Both the position numbers and the translations under genes were made by a program. A stretch of 61,627 bases of DNA from a virus (lineage: Duplodnaviria; Caudoviricetes). Shown here in pieces: positions 1-61,627 of the stretch (position 1 is its first letter; the number at the start of each line of letters is the position of its first letter). The stretch is from positions 1 through 61,627 of the IMG/VR virus record IMGVR_UViG_3300023109_000023. The stretch is one strand, 5' to 3'. Below the pieces are notes generated by a model. That model saw only the letters and a list, made by a program, of their open reading frames with translations. It had not been told where the DNA came from and searched no databases.

Positions 1-3000
1 CTAACTAATCCACTAGTTACAGCTCCCCCAACCATCCCCATGATTTGATTGAATGTGCCCATTCTTTTTTCAAATTTTTGGTTTTTCTTACCGACATTAT
101 ATTCATGCAAATCTAGAAAATGTTGCTCATATTCTTGCAAGCCTGCATTACTTTCAGCTAATCTACCGCTAACCATTTTATCGTTAGCATCAAGGGACAC
201 ATCAAACCCCAAATCTAGAGATTGCAATTGTTTTTCATCAAATACTGGGGGTCCAGCTTCTTCAGGTTTTTCTGCTGATCGAGACGCTGCATATGACCCA
301 AATGTAGAAGCAGCTGTATTCGCTACTGCCTGAGTTCCAGACTTTAATCTCTCCTGCCAAGTAGCTTTTCCTCCATTGTTAAATTTAGACACAACATCTT
401 TTGGTATAACATACTCTCCAGCAGTAAGCATAGCGGGAACATTATCTATCCCTCCTGGGCCACTTACTAGTCCACCCTTGGCATATTTCTTAACCTTGCC
501 GCCAGTCATCAGTCCAGCAGGGCTTGGGGTGGGAGCTTTTGTGGCAATATTATTTAAAGCTGTAGGTATTTGAGATATTGCATTTTTAGCGGAATTAATA
601 GTTTCGCCTACTTTCCCTAATTGAGTGTTCGTAGCTTTAGAATTAGCATCCGTAGTTTGCACCAACTGTGATAATTCAGGTGAACCCGCTGTAGTTGTTG
701 ACTCTTGAGGATTTGCCACAGATGCTGTAGCTGGCTCAGCTAGCGGCCTTTCGTATCCAGCGGGTACAGATCTATCTGAAGCAATAAACTCATTAACTTC
801 TTTCTGCACCACTTGTTCTTTTGTGCTAGATTGGCTGAGTTTTTCTGTCCATTTTCTTACTCCCTCCTTGGCTCTTGCAAGCTCATCTGATAGCGGGCGA
901 AGAGCGTCTTCAGCTTCCTTAAGCTTCCCCTCGAACTGTTCTAACTTTTCTTTTGCTTTGTCATATTCCTCCCTATCCTCAGTTTTTGATAAGTCTGAAT
1001 TTGACACTAAGTCAGCTACCTTAGTTTTTTGCGCATCAAAATTAGACTGTGCATCATCTCTGACCTTTGACAACGAGTTAAATTCTTCAAAGTTTGCACC
1101 TTGCCTTCTTACGAGCTGATTACCACCCAGGAACATTCCTTTGTTTTCGTGCAAAGGACTATTGAATGATGAAATAGTTTTTTGAGAATGATCAATCATT
1201 GACTGAGCGCGCTCTTTGTCTGATCTAATGTAGTTTAGTTTTGATTTAGCTATATCTATATTTTTGTACTTAGTTATTTCAGACATTTTTGAATCATCGT
1301 ATCTACCTACATCCAAACCCCTTTCCTTCATAGATCTTCTTTGCATGGCTTCATTTACATATGGATTCTTGTCATAGCTTTGCTTGAATTGATCTGTTTT
1401 GTTTTTTAAAGCTATAGATTTTGCTTCATCCAGGCTCTTCGGCTTGTTAGCTTCATTTGCCTTGATTTGAGCTTCTTTTTGAACTTCTTGCACTTTATCT
1501 TTTGAGCTAGAAGATTGATCTTCCGTCAGTTGCTTTTTTTCTATAGCATTACTTAATTCTGAAATACTCCCTGCAAGTTTTTCCATCGGGCTCCCGAGAT
1601 CACCTTTAACAGTATCAAGCCATTTAGGTTTAGCCCCAAATAAAGCTTTTAATTCGTCTCTAAATTTTGCAGCAAAATCACTCGCGCCACCAGCAATTTC
1701 TGACTTTAAGTCAGCTATTAGTTTATCCGTATTAGTTAAATCAACCCCATCAGTCAACCCAGACTCAACCCTTTTAATTAAAGATTCTAGTTTAGACGAA
1801 AGCTCTTGTTCTACACCAGAAGATTGCTCAAGTTTAGTTCCCAATTCAGTGTTAGAGTCTACGACCATCTGGGCATCGCTTTTTGCAGATTCCCCAGTAA
1901 AAGCAAAAGTCAAATCTTTAATAATGTTATCTATATTAGCGTCCATCATTCTGTCCATAATGCTGTCCGCAATACCAAGCCCCACGTCAGCAAATGCCTC
2001 CCCTATATCCTTTGCTCCAGTAGCTATATCTTTAAACGCTCCCTTTAGGCCAGACCTTGCACTATCAATCCCAAGGTTAACTAAGTCTGATTTTAAGTTG
2101 GATGCCTGAGCATTCATCTCTGCCATCTTTACCTTGAGAGCATCTACTATTTCAGAGTTTTTACCAATCTCTTTGTTGTATGCCTTGTAGGCTTCAGCAA
2201 ATGCAAGGATATCATTGGGATCATCAGTAAGTGTCGCTCTTGTTGCCGACTGTCTTACCCCTCCTAGGCTTTGAAATTTTTCTGTTTGAATATCCGAGCG
2301 TACCATTAAATCCATGGTGGGTTGATCCATCAAGGCTTGCTCTTTAGCATTTCTGAGAGCTTTTAATTTATTACCAACTTCTTCTAGAGATACAGCAGCT
2401 CTCATTCTTTCTGCCATTTGGTCGTTCAGGGATAATAGTAATTCTTTTTTACCATTTATTAATGAGCTTTTTTCTGCAGATAATATTTCTTGTTCTACTT
2501 GCTCTGAAACTATTTCATTAATTTTGCCAGTTAATATTGCTCTTTGTAATTTTAATTTCTCTAACTTATTGCCTTCTTTAAGTTCGGACAATTCCTGCTC
2601 GTTTTGTTGGTCTGCAAGAATAGATCTGTAACCCATTTTATCCATTACTTCCCTGCGTATTTGCGCTGTCTTATTGGTGGTTACTAAATCTATCACCTCT
2701 CCTTGAACCGTAGATTTAATCACCTCTAAACTCTTCGCATTATTATCCAGGGCGGATAATTTCAAAACTTTCCTTTGAATATCTATAGCTAAATTGTCAG
2801 CTTCTGCAGATACTTCGTCCGCTACTATTTGACCAAGCATACCCAGATCAGACAACATACCTCTTCTGATATCAGCTTCAATAGCTGCAGATTCAGCTGA
2901 AGACGCCTCTTCGCCTATTTTGATAAGTTGATTCTTCATCAGCAACTGCTGCGTATCTAAAACCTCTTGATTCTTGGATGGGGCTGAAGATAGTAAACTG

Positions 3001-6000
3001 TTACTCATTTGAGATGACGACAGTCCTTCCATTCCAGATTTTGAAGACTCAATCGCTTGCTTCCTTAAATTTTGAAATATTAATCCTTGAAATGCGAGGC
3101 TATCTTGCTCTAATTTTAACCTTTTTGATGAGAACTTATTTTGAACAGATAACGTTGCAGCTTGACCCATAAGGTTTTCGGTTATCATTTCTTGTGTTGC
3201 TAAAGTTTTATTTAATTCTTTCTCTAAAAGCTTAGCGCCCTGAATGGTCTTAGCATCTATTAATAATTTCTTTAAAGACTGCTTGTTTTTTTCGTCTTGC
3301 CTTTTTGCCTCTAAATCTACAGACACAAGCACTTGCGAGTATTTATCAGATGCTTCGGCTAATTTCTGTAAAGTAGTTTCTTCTACAGCGAGAATACCAG
3401 CCTCTACCGCCGCAAGTGTTGCTGCCAGCTGTACCCTTGGGTCTTGTTCGTCAGCAATTTTTTTAGTTATTTCATTTAATTTTTCTTGGAACTGAGTACC
3501 TTCATCGATTTCGGCTCCTTCAAATATTTTACTGACACCATTTTTTATTTCATCATCAACATTTAAATCAGTTATCACCCTAGAGTTAAATTCAGTAAAT
3601 TCAAAATCTGCATTAGCTGCGCTTTTTAATCTTTCATTAAATGTTGAAATTGATTTAGATAAATCATCCCCTTCTCTTTTTAAATCTGGAGACAATAAAT
3701 TGGTAGTCATTATTGTTTTTGCTTGATCAAGTATAGCTGTAGATAGTTCATCTCCTGCATCTGCGCGTTTTTTATTCAACGCATCAAGTTGGCTAGCTGC
3801 ATCTCTGGATACTTTATTAAAAGCAGCGGTAGCATTACTCATCATGCCATACTCGCTGATTAAATCTTCAGATGCGGCAGCCTCTTCTCTTCTTAAGTTG
3901 TTTAATTCTAATTGATGGCCGAGGGTTATCTTTTCGTAAGATGCTCTTGTTTTAGCTAAGTTAACTAGTTTATTTAATTCTTTAGCAAATTTAGTGTCAG
4001 CCATCATTATAGCTTTCTGACCATCAGAGATATCATTCTTAGACAAGCTGTCGGCTAGTCTATTGATTAGAGCTGCAAAACCTTTGATTTCATTATCACT
4101 TAAACCACCCATGTCGTACTCAAACTCATCGGTGGTTTTCTTTAAATTATCCAACATACCCTCGATCCCAACACTACCAACCAATTCGTTGGCATCAAAA
4201 TTCAAATCATCTATCTCCATAGATGGATTAGCAGCAAGCTTTCTTAATTCTGATATATTTTTTTGTAATGACAAATCTTGCTCTGCGGCACTGGCCCCAG
4301 ATTTACCTTTCAATAAATCCTGCATAGCAAAAGCACTTCGTGAACCCTCTGCCTCTGATAATTTGATGAACTTGTCTACATCGTCTTTTCCATCTGCCTT
4401 ATCTACATTTTCTGAAAAATTAACCCTGTTTGATTCTACAGCAGTTAACATTTTAGTAACTATCAAAAGATCCTGTAATGCTTTTTTGTTTTCGGCATGA
4501 GCTTCAGTGCTTCCGCCCAAAGCTTTATTAACAGCTTTTAACCCAAACTCTCCAACTTTATTCTCATCATAAAGAGCTCCCATAGAATCCATAACTTTAG
4601 AATCAGCGTCTAAACTTTTTAACCTAAGATCATAATAATCCTGTTCTTGTTTTTGAGTTCTGCCTGAGCCTAATATTTCAAGGTCTACCATTTTTTGCTG
4701 AATCTCTTCTTTAGACCTCATGGATTCAAGTGCAGCAGAAACACTTTCTGAAGTCTTACCCAACTCTTCTATTTGTTTCCTTGCTTTAGTGGCGCTACTC
4801 GAAAGCAAATCAAATATACCTTCTCCGACAAAAAACTTTAAAGCTTCATTAACAAGGGTAAAACCTGTATACAGTTGCCCTATTATCGGTAAGAATCTAG
4901 TAAATCCTCTAGCTAATGAGCCTATCGATTTACCTAATAGTGGAATTTTTCCACCAGTCATCTTTGCAAGTCCACCACGAGCCCCACCTCTTTGTTGGTT
5001 TCTTAAATTTTTAGCCACGGCTTCCCTCTCACCCGCATTGGCTGCAGCCTTTCTTTGTGCATTGCCCCCGAATAGATCTCCCACACTTCGTTGTTCATCT
5101 GAACTTTGGCCAAGAGCTTCTGATATTTCAGGAATCAATTCTTTTTGCTGCATATACGCGGCAAAAACCTGCGATGCACCCATTCCTAACTCTGCTAAAT
5201 TTCTACTCGCACCTGACGCTGTTGATGCGAATTCCCCAAGGAATCCATTCGCCATAGAAATCATAGACTGGAAGAAGAACAATCTCTGTAATCCGTTTTC
5301 TCTTCCTTTAGATTCTGCCTCTATAGCTGCTTGAGCCTTACCAGTTTTTACAGATAGATCATTAAATACCTTAGCTACTTTATCACCTTCTTTTATGACC
5401 TCACTGTTACCCCCAGATCTTGCTTCAGCTTTTTGAAAAGCTCCAAACATTTCCTTCCTAGCAAGATCAGTGGCCCCCATTAGTGCTGGATTAACAAATG
5501 CTTCCTTATCTCCACCCTTCGCAGCTTGCTCAGCACTATTAAGCTGGGAGCTAACTTCATCAACTGTTTTTGATACCTTTTCAAACTCTACATCAGTGAG
5601 CTTGTCTTTTAAAAACTCTAAACCTTTCTCTAAATCCTTAGCCCCCTGGTGTATCGCAGAAATTACAGGTTCCAATATCTCACCCTGATTGGATCCACCA
5701 AGAGGAGCGCTGGACCCACCAAGAGGAGCGCTGGGTCCACTAACAGGAACAATAGGTTTTGTTGGAAATTTTGAATAATTATTTTTGCTGGAATCGTGGC
5801 CACCAAAGCTACCCCCTCTTGCTCCAACATAGTTAGGCACCAATCCTTTTTGTGTTCCGTGTTTTTTAGGGTCGATGTTCATCGACTGAGCTCTTTTAAT
5901 TCCTTGGTTCACACCGAGAGGTTCGTCTCTTGTGTTTGTTACAGCTAAACCTAAAGGATTTTTTCTGTCCACCAGCTGGTTACTTCTTTCTACCCTGATG

Positions 6001-9000
6001 GTTGAAGGTGGCACACCAGCAGCTTTCTCTCTTTTAATGGCTTGAATTAATGGGTCACTGAAATTGGGAACAATTCCTTTATTTGCTACATCATAATACT
6101 TATCTTCATCTCCCTTGAAATAACCTCTTAGTGAATTTTTATCAGTAACTCCTTCTGGCACCCCCTTTCTTTGGAAATTTTTTGCCTGAAGTAAAGATTC
6201 TGTATGTTTCTGCAAGAAAGACTTCATTAATTTACTTGGCTGCTCGATTCCATCTTTCTTCATGTTACGAATAACACTTGGGTTATCCATTACAGATTTA
6301 ATGTGCCTTATGTCTTCTGTGTTAGCCGATATAGAGAATGTTTCCTTATCAAGCCTGAGACCAGAAACTGGAAACTCCATTTGCATCCACTCTACAATAT
6401 CCTCAAATTGTTTGTACTCATCAGGGGTGACTCTTAAATAGTTTTTAGTATCTTCCTTTAAGCCTTTCCTAGCTTTTTCAACCCTATTACTAGCAACAAA
6501 GTTAGGGACGAGACCCTTGCTTGAGAACCCCGCCGCAGAATCACCCTTTCCTTTAACTCTCTTAGTTATTAAATCCTGAAAATTTACAGCTTCATCCATG
6601 TCGAATGGACCGCCAAATGGCTTATAAACTAAACTTGCAAGATCTGCATTTTCTGGCTTAGTGAAGTGTTTGTTAATATCACTTTTAAAACCCACAAGAC
6701 TATCAAAATCCATTACCTGCTCATCATACCCTTCTGAATAACCAAAGAGGCCTCCAGTTTGTAAGCCTTCTTGTATTCTATATTTGATTTGAGGAAACAT
6801 TGAAACAATATTAGCCCAGGGTGTTGACCCCATCCCATTTCTCTGTGGAGTTAAATACCCAGACCCCACGGATTCATTATTTTTTAATAATTTATTAAAG
6901 TTATTAAATGCACCTCCTTTTAGATCCTTATCCCCCCTAGTTGCATGTAATACTTCTGCATGTCCCGCAGGGTATTGCCTATACTTCAAGCTGGTTCCCG
7001 TTTCGGGGTCTTCCATTTCTCGAACAGACATGGCAAAGTTTGGCACAAGCCCTTTGTTTAAAACCTGCATGACCTCGCTTTCGCCTGGTAAAACTTGACG
7101 AGTGCCATTAGGGTTATAACCAATATCTGATTCTGGAACCATTTGTCTCATGGTCTTGTCGTAGAAATCATATTCTTTTCTACCATATTCCATTTTATAA
7201 TGGTCCAATAAAGACCTATCATTTCGTCTGCCGTAAACATTCAGATATAGCCCGCCATTTTCTTCAGCCCACTTTTGTATGGCTCCGTTCGCCATAGATT
7301 CTTTAAATTCGTCAACCTTAGGGTAGAGTCCTTGCTCTGGGTCAGATCCCATGCTCAGTACTCTCAACATTTTCTTTTTATCGAATACATTTTTTTCTGG
7401 GACGGTTTTCTCGAGTACATGACCTTCTTCTACTGGCTTGCCTGGTCGGATTGATCCCGCAAAATTCTTAGCAACAGTTTTTGAGGTACTAAAGGATGTC
7501 GCTCCAGAAGGTTTTTGGTTCCCAACATCTCCAACATCCCTATAACCAGCCATGGGTCCACTTGTATGAGATTTAACGAAAGCTTGTACGATGTCTACTA
7601 CAGCTTCTGGAGTATTGGCCCCTTCAAATGATGGCATATTTTTACCAATTGTAGGTTCATCAATCCCTTGTCTTGATTTATTTTGACCTCGATATAGAGT
7701 TAAGTTTGCGAAGTTAGGAACTAAGCCTTTTGAGAAATCATCTTCTCTTACTGTTTTCCCTGGTTTAGGTTGGTAAAAATTTCCAACTTTTTCTAAAGCC
7801 ATGGTTACTTCGTTATATAAGATTTCTTGACCTTGAATTTTTCCATGCCCACTAGTGTAAGAAGTTACATATCCTTCGTGGTCATCTGCTTGGGCATCTT
7901 GTATTGCGGCTATATATTTTGATGTATAGTTTTCTACCTCTTTAGAGTCCATTCCAACTTTACCTCCTTCAACTTTATTCGCATAAACCTTTCTAATAGC
8001 AGCCTTAATTTGAGACTCTGAGACATACCCATTTTTTAAATTTAGGGCATTAAAATTCGGCACTAACCCCTGGGCTGCATTCACATAATCTCTGTAAACA
8101 CTTGCTCTAACCCAGTCAGGATCCATTTTAACCCCTACTGCTTTCTTGCCTTGACTTGTGATTTCTTCGACGTCTGGGTCTGTGTTTAATCCATAATTAA
8201 TTTTATTGCCGACCATCTCGTAGCCATCCAACCCCTTACCATTAATAAACTCGGCAGCATAAGAAGGGAGAGCTACATCTAATATAGACGACCCACCAGC
8301 CCTATCCATCGTAAAGTCTAACCCAGATTTTACCATGGGGGTATTATTGGCTTTGGCTAGCATTTTTGTAGCCGTATGAGAAAGCCCAGACTTAGCCGCC
8401 TCTCCGTGTGTCACTTTTTCGATAACATGCGGATTAATTCCTGTGCTGGGGTCATATCGACCAGGACCAATATTTACATCTCCTTCTGTATTTTTCTCCC
8501 AATCAAATCTTGTGGTTGGCCCACCAGGGTCTCCCATGTAAGCCCTGTCACCAAAACTTGATTGAAAGTTTACACCCATTGTTGCTGATGTTGCAGGGAA
8601 TCCACCTCTTAATACTGTTAATGGGTCTAGTAAATCTGACATCGGCAAAGACTGACTTTTCACTGTTTTTGTGGTGGGGTCAAGTAACTCTCCATTAACT
8701 GCCCCAGCCGAAGAAACTATTTGCCCCTTATGAGGTTTAAATATTTTTCCAGAGGGTAAAGTGTATTCATTCCTTGCATTGATCGTCTTGCCATCCATAT
8801 TGAAGATATCTTGCTGAGACGCATAGTTGGGTACAAAACCAGAACTTATCCCATGCGACACAACTAAATCTTTAGACGATTGGTCTATTAATTCTGGGTT
8901 TTCTCTTAAAGTTTTTTGTAATTCGTTTTTTTGTAAAAGACTTTTAACTTGAGCCATTGACATACCAACGGGATTCCAAGACCCCATTCTCGCTAATTGA

Positions 9001-15985: not shown

Positions 15986-18043
15986 TTAAAAAAATTCTAT
16001 CGCGTATAAATCCCACCCAGTTCTTGACGTAACAGCCTCGACCCTTATGAATGCTATGAATCCTGTGGTCTGTCCCTTGTCTAAAGATATAGCTACATTA
16101 CCGTCTGCTTTGTGAAGGTTCTGCATAATATCTTTATCGGCATTGATTATTGTTCTGTTTTCTACACCTATTTGACCTGGACCATTTGGGCTGGCGTTGC
16201 TCCTATTCCCAAAACTTGCTATAGCCGAATCAGCACTTGTGTTTGTTACTGTAGCCTGCGGTTGAGTTTGGAATTGGCCACCAACCGCATCTCCACCTCC
16301 ACCAGTATATAAAAACCTTGTGACTGTAAAAGTGCCTACTCCATGAGGGCTATTGCTATTTATCAATCTATCCCCAACATAAAGCGAATCTGCCACCAAA
16401 TGAGCAGGATCCCCTGGGTTAGTAGCACCGTCAGGGTTAAAATATATCTGAAACCTGTCTGGAACATTCTGAGCATCAAAATGACAAACAACTTTTACGG
16501 GATCTGTCCCTACAACTAAAGGTATATCATAAAGACCCTGAGCAGCACTAAAGTTGACGGTATCCCCCCTAGAAACCCCAACGCCTATTTCTACCGATGT
16601 TTCATTACTGTCAGACTGACCATCATTGACTTTGTACTTAAATTCATCCACCATATCAAAACTATCGTCATGTTGATATTTAATATGACTTCCATTTGGG
16701 TCAGGATTTCCGCCTGCATCTGTAATAGTTGCGGTTCCATGTGCGGGTGCCTGTGTAATTATGATTGTTAATGTATCTCCATCTGGGTCAAAGTCATTAC
16801 TCGTAACATCAATTATAACAGACCCACCTTTTCTTCCAACGGCTCTAGGGTCTTTATTGGCTATGGGTGGAAAATTGTCAAGAAAAACTCTTGCTAGTAA
16901 ATCTATTTTGTTTTCAGTTACTTCAAAGCTGTAACTATTTCCATCAACAATCTTTCCGTCAGTATCATCAATAGATTGTATTAAATATCTATCTCCAGGA
17001 TCAGGTATGGTAAATGTTGCGACATCTCCACACTTGTATGTTTGATCAAATAAAACCTGTCCATCCCTACTATCACCATAACCTATTGATTTAACTTGGA
17101 CCTGATAGCTCGGAACCTCAACAATCGCCGTAAGGTTAATATCTTCAGTCATCCTTACCTTCGTCTTATTGGAAAATTTATCTAATACAGCGGCACCAGA
17201 CCATTCAATGAATTGCAAACACGCACCCCCAGCATCAGCCTCAAATTCAACAAGATCGTTTCTTTCATAAGGTCCTGCTCCTATAAAATCTATAGTACCA
17301 GGATCTTGAAGGGAGTCTTTGTCAAGAGCACTAAGTGTTAAATCAAATGTCACTAGGCCAAAATGCCCAGTTATTACTTTGTCCCTATCCATAATTATAG
17401 TACTATGAGGATCTAGCCGATCAGTCACCTCATCTCCATCCCAATATTTAAATTCTAAATTATCGGTATCATTACCTACTCCTCTTAATTGAATTTCTCC
17501 GTCATTTGGATATATGCCAGTAAAAGCACTAGTACCATCTGCATGTCTAATGATTAATTGTCTATTGTAAAATAATGGAAAGGGATCGTCTTTATCTAGC
17601 ACACCATCATTATCATCATCAGGATCATAATCATTAGTAATTCCATCTCCATCAGTATCTAATTTTAAGTAATTTAAACCAAAATCAGCATCCTGAAGAT
17701 CGGGAATACCGTCATTGTCAAAGTCATATGGATGTATGTCTTCATCGTCAGGTATCCCATCTCCATCTGAGTCTGGGTAAACTTTAAAAGTTTCTAAAGT
17801 GCATTCTGTATAGCTAACTTTATTTCTTGCAATAGCTATGTATTTAAACTTGCCAACTGAATTCAGTTGATCAATATATGTGCCATTAGATATTCTATTG
17901 GTAACATATATGGGTTGTGTAGAGTTAACTATTCTATCGCAACTTCTCAATGCGCTACCTTTATATATTTCAATAGTATCAATATCAGATGTGTCATCTG
18001 GCGTCTCCCATGAAACCAATATATTGTAAGGCAGGTAGCTCAT
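15986..18043 (-). CDS. Virion adhesin-like protein: FN3-like N-terminus, thrombospondin type-3-like Ca-binding repeats, InlB-B-like repeats, cadherin/Big_9-like Ig domain
   Basis: DSDGDGIPDDED/DNDGIPD/DTDGDGITND/DDDNDGVLD repeats; PPIANKD...IDVTSNDFDPDGDTLTI...PAHGT...F.YKVNDG. Confidence 0.7.
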   Translation of the reverse strand: MSYLPYNILVSWETPDDTSDIDTIEIYKGSALRSCDRIVNSTQPIYVTNRISNGTYIDQLNSVGKFKYIAIARNKVSYTECTLETFKVYPDSDGDGIPDDEDIHPYDFDNDGIPDLQDADFGLNYLKLDTDGDGITNDYDPDDDNDGVLDKDDPFPLFYNRQLIIRHADGTSAFTGIYPNDGEIQLRGVGNDTDNLEFKYWDGDEVTDRLDPHSTIIMDRDKVITGHFGLVTFDLTLSALDKDSLQDPGTIDFIGAGPYERNDLVEFEADAGGACLQFIEWSGAAVLDKFSNKTKVRMTEDINLTAIVEVPSYQVQVKSIGYGDSRDGQVLFDQTYKCGDVATFTIPDPGDRYLIQSIDDTDGKIVDGNSYSFEVTENKIDLLARVFLDNFPPIANKDPRAVGRKGGSVIIDVTSNDFDPDGDTLTIIITQAPAHGTATITDAGGNPDPNGSHIKYQHDDSFDMVDEFKYKVNDGQSDSNETSVEIGVGVSRGDTVNFSAAQGLYDIPLVVGTDPVKVVCHFDAQNVPDRFQIYFNPDGATNPGDPAHLVADSLYVGDRLINSNSPHGVGTFTVTRFLYTGGGGDAVGGQFQTQPQATVTNTSADSAIASFGNRSNASPNGPGQIGVENRTIINADKDIMQNLHKADGNVAISLDKGQTTGFIAFIRVEAVTSRTGWDLYAIEFF

Positions 18044-19473
18044 TTTAATCTGTCGATATCAATTTCAACAATATTTGATTCGTCAAGTACCCTTATCACT
18101 TCTAAATCTTCAGGAGCATCAACATCTTCAAGAACCCTAGTAATATCAAAATCATGCGGAGTATGCTTTTGTGAAGGAGTACATTTGTCATCTCTCCAAT
18201 TTGGGAATGAACCACTAGCAAACACTCCATGCTCAGTACCCACACAGAATGTAAAACTACAAGATACGGTAGATTGAGAACCCCCTATGCCTGCATTTAA
18301 AGAATAACTTTCAAACTTAGCATTATCAATAACAAAACGCATAAAGCTATCTTTACTCCTAGAAGGTAAACAAGATATAGTGCAACTGTTATTTAATAAT
18401 AAATCTATTTTATATTCTCTATCACTACACAACATTGGCTTAATATTTCCAGTGTTAAAAGCGCTAGATAATAGTTCAATAGTAAGGGCACCGATTTGAG
18501 GTAATTTTAATCTTCTACCATATACATGCAAAGATTCCATTCCGTATAAATCTTCCCTTTCGAAGGGAACACTCAAATCAAAAGCCTGTATATTTGCGTG
18601 GCCTCTAGAGCATTCACCGACATAATCTCCAGAGATTATTGGTCCCCCAAACTCTAAATTATCTAATTCTATTGTAATCCCACCAGGCGCTATTGCCGAT
18701 GTAGCGGATTTGTATATATTAGGGTCAAAAACATAACCAGTCCCTTCTATAATAGAAGCCCTACCTGTTAGGTCTAAAGACGGGATTGGGACTCCAGAAA
18801 CTTTTTCGATCTGCTCGTCTCCTTGCAGTGTAACCTTTCCAGCCTCTCCTTGAAGTCTTATAAAATCAAAATCATTTACATCTTCATTGTTGAGTAGGCT
18901 GGCGAGCTCTTTAAGCTCTCTCTCAAACTCAAAAGACCCAACACAAGAATAAGTCATGTTAGAGCAAGCCATAGATACATTAGCTGTAGCAAAAGAGCCT
19001 ACAGATGCACTGACCGAATAGTTTGTTATAAAACAATTACCAAACCCTGCTGCGTCTGTACCCTCGAAATTATTATCTTCCCTATAATAACTAACCAAAT
19101 CAAAAGGCTCTTCTCCTACTAAAAAATAAGCCGATTTATCTTCTTTAATTCCCTTGTGAATTGTGCCATTCATAGGGTCGTATCCAGACGCAATATTTAA
19201 ACCCATTACATGCTCTTCATGTCCGTCCGTCAAGAAGTATTGAAAACTTAGATCAATTGTCGGTTGAGAAATTACTTTTCTAGCAAGGTAGTCGTCCGAC
19301 CCTATTTGAGCTACATCTTGCCTGACAGCGGAAACATTAAAAGTTGCCGTCTGAACCCTGTTAAGAAATGTTAATACATCTGAGTCGGGTTTATGTGCTG
19401 GAGAATCTGTAAGAAATAATCCTACAGAGTTGTATCTTATAGCGTTCCGTATATGTTTAGGGGAGGTGGACAT
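18040..19473 (-). CDS. Tail tube-like protein, divergent paralog 3
   Basis: RNAIRYNSVGLF...LNRVQTATF...QPTIDLSFQYFLTDG...GFGNCFITNYSVSASVGS aligns by eye with 21017-22573 and 22608-24167. Confidence 0.6.
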   Translation of the reverse strand: MSTSPKHIRNAIRYNSVGLFLTDSPAHKPDSDVLTFLNRVQTATFNVSAVRQDVAQIGSDDYLARKVISQPTIDLSFQYFLTDGHEEHVMGLNIASGYDPMNGTIHKGIKEDKSAYFLVGEEPFDLVSYYREDNNFEGTDAAGFGNCFITNYSVSASVGSFATANVSMACSNMTYSCVGSFEFERELKELASLLNNEDVNDFDFIRLQGEAGKVTLQGDEQIEKVSGVPIPSLDLTGRASIIEGTGYVFDPNIYKSATSAIAPGGITIELDNLEFGGPIISGDYVGECSRGHANIQAFDLSVPFEREDLYGMESLHVYGRRLKLPQIGALTIELLSSAFNTGNIKPMLCSDREYKIDLLLNNSCTISCLPSRSKDSFMRFVIDNAKFESYSLNAGIGGSQSTVSCSFTFCVGTEHGVFASGSFPNWRDDKCTPSQKHTPHDFDITRVLEDVDAPEDLEVIRVLDESNIVEIDIDRLK

Positions 19474-19525
19474 ACATAATGTATATACACCTCCCCTAAG
19501 AAAGTAAGAATACTAAATTCTTATT

Positions 19526-20998
19526 TTAGTAACGATAAATAAGAGTTTGATCAGTTGTTGGAGGAAATGTTTCTCTCCACACCAAATCACTAGATCCGTT
19601 TTCTGTAGCAATGCCTCCACTACTGTAACTGATGTTAGCTCTTCCAGCTGTACTGTCGAGACGGAATTGATTATCGTTAACAACGTCAATTGTATAACTT
19701 CCATCGTATGCAACATCTACACCAGAGATTACAATCGTATCTCCATCTGTTAGTCCGTGATTTGTTACAGTTACTACGGCATCCGTAGTAGCTTGAGCAG
19801 ACGCAAAGGTTTCAATCTCTAAAGCTCTAACAGTATTGGATCCTCCTGAAGCTACATAACTTCCAGCATAATTTCCTGCTGGGTCAGCACCTGCAACACC
19901 TGCAGAACCTACTGATTGATCATAGTCTTCGATGAAGTTTTCTGAAAGAAGATTCCAGTAACCAAGGTCCGAAAGTTCGTTAGCTGTCGTGATAGTTAAT
20001 ACTGCAGCATCAGTAGCGGTAGCTGTACCAGATGAAAACTGCAAAGGAGCAGCGAGCGCTGGAATTTCTTCCCAGTATTCGTTACTTGCAGAAGGATCAG
20101 CTAAACGTGTGATCTGTGCGGCATCAAGAAGGTCAGCGACCTCTGTAGTCTCTAAAGCATAACCTGTGGAATTTGCAAGAATAACTTGAACTCCACCAGT
20201 ATTAAGTGCCCATACATAACTTGGCAAGCTTCCTGAAACGACTGCACTTTGGTCTGCAAAGATAGCGTCTGTAAATGTACTTGCAGAAGTGAAATCTACA
20301 TTGCTTCCAGTAGAGTTAAGGTAGTAACCAGCGGCGCTAGAAGCAGCTCCAGCTCCGATGTCATCACCAGCATAATAAAACCATGCTCCGCTTGGTACTA
20401 CACTAGTAGCGGAAATCTTACCGAAGTAAGGAGCTGTAAACCTCCTATGTCCACTTGTTCCAGCAAAAGTGTAATCAAGGACATCAACAGTTCCGCCACC
20501 TGTGAAGGCAGCACCTACAATATCAGATGTAAGTAAAGCAGGGATTAATGCTTTGTCTGAAACTAAAATATTCTCATCAACATAAGCATCCGCAGTGGTG
20601 GAATCATTAACTCCGCCAGTAAAGATTTCATAAGAGCGTTTAAAATATTTGTTGTTCTTCTTGTAAAGCCCATCGGCATCAAAAGCTTCCATTTCCGCAG
20701 AAGTGGTAGCTGTTGTGTCAATCGCAGCAAGATCTCCATTTTTAACTAAGTTAAAAGAAGATTGTGATTCAAGAATGGAAGTGTGTGCATCTCCAAGGTC
20801 GTCAACAGTTGTGAACCTCATAAGGTCACCTGCGACGATATTAAATCCAGCAGCTGTAGCTGGGTCATACTCTTTAGCGGCCCATCGGCACTCATAAACG
20901 AAACCTTCTGTGGCTCCACTATCTGCTGCGTCGAAGGAATTTAACACTGTTTCGCCTTTGGCGACTTGGGCTAATGCTGATTGTTTTATTAAACTCAT
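19526..20998 (-). CDS. Acidic Ala/Thr-rich virion protein with a C-terminal beta-barrel (xHGLxxGDxV type) domain
   Basis: 490 aa; VTVTNHGLTDGDTIVISGV...YDGSYTIDVVNDNQFRL motif common in phage tail proteins. Confidence 0.55.
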   Translation of the reverse strand: MSLIKQSALAQVAKGETVLNSFDAADSGATEGFVYECRWAAKEYDPATAAGFNIVAGDLMRFTTVDDLGDAHTSILESQSSFNLVKNGDLAAIDTTATTSAEMEAFDADGLYKKNNKYFKRSYEIFTGGVNDSTTADAYVDENILVSDKALIPALLTSDIVGAAFTGGGTVDVLDYTFAGTSGHRRFTAPYFGKISATSVVPSGAWFYYAGDDIGAGAASSAAGYYLNSTGSNVDFTSASTFTDAIFADQSAVVSGSLPSYVWALNTGGVQVILANSTGYALETTEVADLLDAAQITRLADPSASNEYWEEIPALAAPLQFSSGTATATDAAVLTITTANELSDLGYWNLLSENFIEDYDQSVGSAGVAGADPAGNYAGSYVASGGSNTVRALEIETFASAQATTDAVVTVTNHGLTDGDTIVISGVDVAYDGSYTIDVVNDNQFRLDSTAGRANISYSSGGIATENGSSDLVWRETFPPTTDQTLIYRY

Positions 20999-21016
20999 TT
21001 TAATTATTCCTGTCTA

Positions 21017-22573
21017 TTAGTTAATGTAGTTCATGGCAATCTTAGACTCGTAGTACTTAGTGCCTACTTGAATGACTTTGCCTGCAAGATACTGTCTTGA
21101 AATATTGAAAGGTTCCGCATCGGGCGGTACCTCAGAAAAGAAAGGAACATTTTCCTCGCCTTGTTCATTGATCCATGCTGGAGGAATGCCTGGGATAGAA
21201 GCTTTAACATTTTCTTTACCCCATAGGAATAATCCTCTATGAGCATCATCGGCTCCACCAATTTGGGTAGAAAATACCAAATCAACACTTTTATTTTCTC
21301 CGATAGAAGAACTAAAGTTCTCAGACTCAAGTCTAGCTCCCTTTAATGTAAATTTAATGGCTTCTGCATCACTCTTAACATCACATCCATAACATTCTGG
21401 ATCAAATACTGTGACAGACACTTCGTGTTCATCGCATCCGCAAAGAAGATCAATCATATTTCCTGATTGTAAATCGGAAAGTGTTGCACTAACATTGAAT
21501 GTCGCTGTTAATGGAAAGTCGATTGACTTAGAAAAACCAAATGTAGAACCAAGACGTTGCAATGTTGTTCTAGCTAAAGGAAGGTTGATAGCACAAGACT
21601 GGATGTGAGCACTTCCACGAACTGGAGCGTCAAGACTTCCTGTTACCTGCTTACTAATCAACGATTGTCCAGCTAAATCTAGAACCACATCTCCTGGTCG
21701 AAGGGCTGCAGTATCGCCGCATCCTGCGTAACCACTGTCTGCTTGAGGAAGAGAGAACAATCCAGTACAACCAGCTTCTGAAGCTGGCTTGCATTGACCA
21801 CGTACTCCATTGTGCCATGCATCACTAATTACAGCTGAATTAGCTGTATCAACAGAAGGAAGGTCCAATCCAGTGGCTCCAACGTCACTACGGATATTCA
21901 TGCCTTCAACCGTGCAGCTTACAGTAGGAATACTTCCTACGGAAATATCGATACTATAGTCGGTAAGGAAACCATTTCCAAGAGAAATGACCGTTTTCTT
22001 TTCATCTCTTCCCTCTTCGTCCAAAGTAACATCAGCACCAATTGCATCACGAGCTTCAGGAACAGTTAAGATGAAGAAGTTGTGACCAGCTTGGTAAAGC
22101 TCTGGAGACATAGCCCCACTCAAAGCATTAGTTTGGCCATTGGTTACGAATTCAAGCATACGCTCGTTGTAACCGTCTAACAAGTAATAAGAAAAATCAA
22201 GATTAACAGTCGGGGAGTCAATAACAATAGAGTCAAGCTTAGAAAGTTGACCGTATTGATTGATGTCTTGCTTGTTAATAGTGAAGCCATAGTTCGCACT
22301 CTGGATTCTTTTTAACTGTTTGATGATAGAACCGTGGCCTTCTGCATAATTAGCATCAGATCCATCTGGGTTCCACTTTGGCCATTGGTCGCCGCAGCGC
22401 CATCCAACCATTTGACCCTTTGAATTGACCCCGCCAGCAGCTTGGTCAGAATTAAGAGGAGGTGTCATTAGACCGTAACCGCCTTTACCAGTAAAATGGT
22501 ATCCAGTGGAGTCGGGGCTAATGAAGAGCGCCTCTGATTGATAAATTACTCGATTTCTGTGAATAGATGACAT
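21017..22573 (-). CDS. Tail tube-like protein, paralog 2
   Basis: 518 aa; highly similar to the upstream gene (HRNRVIYQSEALF, KQLKRIQS.NYGFT, ARLESENFSS.IG.NK.VD). Confidence 0.65.
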   Translation of the reverse strand: MSSIHRNRVIYQSEALFISPDSTGYHFTGKGGYGLMTPPLNSDQAAGGVNSKGQMVGWRCGDQWPKWNPDGSDANYAEGHGSIIKQLKRIQSANYGFTINKQDINQYGQLSKLDSIVIDSPTVNLDFSYYLLDGYNERMLEFVTNGQTNALSGAMSPELYQAGHNFFILTVPEARDAIGADVTLDEEGRDEKKTVISLGNGFLTDYSIDISVGSIPTVSCTVEGMNIRSDVGATGLDLPSVDTANSAVISDAWHNGVRGQCKPASEAGCTGLFSLPQADSGYAGCGDTAALRPGDVVLDLAGQSLISKQVTGSLDAPVRGSAHIQSCAINLPLARTTLQRLGSTFGFSKSIDFPLTATFNVSATLSDLQSGNMIDLLCGCDEHEVSVTVFDPECYGCDVKSDAEAIKFTLKGARLESENFSSSIGENKSVDLVFSTQIGGADDAHRGLFLWGKENVKASIPGIPPAWINEQGEENVPFFSEVPPDAEPFNISRQYLAGKVIQVGTKYYESKIAMNYIN

Positions 22574-22607
22574 GATTTTTTTTCCTCGTGTATTAATGTA
22601 TTAAAGT

Positions 22608-24167
22608 TTAAGCCCTATAACCTAAGATTTGCGCATCCGTGATACCATTAGCAGCAAGATCTGCAGCGACAGCTGCAGTTAAAACTCCGTCACTTGGATG
22701 TGCTGGTATGTTTACCGCTCCTCCTCCTCCTGTCCACGCTGGAGGGATGCCGTGATGGGAGTTTTGACTAGCGCTATAGCCAGACAAAAATACTCCATTT
22801 CTTGAGTCATCTGCTCCTCCTACTTGTACTGTAAATGTCATATCTACAGTTTTATTGTCGCCGATTGTCGATGAAAAATTCTCAGACTCTAGACGACAGC
22901 CTTTAAACCCAAATTTCATAGCAGCTTCACCTGTTTTCAGGTTACAAGAAGCACACTCTGGTGGGTAAATTGTTACAGTTAAATCTACAGACCCACATTC
23001 ACATAATAGATCAGCAACATTTCCACGCTTCACATCTGCGAGAGATGCTGAAACATTCATTGTCGCTGTAATGGGTACATCGATAGATTTTGAAAATCCA
23101 AAAGTATTACCAAGTCTTTGGAGTGTGGTCCTAGACATCGGAATGTTCATTGAAACAGACTGGATATGAGCAGTACCTCTTTGAGGCACATGACTATCTC
23201 CAGAATTTGAAATTGAAATAAGGGATGAGTCTTTTAAATCTACCACAACATCTCCAGGCCTAAGTGCTGCAATATCGCCACACCCTGAAAAACCAGTCAC
23301 TGCTGCAGGTAATGAATAAAGACCCGTGCATGTGTTTGTATCACTATGCATAACTTGATTGTTATCAGTATCATACTCCCATGCGTCACTAATTTTAGAA
23401 CCGTCGGTCAACCTGATGGCTGGAAGATTTAATCCAGTTTCTCCAATGTCGCTTTGCATATTCATGCCTTCGACAGTTACATTGGCTGTAGGAATAGAGC
23501 CTACGGCTATATCAATATTGTAGTCTGTAATAAATCCGTTACCTAATGCTATTACTGTTTTCGATGTTGAACCGAATCCTGATTCAGTATCAAGTCTAAC
23601 ATCTCCAGCTACCGCGTCTCGGGCTTCAGGTACAGTTAGTAAGAAAAAGTTGTTTCCAGCTTGGTAAAGCTCAGGGGACAGTGCTCCACTCAAAGAGTTT
23701 GTTGCCCCATCAATATTAAATTCTAGTAACCTTTCGTTTTCTCCATCAATAAGGAAATAACTAAAATCCATATTTACAGTTGGCTGTTCTGTAACAATTG
23801 AGTCAAGCCTTGATAGTTGACCGAATTGATTGATATCAACCCTGTTTACAGTGAATCCATAATTGACAGACTGGATTCTTTTTAGCTGCTTAATAACTGT
23901 CCCATGGTCTTTAGCAAGGGCAGCGTCATGGTTAGGATCGTCATAAGGAAAAGCGTTCCAGTCTGGCCAAGCTACTTGCCCATCAAGGGGGTGCCATCCG
24001 CAGAGATATTCGCCCAAGGTATTGGCCCCTGCGATTTCGGTACGGTTTTTGGGAGGAGTCATTAGACCCATTCCTCCATCTCCCGTGAAGTGATAACCTG
24101 TGGCGTCTGGACTTAGAAATAAAGCTTCAGACTGGTAAATTACTCGGTTTCTGTGAATTGCAGGCAT
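22608..24167 (-). CDS. Tail tube-like protein, paralog 1
   Basis: 519 aa; beta-rich, internally duplicated (RIQSVNY... / HIQSVSM...) pattern; located between the head and tape measure genes. Confidence 0.65.
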   Translation of the reverse strand: MPAIHRNRVIYQSEALFLSPDATGYHFTGDGGMGLMTPPKNRTEIAGANTLGEYLCGWHPLDGQVAWPDWNAFPYDDPNHDAALAKDHGTVIKQLKRIQSVNYGFTVNRVDINQFGQLSRLDSIVTEQPTVNMDFSYFLIDGENERLLEFNIDGATNSLSGALSPELYQAGNNFFLLTVPEARDAVAGDVRLDTESGFGSTSKTVIALGNGFITDYNIDIAVGSIPTANVTVEGMNMQSDIGETGLNLPAIRLTDGSKISDAWEYDTDNNQVMHSDTNTCTGLYSLPAAVTGFSGCGDIAALRPGDVVVDLKDSSLISISNSGDSHVPQRGTAHIQSVSMNIPMSRTTLQRLGNTFGFSKSIDVPITATMNVSASLADVKRGNVADLLCECGSVDLTVTIYPPECASCNLKTGEAAMKFGFKGCRLESENFSSTIGDNKTVDMTFTVQVGGADDSRNGVFLSGYSASQNSHHGIPPAWTGGGGAVNIPAHPSDGVLTAAVAADLAANGITDAQILGYRA

Positions 24168-24238
24168 TTTATATACTATGGTTTAATTGTGTTTACTTGC
24201 TAAGAATTACATTATCTTTTTCATAATGTGAAATAAAA

Positions 24239-24820
24239 TTATTCTTGTTTATTTTGGTTATCGCAAAGATTCAAGCAGTCATCACCAATAGCTTGCCTAG
24301 GTACAGATCCATACATATTATATGCATATATCAAATCTTTTAATCTACTATCTACTACTTTTGACATGTCTTGAAACTTTGCACTAACACTCGTTTTATT
24401 TACGGCTGAATTAGAAAGAGACGCAGAACTTCTTTTTATTACTGTATCACCTTCTCTTAATTCAATCCAATCGTTATCTGCTTGAGCCGCACTTGTTGTT
24501 GTAGAGGCTGTAGCATTATTATTAGTAGCTACATTGCTATCGTATATTCCTCTAAGTATTTTTTGAGACTCTCTTCTGTTATAATCCCTTAGGTATATTA
24601 ATTGAAGTATTTCTGATTCTTCATACTGTAATCTTGGGTATGGGTTTCCATCGTCACCAGTAAAATGAAAGCTTTGATTAATCAATGCATTAAGCTCCCC
24701 TAATCTACCACTTAAGGTTCCAGAGATTGTTTGCATTTCTGCGGTTCTATTGTTGTCCCCAGTAATATAACCGAACTCGAAATCCATTAATCCGCTCGCT
24801 ATTTGTCCTATTTGATTCAT
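24239..24820 (-). CDS. Hypothetical virion protein (possible head-tail adaptor)
   Basis: 193 aa ORF in the structural operon; function from position only. Confidence 0.5.
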   Translation of the reverse strand: MNQIGQIASGLMDFEFGYITGDNNRTAEMQTISGTLSGRLGELNALINQSFHFTGDDGNPYPRLQYEESEILQLIYLRDYNRRESQKILRGIYDSNVATNNNATASTTTSAAQADNDWIELREGDTVIKRSSASLSNSAVNKTSVSAKFQDMSKVVDSRLKDLIYAYNMYGSVPRQAIGDDCLNLCDNQNKQE

Positions 24821-24821
24821 T

Positions 24822-25511
24822 TTATAATATTCCTTCTACCCTGCCCCATGCATTTTCTCCATCTATATTTAAATAAAGAGCAGGCTTTTTATCGTAATAT
24901 ACTTCTTTAACAGTAGATAAGTTTATTGATAATCCTGATTCGAGTTTTCTTGTGTCGTATTCTTTTTGGTAAATGTCTAATCTATACCCACCTCTTTTCC
25001 AACAAAGGCCTCCTTCTCCTGGGTAAATATTAGCATGGTCTGCACTACCCCTAGTTCCTTTAAGAAAAAAAGAATCATCATCTATCACCTCTATTTCCCA
25101 TTTTTGATTAACGGTAATATCTACATTAAATATTTCTACATCATCAAAATCTAAAAAACCATGTTGCGGGCAAGTTATAATACAGTTAGCAGCATCTGTT
25201 TGGGGTATAACATCTACAATATTAATTTGGATATCAATCTCTGTAATTTCATAGTCAGCCGCACCAATTCCTTGGCCACCACAATATAGCACCTTAGACT
25301 CTGGCTCAAATACAAACGCTTTTGGTTTTTCCACAATCACTAGCTGATTACTATCTTTATCGTATGTAACTTTAGTAGTAATTATCGCATCTGAAATCGC
25401 GCACATAAATGTCTCATTAGTACCCATGTCTGTTGGACTTGCTACGGGAATCAAGTAACCAGTAGTTGGAACTATTGGTTCTAATTGTCGTATTTTTCTA
25501 AACCCTAACAT
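24822..25511 (-). CDS. Virion fiber-like protein with N-terminal KIRQL module and an xHGF beta-barrel domain
   Basis: MLGFRKIRQL...LIPVA...ETF; ITCPQHGFLDFDDVEI...WEIEVIDDDSFFL resembles the C-terminus of 19526-20998. Confidence 0.55.
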   Translation of the reverse strand: MLGFRKIRQLEPIVPTTGYLIPVASPTDMGTNETFMCAISDAIITTKVTYDKDSNQLVIVEKPKAFVFEPESKVLYCGGQGIGAADYEITEIDIQINIVDVIPQTDAANCIITCPQHGFLDFDDVEIFNVDITVNQKWEIEVIDDDSFFLKGTRGSADHANIYPGEGGLCWKRGGYRLDIYQKEYDTRKLESGLSINLSTVKEVYYDKKPALYLNIDGENAWGRVEGIL

Positions 25512-26425
25512 AATTTTGACTCTAGTTTATTTATTCTTTCTTCTTGGTTTTTTATACACTCTATTAAAAGTGGAATTATCTTATGATAAGCTACTGTAAG
25601 TTCCCCCCTACTATTTGGCTCAACAGCTTCAGGAATTATAGATTCGATTTCTTGAGCTATAACTCCGACATCTTCTTCACCATTTTTATTGGTTTTATCA
25701 TTCCAAGTAAAAGTTACACCATTTATTGCATCTATTAAAGATATAGGGTTTTGTATTTTTTTAACATTATTTTTTAGAGATATGTCTGATGTATAAACCG
25801 CACCTTCTGATAAGGCCCCCCAATTAGTTATAGATAAAGTTCCATCCGCTGAAGCAGATAATCCTCCTCCGACTTTCACCGCCCCTAAAACATTGTTAGC
25901 GGCAATAGGGAGGCTGTCAAGAGCTGCACTTAATACACCATTACTATCTATATTCAACCCGTCTCCAACTCTTATAACTCCTATAGAACCAGCAGAAGCA
26001 ACCCTGAATGCATCGTAATTTAATGTAGTGGTTCCATCTGAAGTTACTAAAAAACCATTACCTACTTTAATTCCACCCAAAGTAGTTGCTGTCGCTTTAG
26101 GTAAAACATTGTAGGTTTCATCAAAAAATTGATTCAAAGTAAAAGAGGCTAGCTCAGCTTGGTTGCCATCTTCAAGGATTATTTTCGAGTCTTCTATAAC
26201 CCCTGTTGCAACAGGCACCCCACTTACCTTTAGAAATTCTGTGAAATCTCCTCCTCTTACATGTCCAGTAAAGTCTCTAGCTGTACCAGAAAACATATCA
26301 TCACAAGTAAACGAACGGGTTTCATATGGCATGTCTGGATGATTTATCGCAATAGCCAATAAATTCTCCCCAGTAAAGTCTTCTGGTGATCCGCTAGGTA
26401 AATTTCTAAGTTTGATTAATCCCAT
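25505..26425 (-). CDS. Fiber protein with C-terminal intramolecular chaperone (peptidase S74-like) domain
   Basis: Three LPxAT..TLGGIKVGxG-type repeats; SDISLKNNV...INGVTFTW...GVIAQEIE..IPEAV...VAYHKIIPLLIECIK. Confidence 0.85.
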   Translation of the reverse strand: MGLIKLRNLPSGSPEDFTGENLLAIAINHPDMPYETRSFTCDDMFSGTARDFTGHVRGGDFTEFLKVSGVPVATGVIEDSKIILEDGNQAELASFTLNQFFDETYNVLPKATATTLGGIKVGNGFLVTSDGTTTLNYDAFRVASAGSIGVIRVGDGLNIDSNGVLSAALDSLPIAANNVLGAVKVGGGLSASADGTLSITNWGALSEGAVYTSDISLKNNVKKIQNPISLIDAINGVTFTWNDKTNKNGEEDVGVIAQEIESIIPEAVEPNSRGELTVAYHKIIPLLIECIKNQEERINKLESKLC

Positions 26426-26468
26426 ATATCTTATGGGATATTACACCTATATTTATATCAGGCGAATA

Positions 26469-27455
26469 TTAAAAACCGTTTAAATCCATCAAGTCTTTCA
26501 TGGATAACCTGCCACCTTTAGCTTTGGCTGCCTCATGCATAGACTTTTGGCTCGACTGCGTTTCGACACCCATATCTTCGTAATCTTGTTTTGTGGCCCC
26601 AACTACAGAGGATACTCCGCTTTTATTACTTTTTAATTTACTCTCCATCTTTTCTCGGCTTGATTTGCCCTCTGCATAGTCCAATAATGCTAATGGGTTG
26701 GTTTTCACTCTTTCTGGGATATCTTTATTGGTTTCAAATATGTTTTTGAATATTTTTGTATAAATCAACAAGTGAAGCTGAAAATTAGTTAAATATACCA
26801 CAGGCTTACCGTAAAAATCATTTGAGGTTTCAGAAAAAGTATAGTAAGTTTTAAAAAAATCCTGAATAGCTAAATACTGTATTGACTCTTCAGAGAATCT
26901 TTCATTGAATTCATTGTATGCAGATATCATTGATTTTAATGTTTCATCATCTAAGAACTCAAATTCTTCTTCTGTATACAAGGGCTCTTTCTGCCCCACA
27001 TCTTTGTAAAAAGATTTAGTTATGTAATAATCATTAGCCCTATTAGTTGCGTATTTCTCTGCCGAGTTTGAAATGATAATTTCTTTCTTTGTCTGCAAGA
27101 CCTTAACATGGGCTTCCGCATCTTCTATTTGAGACTGCAATGTATCCTTCACCGACTTTAGGACCATTTCACTTTTAGTGGCTTTTAAATTCTTTATGAA
27201 ATGCTCTTTTTCCGCAATAACTTGATCGTCATTAGGATCCCATTCACCAGCTTCTATTTGTTCGTCTAATACATCTTTCTCTTCAGGCATACCTCTCTGA
27301 ATAGCATAATCTAGAAAGTTTTTATATACCAGGTCGTAATCTACAACATCAGATATTTTCTTGTGTTGTATGTATACTCTTTTGTGCTTAATGAATGCAC
27401 TTGAGCACCCATCAATTATTTCTACGAAATTTCTTCTGTATTCAGTCTGTTCCAC
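26469..27455 (-). CDS. Hypothetical protein, possible tail assembly chaperone
   Basis: 328 aa helical/coiled-coil ORF with GTG start; role from position only. Confidence 0.45.
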   Translation of the reverse strand: MEQTEYRRNFVEIIDGCSSAFIKHKRVYIQHKKISDVVDYDLVYKNFLDYAIQRGMPEEKDVLDEQIEAGEWDPNDDQVIAEKEHFIKNLKATKSEMVLKSVKDTLQSQIEDAEAHVKVLQTKKEIIISNSAEKYATNRANDYYITKSFYKDVGQKEPLYTEEEFEFLDDETLKSMISAYNEFNERFSEESIQYLAIQDFFKTYYTFSETSNDFYGKPVVYLTNFQLHLLIYTKIFKNIFETNKDIPERVKTNPLALLDYAEGKSSREKMESKLKSNKSGVSSVVGATKQDYEDMGVETQSSQKSMHEAAKAKGGRLSMKDLMDLNGF

Positions 27456-27463
27456 ATAGAGTC

Positions 27464-28225
27464 TTACACTGCTCCATCATCCATATCTTTCTCTAATTTC
27501 TTAAAATCTTCTTCGGTGGTGTTTTGACTGAAATACCAAAAACTAACAAAAGCCATAAGTTTTTCTTTTGCTAAATTATAAATAGCATCTCCATTCTCAT
27601 CTTTTTCATAATAAGAGTCGAGCTTATCATCGTAATCTTCACCCTGAAATAAAGGTCTATCAACACCATCGGGACCCTTACTAAAAGCTAGATTTACAAG
27701 GTACCATAAAATAGTTTTGTTCTGAGCTTTTGTGTCAGCGGTATGGTTGAATACTGCCTGGTAAGTTGTTTCAAGATCCACGATACTTCTTCTTACTGCA
27801 GAAAACTCTTCAGTAAGGCTCGCTACGGCATCTTGATCTTCTTTGCTTTTAGACTTTTTACTCATTAGCTTGGAAAGATTTGTTTGAATTTCCGCTAACT
27901 CAGAATAGCTTCTAACTAACTTTTGAGAATCTTCTTCGCTGAGTAGCCCCCCAGAGTCACTATATTTTTTAGCAAGCATAGCTTTGGTGAGGATACCCTT
28001 CTTAATGCACTTACTCATTTCTATGGAAAATTCCATGTCAGCATCTTCCACCTGCCTCCTGGAGGGCTGATAAATAGTCACATCATAAGATGTCGGCTTT
28101 TTCACTTTTTTTGTCTTAGTGATTTCCTCCATATCCCCAGTTTCTTTATTTTTAACTTTTGAAGTAGTACTTTCCTCTACTTCGCGCTCAACAGTAACCT
28201 TAAAGCTGTATATAACTTTTTTCAT
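27464..28225 (-). CDS. Hypothetical protein, possible tail assembly chaperone
   Basis: 253 aa coiled-coil ORF with architecture loosely like the downstream gene. Confidence 0.45.
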   Translation of the reverse strand: MKKVIYSFKVTVEREVEESTTSKVKNKETGDMEEITKTKKVKKPTSYDVTIYQPSRRQVEDADMEFSIEMSKCIKKGILTKAMLAKKYSDSGGLLSEEDSQKLVRSYSELAEIQTNLSKLMSKKSKSKEDQDAVASLTEEFSAVRRSIVDLETTYQAVFNHTADTKAQNKTILWYLVNLAFSKGPDGVDRPLFQGEDYDDKLDSYYEKDENGDAIYNLAKEKLMAFVSFWYFSQNTTEEDFKKLEKDMDDGAV

Positions 28226-28249
28226 TTATTATTCCTTGTACCTTGTGAT

Positions 28250-28540
28250 TTAATTATTAAATTTAAAACTTATCGTGAAGTGCTCTATATTATTATCATA
28301 ATCTCTCATAACTTCGTTTCCCATATCTAAGATTTTCTTTCTTAAATATTTGAGTTTACTCTCATCAAAATAATCAGCTTGCTGAATAATTGGCCCCAGC
28401 GCAGTTGGCATATTTGACTTAAGTTTACCGAAATGTATCTGGTGTTCTTGATGTAGATCTTCTACTAAAACAAGATAAGACTTAAACAAGTTCTTAATAT
28501 TTTTCTTGTTTTTCTCTAATAATATTTTTTCCGCTTCCAT
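28250..28540 (-). CDS. Hypothetical protein (96 aa)
   Basis: Start reassigned to MEAEKILL at 28540, preceded by AAGGAAAAGG; avoids overlap with the divergent gene at 28617. Confidence 0.6.
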   Translation of the reverse strand: MEAEKILLEKNKKNIKNLFKSYLVLVEDLHQEHQIHFGKLKSNMPTALGPIIQQADYFDESKLKYLRKKILDMGNEVMRDYDNNIEHFTISFKFNN

Positions 28541-28616
28541 GTTGCACCTTTTTCCTTGATATATTATATTAAAAGAATTACCTGTTTTTTTCAACTCGTG
28601 TGTAATAATATTTGTT

Positions 28617-29063
28617 ATGTCATATTTATCCTCCTCACAAAAGCAACTTTTTGAAAATGCTATGCAAAAAGTGCATGACACATTTGCTCGTTCAATTTTT
28701 GTCTACAAAGAATCTCTGAAAGTTATAGTTAGCACTGACCCCAACTTTAATTATTTATATAATAATGTCAAAGGGGTTAGTCAAACTGTTCGCAAATCTC
28801 AATTCAGTGTTATCACCGCTAGAATTCATTACATGAATAAACAAGACGAGATAAGCTTTGACGGAGAAGCTAATTCTCAATTAAACTTAACTCAAAATGT
28901 TGGAGAAGTTAGAATAAAAGTTGACACAGAAGGTTATAAATATTTTAAAGACGCAGAAAGAGTAGAGATAGATGGAAGAATGTTTTTTAAAGTTTCAGAC
29001 GTAAGGAAACATGGTTTATTTTCCCCTAAATATTATACATTTTATTTACAGCCAAGTGATTAA
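28617..29063 (+). CDS. Putative head-closure/head-tail joining protein
   Basis: 148 aa beta-rich; first of a three-gene plus-strand neck-like cluster. Confidence 0.45.
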   Translation: MSYLSSSQKQLFENAMQKVHDTFARSIFVYKESLKVIVSTDPNFNYLYNNVKGVSQTVRKSQFSVITARIHYMNKQDEISFDGEANSQLNLTQNVGEVRIKVDTEGYKYFKDAERVEIDGRMFFKVSDVRKHGLFSPKYYTFYLQPSD

Positions 29064-29700
29064 TCCAAGAATAACACTACGCGTAAATCCTGCAGGTCTT
29101 AGGAAGGATATACTATCCAGCTTACCTAGGATGAATAACCATAAGGTGCTGGAGAGAAACCTAAGAGACTCTTCGGGGCAATTAATTTACAAAAAAATAT
29201 CAAGATATAAAAACGAAATGATTAAGGAGTTTCTTCAACACCCTGTTACAAAAGAGATTCTTGCTGGGGCTTCCTCTGGCAATCAGAGTGGTACATTAAG
29301 CGGCTATGGAAACCTTTTTACTTTTATTGGTTTCAATAAAGGAGACAACCCCATACAGCCAATTATACAATTATTAAATCAAACTAATTATCATTTTACT
29401 AAATTCGACAACAAGGGAAGCTTTACTGTTAATATAGAGATACCTAGTGCCGACCAAATATTTAGAGCAACACCCTTGCCTTGGGCCCCTGGAATGAGTT
29501 GGGCTCAAAGAATAGAAGTAGGCATGCCTGGATTTGGTCAATACATGAATAAAACTAGTAACACAAGTCGGTCTGGTTTAGGTATACAGACAAAAAACCC
29601 TATTAGACCTGGTGGATTTAAAAATACAAGATATATATCTGATTTTATAAATAGGTGGACGAAAAAATTTAAAACAATAGGAAGTGTAACTACGCTATAA
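29056..29700 (+). CDS. Putative neck/tail-completion protein
   Basis: Basic protein; probable GTG start at 29056 overlapping the upstream gene end; position in cluster. Confidence 0.45.
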   Translation: MINPRITLRVNPAGLRKDILSSLPRMNNHKVLERNLRDSSGQLIYKKISRYKNEMIKEFLQHPVTKEILAGASSGNQSGTLSGYGNLFTFIGFNKGDNPIQPIIQLLNQTNYHFTKFDNKGSFTVNIEIPSADQIFRATPLPWAPGMSWAQRIEVGMPGFGQYMNKTSNTSRSGLGIQTKNPIRPGGFKNTRYISDFINRWTKKFKTIGSVTTL

Positions 29701-30605
29701 TGAAACCTCAATTCCAACACGAAGCAACCACGAGCTTTTCCTTATGGCTGGACAATTATTTTGTCAAAAAAGGTGAAGCTTTTTCTAATAAAACTGGAGA
29801 GCTATTCTATAAAGAAGATTTTAGAATACCTAGCTACCCTGACGATCCAGCAGGCTACATAACCTATTCAAGTGAATACAAGCAATGGGTATACAATGCA
29901 GACATGACAGACGCAGCTATTCCTGATGGAGTTTATGTAGATAGTGGCGATGGATATAAGTTTGTTAATAGAGGTGAAAATGGATTAGTTATAGATTTTG
30001 ACAATGGTAGAGTTTTATTAAGTGGTGCATACTATGCAGGGGTTCATGATCAATTAAAAATAGAAGCAGATTTTGCGGTTAAAGATTATAATGTATATTT
30101 AGCTAGTGAAACAGAGGAAACACTAATATTAGAAAATAAATACAATACAAATAGTAGGACTATACCAGACTATGGTAAAGGTATAGGTATACCTCCTTAC
30201 GAGCCAGTTGCCCCAGCTGCTTTCATTTCTATGGAGAGTACGAACAATACTCCTTTTGCTTTGGGAGGAGAGGATTTAACAACACTTTACTTCAGGGTAG
30301 TTTTGTTTGCTGAAAATTTATACCAACTCGACGGAGCCATGTCCCTGTGTGCCGATGCGTATAATCTCGGTGTCTGCAATATAGGTTACGATGATTACCC
30401 CTTAACGGAATATGGAGATGTCAAGGATGGCAATTTTTCTTACTCCGATACAGTTAAGAATTCTACAAAAGTCCCCAAAATAATGTTTATTGAAAATGTA
30501 AATTCTTCAAAGATAAGCGATAGGGTTACGAATAAATCAAACCCTGGACTGCACTTGGGTTATGTAGATTTTACTGTTGCTCAGTCTAGGTTCCCTAGGC
30601 ATTAA
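29700..30605 (+). CDS. Putative tail terminator/neck protein
   Basis: 301 aa; C-terminal PAAFISME...FALGG...FRVVLFAEN pattern; position. Confidence 0.45.
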   Translation: MKPQFQHEATTSFSLWLDNYFVKKGEAFSNKTGELFYKEDFRIPSYPDDPAGYITYSSEYKQWVYNADMTDAAIPDGVYVDSGDGYKFVNRGENGLVIDFDNGRVLLSGAYYAGVHDQLKIEADFAVKDYNVYLASETEETLILENKYNTNSRTIPDYGKGIGIPPYEPVAPAAFISMESTNNTPFALGGEDLTTLYFRVVLFAENLYQLDGAMSLCADAYNLGVCNIGYDDYPLTEYGDVKDGNFSYSDTVKNSTKVPKIMFIENVNSSKISDRVTNKSNPGLHLGYVDFTVAQSRFPRH

Positions 30606-32239
30606 GGAGCAGACCAAGCTGTATAGTTATCGTAATAGGCATCTAATTCGTGTAGAATTCCGTTAGATATTGCTGCTGCGTTTCTAACATCTACATTTTG
30701 TATAACCGCTGGGCTATAAAAAGTGGTACCTGGCCACCTATTCGTTTCCTGACCTCCGTCCTCTTTTCTTAAAGTTGTACTTGTAGCTATTGTGCAAAAA
30801 CCTTCAGCATATATTGAAAAATCGATGCCCAATGTTACGCCAAGAGCTCTAGTAACCAAAGCGTTCTGCTGAAATGTTGAGTTCCTTTTTAAAGCCACGA
30901 AATTACTTATATTATTAACATTAGACGAAAAACAAATTCTTGATGGTAGCTCTGTATTAGGATTGAATAAACCACCTTGGTATTCTATGGTTAAAATTTT
31001 TGAAGAGTCTTCTGCTAGAAACAAATTACCTACATAACTTAAGTCATCTAGATCCAATTCTAAACCTGACACAAAGCCACCTTTATTTGCAGGATCCCTT
31101 AGGTCGTCTGTAGGTGATCCGTCATTTATGTTTTGTATGTGCAATCTACTGCCATCTCTAACATCGAAAATTTGAGCTAAGCCATGCCTAGTTCCATCAC
31201 TAGTATTGTAATCCCTAATAGACCACTTGCATTGAGCAAAATAACCATCCGTTCCTTTGGTTTGTCTGTAAGCTGCAAAGACACCAAAAGTGTATGTTTC
31301 CAATACAAAATGTATACCTCTCCAATATGTATTGGTTGTAATCCAAAAAGGTAAAGTTGTAAATTGGTATAAATCTACTCCTGCTGGCAAAGTAGACATA
31401 ACTGCACCAGTTTTGCCTTGATAGACTCCTGCTTTTTGCTGGGGCACGCCATTCCACTCTGCAGATAACGCTGGATCAGATGCTAAAGTATACCCAACAC
31501 CTAGTCTTAATTTAATAACTTTTAGTGAAGACTCATTGTATTCAGAGCCATAAACATTTATTTTGTTTATAGGTAAACTCAACATATAACCATTACCATA
31601 AATAAATCCTTCGTCCGTATCAGTTTCAATAAAAATATTTATTGTAATAGAGGTGGATACAATCTCGTCATTTATATATTGGTATGCACCCCTTAAGTTA
31701 AGAAATCTCTGCGATACGGATCCATCAGAACCAACCGCAAAACCCGACTTATTGTTTAAGTAGTCTGCCCCTGTGTTATTTACATATAAAGTTAATACCT
31801 TAGATGATGCACTCTTTGCGAACGACAACTTTTTCTTTTTATATTTTACGAGCGGATTTAAGGTGCCTGGAGGGCTCTCACAGAGAATTTCTGTATACGA
31901 TGCATCATAACAGGTGCTAACGACCTCTAGGCCACTCCCTGGGTCCACAAGACTATCTAGGTTGGCAGATGTAATTGGTGTTGCGTCTACAATTACTTCC
32001 TGACCATTAACAATTTCAACTTCTGAAGCGGTATTGTTGCCTAGCGGGTTGTTAGGGTCAGCTTGCTCGTTGGCTTTTTCTTTATTATATTCACCAACGA
32101 GGTCGCTAACCTTTATCCTGAAGGTTTCTTCAACGGCGGAACCGTCAGGATTAGATGCAGCCATAAAGTAATCACTTGTCTTTACAGAAGGGTCTTTTTG
32201 AAACTCCCTAAGTTCTCTGATTAATTTATAACTACTCAT
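30602..32239 (-). CDS. Virion fiber/spike-like protein
   Basis: 545 aa; N-terminal KLIREL...DYFMAA...ETFRIKVSDL module shared with other fibers; beta-rich C-terminus. Confidence 0.55.
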   Translation of the reverse strand: MSSYKLIRELREFQKDPSVKTSDYFMAASNPDGSAVEETFRIKVSDLVGEYNKEKANEQADPNNPLGNNTASEVEIVNGQEVIVDATPITSANLDSLVDPGSGLEVVSTCYDASYTEILCESPPGTLNPLVKYKKKKLSFAKSASSKVLTLYVNNTGADYLNNKSGFAVGSDGSVSQRFLNLRGAYQYINDEIVSTSITINIFIETDTDEGFIYGNGYMLSLPINKINVYGSEYNESSLKVIKLRLGVGYTLASDPALSAEWNGVPQQKAGVYQGKTGAVMSTLPAGVDLYQFTTLPFWITTNTYWRGIHFVLETYTFGVFAAYRQTKGTDGYFAQCKWSIRDYNTSDGTRHGLAQIFDVRDGSRLHIQNINDGSPTDDLRDPANKGGFVSGLELDLDDLSYVGNLFLAEDSSKILTIEYQGGLFNPNTELPSRICFSSNVNNISNFVALKRNSTFQQNALVTRALGVTLGIDFSIYAEGFCTIATSTTLRKEDGGQETNRWPGTTFYSPAVIQNVDVRNAAAISNGILHELDAYYDNYTAWSAP

Positions 32240-32243
32240 CTAA

Positions 32244-32609
32244 TTAACCATTCATAATCTCTATGAATTTTTTTGCAGCATCACTGTTTGGAGAAAGAAT
32301 TGATTCACTCTTTCTCGGGGTGGGAGTTCTCCCGTTAGCTGCTACGAACTGTTTGAAAGCTTTCTTTATTTTATTTTTAAGAGAGAGCTTTGTCCCAGAA
32401 GGGAAGATACTGGCAGTTACAGCCATTGCTTGTAATTCAGATAAACTAGAGGATTCTAATTTCTTATCAAGTTCATCAGCACTAGATGTGCCGAAATGAT
32501 TTTTTTGCTTAAAACCCAAAAGATCGTTGATATCTGGTTGCTTAGTATCTTTTGCTTTTCCGTCTGAGAATTCTATTTGATTCTTTGTTTGTTTCCTTTT
32601 CCTTGGCAT
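32244..32609 (-). CDS. Hypothetical basic protein
   Basis: 121 aa; AGGAGG ribosome-binding site upstream. Confidence 0.65.
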   Translation of the reverse strand: MPRKRKQTKNQIEFSDGKAKDTKQPDINDLLGFKQKNHFGTSSADELDKKLESSSLSELQAMAVTASIFPSGTKLSLKNKIKKAFKQFVAANGRTPTPRKSESILSPNSDAAKKFIEIMNG

Positions 32610-32668
32610 AATAACCTCCTTTTTCTAGATTTGAAAGAATATACACTATTATAGTAATATTCAGAAAC

Positions 32669-32697
32669 AAAAAATCCACCCGAAGGTGGACTTTTTG
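32669..32697 (-). terminator. Rho-independent terminator after the major capsid gene
   Basis: Minus strand TCCACC-TTCG-GGTGGA followed by a T run; A/T runs on both sides. Confidence 0.85.
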
Positions 32698-32720
32698 AAG
32701 AGTCGCTTTGTATCTTAGTA

Positions 32721-33824
32721 TTACAGATCAAGGACGATTCCAGTCAAGACCCTATTATCAAGGATCATACGACCTTCTTCCATAGAACCGTAGTAACCGA
32801 TCTTGGACTGACGAACACTGTATTGGTCGTCTGCAAGCAAGGACATTTCTGAACCAGACTCAGCGTCAAGAGCAATAGCACGGAATAAAGATTCACGGCT
32901 ACGATCAAGACCAAGTACCAATTCATCAGAAGATCCGAATGTGAAACCATGGTTAGTGTTAATCTTTCCACCCGCTGTTTCAAGAGCTGCAAAAGCTGAA
33001 TTCAACTTTTGACCAGCACCGAGCTCGTTGATTTCCATAATGGAAATACCATAGAACTCAGGAATTCCTGCATTACTGTAGATAGCATTACGCATATCAT
33101 CTGTAGCAGCGATGTCGGTTTTTGCACCAGAATGAACGGGCTGATAAGCGAGGGCACGAAGACCTTCTACCATTTCAGGGCTCATAATAAGATCAGTCAC
33201 ACCTTTGATTCGGCCACCCTCAGGAGAGGAACCAGTCCAAGCTGTGTTGATTCTTTTGGCTTTAGTAAGTAACTTATTGAAATCGTCAAGATTCAATGAT
33301 GTACCAGCAGCTTTAACAAGGTGGTCATCACCATTTGTTGCAGCATCATAAAGAGCTCCAAGAATCAAAGAAGAGGAAGTACTTTCCATCTTCAAGAGAA
33401 CTTCTTGAGCGATACGTGTAAATGTTTTTCCAACTACGTCCATACGAGATTTAGCAGCATAACGTTTATCAAAGTCAACAGAACTGTCGAGGCGATAAGT
33501 GTTAAACTTCATTTCGGAAACAGTAGGAGTAACAGTATTGGTTGGTAAACCACCAGGTACTGTAGTACTGTAAACTGTTACGTAGTCAGGAGCTGAAACA
33601 TCATAGTAAAGGTCAAGCGGAATACTTGGGCTATCCATTTCGTTGAACTGGAAGCTAGTGAACAAGTTACTAAGAACTGGTGCTTGATTAATGACTTTGA
33701 CAAGAACTGGTCCGATGAATTCTGCTAATGCCATTTGTGCTTCGTACGCAACATCTCTGTTGCGGGATGCCATAGCTTTAACAAGTTCAACTTGTTCTTC
33801 TGTGCGCTTAAGTGTAATTTTCAT
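32721..33824 (-). CDS. Major capsid protein (HK97 fold, predicted)
   Basis: 367 aa; follows portal, protease and decoration genes; strongly biased codons; dedicated terminator; DLIMSPE and PEFYGISI motifs. Confidence 0.8.
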   Translation of the reverse strand: MKITLKRTEEQVELVKAMASRNRDVAYEAQMALAEFIGPVLVKVINQAPVLSNLFTSFQFNEMDSPSIPLDLYYDVSAPDYVTVYSTTVPGGLPTNTVTPTVSEMKFNTYRLDSSVDFDKRYAAKSRMDVVGKTFTRIAQEVLLKMESTSSSLILGALYDAATNGDDHLVKAAGTSLNLDDFNKLLTKAKRINTAWTGSSPEGGRIKGVTDLIMSPEMVEGLRALAYQPVHSGAKTDIAATDDMRNAIYSNAGIPEFYGISIMEINELGAGQKLNSAFAALETAGGKINTNHGFTFGSSDELVLGLDRSRESLFRAIALDAESGSEMSLLADDQYSVRQSKIGYYGSMEEGRMILDNRVLTGIVLDL

Positions 33825-33851
33825 TGTAATATATTATGTCCTCTCTATGAA

Positions 33852-34517
33852 TTAAAGTTCCAACTTGATAACATAATAAGAACCATTACCAGTGGAGGGA
33901 GCTCCAGCGAAGTAATCGTCTTTACCATACGCTTCACGATCACCAACAGCAAGACACTTGCCGATACGGTTGGTACCTGTTCCGTCGAGTTGTCCGTTAG
34001 CTCCAGCGAAGACATCTCCACCTGCTGCAGGAGCAGTCGCTGTATCAACGAATGCGGAAGCAGCCAATGTGATAAGTCCTCGTGTAAGAACGGGTACAAC
34101 TTCACCTGGAAGGACAGCTTGCATTTCAAGTGCTTTCTGGCGATAGTAGAGAAGTTTTTCTCCATTTTCGTCGTGGGTTAAAGTCTGATTGAGAGTTACC
34201 CCCAAAATATTAGCTTCGTCTCCTGCAGGCTCAATTGTGAGTTGAGCGAAGGGATATGCGTTGCCTCCAATGTGGGGGTAGTCTGTTTTGCCGAGATAGC
34301 TGTTGTCAACATACTTGACTGGTTCCCATGGCTGGCCATTGGATCCTGTCAAGGAAGCGTTCTTAACTTTAACTAAAACTCCGTTATCGTTTACGCTGTT
34401 AGCTCCGTTAAGAACTTGGTCAGCGCTGATCGCGTCTGTAATAGTTTTGTCAAGTGCATAGAGGTTGACAACATCATGCTCGTTGTATTGCCTGAACGGT
34501 AATAATCTTAGTGCCAT
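33852..34517 (-). CDS. Capsid decoration/cement protein (putative)
   Basis: 221 aa immediately upstream of the MCP; LGVTL...VPVLTRG...G.L...IGK pattern. Confidence 0.6.
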   Translation of the reverse strand: MALRLLPFRQYNEHDVVNLYALDKTITDAISADQVLNGANSVNDNGVLVKVKNASLTGSNGQPWEPVKYVDNSYLGKTDYPHIGGNAYPFAQLTIEPAGDEANILGVTLNQTLTHDENGEKLLYYRQKALEMQAVLPGEVVPVLTRGLITLAASAFVDTATAPAAGGDVFAGANGQLDGTGTNRIGKCLAVGDREAYGKDDYFAGAPSTGNGSYYVIKLEL

Positions 34518-34533
34518 TTTTGTTTCCTCGTGT

Positions 34534-36108
34534 TTAGTATTGAATTGTTATGCTATCTTCTGAGAAAGCTTGTAGAAATTTTTCTCGAAGCGATTTTTCT
34601 TCTTCAGTGCTGGAACCGTTGTTGTTAGCTAATGCTTCGTCTTCGACTTCTGCATTATCAATAGCTTCTTCAACGATTTCTTCTTCGGAAGGTGTTTTTT
34701 CGGATGCTTGGCTTTGCAAAGATGCTAAGCGTTCTTGCACTCCAGCTTCGATTTTGTCCTGAAGAGCTTTTTCAGTCTCTTCAAGGTGGGCTTTATTTTT
34801 ATGTTTCCATAAAACAGACATCTTTTCTTTAAAAGATGCATAAGCCTCTTCGGAATCTAAAGATTTAATTTCATCAGCAAGTAAAGTACGATCTTCGTCT
34901 GCAAGAGCAAAAATCTCGTCAAGCTCGTTCATGCGATCATTAAATAGATCGACGGCTTTCTTAGCTTCAACTTCCGACTTGATTGTACCGAGTTCTTCTG
35001 ATGTTTCTTGAAGTTGCTGCTTGATAGTCTCTAATTCCTGAGCTGTGGATTCAGCAACTTTTTCAAGTTCTTCCTTTTGTCCTAAGAGCTGGTCTTTTTC
35101 TGAATGCCATTTTTCACTACGCTCGATAATAGCATCATGAAAAATTTTAGTCATGTTAGCAACAGCCTCTTCAGACAACTTCTTGGAAGATTTACTCTCC
35201 TCAAGAACATTTTTGAATTGGTCTAGAATTTCTTGTTCCATAATTTGTTTGTTGTGAATGTTATAAGATTGTACATTCCCTTTTTCTGTTTGGGAAATTT
35301 TTTGTTCAGTTTTTATTTCTATTTTCTTAAACTGAAAATCATCTTCTGAGGCAATTAAATCCTCAGGTATATCGTCGTGAGCCATAGTGATACCCTCTAC
35401 TGATGCAGCGGGATTGGCAGTAAAGCCTATTCCTAGAGGATAAATATCTCCTTTAATTAATCGGTAAACATTTTCTCCTTCTTCAGTTTTACCTGAACCG
35501 CCGTAGCATTTAAGGCATTTTGTGAGTTCTTCTTTTTCTTCTGAACTTGTGACTATTTTAGCTTCAGATAAATTTTCACTACCCACTGCGATGTCATATT
35601 CATTGAACCCAAGCTCCCAGCTAGCGGAAACTTTATGGTGAAACTCACTAGATTCATCGGTTGATTTTTCTATCAAATTTGCAAAATCGGGGTTAACTGA
35701 TTTATATACAACAGCTGACAGTGCAATATTAAAAGGTTGATTAGACGCAAGGAGTTCTGATGACTCTGTAATCTTACTACTCTCATAGGAAGAAAGAGAT
35801 GATCCAACTATATGACCAACAACTTTATCTCTTTGGTGCTCTATATTTGTAGGCTTATGCATGAAGTGATCCTTAATTGCAACCGCCGTTAGCCCATTTA
35901 TGCCGTCTCCATTTTTATTAAATAGGTTAGCTACTGCAGCATTAAAAGCGACTCCGATTATATCTATATTTTTCTTAAAGTCTATGTCTTGAGGTATCAG
36001 ACTTTTCAGATCTTCTAAATTCGAAGCGCTTGAAATAAAATCTTCTCCTACTTCTTGTGTCGAAATTTCACTAGCAAAAGACGCAATATACTTGAATGGT
36101 AAATTCAT
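34534..36108 (-). CDS. Prohead protease with C-terminal scaffold
   Basis: NKNGD, PTNIEH, VSASWE, IGFTANPAA motifs; acidic coiled-coil C-terminal half; between portal and capsid genes. Confidence 0.75.
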   Translation of the reverse strand: MNLPFKYIASFASEISTQEVGEDFISSASNLEDLKSLIPQDIDFKKNIDIIGVAFNAAVANLFNKNGDGINGLTAVAIKDHFMHKPTNIEHQRDKVVGHIVGSSLSSYESSKITESSELLASNQPFNIALSAVVYKSVNPDFANLIEKSTDESSEFHHKVSASWELGFNEYDIAVGSENLSEAKIVTSSEEKEELTKCLKCYGGSGKTEEGENVYRLIKGDIYPLGIGFTANPAASVEGITMAHDDIPEDLIASEDDFQFKKIEIKTEQKISQTEKGNVQSYNIHNKQIMEQEILDQFKNVLEESKSSKKLSEEAVANMTKIFHDAIIERSEKWHSEKDQLLGQKEELEKVAESTAQELETIKQQLQETSEELGTIKSEVEAKKAVDLFNDRMNELDEIFALADEDRTLLADEIKSLDSEEAYASFKEKMSVLWKHKNKAHLEETEKALQDKIEAGVQERLASLQSQASEKTPSEEEIVEEAIDNAEVEDEALANNNGSSTEEEKSLREKFLQAFSEDSITIQY

Positions 36109-36132
36109 ACTTTAAGTAGATACACCTTTTTT

Positions 36133-38193
36133 TTACTTTTTACCATTTTTACTGTGATATAAAATTGCAGCAGGATAAGATACTACCTCATGTTCTACAG
36201 ATATATTAAGTATTTCAGGTAATGTATTAAGTGTTTCTATTTTATTAAAATCTTGAATGCATTCTTTTAAGGTATCACTCCAGGAAGTTTTTTCAGTTGA
36301 TACAATAACTGACTCCACTAAATTATCAAGTAAACCTTTTTGGTTCTTGGAGAGCCTTTTTTTATTATAATGAGACTTCATTAATTTTTCAGCATCTTTA
36401 GACAAAGACTCTATATCATATACTACAGACTGAATATCTTGCCTACTATATAAATTATCAGTAGATGCAATTGAATTAGTTTTGGTATTGGTTCCTGCTG
36501 GTCTGCCCGTTTCCCCAGGAGGCTTTTGTTGGGTTTCCTGAGGGGCTTCGTTTTGTTTTTGATTAGTCTCGACCTGCATATCGTGCTGCTCTTGCTTCAT
36601 ATCCTGGTCTTCTTCTGTAAGTATAGGCTGTGCGGCAGCTAGAGGGGTGTAATAACCTTTCTTCCTATCTTTTATAAGTTTCTCTTGAGCTTGTTGGAGC
36701 TCTGAAGGGTTAGGATAGACACCTTGTTTGATTGCGGTCATTCCTTGCTCAGGAGTGATTATGCCCATCTCAATTAATCTAGACGCAACTCTCTGCAGCT
36801 GGACTTCATCCTTAATATCTATTTCTACAAATTTTGCAGTCGGGAAGTTTTTAAGACCGACCAGTTTGCAAACCTCTTTTATTTGAGGCTGAAGGAAATC
36901 GTTAAGAAATGAGTTTCTTGCCTCCTTTAATCTTTCGAGGAAAATTTGGGCCTTTACTTGTGTACTTGAATAATTTTCTTTGCCGACGATGATATTCTGC
37001 AATCCTTCTTTAATATCTTCGTTTACTATTTGATATTTCTCAGGGCCAAGGACTTTATTTAAATCAGGTATCACGAAGTCAGCTTTGGTTGTATAGTCCG
37101 CAATTAACGCCCTACCAACACTTTCGTTTAAAAACAGCTGTTGCATGGCTTTTAAATTATTAGGATTAACTCCTCCTTTGTCAGGAGTGTTACCCATGGT
37201 AATTAATAATATAACATTCTCTACAGTTCTACTAATTGCTTGGTCAACTTTCTTTAACTCTATCTTCCAATTAATATCATCTAGTACAGGGAACCCAAAA
37301 GGGGTAGCAAAAGGTTCATAATCTTGTTTTTTATAAAAAGAATAAATTAACTTATCTGGGTCAAGGTCAATTAAGACACCATCATTCTCGAATGAATTTT
37401 TACTTATTTTTTCTTTTGCGTCTTGCGGTAATGAATCGTATACTTCTTTATCGTATTCGGTCTTTGGGTTCTTTAGTCTTTCGATATCGTATTCGCTTAA
37501 AAGTTTTTTATATACGCCGTTTTTTTCCTCAAATGTAATACTTCTGCTAGCTACAAAGTCATAAGGGTTAAGAAATACATACCTCATCGGGATTTTTGTG
37601 GCCGCAGCGGTTGATTTCTCTGCATATATCTTATTCAACTTAGACAAATCCGAAGATTTAAATTTTCCATCTAGCTTGTACATGAAAATATTACCAGATC
37701 TATAAAATTCCCTAAAGTATTGATCTTTGATTTTCCATCCCTGAATTTTTTCTAGCCACTTATATATAAAGTTCTTTGATTTCTCTGATCCGCCATCTAA
37801 GTATATATCTGAGTTAGAAAACTCCGCCATAACATCTACAGCATTCCTGAAAATCGGTACATTCGCATAAGCTTTTTGACAAAGTAGTATTGTATCACGA
37901 GGAGAGATGAATGAGTCCCTGTAAGAATAAGGCAGGTTCATATTCTTTATGTGAGAATACTTGTCACACGCAGGCTCCCTTGCATTTATAGATCTCCTGG
38001 ACCTACTCGAATCTGCCGAAGTTGTCTGGTTTACATTCCTTGTATACCCAGCATTACTATAAAATGTTTCTCCTGCAAATACTGGGCCAGTATTCTCTGC
38101 AGCGGATGAGCTTTCTAAAAGTTCATCAATAGACTTTTCTTCACTTTTAAACTTATTCCAATAGTCCGACTTCTTAGTGTATTTCCTGGTCAT
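36133..38193 (-). CDS. Portal protein
   Basis: 686 aa directly after TerL; IFRNAVDVMAEF, FREFYRSGN, YEPFATPFGFPVL. Confidence 0.75.
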   Translation of the reverse strand: MTRKYTKKSDYWNKFKSEEKSIDELLESSSAAENTGPVFAGETFYSNAGYTRNVNQTTSADSSRSRRSINAREPACDKYSHIKNMNLPYSYRDSFISPRDTILLCQKAYANVPIFRNAVDVMAEFSNSDIYLDGGSEKSKNFIYKWLEKIQGWKIKDQYFREFYRSGNIFMYKLDGKFKSSDLSKLNKIYAEKSTAAATKIPMRYVFLNPYDFVASRSITFEEKNGVYKKLLSEYDIERLKNPKTEYDKEVYDSLPQDAKEKISKNSFENDGVLIDLDPDKLIYSFYKKQDYEPFATPFGFPVLDDINWKIELKKVDQAISRTVENVILLITMGNTPDKGGVNPNNLKAMQQLFLNESVGRALIADYTTKADFVIPDLNKVLGPEKYQIVNEDIKEGLQNIIVGKENYSSTQVKAQIFLERLKEARNSFLNDFLQPQIKEVCKLVGLKNFPTAKFVEIDIKDEVQLQRVASRLIEMGIITPEQGMTAIKQGVYPNPSELQQAQEKLIKDRKKGYYTPLAAAQPILTEEDQDMKQEQHDMQVETNQKQNEAPQETQQKPPGETGRPAGTNTKTNSIASTDNLYSRQDIQSVVYDIESLSKDAEKLMKSHYNKKRLSKNQKGLLDNLVESVIVSTEKTSWSDTLKECIQDFNKIETLNTLPEILNISVEHEVVSYPAAILYHSKNGKK

Positions 38194-38239
38194 ACATTAT
38201 AATACACAAAAAAGTTAAAAGTTACAATAAAAGTTACTT

Positions 38240-40117
38240 TTAAATTAAAATAGGAACAAAGGTAGTAGCTACGTCTTCTTCCTCCACATGCATCATATCA
38301 TAATATGTCTTAATCATCCAGTTTCCGAGTACTAAGGCTGAATAGGAATCCTTCCTCGCCTTGCCTGGCCCAGTCTGTCTCCTTAGGTTGGATGGTAGGT
38401 TAAATGTTTGAGTCCCTTGTGGGGTTGATGTGACTTGTATTAATGCACATTGATTCTTTGTATAATTCATCATATCATACTGGTGGTCAACGAAATCAAT
38501 CATCATTGCCTGGCCTTTCGATTTTATTAACCCTTCCTGATTTGGTATAAAGGTTAAATCATCAACAGGTATCTTATGGCTTATTTGTTGCCTATAATCA
38601 TTGTCTAGAGCCCTAGAGCCAAACCACATTCGTTTGTGATCGAAATTAGCCTGCAACAACTCATTTGCTCGCCTAATCCAATCAGATGTGGCTTTCCTTA
38701 ATACGCAAATCCTCCTTCCTTTTAGATCGTATTGCGTTCTAGCTGTCCTTAACTGGTCTTGATAGTTTTCAAGATCATCAAAGTTGGCAGTTATTTCCTC
38801 TAGGTTAATCTTGTCATTACTGAATTGTTGACTAGCATTAGCTGCCTGCATAAACTGAACACCACCACCGTAGTCACCTACTATAGCCACAATATTAAAG
38901 CTATTTAATAAATAATGAAAATAATTTATATGGTCGTTCATTTTTAATCCAGGCATAGCATAACTATGAACTAATGTACCATTTTTAGAATTATCGTTTA
39001 ATTTAAATACATGTATTGCGAAGTCATCAGAACTTTCACTTTCAGCCCAACTAGGGTCAAATGCTAAAAGGTATTTTGAATCTTTATCTCCAGCGACTTC
39101 TACACATGGCCCTTCTCCGTCTTTTACTGTGCATGCAGCCATGGTGGATGTTTTGAAGAATCCAGAGCTGTCGTCAGTAAATACTGCACCGAACTCACGG
39201 TCAAACTGAGATTGACTCATGGTTTGCCTAGATTGATTTATCAAGTTTTGATCGTACAGAGCCTTAGGTGCTACATCATAACTAAAATGCATAATAACTC
39301 TATTAGCCTTATCCATTTCTTTCGCTTCCTTAGGGCCATGGATTATTAAGTCTTCAAAAGTTTCATATACTTTGTAAAGGTATTCAAATTTATAACTAGC
39401 AGAAGATAAAGCTATTAATTTATTGTTTGGCCATATCTTCCTTTCGTCTTCGGTCATTTTCCCAGAAGCTATTAGCTGGTTTTCCATTTTGGTGAATTTT
39501 TCTCTCTCTGTTGGGTTTTGAACAACACTCAAGAATGGGAGTATGACCTCATTGTAAACATGCTCAGGCATCAACAAGAACTCATCAATAATGATCCTGT
39601 GAAACCTAAAACCACGGAGCTTAGAACCATCTCCTAGCGGTAAAGCAATTATTTTAGATTCTCCAATCTCGAGAGTCCACTGGTCATTCTTTTTTGATTT
39701 TTTTGTAATGCACTGACCCAGAAACGCAGCCTCTGGTTTTTTAGCGATATCTTCAATCTTTTCAAAAATCATTTTAGATTGCCTAAATGTAGCAGCCAAG
39801 ATACCTATCTGTATTCCTTGGTTGAATATAGCATCCAAGAAAGCATATATAGCAGTACTGAATGACTTTGACATACCACGACTCCATATACCAAGAAAGT
39901 AATCTGCCTCTAGCATAGACTTAATAGCTAAGTGCTGAAAAGGAAACAAGTCAACTCCTGCTATGAGGTTTGAGGTGAAAGTAACATTTGACCTTAAAAA
40001 TTTATACAAATAATACTGTGCCTCCTTATCATCCAGGTATCCTTTTAGATCAAGTATTTCTTGGTTTGTTTTGTCAAACTCAAGATTGTATTTTTGTACT
40101 CCTTCTTCCCAAGTCAT
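38240..40117 (-). CDS. terL: Terminase large subunit
   Basis: LFPFQ Q-motif, Walker A SRGMSKS, LRGFRFHRIIIDE Walker B, ALSSA coupling motif, RNase H-like LAFDPS...SDDF and KDSYSA. Confidence 0.92.
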   Translation of the reverse strand: MTWEEGVQKYNLEFDKTNQEILDLKGYLDDKEAQYYLYKFLRSNVTFTSNLIAGVDLFPFQHLAIKSMLEADYFLGIWSRGMSKSFSTAIYAFLDAIFNQGIQIGILAATFRQSKMIFEKIEDIAKKPEAAFLGQCITKKSKKNDQWTLEIGESKIIALPLGDGSKLRGFRFHRIIIDEFLLMPEHVYNEVILPFLSVVQNPTEREKFTKMENQLIASGKMTEDERKIWPNNKLIALSSASYKFEYLYKVYETFEDLIIHGPKEAKEMDKANRVIMHFSYDVAPKALYDQNLINQSRQTMSQSQFDREFGAVFTDDSSGFFKTSTMAACTVKDGEGPCVEVAGDKDSKYLLAFDPSWAESESSDDFAIHVFKLNDNSKNGTLVHSYAMPGLKMNDHINYFHYLLNSFNIVAIVGDYGGGVQFMQAANASQQFSNDKINLEEITANFDDLENYQDQLRTARTQYDLKGRRICVLRKATSDWIRRANELLQANFDHKRMWFGSRALDNDYRQQISHKIPVDDLTFIPNQEGLIKSKGQAMMIDFVDHQYDMMNYTKNQCALIQVTSTPQGTQTFNLPSNLRRQTGPGKARKDSYSALVLGNWMIKTYYDMMHVEEEDVATTFVPILI

Positions 40118-41040
40118 GACTTATCTAGAAAATATTGCATATCTGTATTCCATAATTTTTTTCCGTGAAACAATAATCTAGGCATCAGGAACTTTGATTT
40201 TTCCCTACTACCAGAAAATATAAATTGACATGTACCCGCATAATCATGAGATATAGCCCTAACATTATGCCAAATATAGGAAAGGTTTGATTTGTGTGGA
40301 CCATAATCATTATTCTCTATAATACTATCGATACTCGATTCCGTAACAATAAAAACATAAGAAGAGAATTCCTTAGCCCTATCGAGCTCTCTACGAAACC
40401 TTTGTATACCCGTCGAAAAAGTTCCCTTAAAATCTGATTCACTTTTTCGATCTATGTAAGTATAATCATAATGAGGCTTACCTATAGCATAGTCGCCGAA
40501 ATCTAGTTTCATAAACATACTGCGCGGAAATTTCAAGGGCTGTTGTTCACGTGTGTCAACTAATATTTTAAGTTCATCAAAAAAACTATCTTCTGTAAAA
40601 AAGCCCGCCATTATATTCTTATTGAATAATGGCCTTATTTTCAATTCGTCGCAAGCCGACGAATAGGAACCAAAAAAACTTTTATATAAATCTATATCAG
40701 GTAATTTATTTAATAGAAGCTCTATATGACTAGGAGCAAACTCTAACTTCTTTTCTTCTATTCTATTCTTAAGTCGCTTAAGTAAATATAATTTAACATT
40801 ATCTGAATCAGCATATTCTACCCATTTAAGAAAATTATCATAATTAATAAAATCATTATTAAAATAATCATTCTTATTTTTAAAAGGCAAAAGTTCACCC
40901 GAATGCAAATCTTTTCTATTATAGAAATTAACATAATACTCAGCAAGAGTAATTTTATGTATTTTAGATATATGCATATGCAGGCCCTTATCGTTCTTAA
41001 AGGACTCGCCGCAAACCTTACACTTAGTAGGCATAAACAA
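40114..41040 (-). CDS. C2H2 zinc finger plus ERCC4 (XPF/Mus81-type) nuclease domain protein
   Basis: CKVC...LHMHISKIH at N-terminus; ILVDTREQ...L.FGDY...IDRKS..DF. Confidence 0.75.
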   Translation of the reverse strand: MFMPTKCKVCGESFKNDKGLHMHISKIHKITLAEYYVNFYNRKDLHSGELLPFKNKNDYFNNDFINYDNFLKWVEYADSDNVKLYLLKRLKNRIEEKKLEFAPSHIELLLNKLPDIDLYKSFFGSYSSACDELKIRPLFNKNIMAGFFTEDSFFDELKILVDTREQQPLKFPRSMFMKLDFGDYAIGKPHYDYTYIDRKSESDFKGTFSTGIQRFRRELDRAKEFSSYVFIVTESSIDSIIENNDYGPHKSNLSYIWHNVRAISHDYAGTCQFIFSGSREKSKFLMPRLLFHGKKLWNTDMQYFLDKS

Positions 41041-41044
41041 ATAA

Positions 41045-41413
41045 TTAATAAGGCCTTACAACGCCTTCAGACAGCATGAGGTCATTGATACATACTTTTG
41101 TATCTGAATCGTCATAATATAACTCACCCAGTACACGCCCGTATTTACCACTACCTACTGAATGTAAATATATAATATGCTCCTTGCATGTTTTTGCCAA
41201 ATGTGATTTGGCTATTAGCCCCAACTTTTTTTCATGTATCCTATCATCTAGATTTTTAATTTTACTTTGTAATCTAGTCTCTGGTGCATTTATTCTATTT
41301 AATCTTATTCTTTGTCTAGTGGATACTTTAAAGCCTAAGTCTATATCTGCATCTATAGTATCTCCATCTACAATCCTTATATTGGAAAGCTTATAGTAAT
41401 ATAGTTGACTCAT
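41045..41413 (-). CDS. Thermonuclease (SNase-like)
   Basis: IVDGDTID, IRLNRINAPE, GKYGRVLG. Confidence 0.88.
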   Translation of the reverse strand: MSQLYYYKLSNIRIVDGDTIDADIDLGFKVSTRQRIRLNRINAPETRLQSKIKNLDDRIHEKKLGLIAKSHLAKTCKEHIIYLHSVGSGKYGRVLGELYYDDSDTKVCINDLMLSEGVVRPY

Positions 41414-41668
41414 TTAGATTTTGAACTCTACATCACCAGAATCGAGACTTTTGTCTTCTGGCTCTAAGACTTTACTTACGGTTAGAGACTCGGTCTCTGC
41501 ACCACCTACATCTTCTTCCTTTAGGTTATTTGGGCTAACGATAGCCCTCATTGCCTGAATTAAGATTTTGTCTGTCTCAGTCATTGGGTTAAACTCCTCT
41601 TCGCTATCAAAGAGAGATTTGATTTGATTGTATTCGTGATCACCGATTAATAATTCTACTAATTTCAT
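41414..41668 (-). CDS. Hypothetical acidic protein
   Basis: 84 aa ORF tightly packed in the operon. Confidence 0.6.
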   Translation of the reverse strand: MKLVELLIGDHEYNQIKSLFDSEEEFNPMTETDKILIQAMRAIVSPNNLKEEDVGGAETESLTVSKVLEPEDKSLDSGDVEFKI

Positions 41669-42724
41669 TTATATTGCATCCTTTTTTGAGATTCCTAATA
41701 TTCTAGCCTTCCAACTTTCCATGTCGTCAAGCCGTTCGACTTCTTCCTCGACTAGAGCTTTTTGCATGTCAGCTAATTGAACCATTTGCTTCCTCTGCTC
41801 CTCTAGTTGGAAATTCTTAACGAGCGATAATATACTGGCATGATCGTCACGCCGATTCTTTAGTCGCTCTGCACGGTCACCATTTAATTTCTTAATAAGT
41901 GATTCCATGCGTTTCTCACATTTATCATATTCATCAGTTTTAGATTTTAATACTTCTGCTAGTCTAACAGTCATATCTTGCTGATCCTCAACCTCATTGA
42001 ACATATTATTTAACTTTTCTGTATGAGAAGATATATTTTTTAAATTAATGTAATCTACACAGACATTAATATATAGATTTATTTCGTCTGCTGTAAGATC
42101 TGGTTTGTCCCATGTAGCCCTTATGAATTCAGCCTCAAATAATTTTCTATCTTTATCACTACTGTAGTTACTTATTACTAGGATGAATCTAGGGGAAGAA
42201 AGGTTTCTAACAAGGTTCTTGGCACATTCTATATCGTCATGTGTCATCTTATCTTCAACGAACTCTGTGTGAGCAAATTCGTTAATTTTACTTATAGCCG
42301 TTTTTGTTATTTTAGGCGGGTGGTATTGCCTGTTAATAGCTGTTTCGCTTTCATGGACAAAATTAGGCTCATATTCTCTTAAAAACTCTAATACGCAGAC
42401 ATGGTGCTTGGAGAATCTTTTAACGGTGACATCTGGGAACAGTATTTCTGAAATTTGAAATGCACTCAACCCATTCTCAGCCTGAGCCTTAATAAAATCT
42501 ACTTGAGCTTCGGTTAAATCTATATCTTCCATTTTCTCCCAAGCACTGGTTTCATATTCCAAGTTTTGACTTGCTAGAAATTTCCTAACCGCCCTGCCTT
42601 CTTTTGTGCGACCATCTAGGTCGGGATCACCAAATAGTCTTCTAGTTAAATCGATAAGACTTGGATTTTTCTTAAACTCTTCGGTTAAGAACTTTTGTTG
42701 TTCGTCAGTTAAGTCCATCGACAT
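41669..42724 (-). CDS. Hypothetical protein, candidate terminase small subunit
   Basis: Two LTxEQxxF HTH-like starts plus a coiled coil; upstream of TerL. Confidence 0.4.
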   Translation of the reverse strand: MSMDLTDEQQKFLTEEFKKNPSLIDLTRRLFGDPDLDGRTKEGRAVRKFLASQNLEYETSAWEKMEDIDLTEAQVDFIKAQAENGLSAFQISEILFPDVTVKRFSKHHVCVLEFLREYEPNFVHESETAINRQYHPPKITKTAISKINEFAHTEFVEDKMTHDDIECAKNLVRNLSSPRFILVISNYSSDKDRKLFEAEFIRATWDKPDLTADEINLYINVCVDYINLKNISSHTEKLNNMFNEVEDQQDMTVRLAEVLKSKTDEYDKCEKRMESLIKKLNGDRAERLKNRRDDHASILSLVKNFQLEEQRKQMVQLADMQKALVEEEVERLDDMESWKARILGISKKDAI

Positions 42725-43448
42725 CGTCCTCCCCTTTCAGAAATGTGATACCCTTGTCTTGCAGTATTTTTACCGCTTTTTCTTTTAGTAAATTTTTAAG
42801 GTTTTTTATTTGCTTGTAGCCAGCCTTCCTTCCAGACTCACTACTTTTAAAGCCCATCTCTTTGGCTGCTTCTTCGTCTGTTAATTTTTGTACATATAGT
42901 AATTGAAATGCCTGCCACTGTCTTTTATTTAAAGCACCCTTTAATTCATGTATTAATTTACCAATAGATTTATCTATATTATGGTCATCATACTCTTCAT
43001 GATTATTTATTTCGTGATAATGATTTTCTATAGATAATGTAATCTTTACATTGTAAGCTTGTCTTTTTGTTTTTTCCCACTTAGCATATAAAGGACAGCC
43101 CCCATCTTGCTTGCCGCTAACAGTAAACTTACATTCGTTTTCTATAGAATCATTAGAGAACGGACAGTTTAAACAAGGTCTAGCATAATTACTATAATTA
43201 TTTCTTAATATATTTTTAAATTGATTACTTATTATTTTATTAAGCCAAGGCTTTATTGGTCTATCTTGATCCCATTGAGTCCATTTCTTATGTATGTGTG
43301 CACGGATAATTTGGCAGACGTCATCAAAGTCAAGCCAAGATACAGATGTTAAGAACCAGTTGTTGCGCCTTTTATTTAATTCAGCGTCAATTAGTTCTGA
43401 GAAATCTTCGTATTTGTATTCTGGGTCAGGGTCTTTCTTTGTCCTCAT
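42705..43448 (-). CDS. Phage-encoded sigma70-family (ECF-like) sigma factor with a Cys-rich insertion
   Basis: Region 2 DFDDVCQ...KWTQWD...KPWLNKIISNQFKNILR; CLNC...C...C insert; region 4 LNKRQWQAFQLLYVQKLTDEEAAKEMG. Confidence 0.75.
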   Translation of the reverse strand: MRTKKDPDPEYKYEDFSELIDAELNKRRNNWFLTSVSWLDFDDVCQIIRAHIHKKWTQWDQDRPIKPWLNKIISNQFKNILRNNYSNYARPCLNCPFSNDSIENECKFTVSGKQDGGCPLYAKWEKTKRQAYNVKITLSIENHYHEINNHEEYDDHNIDKSIGKLIHELKGALNKRQWQAFQLLYVQKLTDEEAAKEMGFKSSESGRKAGYKQIKNLKNLLKEKAVKILQDKGITFLKGEDDVDGLN

Positions 43449-43728
43449 GAAATATATCTGACATTTTGTGTATATTGTCTTGAGGTACGTCTAGATCATA
43501 CTCTAATTTAGCGATAGAAGGAACTTCATCGATATCCGTCTCGTCTTCCTTTAGTTGCTTGATTGGAGTTTTTTCAATTAACCCTTTTCGTTTCGTTTGT
43601 GTAGTTGATGGCGATTTACTAAACGATGCTAATGAATCGAATGGCGCACCGCAATTACTACAGAATTTTGGAGGTTGATAAGAAAATTCGTTTTTCCCTC
43701 CGCAGCTTGGACAAAATTTAGACCTCAT
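43426..43728 (-). CDS. Zinc-ribbon protein
   Basis: FCPSCG...KFCSNCG. Confidence 0.75.
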   Translation of the reverse strand: MRSKFCPSCGGKNEFSYQPPKFCSNCGAPFDSLASFSKSPSTTQTKRKGLIEKTPIKQLKEDETDIDEVPSIAKLEYDLDVPQDNIHKMSDIFHEDKERP

Positions 43729-43763
43729 GTTTTATTATAAAAACAAAAGACTAAAAAATCTAA

Positions 43764-44387
43764 TTAAATTAAATAAGCCGAAAGTATTCTCCCTTGGCAG
43801 CGCATGAATTCTTTCATTTGCTCTTTACTGGTGATTTCCAACTTGTCGCATTTTGCAAATATTGGTTCAGCTTTATTTTTGACATAGTCCAACCCTAACA
43901 TCCCGATGATCTTTCCATCTAAAGTTTTTAAAGGTATATTATACAACGATATCACACCTTTTGAAAGAACGAGATTTTTTAGTGTTTCATCTTTTATTTG
44001 AGAAGTATTACTGTAATAATACTCACCATTATTAATTAATAAATGTATGTAATTATGGTAATTTGAAACTAAATGGTTTTGTGATCTTGTTGCCTCCCTA
44101 CTTGTCCCTGGGGTGCAGGACTCATGCGTACAACTAAATTTCTGTTGGCTTTTTCCAGAAACATAATAGCCACCATTATGGAACTGCAATACATACGCGC
44201 GGTCAGCCCCAGTCTGCTCGAGTATATAATCTAGGCATAATAATATATTTTCGTTAGTCTCTAGGTCGTCTCTTATTGGGTCCTTTTTAGCCTTAGCCCT
44301 TCGGCTAACAAAAAGCTTACCCAGCAGCACACTAGCGATAGTGGCTGAAGCACTTATAACTGCAACAACAATTTCTGTCCAATTCAT
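43764..44387 (-). CDS. Single-TM protein with GAF-like domain, putative holin (T4 T-like architecture)
   Basis: N-terminal hydrophobic helix; ADRAYVLQFHNG...IPL...KIIGMLGLDY GAF-like pattern. Confidence 0.55.
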   Translation of the reverse strand: MNWTEIVVAVISASATIASVLLGKLFVSRRAKAKKDPIRDDLETNENILLCLDYILEQTGADRAYVLQFHNGGYYVSGKSQQKFSCTHESCTPGTSREATRSQNHLVSNYHNYIHLLINNGEYYYSNTSQIKDETLKNLVLSKGVISLYNIPLKTLDGKIIGMLGLDYVKNKAEPIFAKCDKLEITSKEQMKEFMRCQGRILSAYLI

Positions 44388-44407
44388 ATCTAAAACATTA
44401 CACAGAT

Positions 44408-45133
44408 TTAACTTTTGTGTGATTTTAGTTTTTTAATTATGAATTTTAATATTTCACTGCGCATAATATCGTTTTCTGTAAATCTAAAGCAGTATATTCC
44501 TTTTTCTTTACTTTCGTCGTCGTCGAACAGATCAATCATTGGCTTTAAGCCTGATCTTCCGTTGATATCACTTTGCATTAAGTCACCACAAATAAAGAGT
44601 TTTGAATTTTCTCCTAGCCTAGTGACCATGGTTACTAGCTCTTTAAAAGTGAAGTTCTGGGATTCATCCGCAACGACAATTTTATTTAACCAACTAGCTC
44701 CTCTGAGAAAGTTAATTGGCATAGCCTGTATCCTGTTGCTCTTGAGTAATTCTGACTTCAGTGTTGTGTTACTAGGTAAAAGTTCGGCTAACTTATCCTC
44801 GAGGGGAGCCATGTAGGGGTTGAATTTTTCCTCCAAGGTTCCTGGCAGAGCACCCAAACCTTTTTCAGCACTCTCAATTGCGGTTCGCACATAAAACAAA
44901 TCCAAGGCATCGTCTCTTTGCAAATGACGTAGAGCTGACATCACAGCCATGTAGGTCTTCGTAGAACCAGCTGGTCCTAGCACGAAAACTATCTTGGCAT
45001 CATCTCTAAGTGATAGTTCTAGAAATTTTTTCTGCTTTTCGGTTAATTTAAGGCCTTTAATTTTCACTTTAGCCTTAAGTGCGTTATCGTTTAAATTTAA
45101 ATCTTCGGGGTTGGTAGCTTTTTTTCTAGCCAT
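44408..45133 (-). CDS. phoH: PhoH-family ATPase
   Basis: GPAGSTKT, LGALPG, FLRGAS, DESQN, TRLGENSK, GDLMQSD. Confidence 0.93.
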   Translation of the reverse strand: MARKKATNPEDLNLNDNALKAKVKIKGLKLTEKQKKFLELSLRDDAKIVFVLGPAGSTKTYMAVMSALRHLQRDDALDLFYVRTAIESAEKGLGALPGTLEEKFNPYMAPLEDKLAELLPSNTTLKSELLKSNRIQAMPINFLRGASWLNKIVVADESQNFTFKELVTMVTRLGENSKLFICGDLMQSDINGRSGLKPMIDLFDDDESKEKGIYCFRFTENDIMRSEILKFIIKKLKSHKS

Positions 45134-45204
45134 ATAAATTTGGTTTAACTGTAATTACACTTGAAATTAGTGTATTATATATTAATAATAACATTATTAT
45201 TGAT

Positions 45205-45411
45205 ATGTCAAGAATTTCTAAATCCGAAATAATGAATCTGCTATGCAAAAACTTCACTGCATACGCATCCACTCAATGGCTAAAAAACCCAAACAAACAC
45301 ATGGATGGGTTAACACCTTCTGAGTGCATGACTAAAGACCAAAATATAAAGAAAGTCTACAATGCACTCAGCAAGGAAATAGCAGAAACGAAAAATAAAA
45401 AATGCAAATAG
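45205..45411 (+). CDS. Small protein resembling the Xre/MbcA/ParS antitoxin C-terminal (DUF2384-like) domain
   Basis: QWLKNPNKHMDGLTPSECM fits the WL..PN..L.G.TP...L pattern. Confidence 0.6.
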   Translation: MSRISKSEIMNLLCKNFTAYASTQWLKNPNKHMDGLTPSECMTKDQNIKKVYNALSKEIAETKNKKCK

Positions 45412-46550
45412 AATATTTATCAGATGAAGAGGTTGTCTCTTGGGGGACTGTGTTTGAGTACGATACACGCGATTGGTTATTTAATAATAGCAATATAGAA
45501 AACTACGTACAGTACCCCTCAGCTCAAATTATGACAGCCCAAGGTGACCCGCCCTGGAAGGGAGCTACGGCATTAATACTTGATATTGATGTAGCGGACG
45601 AATCCCCTTATACGGCCTCCAATGTTAAGGTCAAACTAAGAAAGCAGGCTACAGGAGGAGGTATACTTATTCCTGGTGGCGGAACAGTAATGAATGAAGA
45701 AATTACTGCGGTAAACCTTAGAGGTTTTGAGTCTTCTCCTAGTTGTAAGCAGGTTCAGGTCATTGTACCTCTTTCCGCACTTGGAACCTTTGAGTATGCA
45801 TACGAAGTAGAAGGAGAACTTCCTCTTCTAAGACATATCAAGGTTATAGGGAAAATTTCTGAATTTGATTTGTCCTCACTTAATAGTGGTACAAAAATAA
45901 GTGACCTTAGTTATGTGGAGGGTAGAGATGATGACCTTTTTGTTATCTCTAGATGCTCTGACACGGAAGGTGAAAGAAAATTTATTACAGATGAGAGATC
46001 TGGATCTAGAATCCCAGATTTTTCAGAAGATAGTAGGAAGTGGGTATCAACACACGCTGTCTCAATGTACCACCTAAGGCAGGGTTTAGGACTAGGAGCC
46101 TATGCAGTCATAGAGAAAGGCGGTGGGGGTGATAGTGTATTCGTTAATTGTTTCATGGTCAACCAAGGTGGTTCAGACACATATACTATCAAAACCCTAA
46201 ATGGACTTTTCCCTAATAAACAGTGTGTTGTATTAACATCCTCCACCATGAGTAAAAAAGCTGGTAACCCAAGTATGGGAGATTTAGATGGAGGATACCT
46301 CGCCGTGGGCAAAGTATCATTTCCAAGTGCAGCTGGATCTCCTGCAACTTTACCTAGTCAAAAAATGAATGAAAGTTATGATGCTCAAGTTGATGTGACT
46401 CAATGTCAGCCAAATATGAGGAAGGTTTGGGTAAGTACTGGTGGTGACGACAGAAAAGATTATGGCAAGGAAGAAGTTTGGGCCCCTGTAGACGGTAACC
46501 CACTTACATACCAACCTGGGTATATGTATATAGCATTTATAGGAAGATAA
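45402..46550 (+). CDS. Probable virion/fiber protein
   Basis: 382 aa; internal KISDL...DDLFVISR module; followed by a chaperone-like gene. Confidence 0.5.
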   Translation: MQIEYLSDEEVVSWGTVFEYDTRDWLFNNSNIENYVQYPSAQIMTAQGDPPWKGATALILDIDVADESPYTASNVKVKLRKQATGGGILIPGGGTVMNEEITAVNLRGFESSPSCKQVQVIVPLSALGTFEYAYEVEGELPLLRHIKVIGKISEFDLSSLNSGTKISDLSYVEGRDDDLFVISRCSDTEGERKFITDERSGSRIPDFSEDSRKWVSTHAVSMYHLRQGLGLGAYAVIEKGGGGDSVFVNCFMVNQGGSDTYTIKTLNGLFPNKQCVVLTSSTMSKKAGNPSMGDLDGGYLAVGKVSFPSAAGSPATLPSQKMNESYDAQVDVTQCQPNMRKVWVSTGGDDRKDYGKEEVWAPVDGNPLTYQPGYMYIAFIGR

Positions 46551-46552
46551 TC

Positions 46553-46999
46553 ATGGCTACTCGAATATTTATAAAACCAGAACCAAACAAAAACTTTTCA
46601 ACTTTAGAGTTTGATGATTTAGATAACCAAGTTATGCTCAATTACGCAGCAACTAATGGTTATGTAGAGTTTCAAAAACCCCTTACCCTTGAAGACCCTG
46701 AGGGATGGTTTACTGCTGCATACGAATACGACCCAGAAGCTAAAAAAGTTACCATCAACCTAGATAAGGCTAAAAATGGTTACATGGGATTCTTAAAAGA
46801 AGCAAGGAGCGACAAACTGAAGGAGCTAGATGCCCTACAACTCCGCTACTTGGTCCAAAAAAATGAAAAAAAGGTAGAAGAAATTGAAGAAATAAAAATC
46901 GCACTCAGAGACATGCCTGAAACTATCCCTATGGATAAAATCAAAAATGTATTTGAGTTGGCTCACTTATTTCCTCCGATTTTACTACCTGATGAATAG
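46553..46999 (+). CDS. Tail fiber assembly chaperone-like protein
   Basis: C-terminal ARSDKLKELD...KIALRDMP motif typical of fiber-assembly proteins. Confidence 0.6.
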   Translation: MATRIFIKPEPNKNFSTLEFDDLDNQVMLNYAATNGYVEFQKPLTLEDPEGWFTAAYEYDPEAKKVTINLDKAKNGYMGFLKEARSDKLKELDALQLRYLVQKNEKKVEEIEEIKIALRDMPETIPMDKIKNVFELAHLFPPILLPDE

Positions 47000-47531
47000 A
47001 TTTACTCCTGAAGGAGATCTGCTTAAGGCTGTAAATGTCTTAAGTGAAAAATATGGAGAACTGCCCCCCGAAACTTACGAGGGTGGTGATGCTAAAAAAT
47101 ATATATCTGAAGAATATTATAATATTCATAAATCATCAGATATTCCCGAAGCCGAAATGAGTGTCCTTCGGAACTTGTATCTAAAGCCAAAAGAAAAATA
47201 TGATATGATCAGAGGGTTAGCGAAAGTATATAACTCTGCGTCTATAATTCAAAGCGGAGATTTCTATTACCCAGCAAAAGGGTATATGGGATGGCATACT
47301 AACTCAAACACCCCTGGTAGGAGGGTATATGTAACTTACTCCGCAAAGGCTGGAGAGAATAGTTTTTTATACATAAAAGACGGTAAAATCGTAAAAGACT
47401 ACGATGACGCAGGTTGGACTGCTAGAGAATTTATTGTAGGAGACCAGCCTAATAATTTATTCTGGCATGCAGTTGATGCTGTTATCCCAAGAATATCTAT
47501 GGGCTTTAGAGTCTTCGATAATCTTGCGTGA
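46992..47531 (+). CDS. Cupin/2OG-Fe(II) oxygenase-like protein
   Basis: Start at MNRF (46992); FYYPAKGYMGWHTN...FWHAV...RISMGF. Confidence 0.6.
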   Translation: MNRFTPEGDLLKAVNVLSEKYGELPPETYEGGDAKKYISEEYYNIHKSSDIPEAEMSVLRNLYLKPKEKYDMIRGLAKVYNSASIIQSGDFYYPAKGYMGWHTNSNTPGRRVYVTYSAKAGENSFLYIKDGKIVKDYDDAGWTAREFIVGDQPNNLFWHAVDAVIPRISMGFRVFDNLA

Positions 47532-47753
47532 TTATGTCACCTTATTGGTGAGGTCTGCAATCTTATAAATTGAACTTGTTTCGTCGGTACTTGTTTCAGT
47601 AGCTATATACATAGCGGGACTCGCTCCTGTGACAAGAAATATTTCTCCTGCTACAGCATTGCCAGTGGCGTTTAGTATATCCCCTCCAGTACAAACCTTT
47701 ATTCTGAAACTATGATTGTCCAAATATTGTCCGCTGTATCCTATATCACTCAT
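47532..47753 (-). CDS. Hypothetical small virion protein
   Basis: 73 aa; AGGAG upstream; AVAGEIFL...MYIA motif. Confidence 0.55.
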   Translation of the reverse strand: MSDIGYSGQYLDNHSFRIKVCTGGDILNATGNAVAGEIFLVTGASPAMYIATETSTDETSSIYKIADLTNKVT

Positions 47754-47827
47754 TATATAGATTCTCCTGTGTTGATTGTAAGTATTACTTGTTCCATATT
47801 AATTAGTTTTGTTTAGTTCTAGTAGTT

Positions 47828-49519
47828 TTACCCTATTAGTATTGACACCCCTGCACCATTAGCCAGCCCATTTCCGAATGCTCTGAAATTTTGTCCAGCT
47901 GGTACATTTAATGTAGTCCCAACAGCACCACCATTTAGACCTGTTGCTCCACCACTATTTATTGTTATCGCTCCTCCAGTGCAATTTAAAAATGTAGCAT
48001 GCCAGCCTTGTCCATAGCTACCATTAAATCCTACAGATGTTACTCCAGCATCTAAGCGTATGACTTGAGCTAGCATAGATCCTGACGCTGTAAAATCACT
48101 ATTCTGTACTGCGAAATCAGGCCTCTTTGAAAAAAGTGGCTGCAGGATGCCTTTTTGCTTAAAAAAGAATGTACCATTACCCAAATCGAATAAAGCTTGC
48201 CCGTCATCGACAAAATCACCTATACTAGTGCCTACTACATTCGTCCAGCTTTGAGTTGTAGAATCGTATTGAAATGTCTGATTTGTTTCAATATCAAAAA
48301 CAAGATCATTAGTTGCTGCGTCAGCAAATGCAGCTCCTTGCTGGGCAATAAATAATTCTTTCCAAGAACATGCAGCCTGAGATCTTGCAATAAGGCCCCA
48401 TCTAGTTGGTTGCTGGAATGCGGCCATCGTGGTTGCTGGAATTGGATTTAATCTTGTTGCAATATTTAAATTTGACGTAAGAGTATTAGCTGCCTGTGTT
48501 AAGTCAATCGATAAATATCCAGTCCATGCAGCATCATCATCAGGAGGAATGGTTGCCACATTAGTAGCTATCCAGACTTCCACTTGAGTAGCTGATCTTG
48601 AAATTTTCAATGCATCTCCGTTTGGATAAATACTACCCCAAGTACGTTCGTTGTTTGCACCAGTAGTTAAGGAAGCTTCAGATTCAGCAAGCCAACTTTC
48701 ATCGCTTTTTGAAAAATTATAACAAATACCATAACGGTATGCTGCCCCGTCGTTGTGGGTGGCTTTTGCGTTCGACCTAATAACTGAGAGTGATCTATCA
48801 GTTCCTGCGAGTCCATTCACCCAGTTTCCAGCCCCATCTTGGGTAGCGCCAGTATCCAGGGCTATAACAAATCCAATAGCATCATTTTCACCGTTACTTC
48901 TTAACATTACTCTTGCTTCGTAACCAGTGTAAGACTGTTGGCTAGCAAAACCCGTAGCGAATTGAGTATTCTGGTCCTGGAAAAGGTCTCCATTAGCATC
49001 TATAACCCAGGCATCCTCGCCAGTTGAAGTCGTGTCGAAGTGGTCATCTGTGTCTTTATGACTAAATCTATAAAAGCCGTCTAAGATATCTTGGTTCGAA
49101 ATGTAAATTGCACTCTGGTTGAATATAACTTCAGGAGAACCTCTCCCAGCTAAAGCTTTTTTGAGAAAAGGCTTGTTGACAACATTAGTGCCAGCTGTAC
49201 CCTCGTAAATCAAATGCTCTCCAGCATCTGTATTTGTAGGGATAGCAAACACTGGTTGACCGCCAATCAGGGGAGGATTATTCGTTGTGTATGTAACTGG
49301 GCCAGCTCCAGCCGCATTATTAATTACATTTATTGTGGCACCAAGTTGTGTCTGAACAGCTGGATCCGTAAGAGCTTCTTTTACAACTTCACCTACGGTT
49401 GCAGATAGTGTTTGGTTCGCACCGCCCGTACTTCTTGCTACAGGAAGTAAATCCCCTGGAAGTATTGTTATACCTGCTCCTGCCGCAGCGGTAAGTTGTC
49501 TTATAGTCTTAAATGACAT
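47828..49519 (-). CDS. Fiber/receptor-binding-like protein with a lectin-like domain
   Basis: 563 aa; N-terminal KTIRQL...DLLPVAR module; Gly/Ala/Thr-rich; ENDAIGFVIA beta-sandwich motif. Confidence 0.6.
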   Translation of the reverse strand: MSFKTIRQLTAAAGAGITILPGDLLPVARSTGGANQTLSATVGEVVKEALTDPAVQTQLGATINVINNAAGAGPVTYTTNNPPLIGGQPVFAIPTNTDAGEHLIYEGTAGTNVVNKPFLKKALAGRGSPEVIFNQSAIYISNQDILDGFYRFSHKDTDDHFDTTSTGEDAWVIDANGDLFQDQNTQFATGFASQQSYTGYEARVMLRSNGENDAIGFVIALDTGATQDGAGNWVNGLAGTDRSLSVIRSNAKATHNDGAAYRYGICYNFSKSDESWLAESEASLTTGANNERTWGSIYPNGDALKISRSATQVEVWIATNVATIPPDDDAAWTGYLSIDLTQAANTLTSNLNIATRLNPIPATTMAAFQQPTRWGLIARSQAACSWKELFIAQQGAAFADAATNDLVFDIETNQTFQYDSTTQSWTNVVGTSIGDFVDDGQALFDLGNGTFFFKQKGILQPLFSKRPDFAVQNSDFTASGSMLAQVIRLDAGVTSVGFNGSYGQGWHATFLNCTGGAITINSGGATGLNGGAVGTTLNVPAGQNFRAFGNGLANGAGVSILIG

Positions 49520-49536
49520 TATTTAAAAATTCGGGG

Positions 49537-50538
49537 CTATTTAGTTTTTTTCTTCTTATATCCAGATTCTGCTGGAGTAAGAGTATAACCCATTTTTTTG
49601 TATTTCAAGTGTTCCTCTTGGCTTTTAGCTTTGTAGGCTTTTCCAGTTTTGGGATCATACATGTCATGAGGCTTGAAAGCTTTAGATTTTTCGTCCATCT
49701 CGTCATGGTCGCCACAATCACTTGCTTTACCCTTTTTTTCTAAAATCTTTTTTTGTATAGCGGGAGGTAAACTTTTTTGCTCTTTTGTTAGGCTATCTTT
49801 TTTTTCGTCGCTCTTTTTGTCTTCAGCTTTAGATTTTTTATCATCACTGGATTTTTGAGCTTTCTTTAAAGCCTTAGGGTCTGGGTAATCTTTGTCGCCT
49901 GGTTTTGCAGGTTTGTAGTTTTTACCTTCACGTTTCTTTTTGTCACGGATATTCTCCCATAAGCCTTTTTTAGCATCAGACTCTTTTTCTTCTTTTTTGG
50001 AATCTTTAGAATCTTTTGAGTCCTTAGAATCCTTTGAATCTTTTTTGTCTTTTGAACCACCCTTTTTGCTTTTTTCAATTTTTTCTTGAATAGCTGGAGG
50101 TAATTTTTTTTGCTTTTCTGAAAGTTCTGCAGCGGTCTCATCTAAAAAGTCCGCCATCTCATCTTCTAATTCAGCTTCTCCTTTAGTCACACTTTTTACA
50201 CTTTTCTTACTCCACATCTTGCAACTCCAGTATTTAGCCTTAGTCTTAGGCCCAGGATTATCGCAACCATGACGAGCACGAAAACTTCGGCGGCGTGCAG
50301 GATCATCACGTTTGATTTCCATGTTGGGGTCACCAAAGTTTACTTTTACTACATTACCCTTCTCGTTTTTCACATATACTGAAAACTTCTTTGGCCCACC
50401 TGAAGTCCTGAAAGGTTTGTTTAGTTTTTTTCCTTTTTTTTCTTCTTTTGCCCAGGATTCTTCGTTAATTTCTTCTTCATTACCCTCGCTTGCGAGCAAT
50501 TGAAGTCTAATTTGTTCTGTGAAATCTAGTTCTTCCAT
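49537..50538 (-). CDS. Lys/Glu-rich modular protein, candidate internal head/DNA-binding protein
   Basis: KLNKPFR..GGPKKFSVYVKN.KGNVVKVNFGDPNM...RARHGC...YWSC module; KDS tandem repeats; duplicated LSEKQKKLPPAIQ/LTKEQKSLPPAIQ. Confidence 0.6.
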   Translation of the reverse strand: MEELDFTEQIRLQLLASEGNEEEINEESWAKEEKKGKKLNKPFRTSGGPKKFSVYVKNEKGNVVKVNFGDPNMEIKRDDPARRRSFRARHGCDNPGPKTKAKYWSCKMWSKKSVKSVTKGEAELEDEMADFLDETAAELSEKQKKLPPAIQEKIEKSKKGGSKDKKDSKDSKDSKDSKDSKKEEKESDAKKGLWENIRDKKKREGKNYKPAKPGDKDYPDPKALKKAQKSSDDKKSKAEDKKSDEKKDSLTKEQKSLPPAIQKKILEKKGKASDCGDHDEMDEKSKAFKPHDMYDPKTGKAYKAKSQEEHLKYKKMGYTLTPAESGYKKKKTK

Positions 50539-50819
50539 TTTTTTTTAATTTGGTGATTTATTAATATTACACTTATTATAAACTTTATACTAGTTATTTT
50601 TCTAGTTTTATTTTATAGCTTCCAAATTTTTTTCGATTTAGCTTTTATTTAAAAGTATACTTTGTTATTTTGAGAATGAGAAATACCACCCCCCGCCACT
50701 ATTTGAAAAGTCCTATTAGTAATTTATTCAAAAAAGTGGGTGGGTACCTAGTAATAATTAATTCAAAAAAAAATTCCAATTAGCTTGACTCGACCCCCCT
50801 CTTTTGCTACCTTATATAT

Positions 50820-51038
50820 ATGACAGTTAAAGATATTAAATTCGAAATTCAATCACTAAAGAGCCGACTTGATGCGCACCATGTTGACCAAGAAACCCGT
50901 CGTTGGGTTCGTGCAGAAGGCAAAGACAAAGACTCGATCTTGTCAAGCATTGACGAACTAACAAAGATGTTACCACGTGCGAGCCATGATGACGACGTGC
51001 GCCGTCACGGTTGGAAAAGTGTTGAAAGAAATGCCTAA
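50820..51038 (+). CDS. Hypothetical early protein
   Basis: 72 aa; own promoter. Confidence 0.7.
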   Translation: MTVKDIKFEIQSLKSRLDAHHVDQETRRWVRAEGKDKDSILSSIDELTKMLPRASHDDDVRRHGWKSVERNA

Positions 51039-51079
51039 AAGCTTGACTTGGTCACCTTAAAACGTTAAATTACTTATAT

Positions 51080-51271
51080 ATGAAAATAAAAAACGGATCT
51101 ATCTACCACAGTAAATCAAATAACAAAGCCGTTCGTGTAGTGCGAGCAAATCAAGAGCAATCAATTGCTTATGTAAAACACCACAAACAAACCCAAATCG
51201 AAACAGAGGTTTTTTTCTCTGATTTGATGCCTGCTACTCCTATGCAAGTCAAACTTTACTTAACTAGATAG
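51080..51271 (+). CDS. Hypothetical early protein (SH3-like size and pattern)
   Basis: 63 aa; own promoter. Confidence 0.7.
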   Translation: MKIKNGSIYHSKSNNKAVRVVRANQEQSIAYVKHHKQTQIETEVFFSDLMPATPMQVKLYLTR

Positions 51272-51340
51272 TCATGTTAATAGCAGAATTTATCTTGGGC
51301 ATAGTGGTAACATTAATTTTAATATCAAAAGGATAACAAA

Positions 51341-51649
51341 ATGAGAAAAGTAACAGAACAAATAAAACAAGCCTTTAATAAAGGCGTATCTTTAAAAGTC
51401 GGCAACACCAAGACAGACGGTCAGACCGTTTGGCTACATGGTAACGCCATTGTTAAGCGTGATCCTGACGGCTTGGTCAGGTGGTCGCTTGCAGGATGGA
51501 ATACCCCCACCACACGCGAACGCGTTAACGGTATAGCCAACGCGGGGGTTTGTCAATTCAAATTCGAGCCTGTCTTAAATGGTCAAGAGATTGACTCATC
51601 CGATTGGTTTGCCTCTAATACTGCATTGCCCGATCCTCTCATTTTCTAA
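51341..51649 (+). CDS. Hypothetical phage protein
   Basis: 102 aa; LHGNAI...AGWNTPTTRERVN. Confidence 0.7.
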   Translation: MRKVTEQIKQAFNKGVSLKVGNTKTDGQTVWLHGNAIVKRDPDGLVRWSLAGWNTPTTRERVNGIANAGVCQFKFEPVLNGQEIDSSDWFASNTALPDPLIF

Positions 51650-51804
51650 CAAAAGCCTTACGTAAGTCCTTGACTATCAGGGACTTACGCGCGGCGGCCC
51701 GCCGTAAATCGTTGGTATTCAACGACTTACGAAGGTAATAAAATAATTGCTAAATAATTGCTAAAAAGTTTGACTTCAGCTAATTTATGCCCTATATTGT
51801 ATAT

Positions 51805-52083
51805 ATGATTAAGACAATAAATAAAACATTTGTAGCAAGCGTTCACGTCTCTTCCCTTGATGGCGAGGCAATTTCTTTGTGGAATAGTAATACCAAGTCG
51901 TACATTGACATTGACAAGACACATCACGCAATCACTATACAAGCTGAAGACAAGCACGAAGTCAGACGCAAAGTCGCTCGCATGATTCGCACGCTTCAAC
52001 CAAAGTTACAATTTCAAACAAGCATTCCACGTAAGGATGGCGATAATGCCACCTACTACATCCAACAAATTCACCAAAAATAA
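51805..52083 (+). CDS. Hypothetical early protein
   Basis: Start moved to MIKTINK, 6 nt after the -10 box. Confidence 0.65.
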   Translation: MIKTINKTFVASVHVSSLDGEAISLWNSNTKSYIDIDKTHHAITIQAEDKHEVRRKVARMIRTLQPKLQFQTSIPRKDGDNATYYIQQIHQK

Positions 52084-52122
52084 CCTTGACATAATAGCTC
52101 AAACTCTCTAATTTAGATACAT

Positions 52123-52344
52123 ATGACAAACACAATAGAACAAATAAAACGCGAATTAAACTTGGATCTCGACCTTGGCTTGGCACTAGCTGAAGCCGAA
52201 GGCAACTTGAACCACTTAGCCCGTGAGTCAAATTCATCCGATTGGCAAGGCACAATCACGCAAGGCATGACAATTCTCGAAGCCCTGAACGCAGTGCAAA
52301 AAGCAAGAAAAGCCTTCCAAGAAATCAAGCGAAATAAAGCTTGA
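52123..52344 (+). CDS. Hypothetical early protein
   Basis: 73 aa helical; own promoter. Confidence 0.65.
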   Translation: MTNTIEQIKRELNLDLDLGLALAEAEGNLNHLARESNSSDWQGTITQGMTILEALNAVQKARKAFQEIKRNKA

Positions 52345-52533
52345 CACACTAAAATCCCCTAAGTGCTTGACTATCAAGCACTTACGCGGGGCCGCCCGAC
52401 GTAAGTCGTTGAATACCAACTACTTAGGTAAACTTGCCTATGGCGCAGCCCTCGGCCCGCGTCGATCTTATTTGGCTAAAAATAAATCATAATTAAGTTT
52501 GACATGGGCAGCCCCATATGCGATAGTAGTAAT

Positions 52534-52869
52534 ATGAACATAACAAATATAACATTCTCGAAAATCGATCACAAGCTAATCACAGCACATCTATCCTTTG
52601 ATAGTGCTAACCATGAGCACGGCACTATACGCGCAGAAGGCGTATCTCGTAAGCAGTGCATATTCAATTTATGCAAAGAAGGCAAGTTGCCTTGGAAGTT
52701 GTTCGGTGTAGCTCGCGCATTGGCAATGCAACACAACGACCCTAGGTTTCCCAGGGTTAGCCATAGTAGAGAAGACGACAGACTCGCAGATATCTGTGAC
52801 GATCTGAATTGCTCGATTAGTGAAGCTCGCCACTTTCAGGAGACAGGCGAACACCCCGCAAATTGGTAA
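52534..52869 (+). CDS. Hypothetical early protein
   Basis: Start moved to MNITNIT after the promoter; single gene between repeats 2 and 3. Confidence 0.65.
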   Translation: MNITNITFSKIDHKLITAHLSFDSANHEHGTIRAEGVSRKQCIFNLCKEGKLPWKLFGVARALAMQHNDPRFPRVSHSREDDRLADICDDLNCSISEARHFQETGEHPANW

Positions 52870-53062
52870 GACTTCTCCTAAGTACTTGACTATCAGGTAC
52901 TTATGCGAGGCGGCCCGACGTAAGTCGTTGAATACCAACTACTTAGGTAAACTTGCCTATAGCGCAGCGCGCGGCCCGCGTTAATCTTATTTGGCTAAAA
53001 ATAAATCACGATTTATTGCTTTATTGCTTGCTATGCACTACCATATGCCTTATGTTGTTTAT

Positions 53063-53305
53063 ATGAACAATAATTACGATGATTCACTCGACCGACTTGC
53101 TCACCTCACAGGTATGACTGACCTAGAATATGAAGCCCAGCAAAAGGCTCTCGCTCAGATTGCCCGTTTTGACAGGCTCATCGCTGACGTTAGAAACAGC
53201 GATGAACCTGCGCCGATGACCGAGGTGCACCATAACCATGAAGAGCCCAGCATAGACGCCTATGATGACTATGACTATGGCTACCATGACCAATACGAGC
53301 AATAA
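53063..53305 (+). CDS. Hypothetical acidic early protein
   Basis: Start moved to MNNNYDD; single gene between repeats 3 and 4. Confidence 0.65.
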   Translation: MNNNYDDSLDRLAHLTGMTDLEYEAQQKALAQIARFDRLIADVRNSDEPAPMTEVHHNHEEPSIDAYDDYDYGYHDQYEQ

Positions 53306-53516
53306 GCTCGTAAGTCGTTGATTATCAGGTACTTACGCGGGGCCGCCCGCCGTAAGTCGTTGAATACCAACCACTTAGGTAAACTTGCCTATGGCGCAGC
53401 CCTCGGCCCGCGTCAACCTTATTTAACCGAAAATAAAACACAATTAAGTTTGACATTCGCCCTCAGATATACGATAGTAAGGTATGACAGAACAACAACC
53501 CAACTAATATCAACAT

Positions 53517-53702
53517 ATGATCTCAATCAAAAAAAATCAAAACTTCTCTAATTGGTTCCAAGTATTCGCTTTCGGTAAAATGATAGATGAATTCAGTCGC
53601 AAAAGTAAGGCAATACGTCGTGCTGAAGAATTAGCAGTACAATCAAACCAAAAATACATCAACGTCGAAGGACTAGCACAGAAAATCGGATATGGCAACT
53701 AA
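53517..53702 (+). CDS. Hypothetical protein
   Basis: 61 aa. Confidence 0.6.
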   Translation: MISIKKNQNFSNWFQVFAFGKMIDEFSRKSKAIRRAEELAVQSNQKYINVEGLAQKIGYGN

Positions 53703-53901
53703 AAAACTCGTACTCACTACAATATCGCAAGGCAAAATTGCCGTTGTAGAAAGCGCCGAAAAGGCAAATGACAAGAGGGGGGAAAGATACATAAGCGAAG
53801 ATTGCTTGGCTGTCAATCTTAAAAGTGGTGCATTTACTGACATTACTGCGACAGGCGCCAACCCCGAAGGTAGACTATATATGTTTACGGAAGATATGTA
53901 A
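53692..53901 (+). CDS. Hypothetical protein
   Basis: 69 aa; its stop codon is the TAA of repeat 5. Confidence 0.6.
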   Translation: MATKKLVLTTISQGKIAVVESAEKANDKRGERYISEDCLAVNLKSGAFTDITATGANPEGRLYMFTEDM

Positions 53902-53970
53902 GTCGTTGATTATCAAGCACTTGCGCGGGGCGGCCCGCCATAAGTCGTTGACTATAAGCGGTTTATGTAA

Positions 53971-54195
53971 TTAAAACTCTTCCATGAGCAACTCATCAAG
54001 AGCATAGATATCAAGGTCGGGATCGTTATAGCTTGCCCCGTCAGGAGTCCTGAATAAGCCCAATGCCTCAAATTTCTCCACAAGATCAGTATATCCCGCG
54101 CATCTGCGAGCCATCTTATAAATCGATTCGTCATTACCTAACCAAAGCGCAACATTCCAAGTTGCCCAATTCTTCCATCCTTTGTAGTTTTCCAT
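53971..54195 (-). CDS. Small phage protein of the GWxNxxTWNVxLW type
   Basis: YKGWKNWATWNVALWLGNDE. Confidence 0.7.
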   Translation of the reverse strand: MENYKGWKNWATWNVALWLGNDESIYKMARRCAGYTDLVEKFEALGLFRTPDGASYNDPDLDIYALDELLMEEF

Positions 54196-54199
54196 AGTC

Positions 54200-54391
54200 T
54201 TATCCTTCTATTAATTGTTTGAATTGATCGTAAACTTTTTGCTTGCTACCTTTTAGCTCAAACTCTTCCTTGACGATAGAGTAGCAACTTCTACCCCTTG
54301 ACATCTTCAAGCCGTTAAGCTCAAGTCTTAGCCCCCGAAGTAATGTTTTATATCTGAATGCTTCAATTTGTGTTGGTTCTGTTAATATCAT
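54200..54391 (-). CDS. Hypothetical phage protein
   Basis: 63 aa; LRLELNGLKMSRGRS...LKGSKQKV. Confidence 0.65.
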   Translation of the reverse strand: MILTEPTQIEAFRYKTLLRGLRLELNGLKMSRGRSCYSIVKEEFELKGSKQKVYDQFKQLIEG

Positions 54392-54405
54392 ATCTTTAAT
54401 ATAGT

Positions 54406-54603
54406 TTAGTTGTTATTGTTTGTAAAGTCTTCTTTTTCTAATTGTACTCTGATGTATAGGTCGCCATTCTCGTCTTCGTCCATGTCGGCATAATTGCAAT
54501 CTTTAAAATCGCCCATGTCAGCGATACCATCGTCATTTGCAAAAGTATTAATCTTGAATGAACAAATGTCATTTCCTCTGTAGTCTTCAATTTGTATTTT
54601 CAT
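54406..54603 (-). CDS. Hypothetical acidic protein
   Basis: 65 aa. Confidence 0.6.
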   Translation of the reverse strand: MKIQIEDYRGNDICSFKINTFANDDGIADMGDFKDCNYADMDEDENGDLYIRVQLEKEDFTNNNN

Positions 54604-54614
54604 ATTCTTATGTG

Positions 54615-54860
54615 TTAAACGATTTCTTCAACCATTTTCATTAATTGTTTTACTTCGTCTAAATTTTGTTGAAGTAAATTGAGTTGTGCAAGTATGCCTT
54701 TATAACCAACATACCCACCATTCATGTGACCCTGCCAAGTGTTGCCTACTTTCTTAAATGAAACATCCCAACCACAATGATAATCATATGCTTTTAGGAT
54801 GCCGTTTGGCAAGAGTTCAAATGTTAGTTCTTTTCCGTTTGTTTTGTCTTTTAATGTCAT
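54615..54860 (-). CDS. Hypothetical protein
   Basis: Start moved to MTLKDK, 6 nt after the -10 box. Confidence 0.65.
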   Translation of the reverse strand: MTLKDKTNGKELTFELLPNGILKAYDYHCGWDVSFKKVGNTWQGHMNGGYVGYKGILAQLNLLQQNLDEVKQLMKMVEEIV

Positions 54861-54891
54861 AAGTATAAAGTAGTTTAATTTTTGCTCTGTG

Positions 54892-55074
54892 TCAAACAGA
54901 AACACGAATGAATTCTGTAGTGCTGTTACCCACATCAGCGCGGATAAAATGAATTAAATCCTCCTCCAATGCTCGCTCGACTGTGCCAAGATGATCCTTA
55001 AGTTTGCTACTGTAGAGCCAAATCTCTCCGTCCTGCGTTGAATTGATAAGTTCGATTAGTTCTTTTATTGTCAT
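54892..55074 (-). CDS. Hypothetical protein
   Basis: 60 aa; own promoter. Confidence 0.6.
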   Translation of the reverse strand: MTIKELIELINSTQDGEIWLYSSKLKDHLGTVERALEEDLIHFIRADVGNSTTEFIRVSV

Positions 55075-55192
55075 ACCAATACACTAAGGCATCTAACTAA
55101 CTATAGCAAGAAAAAACTTCAATTAAATGCATTTTGTCGTAAGTCGTTGATTATCAAGCACTTGCGCGGGGCGGCCCGCCGTAAGTCGTTGA

Positions 55193-55321
55193 TTACCAAC
55201 CACTTAGGAGAACTTCCTTCAACTCCGTGACTGACCACCCAGAAAGCTTGGAAAGCTCCCTGAGGGTCAATGAGATATTTACATCATATTCATTTACGAC
55301 TTTTTCTTTTGTCCACTTCAT
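55193..55321 (-). CDS. Small HTH-like peptide (42 aa; not in ORF track)
   Basis: MKWTKEKVVNEYDVNISLTLRELSKLSGWSVTELKEVLLSGW; ends inside repeat 6. Confidence 0.45.
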   Translation of the reverse strand: MKWTKEKVVNEYDVNISLTLRELSKLSGWSVTELKEVLLSGW

Positions 55322-55388
55322 GTCGGTATAATTAAAATTATTATGCAAGGTAGTAAAATCGTCAATCCTATTAATAAAAATATTTCAA

Positions 55389-56126
55389 TCATGAATTTAC
55401 CCCTTCTACTACAAATCCTGTTGCGTCTTTCTTTGCCATGCCTTTTTCGATTAAGCCAACGACAACACCTTTCTTGTCAAGAAAACGCAAATCAGTTTCA
55501 TCACCATTGACGACCTCAAAACCTTTCCATGTCTTGGGTAATTGATTGCGAAATACAACGGCTACATTACCACCCATTAAAAGAACCATTTCGCATTTCT
55601 TGTCGTTATTCTCTGAACGACTAAAAGTCAAATGATAATTGGAAGGAAATTTTGCCTCGCCCTTGACAAAAGGTTTGCCGAGAAAAGAGCACATTCTCTT
55701 GAATGATTTTGTATAATCATAAAATTGAGTTGATGAATGCTTTTCGAGAATAGTTGCACCATCTTCGTTGATCTCATTTTCCCACATGATGTCGCTTGTA
55801 AGATTAGGACGAAATACAGCTTGCATACTTTTCTTTTGCGCTGACTTAATTGAAGAAGTAATCTCTTTAGATAATTTCTGAAAAAATTCGAGTTTGTTCT
55901 CGAAGAACAACTTTGTCTTGTTCACTCGCGAATCTTGGACAGATCCCATTTGACCACGACCTGCCGTATTGAGACAAGATGCCGTGCAACCCTTTGAGCG
56001 CCATTGGCAAGTTTCGTATCCTGATAAATTTGCTGGGGCAAGGTGAATGCCTTTAGTTATGTAACCTAATTTCTCGCCTTTGAGAATTTTTTGATTACCT
56101 GATGTGAGAAGTGTTGTTTTAATCAT
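55389..56126 (-). CDS. Cys-cluster phage protein (gp88-like, radical-SAM-like)
   Basis: CQWRSKGCTASCL, FRPNLTSDI, QFYDYTK, NYHLTFSRSE, VNGDETDLRFLD; start moved to MIKTTLL. Confidence 0.65.
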   Translation of the reverse strand: MIKTTLLTSGNQKILKGEKLGYITKGIHLAPANLSGYETCQWRSKGCTASCLNTAGRGQMGSVQDSRVNKTKLFFENKLEFFQKLSKEITSSIKSAQKKSMQAVFRPNLTSDIMWENEINEDGATILEKHSSTQFYDYTKSFKRMCSFLGKPFVKGEAKFPSNYHLTFSRSENNDKKCEMVLLMGGNVAVVFRNQLPKTWKGFEVVNGDETDLRFLDKKGVVVGLIEKGMAKKDATGFVVEGVNS

Positions 56127-56310
56127 AAGTACATAGTAGGGCACTTTTCCAAATACAGCAAGAAAAAAGATCAATTAAATGAAAATAGTTGTAAGTCCTT
56201 GCGTATCAAGCACTTACGCGGGGCGGCCCGCCGTAAGTCGTTGAATATCAACGGTTTAAAAAAGTTAAACTTCTTCTTGACTATCGGCCCTGGTGGAGGT
56301 AGGGTAAGGT

Positions 56311-56523
56311 ATGAAAAATACAATAACACCATACGAAGTGGGCCGACTACTCAGCGAAGCCCAGGAAAGAATCAACGATTCGCTCTCATGCGCAGACGAA
56401 CTAACTCCCGCAGACTATGAAGAAATCACCAGGTGGAGAGATGATGTCGAGAAGATTTTCGCTATACTGGTGGATGAGATGTCATGGGTGGCTGACGGCA
56501 AGCATATGCTAACGAACCACTAA
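56311..56523 (+). CDS. Hypothetical protein
   Basis: 70 aa; single gene between repeats 7 and 8 with own promoter. Confidence 0.65.
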   Translation: MKNTITPYEVGRLLSEAQERINDSLSCADELTPADYEEITRWRDDVEKIFAILVDEMSWVADGKHMLTNH

Positions 56524-56638
56524 TGCCGTAAGTCCTTGCGTATCAAGCACTTACGCGAGGCGGCCCGCCGTAAGTCGTTGAGTATCAACGATTTACGAGG
56601 TTTCTTACCTAGGGCCCGCCCGCAGGGCGAAAGCTTAT

Positions 56639-56755
56639 TTACTTAAATTCTATTTCCTCTCTGCCGTCAAACAGAGAAGTAAACATGAGAAAGAAAGCAA
56701 AGAAGGTCGGCATTAGAAAAAACAAACAAACGAAAAATTCTAATATACTATCCAT
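56639..56755 (-). CDS. Small membrane peptide (38 aa; not in ORF track)
   Basis: MDSILEFFVCLFFLMPTFFAFFLMFTSLFDGREEIEFK; start overlaps the upstream gene end. Confidence 0.5.
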   Translation of the reverse strand: MDSILEFFVCLFFLMPTFFAFFLMFTSLFDGREEIEFK

Positions 56756-57023
56756 TGTAAACCCCCTTCATTTGATCGGATATACCCAAGTCTACGAAGT
56801 TGTCCTCTTCTTCGATGTCCTCGGCATTTGGTGAATGATGAAGCAATGAAGACTCATCTTCAATGTCTGACTTTTGCGCATCTAGTAAACCATGCTCACC
56901 CAAAACCTCTTGAGACTTAATCTCTGATACAAAATCTTCGAGAGAAGTTTTAAGACCAAGACCTTTGGAGTCTTGGACGGCGTGTTTAATGATGGCGATT
57001 CTTTGATCTTGTGTTAGTGTCAT
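56748..57023 (-). CDS. Hypothetical acidic protein
   Basis: 91 aa. Confidence 0.6.
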   Translation of the reverse strand: MTLTQDQRIAIIKHAVQDSKGLGLKTSLEDFVSEIKSQEVLGEHGLLDAQKSDIEDESSLLHHSPNAEDIEEEDNFVDLGISDQMKGVYNG

Positions 57024-57050
57024 AATAATAAGGTAATGTAGTTTTTGGTT

Positions 57051-57410
57051 TTATGCAAACTTTTTTTCTCTTTTTTCTTCGCACATTGCAATGAGTAAAT
57101 TCTCGTGAGCTTTTCCGTCAAGTTGAAATTGTCTCATGAGTTTAGAAATGTCAATAGGTTTTTGCCATCCTAGCACATCATCATATAAAGCAAGAGGAAC
57201 TTTCTTCCTGTCTCCGTCCTCATCAAATTGAGTGCCAAAAACTGCAACTTCAAAAGTTTCATTCTGATAAGTACCATAAGGCAAAGACCAATCATCTTCT
57301 ATGTCGCCCGCAATAACAGAAAATAAATATCCGTTGTCAAGCTCAAGTGATGCAGTCCATCTTTGAATATCTTTGTGGTGTGTGAATTTTAAATCATTAA
57401 ATGTTTTCAT
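57051..57410 (-). CDS. Hypothetical phage protein
   Basis: 119 aa; FNDLKF...DNGY.FSVI...YG...FEVAV. Confidence 0.7.
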   Translation of the reverse strand: MKTFNDLKFTHHKDIQRWTASLELDNGYLFSVIAGDIEDDWSLPYGTYQNETFEVAVFGTQFDEDGDRKKVPLALYDDVLGWQKPIDISKLMRQFQLDGKAHENLLIAMCEEKREKKFA

Positions 57411-57446
57411 ATAATAAAATATATACTGTTAGTTATTGTCTGTCAA

Positions 57447-57653
57447 CTAAAACTTTAATGCCTGAATAGAAGTATTCTCTCTGCACCATTTTCTCAAAGG
57501 ATGATGAGCTTTCGCACTCAAGTGAGTCAAATACTGTTTCCCATTAGTTGCCATAAGCATGAAGCCTTTAGCTGTTGCACGGATGTCTTTGATCTCAGGA
57601 CATTTACGCAGTTGTTTTAGTATCTTTAAGTTTCCACTATCTCTATGTTTCAT
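57447..57653 (-). CDS. Small basic protein (weak HicA-like pattern)
   Basis: 68 aa; own promoter. Confidence 0.6.
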   Translation of the reverse strand: MKHRDSGNLKILKQLRKCPEIKDIRATAKGFMLMATNGKQYLTHLSAKAHHPLRKWCRENTSIQALKF

Positions 57654-57828
57654 ACTAATAATATAAGCTTGTTAGGTGGTGGTTGTCAAATATAATTTAC
57701 TTAATGATGTAAGTCGTTGACCATCAAGCACTTACGCGGGGCGGCCTTCCGTAAGTCGTTGAATATCAATGCTTTAAAGAAGTGAAACTTTTTCTTGACT
57801 TTTGCTCGGTGCAGGCGTACATTTAGGT

Positions 57829-58158
57829 ATGGAATTAATAATAAACGATATAGACCCTAGCGAAGATACATTTCTCGCATCAATCTCAAACGACGACTGC
57901 CAGGAAATGATCCTGACCTGCTCCTTCTACACAGACGAGCAGGAAGAATTGTACGGGGATCAAGTTTCCGCAATTCATGTGGTCGCCTACTTCGATTCTG
58001 TTCAGGAAATTACAGCTTTCGGGGATGATGGATTACCGATGACCCCACCTGTTGAGCTAGTAAAATCAGCCATGGATCAGCTCAAAGATCTTGAGCTAAC
58101 AATTGAATCTAGAGAATGTGATGTTGATTTTTCCCCTCGATACTACGATCTAATTTAA
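57829..58158 (+). CDS. Hypothetical acidic protein
   Basis: Start moved to MELIIND; single gene between repeats 9 and 10. Confidence 0.65.
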   Translation: MELIINDIDPSEDTFLASISNDDCQEMILTCSFYTDEQEELYGDQVSAIHVVAYFDSVQEITAFGDDGLPMTPPVELVKSAMDQLKDLELTIESRECDVDFSPRYYDLI

Positions 58159-58282
58159 TCTCATAAGTCGTTGATTATCAGGCACTTATGCGGGGCCGCC
58201 CGCTGTAAGTCGTTGAATACCAACGATTTAAAAAATGAAGGTTTCCCTTGACTTTCTGAGCGTTTGGAGGTAATTTATTTGT

Positions 58283-58525
58283 ATGAATACAATAAACAAT
58301 ATACAACAAATGACCGCCCAGGAACAATCAGATTATATTATGGGCATAGTGATGAACGCCGTACCAAGCATTGATGACCACGTCGGTGACATTATAGGAA
58401 TTATTGACGATTTGGTCTGTGAGGATAATTGCACAGACAGCGGGTATGATTTCCAGGCTGGAGTCAGAGACATGAGGTTTGAGAACGACGATTTCATTCT
58501 CGAAGTCGAACTACCAGTAAATTAG
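58283..58525 (+). CDS. Hypothetical acidic protein
   Basis: 80 aa; single gene between repeats 10 and 11. Confidence 0.65.
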   Translation: MNTINNIQQMTAQEQSDYIMGIVMNAVPSIDDHVGDIIGIIDDLVCEDNCTDSGYDFQAGVRDMRFENDDFILEVELPVN

Positions 58526-58620
58526 TAAAATCCCCTAAGTACTTGATTATCAGGTACTTATGCGGGGCGGCCCGCCGTAAGTCGTTGACTACCAAGGACT
58601 TATGAGATAAACCTTCCCAC

Positions 58621-58650
58621 AAAAAAGCCCCTCCGTTTGGAGGGGCTTTC
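58621..58650. terminator. Rho-independent terminator after the DUF932-like gene (possibly bidirectional)
   Basis: AAAAAAGCCCCTCC-GTTT-GGAGGGGCTTT. Confidence 0.85.
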
Positions 58651-58670
58651 TATATTTGTCAAGCCTTTAT

Positions 58671-59534
58671 TTAAGCTTCTACCAATTCACCTTCAACTAC
58701 TTCCATGTCAAGAACTTGCTCGACATGGTTTTTAATGTCGAAGCTGACCTCACCATCAAGAACGGAATGCAAGGCATCCGAGCGATTAGGTAAGGCAACT
58801 AAGTTTCCCTTGTATACCTCGGTGAAAGCATTGTAAAGAGAATTTACATTGCGATCCCAAAATTCGGGATGATCGGAGGATTCCCATTGATTGACAACAT
58901 CCATGATTTTAGACTTTGGCAAAGCACCTGCCTTGCAAGCTCTAATGACAAGATCATTAGCATGGGAACTTGAAAGATCGAAATCCTTGTAGGCATTGAT
59001 GCGATTGTCTTGACCATTCCAAAAGCCAAATAATTTACCCAATGCACGATTGATAGTAAAATCAAGATCTTGCAAAATGTTACGAGTATGGCGACGCGCT
59101 AATTTAATAGTATTGGTAAAAATAAGATTGTCGCAAACAAAGGGGGCATCACCTGCGCACAATCCCGCAGGAAATGTTTTGTCGTGAGAGTTGCGAAGAC
59201 CAACTACACAACCACGATCAGATGCCTTACGATTAGGGTGATCGACTGAGAATAAACCAAAATAGTGGTTATCGTTGCGAGCAAGAGAGTGAACCTCATC
59301 TTGAATGGTGAAACCATTGGTTTCTAAAAAACCTTTGGTGCGATGAACCAACGCGTCGTGAGCGATTGGCTGATAAGAGACGGCTCTCTCACCATTGGCA
59401 TTTTCTTTCTTGCGATACTCTACAGGAGGAGTAGGAACTCCGACTACTTGATCGAAATCTACGAGAGTACGATTGCCTCCGCAGATGTGAAGGTTTACTT
59501 TGGGTGAGTTGTTTGTATTTTCTGTTGTATTCAT
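58671..59534 (-). CDS. DUF932-family protein
   Basis: YQPIAH, VGLRNSHDKT, FVCDNL, RRHT, SLYNAFTE. Confidence 0.8.
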   Translation of the reverse strand: MNTTENTNNSPKVNLHICGGNRTLVDFDQVVGVPTPPVEYRKKENANGERAVSYQPIAHDALVHRTKGFLETNGFTIQDEVHSLARNDNHYFGLFSVDHPNRKASDRGCVVGLRNSHDKTFPAGLCAGDAPFVCDNLIFTNTIKLARRHTRNILQDLDFTINRALGKLFGFWNGQDNRINAYKDFDLSSSHANDLVIRACKAGALPKSKIMDVVNQWESSDHPEFWDRNVNSLYNAFTEVYKGNLVALPNRSDALHSVLDGEVSFDIKNHVEQVLDMEVVEGELVEA

Positions 59535-59572
59535 GATAGTAATAATATAGATGTGATTGTTTTTGTCAATAG

Positions 59573-59818
59573 TTAATTGCGAGAAAAGTAGTCTTTATCG
59601 TCAAATTTCCCTTGTTGGGTTTTTTCGTAGGCACTTGCCTTTTCAGCGATTGATCTCAAGACTAAGCCAATGACTGTAACCATGTCAATTTGATCGGAGT
59701 CATTTTTATCAATATTGGGCATAATGAATTCATCCCAAATATATTCCATTGCATTATTCATGGCTGATTCTGAGTCTAAGATTTTATCTTCTGAGTTGTC
59801 TGAATTAGGAATAAACAT
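59573..59818 (-). CDS. Hypothetical protein
   Basis: 81 aa; GGAGG upstream. Confidence 0.6.
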   Translation of the reverse strand: MFIPNSDNSEDKILDSESAMNNAMEYIWDEFIMPNIDKNDSDQIDMVTVIGLVLRSIAEKASAYEKTQQGKFDDKDYFSRN

Positions 59819-59930
59819 TTAATGCCTCCTTGTATTTTTGTTTGCGGTGTAAAGTCTTACTCTTGACTTTGTGAGGGCGACTCTTGGTAAAGACAATCGC
59901 TTTTCTTATCTTGATTTCTCTTGCTTTCAT
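59805..59930 (-). CDS. Small very basic protein (41 aa)
   Basis: MKAREIKIRK...HRKQKYK; start 6 nt after the -10 box. Confidence 0.6.
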   Translation of the reverse strand: MKAREIKIRKAIVFTKSRPHKVKSKTLHRKQKYKEALNVYS

Positions 59931-60073
59931 ATAAGTATAGTAAGCTATATAAGTAATTATAGCAAGAAAAAAGTTAAGTAAATTTGCGTTTTGTTGTAAG
60001 TCGTTGAATATCAACGGGTTGTGCGGGGCGGGCTGACCTAACCCCTTGATAACCAAGGAGTTAGGCCTTTTAC

Positions 60074-60244
60074 CTAAACTGTAATGTGGCGAGTTCTTTT
60101 CTCGGCTCTATAGAGCTGATATAGTAAATCGTGGTGGGACCTTTTTAAGTTGAAGTAATCAGGGGTGTTTTCCCCATATATTTCTCTGACGGCCAATTGG
60201 TACCCAAGTTTACGAATGTTTTCTCTGAGAGTTTTAATTTTCAT
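60074..60244 (-). CDS. Hypothetical protein (56 aa; not in ORF track)
   Basis: MKIKTLRENIRKLGYQLAVREIYG...; fills the gap between the upstream gene and repeat 12. Confidence 0.5.
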   Translation of the reverse strand: MKIKTLRENIRKLGYQLAVREIYGENTPDYFNLKRSHHDLLYQLYRAEKRTRHITV

Positions 60245-60249
60245 TTTTT

Positions 60250-60483
60250 TTATACTTTGTTAAGTGAGACGATGCGATCATAACGAAAGGAGCGAACGGC
60301 ACCCCTGTTGAAACAGTAGCTTCTAAAGCCTGCAACAGCGAGACCTTCTTTGGCATTACCGAATTCGTTTTCGTGTTTCGGTTTCGTGATGGTGTACATC
60401 TGCGTTTTACCGTCTTTAGTATTGTAAACAACACTGTATACGGGGCGTAATAATTTAAGCAACTTCAATAACATTTTCTTCAT
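60250..60483 (-). CDS. Small SH3/WYL-like protein
   Basis: C-terminal GAVRSFRYDRIVSL. Confidence 0.55.
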   Translation of the reverse strand: MKKMLLKLLKLLRPVYSVVYNTKDGKTQMYTITKPKHENEFGNAKEGLAVAGFRSYCFNRGAVRSFRYDRIVSLNKV

Positions 60484-60709
60484 GTTGATCCTTTCTTATG
60501 GGGTTTAAGTTGTAGTGATTGTAAGCATCAGTCACTTCCTGTGCTGATTCGAAACTTACAGAAATTAAATCTCTCTCTTGGCTTGGATGCCATGGTGTCT
60601 CTGATTCCTCAAAGAATAGTAACCAAAGTTCTGATTCCTCGTCCCATTCGGGCAAACCCAAAGGCTTCCCGATACAAGTTGCTTCTATGTAATTGTTCAT
60701 GATTATCAT
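60455..60709 (-). CDS. Hypothetical acidic protein
   Basis: About 81-84 aa; start 60709 or 60700. Confidence 0.6.
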   Translation of the reverse strand: MIIMNNYIEATCIGKPLGLPEWDEESELWLLFFEESETPWHPSQERDLISVSFESAQEVTDAYNHYNLNPIRKDQHEENVIEVA

Positions 60710-60744
60710 AATGTACTACTTAGTTGTTGGTGTCAACCCCTTAA

Positions 60745-60966
60745 TTAACAAGGAATTGGTGAGTCTTCGTCTGTCTCAATGGTTATTCCAAAATGAGACG
60801 CGAGATCCGCAATAGCTGAATCTTTATTGAAGAAATTAAATGCATGAGTTAAAAGTTCCTCTTGCTCTTGGCCCGTGTGCCCATCCCTGAGCTCATCGTA
60901 TATCTCGAAGATATTCATGTTCCAATTCCATCCCTCTACTCTTGATTCTATTTGTGATTGTGTCAT
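60745..60966 (-). CDS. Hypothetical acidic protein
   Basis: 73 aa; TAATG coupling to the upstream ORF. Confidence 0.6.
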   Translation of the reverse strand: MTQSQIESRVEGWNWNMNIFEIYDELRDGHTGQEQEELLTHAFNFFNKDSAIADLASHFGITIETDEDSPIPC

Positions 60967-61127
60967 TATTTTGTCCTTTCGTTTAGATTGTCTGCTATCT
61001 TTGCAAGACGAAGAATTTCTGCTTGTACAAACTTTTTAGCTTGTGGTTCTGCCTTTGGGTTCTTCAGCACCTCAATCATTGGAAGAATGAGAGCTGACCA
61101 TTTTGGTGTCATATCAATTGTTTTCAT
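60966..61127 (-). CDS. Hypothetical protein (53 aa; not in ORF track)
   Basis: MKTIDMTPKWSALILPMIEVLKNP...; own promoter. Confidence 0.6.
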   Translation of the reverse strand: MKTIDMTPKWSALILPMIEVLKNPKAEPQAKKFVQAEILRLAKIADNLNERTK

Positions 61128-61268
61128 GTTTTATAGTATGCTTTAATTCTTGGATTGTGTCAAATATAATCTTGTGAATTGCGTCAGTTAATTCAGTTGG
61201 TGCGTCTGCGTCTGATAAATAGTCTCCAACCCTGTCCTGAAGTTTTACTTGTAGTTTATGTATTGGGT

Positions 61269-61475
61269 TCATTTTGCTAAAGCGACATTCACCTCAATCT
61301 CATGTTTTTTTTGCTCAACTAAATCTTTTAGATCATAGCTAATACTGCAGAGAGTACTACTGATATTCTCCATCACCTTGACGAGATCCCCCATGTTTGC
61401 GTGTCTACGATTTTCTAACATCTCGTCAGCGACTCCGTCAATGGCACATCTAATTGCTTTTAATTCTTCTTTCAT
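61269..61475 (-). CDS. Hypothetical coiled-coil protein
   Basis: 68 aa. Confidence 0.6.
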   Translation of the reverse strand: MKEELKAIRCAIDGVADEMLENRRHANMGDLVKVMENISSTLCSISYDLKDLVEQKKHEIEVNVALAK

Positions 61476-61627
61476 TTAATTATACTTTACTCCTTCTAAT
61501 TCTGATTCCAACCATAATATGGCTTTTTGTCTGATATCACAGTGTGATACTTCAGTAAATACATTGTCGTTGACTCGAAGATAAAGATCGTTTCCGTTCT
61601 TTTTTTCTGTCTCTAAGTCGTTTTCTT
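61476..61627 (-). CDS. Partial hypothetical protein (start outside the window)
   Basis: Open frame ...NDLYLRVNDNVFTEVSHCDIRQKAILWLESELEGVKYN ending in TAA at 61476-61478. Confidence 0.5.
   Translation of the reverse strand, partial: ENDLETEKKNGNDLYLRVNDNVFTEVSHCDIRQKAILWLESELEGVKYN

Follow-up and report, generated by a model that had tools for sequence, protein, structure and literature searches.

What are the repeats that separate the early gene cassettes of this uncultured marine phage, and are they read as DNA, as RNA or by a recombinase? Repeat-finding across the window (the whole stretch of 61,627 nucleotides that was analysed) recovered a single family of 12 units of 67 bp at 51663-60063, with start-to-start distances of 337-1461 bp. 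Each unit starts with (C/T)(G/C)TAAGT and consists of a 25-bp palindrome (P1), a 17-nt spacer of nearly all G+C, and a second 25-bp palindrome (P2); the two centres are 42 bp apart (about four helical turns). The palindrome is built of two TAAGTnnTTGA half-sites, inverted around an nTA centre. A scan for the 25-bp palindrome, with 3 mismatches tolerated, gave 23 matches in the window, 23/23 within the 12 units, compared to 0.77 expected and a maximum of 4 in 100 shuffles. The 24th palindrome, P2 of unit 5, was too degenerate for a pattern match. Both methods agreed with the initial annotation of this DNA, which had described twelve palindrome-spacer-palindrome copies with centres 42 bp apart. 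An nhmmer profile made from the 12 copies gave each copy 56-79 bits on the + strand but only 26-40 bits on the - strand, so the shared orientation is real. The signal behind it is a modest asymmetry, residing in the spacer and in the best-conserved half-site immediately 3' of the spacer. The claim that the spacer always points the same way held for the window (12/12) and for the closest complete relative, G002 (9/9); it failed in several other relatives, where orientations are mixed. The features of the array are as follows.

51663..51729, + strand: unit 1; P1 51663-51687, GC spacer, P2 51705-51729; junction + / +
52360..52426, + strand: unit 2; junction + / +; 176-nt shared module (family D4) downstream
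52452-52465 and 52499-52527: parts of the module downstream of unit 2, a terminator-like GC hairpin with T-run and a TTGACA promoter-like site, respectively
52879..52945, + strand: unit 3; junction + / +; downstream module as for unit 2, terminator-like site 52966-52982
53311..53377, + strand: unit 4; junction + / +; downstream module as for unit 2, promoter-like site 53450-53478
53899..53965, + strand: unit 5; convergent junction + / -; P1 holds the stop codon of ORF 53692-53901; P2 degenerate
55140..55206, + strand: unit 6; junction - / -; leftward promoter module 55060-55126 (family D6), 30 nt from P1
55389..56126, - strand: cassette gene of the GP88 family (Pfam), between units 6 and 7
56192..56258, + strand: unit 7; divergent junction - / +; leftward promoter module 56112-56178 and rightward TTGACT-N17-TAGGGT promoter-like site
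56259..56528, + strand: one cassette, ORF 56311-56523
56529..56595, + strand: unit 8; convergent junction + / -; P2 is the sole palindrome scored terminator-like
57710..57776, + strand: unit 9; divergent junction; promoter-like sites 57689-57660 (-) and 57795-57823 (+)
57777..58535, + strand: two cassettes plus unit 10, ORFs 57829-58158 and 58283-58525
58164..58230, + strand: unit 10; junction + / +
58536..58602, + strand: unit 11; convergent junction; separate two-way intrinsic-terminator-like hairpin after the unit, 58624-58649
59997..60063, + strand: unit 12; junction - / -; most diverged copy; leftward promoter module 59916-59982 on its left

The ORF map of the window confirmed the strand order of the intervals (+,+,+,+,-,-,+,-,+,+,-), each with 1-5 ORFs, and placed all strand switches on units (5/5), as had been annotated. 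The ORFs reported to end in or next to a repeat were likewise recovered: one has its stop codon within unit 5 (53901), another ends within unit 6 (55193), and a third ends 4 nt short of unit 8 (56523). Most units directly follow a stop codon, and units border all four junction types. The statement that each interval has its own promoter(s) was borne out in part: near-consensus TTGACA/TTGACT-N16-18-TAnnnT sites were located at cassette heads, whereas a sigma-70-type promoter scan of the whole window revealed no significant enrichment (38 found, 29.7 +/- 5.3 expected). These promoter-like sites lie outside the units, within larger sub-family modules, at 18-19, 30-31 (both counted by eye) or about 85 nt, and no -35/-10 pair was found inside the 67-bp unit. 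Unit 7 lies between a leftward and a rightward promoter-like site and is therefore probably not transcribed.

The units may be suspected of acting as RNA, i.e. as 3'-UTR hairpins which terminate transcripts, protect them from exonucleases or serve as RNase III substrates, comparable to PeSL stem-loops, T7 RNase III sites or REP elements. The predicted single-strand folds were indeed strong on both strands (-26 to -34 kcal/mol, z -2.9 to -6.1), so any transcript crossing a unit would carry a stable structure. The location of most units just past a stop codon, the terminator-like score of P2 of unit 8 and a weak covariation signal (score 0.136 versus 0.124; reached in 6 of 500 shuffles) fit this explanation as well. 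Several results argue against it. First, among 118 copies (window plus relatives), the two central positions of P1 were paired in only 38 and 48, and the agreement of central dinucleotides between arms hardly differed from shuffled copies (0.19 versus 0.18, and 0.29 versus 0.27). A formal pairing test with 81 copies showed no excess over shuffles (paired cells 79.3% versus 78.6%; reached in 17 of 500), with the central pairs unpaired in 48-50 of the copies (about 60%), and a single long hairpin scored below shuffles. Second, 13 of 116 distinct copies, including units 7 and 9 of the window, are located between divergent genes, where transcripts should not cross them. Third, the excess of G.T over A.C in P1 tracks the orientation of the element and not the direction of transcription. 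Finally, no T-run follows the palindromes, just one in 24 scored terminator-like, and separate terminator-like hairpins with T-runs are present beside units 2, 3 and 11. A function as RNA was therefore regarded as quite improbable. Positions 2, 3 and 9 of the half-site were invariant in all 118 copies; judged from these alignments, the conserved feature is the sequence TAAGTnnTTGA and not base pairing.

The half-site was compared with known protein sites. The loop is nTA in 84 of 118 P1 copies, giving TATCAAnnnnTTA, and arm plus loop resembles the IHF consensus WATCAANNNNTTR, with the nTA loop supplying its W and A. This consensus occurs as a term in papers on IHF. Exact matches to it were counted in 16 of the 48 half-sites of the 12 units, i.e. 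in only about one third, while the rest of the window, beyond the array region, contained 7; most of the other half-sites differ by one mismatch. Distant relatives retain only the arm (T/A)ATCAAnGACTTA. The conserved AC before TTA is an extra outside the IHF consensus, and the mirrored consensus halves lie closer together in the palindrome than what we take to be expected for one IHF dimer. Since sequence rather than pairing is conserved, the arm is IHF-like, copies occur between divergent genes and terminator-like sites are separate, the units are read here as predicted double-stranded protein-binding boundary elements, not as terminators or promoters. Because the palindrome is shared by many phages and bacterial chromosomes and its arm plus loop is IHF-like, the protein that reads it is most likely an IHF/HU-type protein of the host, abundant and either DNA-bending or nucleoid-associated, rather than a phage recombinase. 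No HU/IHF-family gene was found in the window or in the relatives G001 and G002. The initial annotation had offered an alternative, in which the palindromes are tandem operators bound by a dimeric protein or signals of DNA organisation, and it is this proposal that comes closest to the evidence.

The palindromes might instead be operators for a dimeric or tetrameric regulator encoded by the phage, e.g. for shut-off or timing of the early cassettes. The conservation pattern is of the half-site type, and the 42-bp phasing would put paired sites on the same helix face, permitting cooperative binding and looping between junctions. In the complete relative G002, all occurrences of the half-site (14/14) were confined to the 9-kb array, and the distance between unit and promoter is fixed for each module type (18-19 or 30-31 nt, by eye). 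Between module types, however, this distance ranges between about 18 and about 85 nt, and at convergent junctions there is no promoter to control. No DNA-binding domain was detected in the array ORFs with Pfam, and a private regulator does not explain why many viral contigs have the palindrome, or why bacterial chromosomes have up to thousands of copies of it. Sets of operators scattered over a genome and bound by one regulator are known from the C1 operators of P1, the stoperators of mycobacteriophage L5 and the KorB sites of RK2. The array resembles these sets in that one binding site recurs roughly a dozen times between the transcription units of a mobile genome. It differs in that each of those sets serves only the element that carries it and that element's repressor, whereas the palindrome recurs across many phages and bacteria, and a matching regulator was not seen in the phage. 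A phage-encoded regulator was consequently considered unlikely.

The exact palindrome was present in at least 125 bacterial stretches, and Bacteroidota accounted for 42 of 80 among the bacterial matches listed. High copy numbers were counted in a Microscillaceae MAG (2080), a Saprospiraceae MAG (310) and a WOR-3 MAG (317); the control, with the pattern read backwards, gave 0-1 copies in bacterial genomes. In the Microscillaceae MAG, 52 of 58 sampled sites were outside ORFs, in all junction types. Among viruses, the palindrome was found in at least 157 stretches, in which 88 of 172 palindromes were paired across a GC-rich spacer. Marine Bacteroidetes single-cell genomes had only 2-4 copies, so high copy number belongs to particular lineages; this could reflect a spreading selfish repeat and not a universal protein site. 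Accordingly, the palindrome might be a selfish or neutral REP- or MITE-like repeat that spreads among some bacterial and phage genomes, kept in the phage mainly by recombination copying and without a role in phage gene control. Such a repeat would account for the extreme copy number in few lineages next to near-background numbers (2-9 copies) elsewhere, and Y1_Tnp matches were obtained in two of the three high-copy bacterial genomes (G008 and G009). Flanking of Y1 genes in the RAYT style was not observed: none of 7 was bracketed by palindromes, and the nearest site was on one side only, at least 184-263 nt away. No Y1 gene was found in the phages searched (the window and four relatives). The paired GC-clamp architecture and its strict placement at transcription-unit borders are moreover kept in relatives whose flanking protein is only about 50-70% identical. 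A selfish repeat was thus rated improbable as an explanation for the phage array.

In E. coli BIME-1 (RIP-RIB), a pair of GC-rich REPs flanks an IHF site. The likeness to REP/BIME elements lies in extragenic palindromic repeats between transcription units, paired through a linker, with an IHF-type site, high copy number in some genomes (here an imperfect palindrome in three bacterial genomes) and proposed architectural roles. The layout is inverted relative to BIME-1, since here AT-rich IHF-like palindromes flank a GC-rich linker; the context is that of a phage, and an association with RAYT genes was not observed. Also absent from the units is a terminal GTAG or CGTC tag, a REP feature according to the title of PMC3733652.

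The cassette-head promoters resemble the sigma-70 type TTGACA-N17-TATAAT and not the Bacteroidota type, which is of the -33/-7 kind; this fits a Bacteroidota host badly. A broader reading is offered tentatively, with the odds against it. The palindrome may be a DNA word used across phyla, mainly in Bacteroidota/FCB, amplified to thousands of copies in some genomes and read by a conserved bacterial nucleoid protein. Many unrelated phages of such hosts may have co-opted GC-clamped pairs of it as a border part which would recruit the host protein to fold or insulate the cassettes expressed first, and as a crossover point where co-infecting phages exchange cassettes. If true, this would define both an undescribed class of phage genome-organising element and an undescribed bacterial repeat family.

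Like arrays are carried by related marine phages of about 200 kb. The comparison of gene order among relatives, proposed in the initial annotation, revealed whole-cassette differences with breakpoints at units. The window and G002 share 91.8% identity across 47.5 kb of structural genes, yet the array is rearranged. G002 lacks the cassettes at 57777..58535, and the flanks of units 9 and 11 meet there at one unit; it also lacks the cassette at 56259..56528, with one unit between the sequences that flank unit 7 on the left and unit 8 on the right. The GP88-family gene at 55389..56126 is 87% identical to a G001 gene, whereas the family member at the same place in G002, otherwise the closest relative, is unrelated to it in sequence. 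Close relatives are thus distinguished by two clean indels and the replacement of one allele, all of which break precisely at units. Ends of homology blocks were near units in 35-60% of cases in informative pairs versus about 15% expected, an enrichment possibly inflated by paralogous repeat modules; many other breakpoints lie at gene borders away from units. Inversion of cassettes without flipping of the spacer, as had been envisaged, found no support: the only inverted gene pair seen, in G001, is no simple cassette flip, and some relatives carry flipped units.

The units could also be sites of a dedicated integron-like or invertase-like system that inserts, excises or flips cassettes. The indels and the replacement at units agree with such a system, and pairing of the palindromic arms would in principle be possible in both orientations. 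Six-frame searches for tyrosine recombinases, serine recombinases and Y1 transposases (PF00589, PF00239 and PF01797) gave no match in the window, in agreement with the annotation, and none in four relatives (three complete). For PF00589, none of the 5 records (3 complete) gave a match, whereas the control genomes did. No recombinase was identified by Pfam among the ORFs of G002, which has RecA-like, PD-(D/E)XK nuclease and RuvB-like genes. Breakpoints away from units, flipped units and the cassettes' own promoters further argue against site-specific exchange. The array resembles integron attC cassettes in that its gene cassettes have repeats at their borders, with some ORF ends only a few bases from a repeat. 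It differs in having no integrase, cassettes on both strands with their own promoters, and a conserved sequence in place of a folded single-strand structure; the single-orientation, promoterless cassettes with a common promoter that characterise integrons were not found. A dedicated system is therefore very improbable. The view of the palindromes as recombination sites stands as far as unit-bounded exchange is concerned, but not for an integron-type mechanism. As a RecA-like gene is present and neither a site-specific recombinase nor a Y1 transposase was found, ordinary homologous recombination is the likely shuffling route, as at T4 PeSLs, and recombination between 67-bp repeats is enough to explain cassette exchange.

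The units are best explained, with a probability of about one half, as composite double-stranded boundary elements for a predicted host nucleoid-type protein which double as homology patches for cassette exchange. Each unit would present two putative 25-bp protein sites, 42 bp apart, held by a clamp of G+C only, and the units border independently promoted transcription units at all four junction types. The bound protein would bend or insulate the DNA at these borders, perhaps tuning neighbouring promoters. As near-identical direct repeats of 67 bp, the units would serve as homology patches by which the general recombination machinery of phage or host gains, loses and swaps cassettes. Recruitment of a host nucleoid protein to every early-gene border would be a general, undescribed way for phages to organise or insulate their takeover genes, and would explain gene exchange in hyperplastic regions outside the T4 group. 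The motif, which reaches thousands of copies in some Bacteroidota-type genomes, would in that case define a new family of bacterial repeats whose binding protein can be tested for. In its paired form it could help to recognise early regions of uncultured phages computationally, and perhaps their host lineage as well.

A close known counterpart is the PeSL (promoter-early stem-loop) of T4-type phages, described in the abstract of Arbiol et al. 2010 (PMC2839356) as a strong promoter plus a terminator stem-loop (see also Comeau et al. 2014, PMC4122927). Like a PeSL, the unit is a short, conserved repeat between the genes of a hyperplastic region, and these genes are small and for the most part unknown. 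In both systems the cassettes have sigma-70-like promoters of their own, and recombination between repeats accounts for insertions, deletions and replacements among close relatives. The 67-bp unit itself contains neither promoter nor terminator; promoter- and terminator-like sites adjoin it. It consists of two protein-site-like palindromes around a GC clamp, is also placed at divergent and convergent junctions, and occurs in a phage that is not T4-like, with a palindrome common to bacterial genomes. That the architecture differs from both integron attC cassettes and T4-type modules, as initially stated, was confirmed by the missing integrase, the missing promoter and terminator within the unit, and the cassettes on both strands. 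The phage, not T4-like, carries lambda-type tail genes, a giant tape-measure protein and DnaE.

The window was searched for repeats, which yielded one repeat family with 12 copies at 51651-60065. Each copy forms a 67-bp unit (unit 1, 51663-51729, to unit 12, 59997-60063) of three parts:

P1: 25-bp palindrome, typical form TAAGTnnTTGAnTATCAAnnACTTA
Spacer: 17 nt of almost pure G+C, typical form CGCGGGGCGGCCCGCCG
P2: second palindrome, typical form TAAGTCGTTGAATACCAACGACTTA

The centres of P1 and P2 lie 42 bp apart. With up to 3 mismatches allowed, the palindrome pattern matched 23 times in the window, always within the 12 units, compared with a mean of 0.77 and a maximum of 4 in 100 shuffled controls. 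The repeat search and this count bear out the initial annotation, which had described twelve palindrome-spacer-palindrome copies with centres 42 bp apart. Although the unit comes close to being a palindrome built of palindromes, its shared orientation is real, since a profile of the 12 copies scored each of them at 56-79 bits on the plus strand and at 26-40 bits on the minus strand. The spacer therefore points one way in all window copies, as had been stated.

Genes were called by simple ORF picking. Each interval between units contained 1-5 small ORFs on a single strand, in the order +,+,+,+,-,-,+,-,+,+,-. On this ORF map, all five of the five strand switches coincided with units, and stop codons were located in or beside units 5, 6 and 8, which agrees with the earlier proposals that strand switches fall on repeats and that some ORFs end in or next to them. 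The cassette heads carried near-consensus TTGACA/TTGACT-N16-18-TAnnnT sites, the -10 box often being just 5-7 nt upstream of the ATG; a promoter scan as a whole showed no enrichment (38 found, 29.7 ± 5.3 expected). Based on the small ORFs and the sigma-70-like promoters, the array was assumed to be expressed early. Terminator-like hairpins with T-runs followed units 2, 3 and 11, and the palindromes themselves were terminator-like in 1 of 24 cases. Sigma-54 promoters beside the units were considered and rejected (28 motif matches, 25.8 expected, none adjoining a unit).

Many first cassette genes lacked a Shine-Dalgarno motif and had a TAnnnT box only 5-7 nt upstream of the ATG, among them:

54892-55074, minus strand, first cassette gene of this type
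56748-57023, minus strand, first cassette gene of this type
57051-57410, minus strand, first cassette gene of this type
57447-57653, minus strand, first cassette gene of this type
58671-59534, minus strand, first cassette gene of this type

A loose 4-nt Shine-Dalgarno-like motif was present in only 11 of the 27 large ORFs. The close TAnnnT box and the missing Shine-Dalgarno motif suggest leaderless early mRNAs. The gene flanking the array (49537-50538, minus strand) contained tandem 9-nt repeats similar to GAATCTTTA at 50000-50053, so that a stretch of its protein is repetitive and charged.

The window is a 61,627-bp IMG/VR virus record with a CheckV completeness of 42%. ORF 3-11750 (minus strand) encodes at least 3916 amino acids, runs off the window start and has a PhageMin_Tail domain near the N-terminus of its product, which is a giant tape-measure-type protein; a very long tail is therefore implied. 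The idea that the units are hairpin promoters serving a virion RNA polymerase of the N4 type was rejected, the giant ORF being of the tape-measure type and not an RNA polymerase. The closest relative, G002, is complete (200,094 bp, 161-bp end overlap) and 91.8% identical to the window across 47.5 kb of structural genes. Its Pfam matches comprised lambda-type tail genes, DnaE, DnaB and primase; a RecA-like protein, a PD-(D/E)XK nuclease and a RuvB-like ATPase; and ribonucleotide reductase, ThyX, a C5 methylase and two sigma-70 region-2-like proteins. The genes of G002 lie nearly all on one strand, and the array is among its few two-stranded regions. A replication origin at the array was discarded, the cumulative GC skew of G002 falling monotonically with no turning point there; the skew tracks the almost one-stranded gene layout. 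PHROGs supplied names for few of the large proteins. A close cultured phage is absent, judging from a megablast search of the phage collection with the array, which gave no match, and from the terminase, which was at most 28% identical to any record of that collection. Weak Sigma70 region-2 matches were found in two small proteins (window 42705-43448, minus strand; G002, fetched locus L100, 9499-9996, minus strand), which on sequence grounds may be phage sigma factors.

In each of nineteen seawater or marine DNA runs from 2016-2024, 93% or more of the words sampled from window positions 51000-60500 were present, so the exact arrangement of the array seems to be widespread and stable in the sea. 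One metatranscriptome run contained 26% of the sampled array words, a share that alone has no weight as evidence of expression.

Related loci were fetched via the flanking gene 49537-50538, and arrays were detected by profile in 17 of 80. In G002, 9 units in a single orientation were confined to 179.7-189.0 kb, and the half-site TCAAnnACTTA occurred 14 times, always within the array. The layout with one-strand ORFs between units recurred in array-bearing relatives. The claim that the spacer always points in the same direction held for the window (12 units) and G002 (9 units) and failed for several other relatives (e.g. loci L023, L033, L038 and L047), in which orientations are mixed; uniform orientation is therefore a feature of the lineage and not of the element. 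At 5501-5609 of L047, a triple form was observed (palindrome, GC spacer, palindrome, GC spacer, palindrome), which the profile read as two overlapping units of opposite orientations.

In six loci that are more distant, the region upstream of the flanking gene gave no arrays in the repeat search; whole-record pattern searches revealed diverged or half-site forms elsewhere in these genomes. The distant relatives G003 (203 kb) and G006 have kept a single arm, (T/A)ATCAAnGACTTA, which in G003 is fused to an AT-rich stretch (TTTCGCAATTATATGGTATTCAACGACTTAC). In locus L109 (G003:138000-153999), this form was located as follows:

4351-4477, one arm with AT-rich stretch
8000-8070, one arm with AT-rich stretch
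10733-10803, one arm with AT-rich stretch
11661-11794, one arm with AT-rich stretch

L109 contained four exact half-sites, all on the same strand. On the opposite strand of the G003 form, a perfect TATAAT was present six bases past the half-site.

Differences in cassette content between relatives were bounded by units. In G002, the sequence left of window unit 7 and that right of unit 8 meet at a single unit, so that the window has one extra cassette and one extra unit; a second single G002 unit links the flanks of window units 9 and 11, corresponding to two extra cassettes with units 10 and 11 in the window. The GP88-family gene in the cassette between units 6 and 7 was 87% identical to its counterpart in the relative G001 and showed no significant similarity to the GP88-family gene that occupies this position in G002 (E 0.45). 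The flanking gene, by contrast, was 94% identical to G002 and 48% to G001. In informative pairs, 35-60% of homology-block ends were within 25 bp of a unit (10-18% expected), with p <0.05 in 8 of 13 pairwise comparisons and not in the other 5, an enrichment that may be inflated by paralogous repeat modules. Further events were located at gene borders, with two genes inserted in G002 after the promoter module of unit 4 and a single-gene insertion beyond unit 12. The gene pair 53517-53901 is on the opposite strand in G001, divided between two cassettes. Of the insertion, excision and inversion of cassettes at the repeats suggested in the initial annotation, the unit-bounded indels and replacement were recovered, and the inverted pair in G001 is no simple flip.

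A dedicated recombination system acting at the units was weighed as a rival explanation of such events and is improbable. A six-frame search of the window and four relatives, three of them complete, gave no match to tyrosine recombinases, serine recombinases or Y1 transposases, while control genomes were matched in these searches, and the Pfam scan of the G002 ORFs did not find a recombinase. General recombination, with the 67-bp repeats as homology patches, was preferred for the exchange because of the RecA-like gene in G002, and would be the putative route.

Conservation was analyzed with 118 full copies (68-69 nt) from the window and relatives; as copies within and between genomes share descent, the counts are not independent. 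Positions 2, 3 and 9 of the half-site TAAGTnnTTGA were invariant. The two central positions were Watson-Crick paired in just 38 and 48 of the 118 P1 copies, and the agreement of the central dinucleotides of paired arms was 0.19 versus 0.18 and 0.29 versus 0.27 for shuffled arms; for an alternative long hairpin, it was below chance. In 81 distinct 69-mers, 79.3% of cells were paired versus 78.6% after shuffling, a value reached by 17 of 500 shuffles and within the range for related but unconstrained sequences. The two central pairs were unpaired in 48 and 50 of these 81 copies, and the long hairpin scored below the shuffle mean.

Units were present at all classes of gene junction. Among 116 distinct copies from the window and relatives, co-directional junctions were read in the sense of the element in 25 and in the opposite sense in 49; 22 junctions were convergent, 13 divergent and 7 not classable. 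In the window, units 7 and 9 are flanked by promoter-like sites that point away from them on both sides. P1 had more G.T than A.C mismatches, and in each junction class this bias tracked the orientation of the element rather than the way transcription runs. An RNA-level role of the units was weighed, since strong folds are predicted for single strands of both senses (-26 to -34 kcal/mol, z -2.9 to -6.1) and any transcript crossing a unit would therefore carry stable structure. Because of the invariant positions, the unpaired centres, the divergent placement, the mismatch bias and the separate terminator-like hairpins, it was concluded that selection acts mainly on the double-stranded sequence, as for a protein-binding site.

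An nTA loop was present in 84 of 118 P1 and 67 of 118 P2 copies; the right arm consequently reads TATCAAnnnnTTA and agrees with the consensus for E. coli IHF, WATCAANNNNTTR, a term in use in parts of the IHF literature. Of 24 exact consensus matches in the window, 16 were in units, 1 elsewhere in the array region and 7 in the remaining window. The resemblance is weakened by an exact fit to the consensus in only one third of the half-sites, by a conserved AC outside the consensus, and by the failure to find an HU/IHF gene in the phage records; the mirrored halves would also lie too close together for one IHF dimer, according to the IHF-DNA structure. A phage-encoded HU/IHF in the manner of SPO1 TF1 was rejected (no PF00216 match). 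We infer from sequence that both palindromes would be occupied, on one face of the helix, by an abundant protein that binds DNA, the likeliest candidate being an IHF/HU-type nucleoid protein of the host, with the GC clamp holding the DNA between them stiff and unmelted, and that the complexes may bend or insulate the DNA that separates cassettes with promoters of their own. Less probably, a phage-encoded regulator would read the palindromes instead; the array ORFs of G002 had no recognisable DNA-binding domain in the Pfam scan.

The array was compared with known systems. In the account of the promoter-early stem-loops (PeSL) of T4-type phages consulted here (PMC2839356), a promoter and a terminator inside the unit are the defining anatomy; the two systems are alike in genome evolution, and both internal features are missing here. 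BIME-1/RIP represents a similar idea, whereas here the layout is reversed and there is no link to RAYT, the Y1 transposase associated with REP repeats. The element is not integron-like. Repeat-bounded, shuffling early cassettes were rated as a kind already known, of which this element is a variant. The palindrome itself appears undescribed, no description having been found in the literature searched by motif and by REP/IHF/Bacteroidetes.

Bacterial and viral sequences were searched with the exact pattern of 18 specified bases. In the collection of bacterial genomes, it matched at least 125 stretches, where about 9 were expected by our estimate from collection size; 42 of the 80 bacterial matches listed were from Bacteroidota and 18 from WOR-3 or Hydrothermia. 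Copies were counted with up to 2 mismatches and the backwards pattern as control (0-1 copies). Counts were highest in a Microscillaceae MAG (2080 copies), followed by a WOR-3 MAG (317) and a Saprospiraceae MAG (310). Far fewer copies were present in a Verrucomicrobiae genome (9), a Hymenobacter genome (2), and three further genomes plus two single-cell genomes of marine Bacteroidetes (just 2-4). Within 131 kb of the Microscillaceae MAG, 52 of 58 sites were outside ORFs of at least 80 amino acids, with 17 co-directional, 10 divergent and 8 convergent sites (near the background of 42:20:16), and the palindromes were single and without GC clamp. A selfish repeat would be a less likely explanation of the palindrome. 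Y1 transposase genes were present in 2 of the 3 high-copy genomes and were not bracketed by palindromes, which leaves a RAYT-driven REP family unsupported.

The pattern occurred in at least 157 stretches of viral contigs. Among the 172 palindromes of the viral matches listed, 88 were paired over a spacer with a G+C content of at least 75%, at 41-42 or 47-50 bp; 13 were paired over a spacer of a different kind, and 71 were single within the 60-nt flanks. The paired GC-spacer form was also found in three small contigs binned as Rhodobacteraceae, unclassified bacterium and Oscillospiraceae, which look like phage fragments. From the viral and bacterial matches, the paired GC-clamped form is a widespread phage part made from a word that is also in use in some bacterial genomes.

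In the WOR-3 MAG (G011, 1.8 Mb), the palindrome was part of a longer repeat, which has flanking G-runs and also a further conserved inverted repeat (ctttgtc...; contigs L112, L114, L126-L128, L142 and others), with several sites sharing one contig at intervals of a few hundred bases. A single palindrome was directly beside the apparent 3' end of a tRNA gene in several bacterial genomes, as judged by eye from the flanks (L117, L124, L138, L139, L157, L176, L191, L192, L203 and L229), and was sometimes extended by further inverted repeats.
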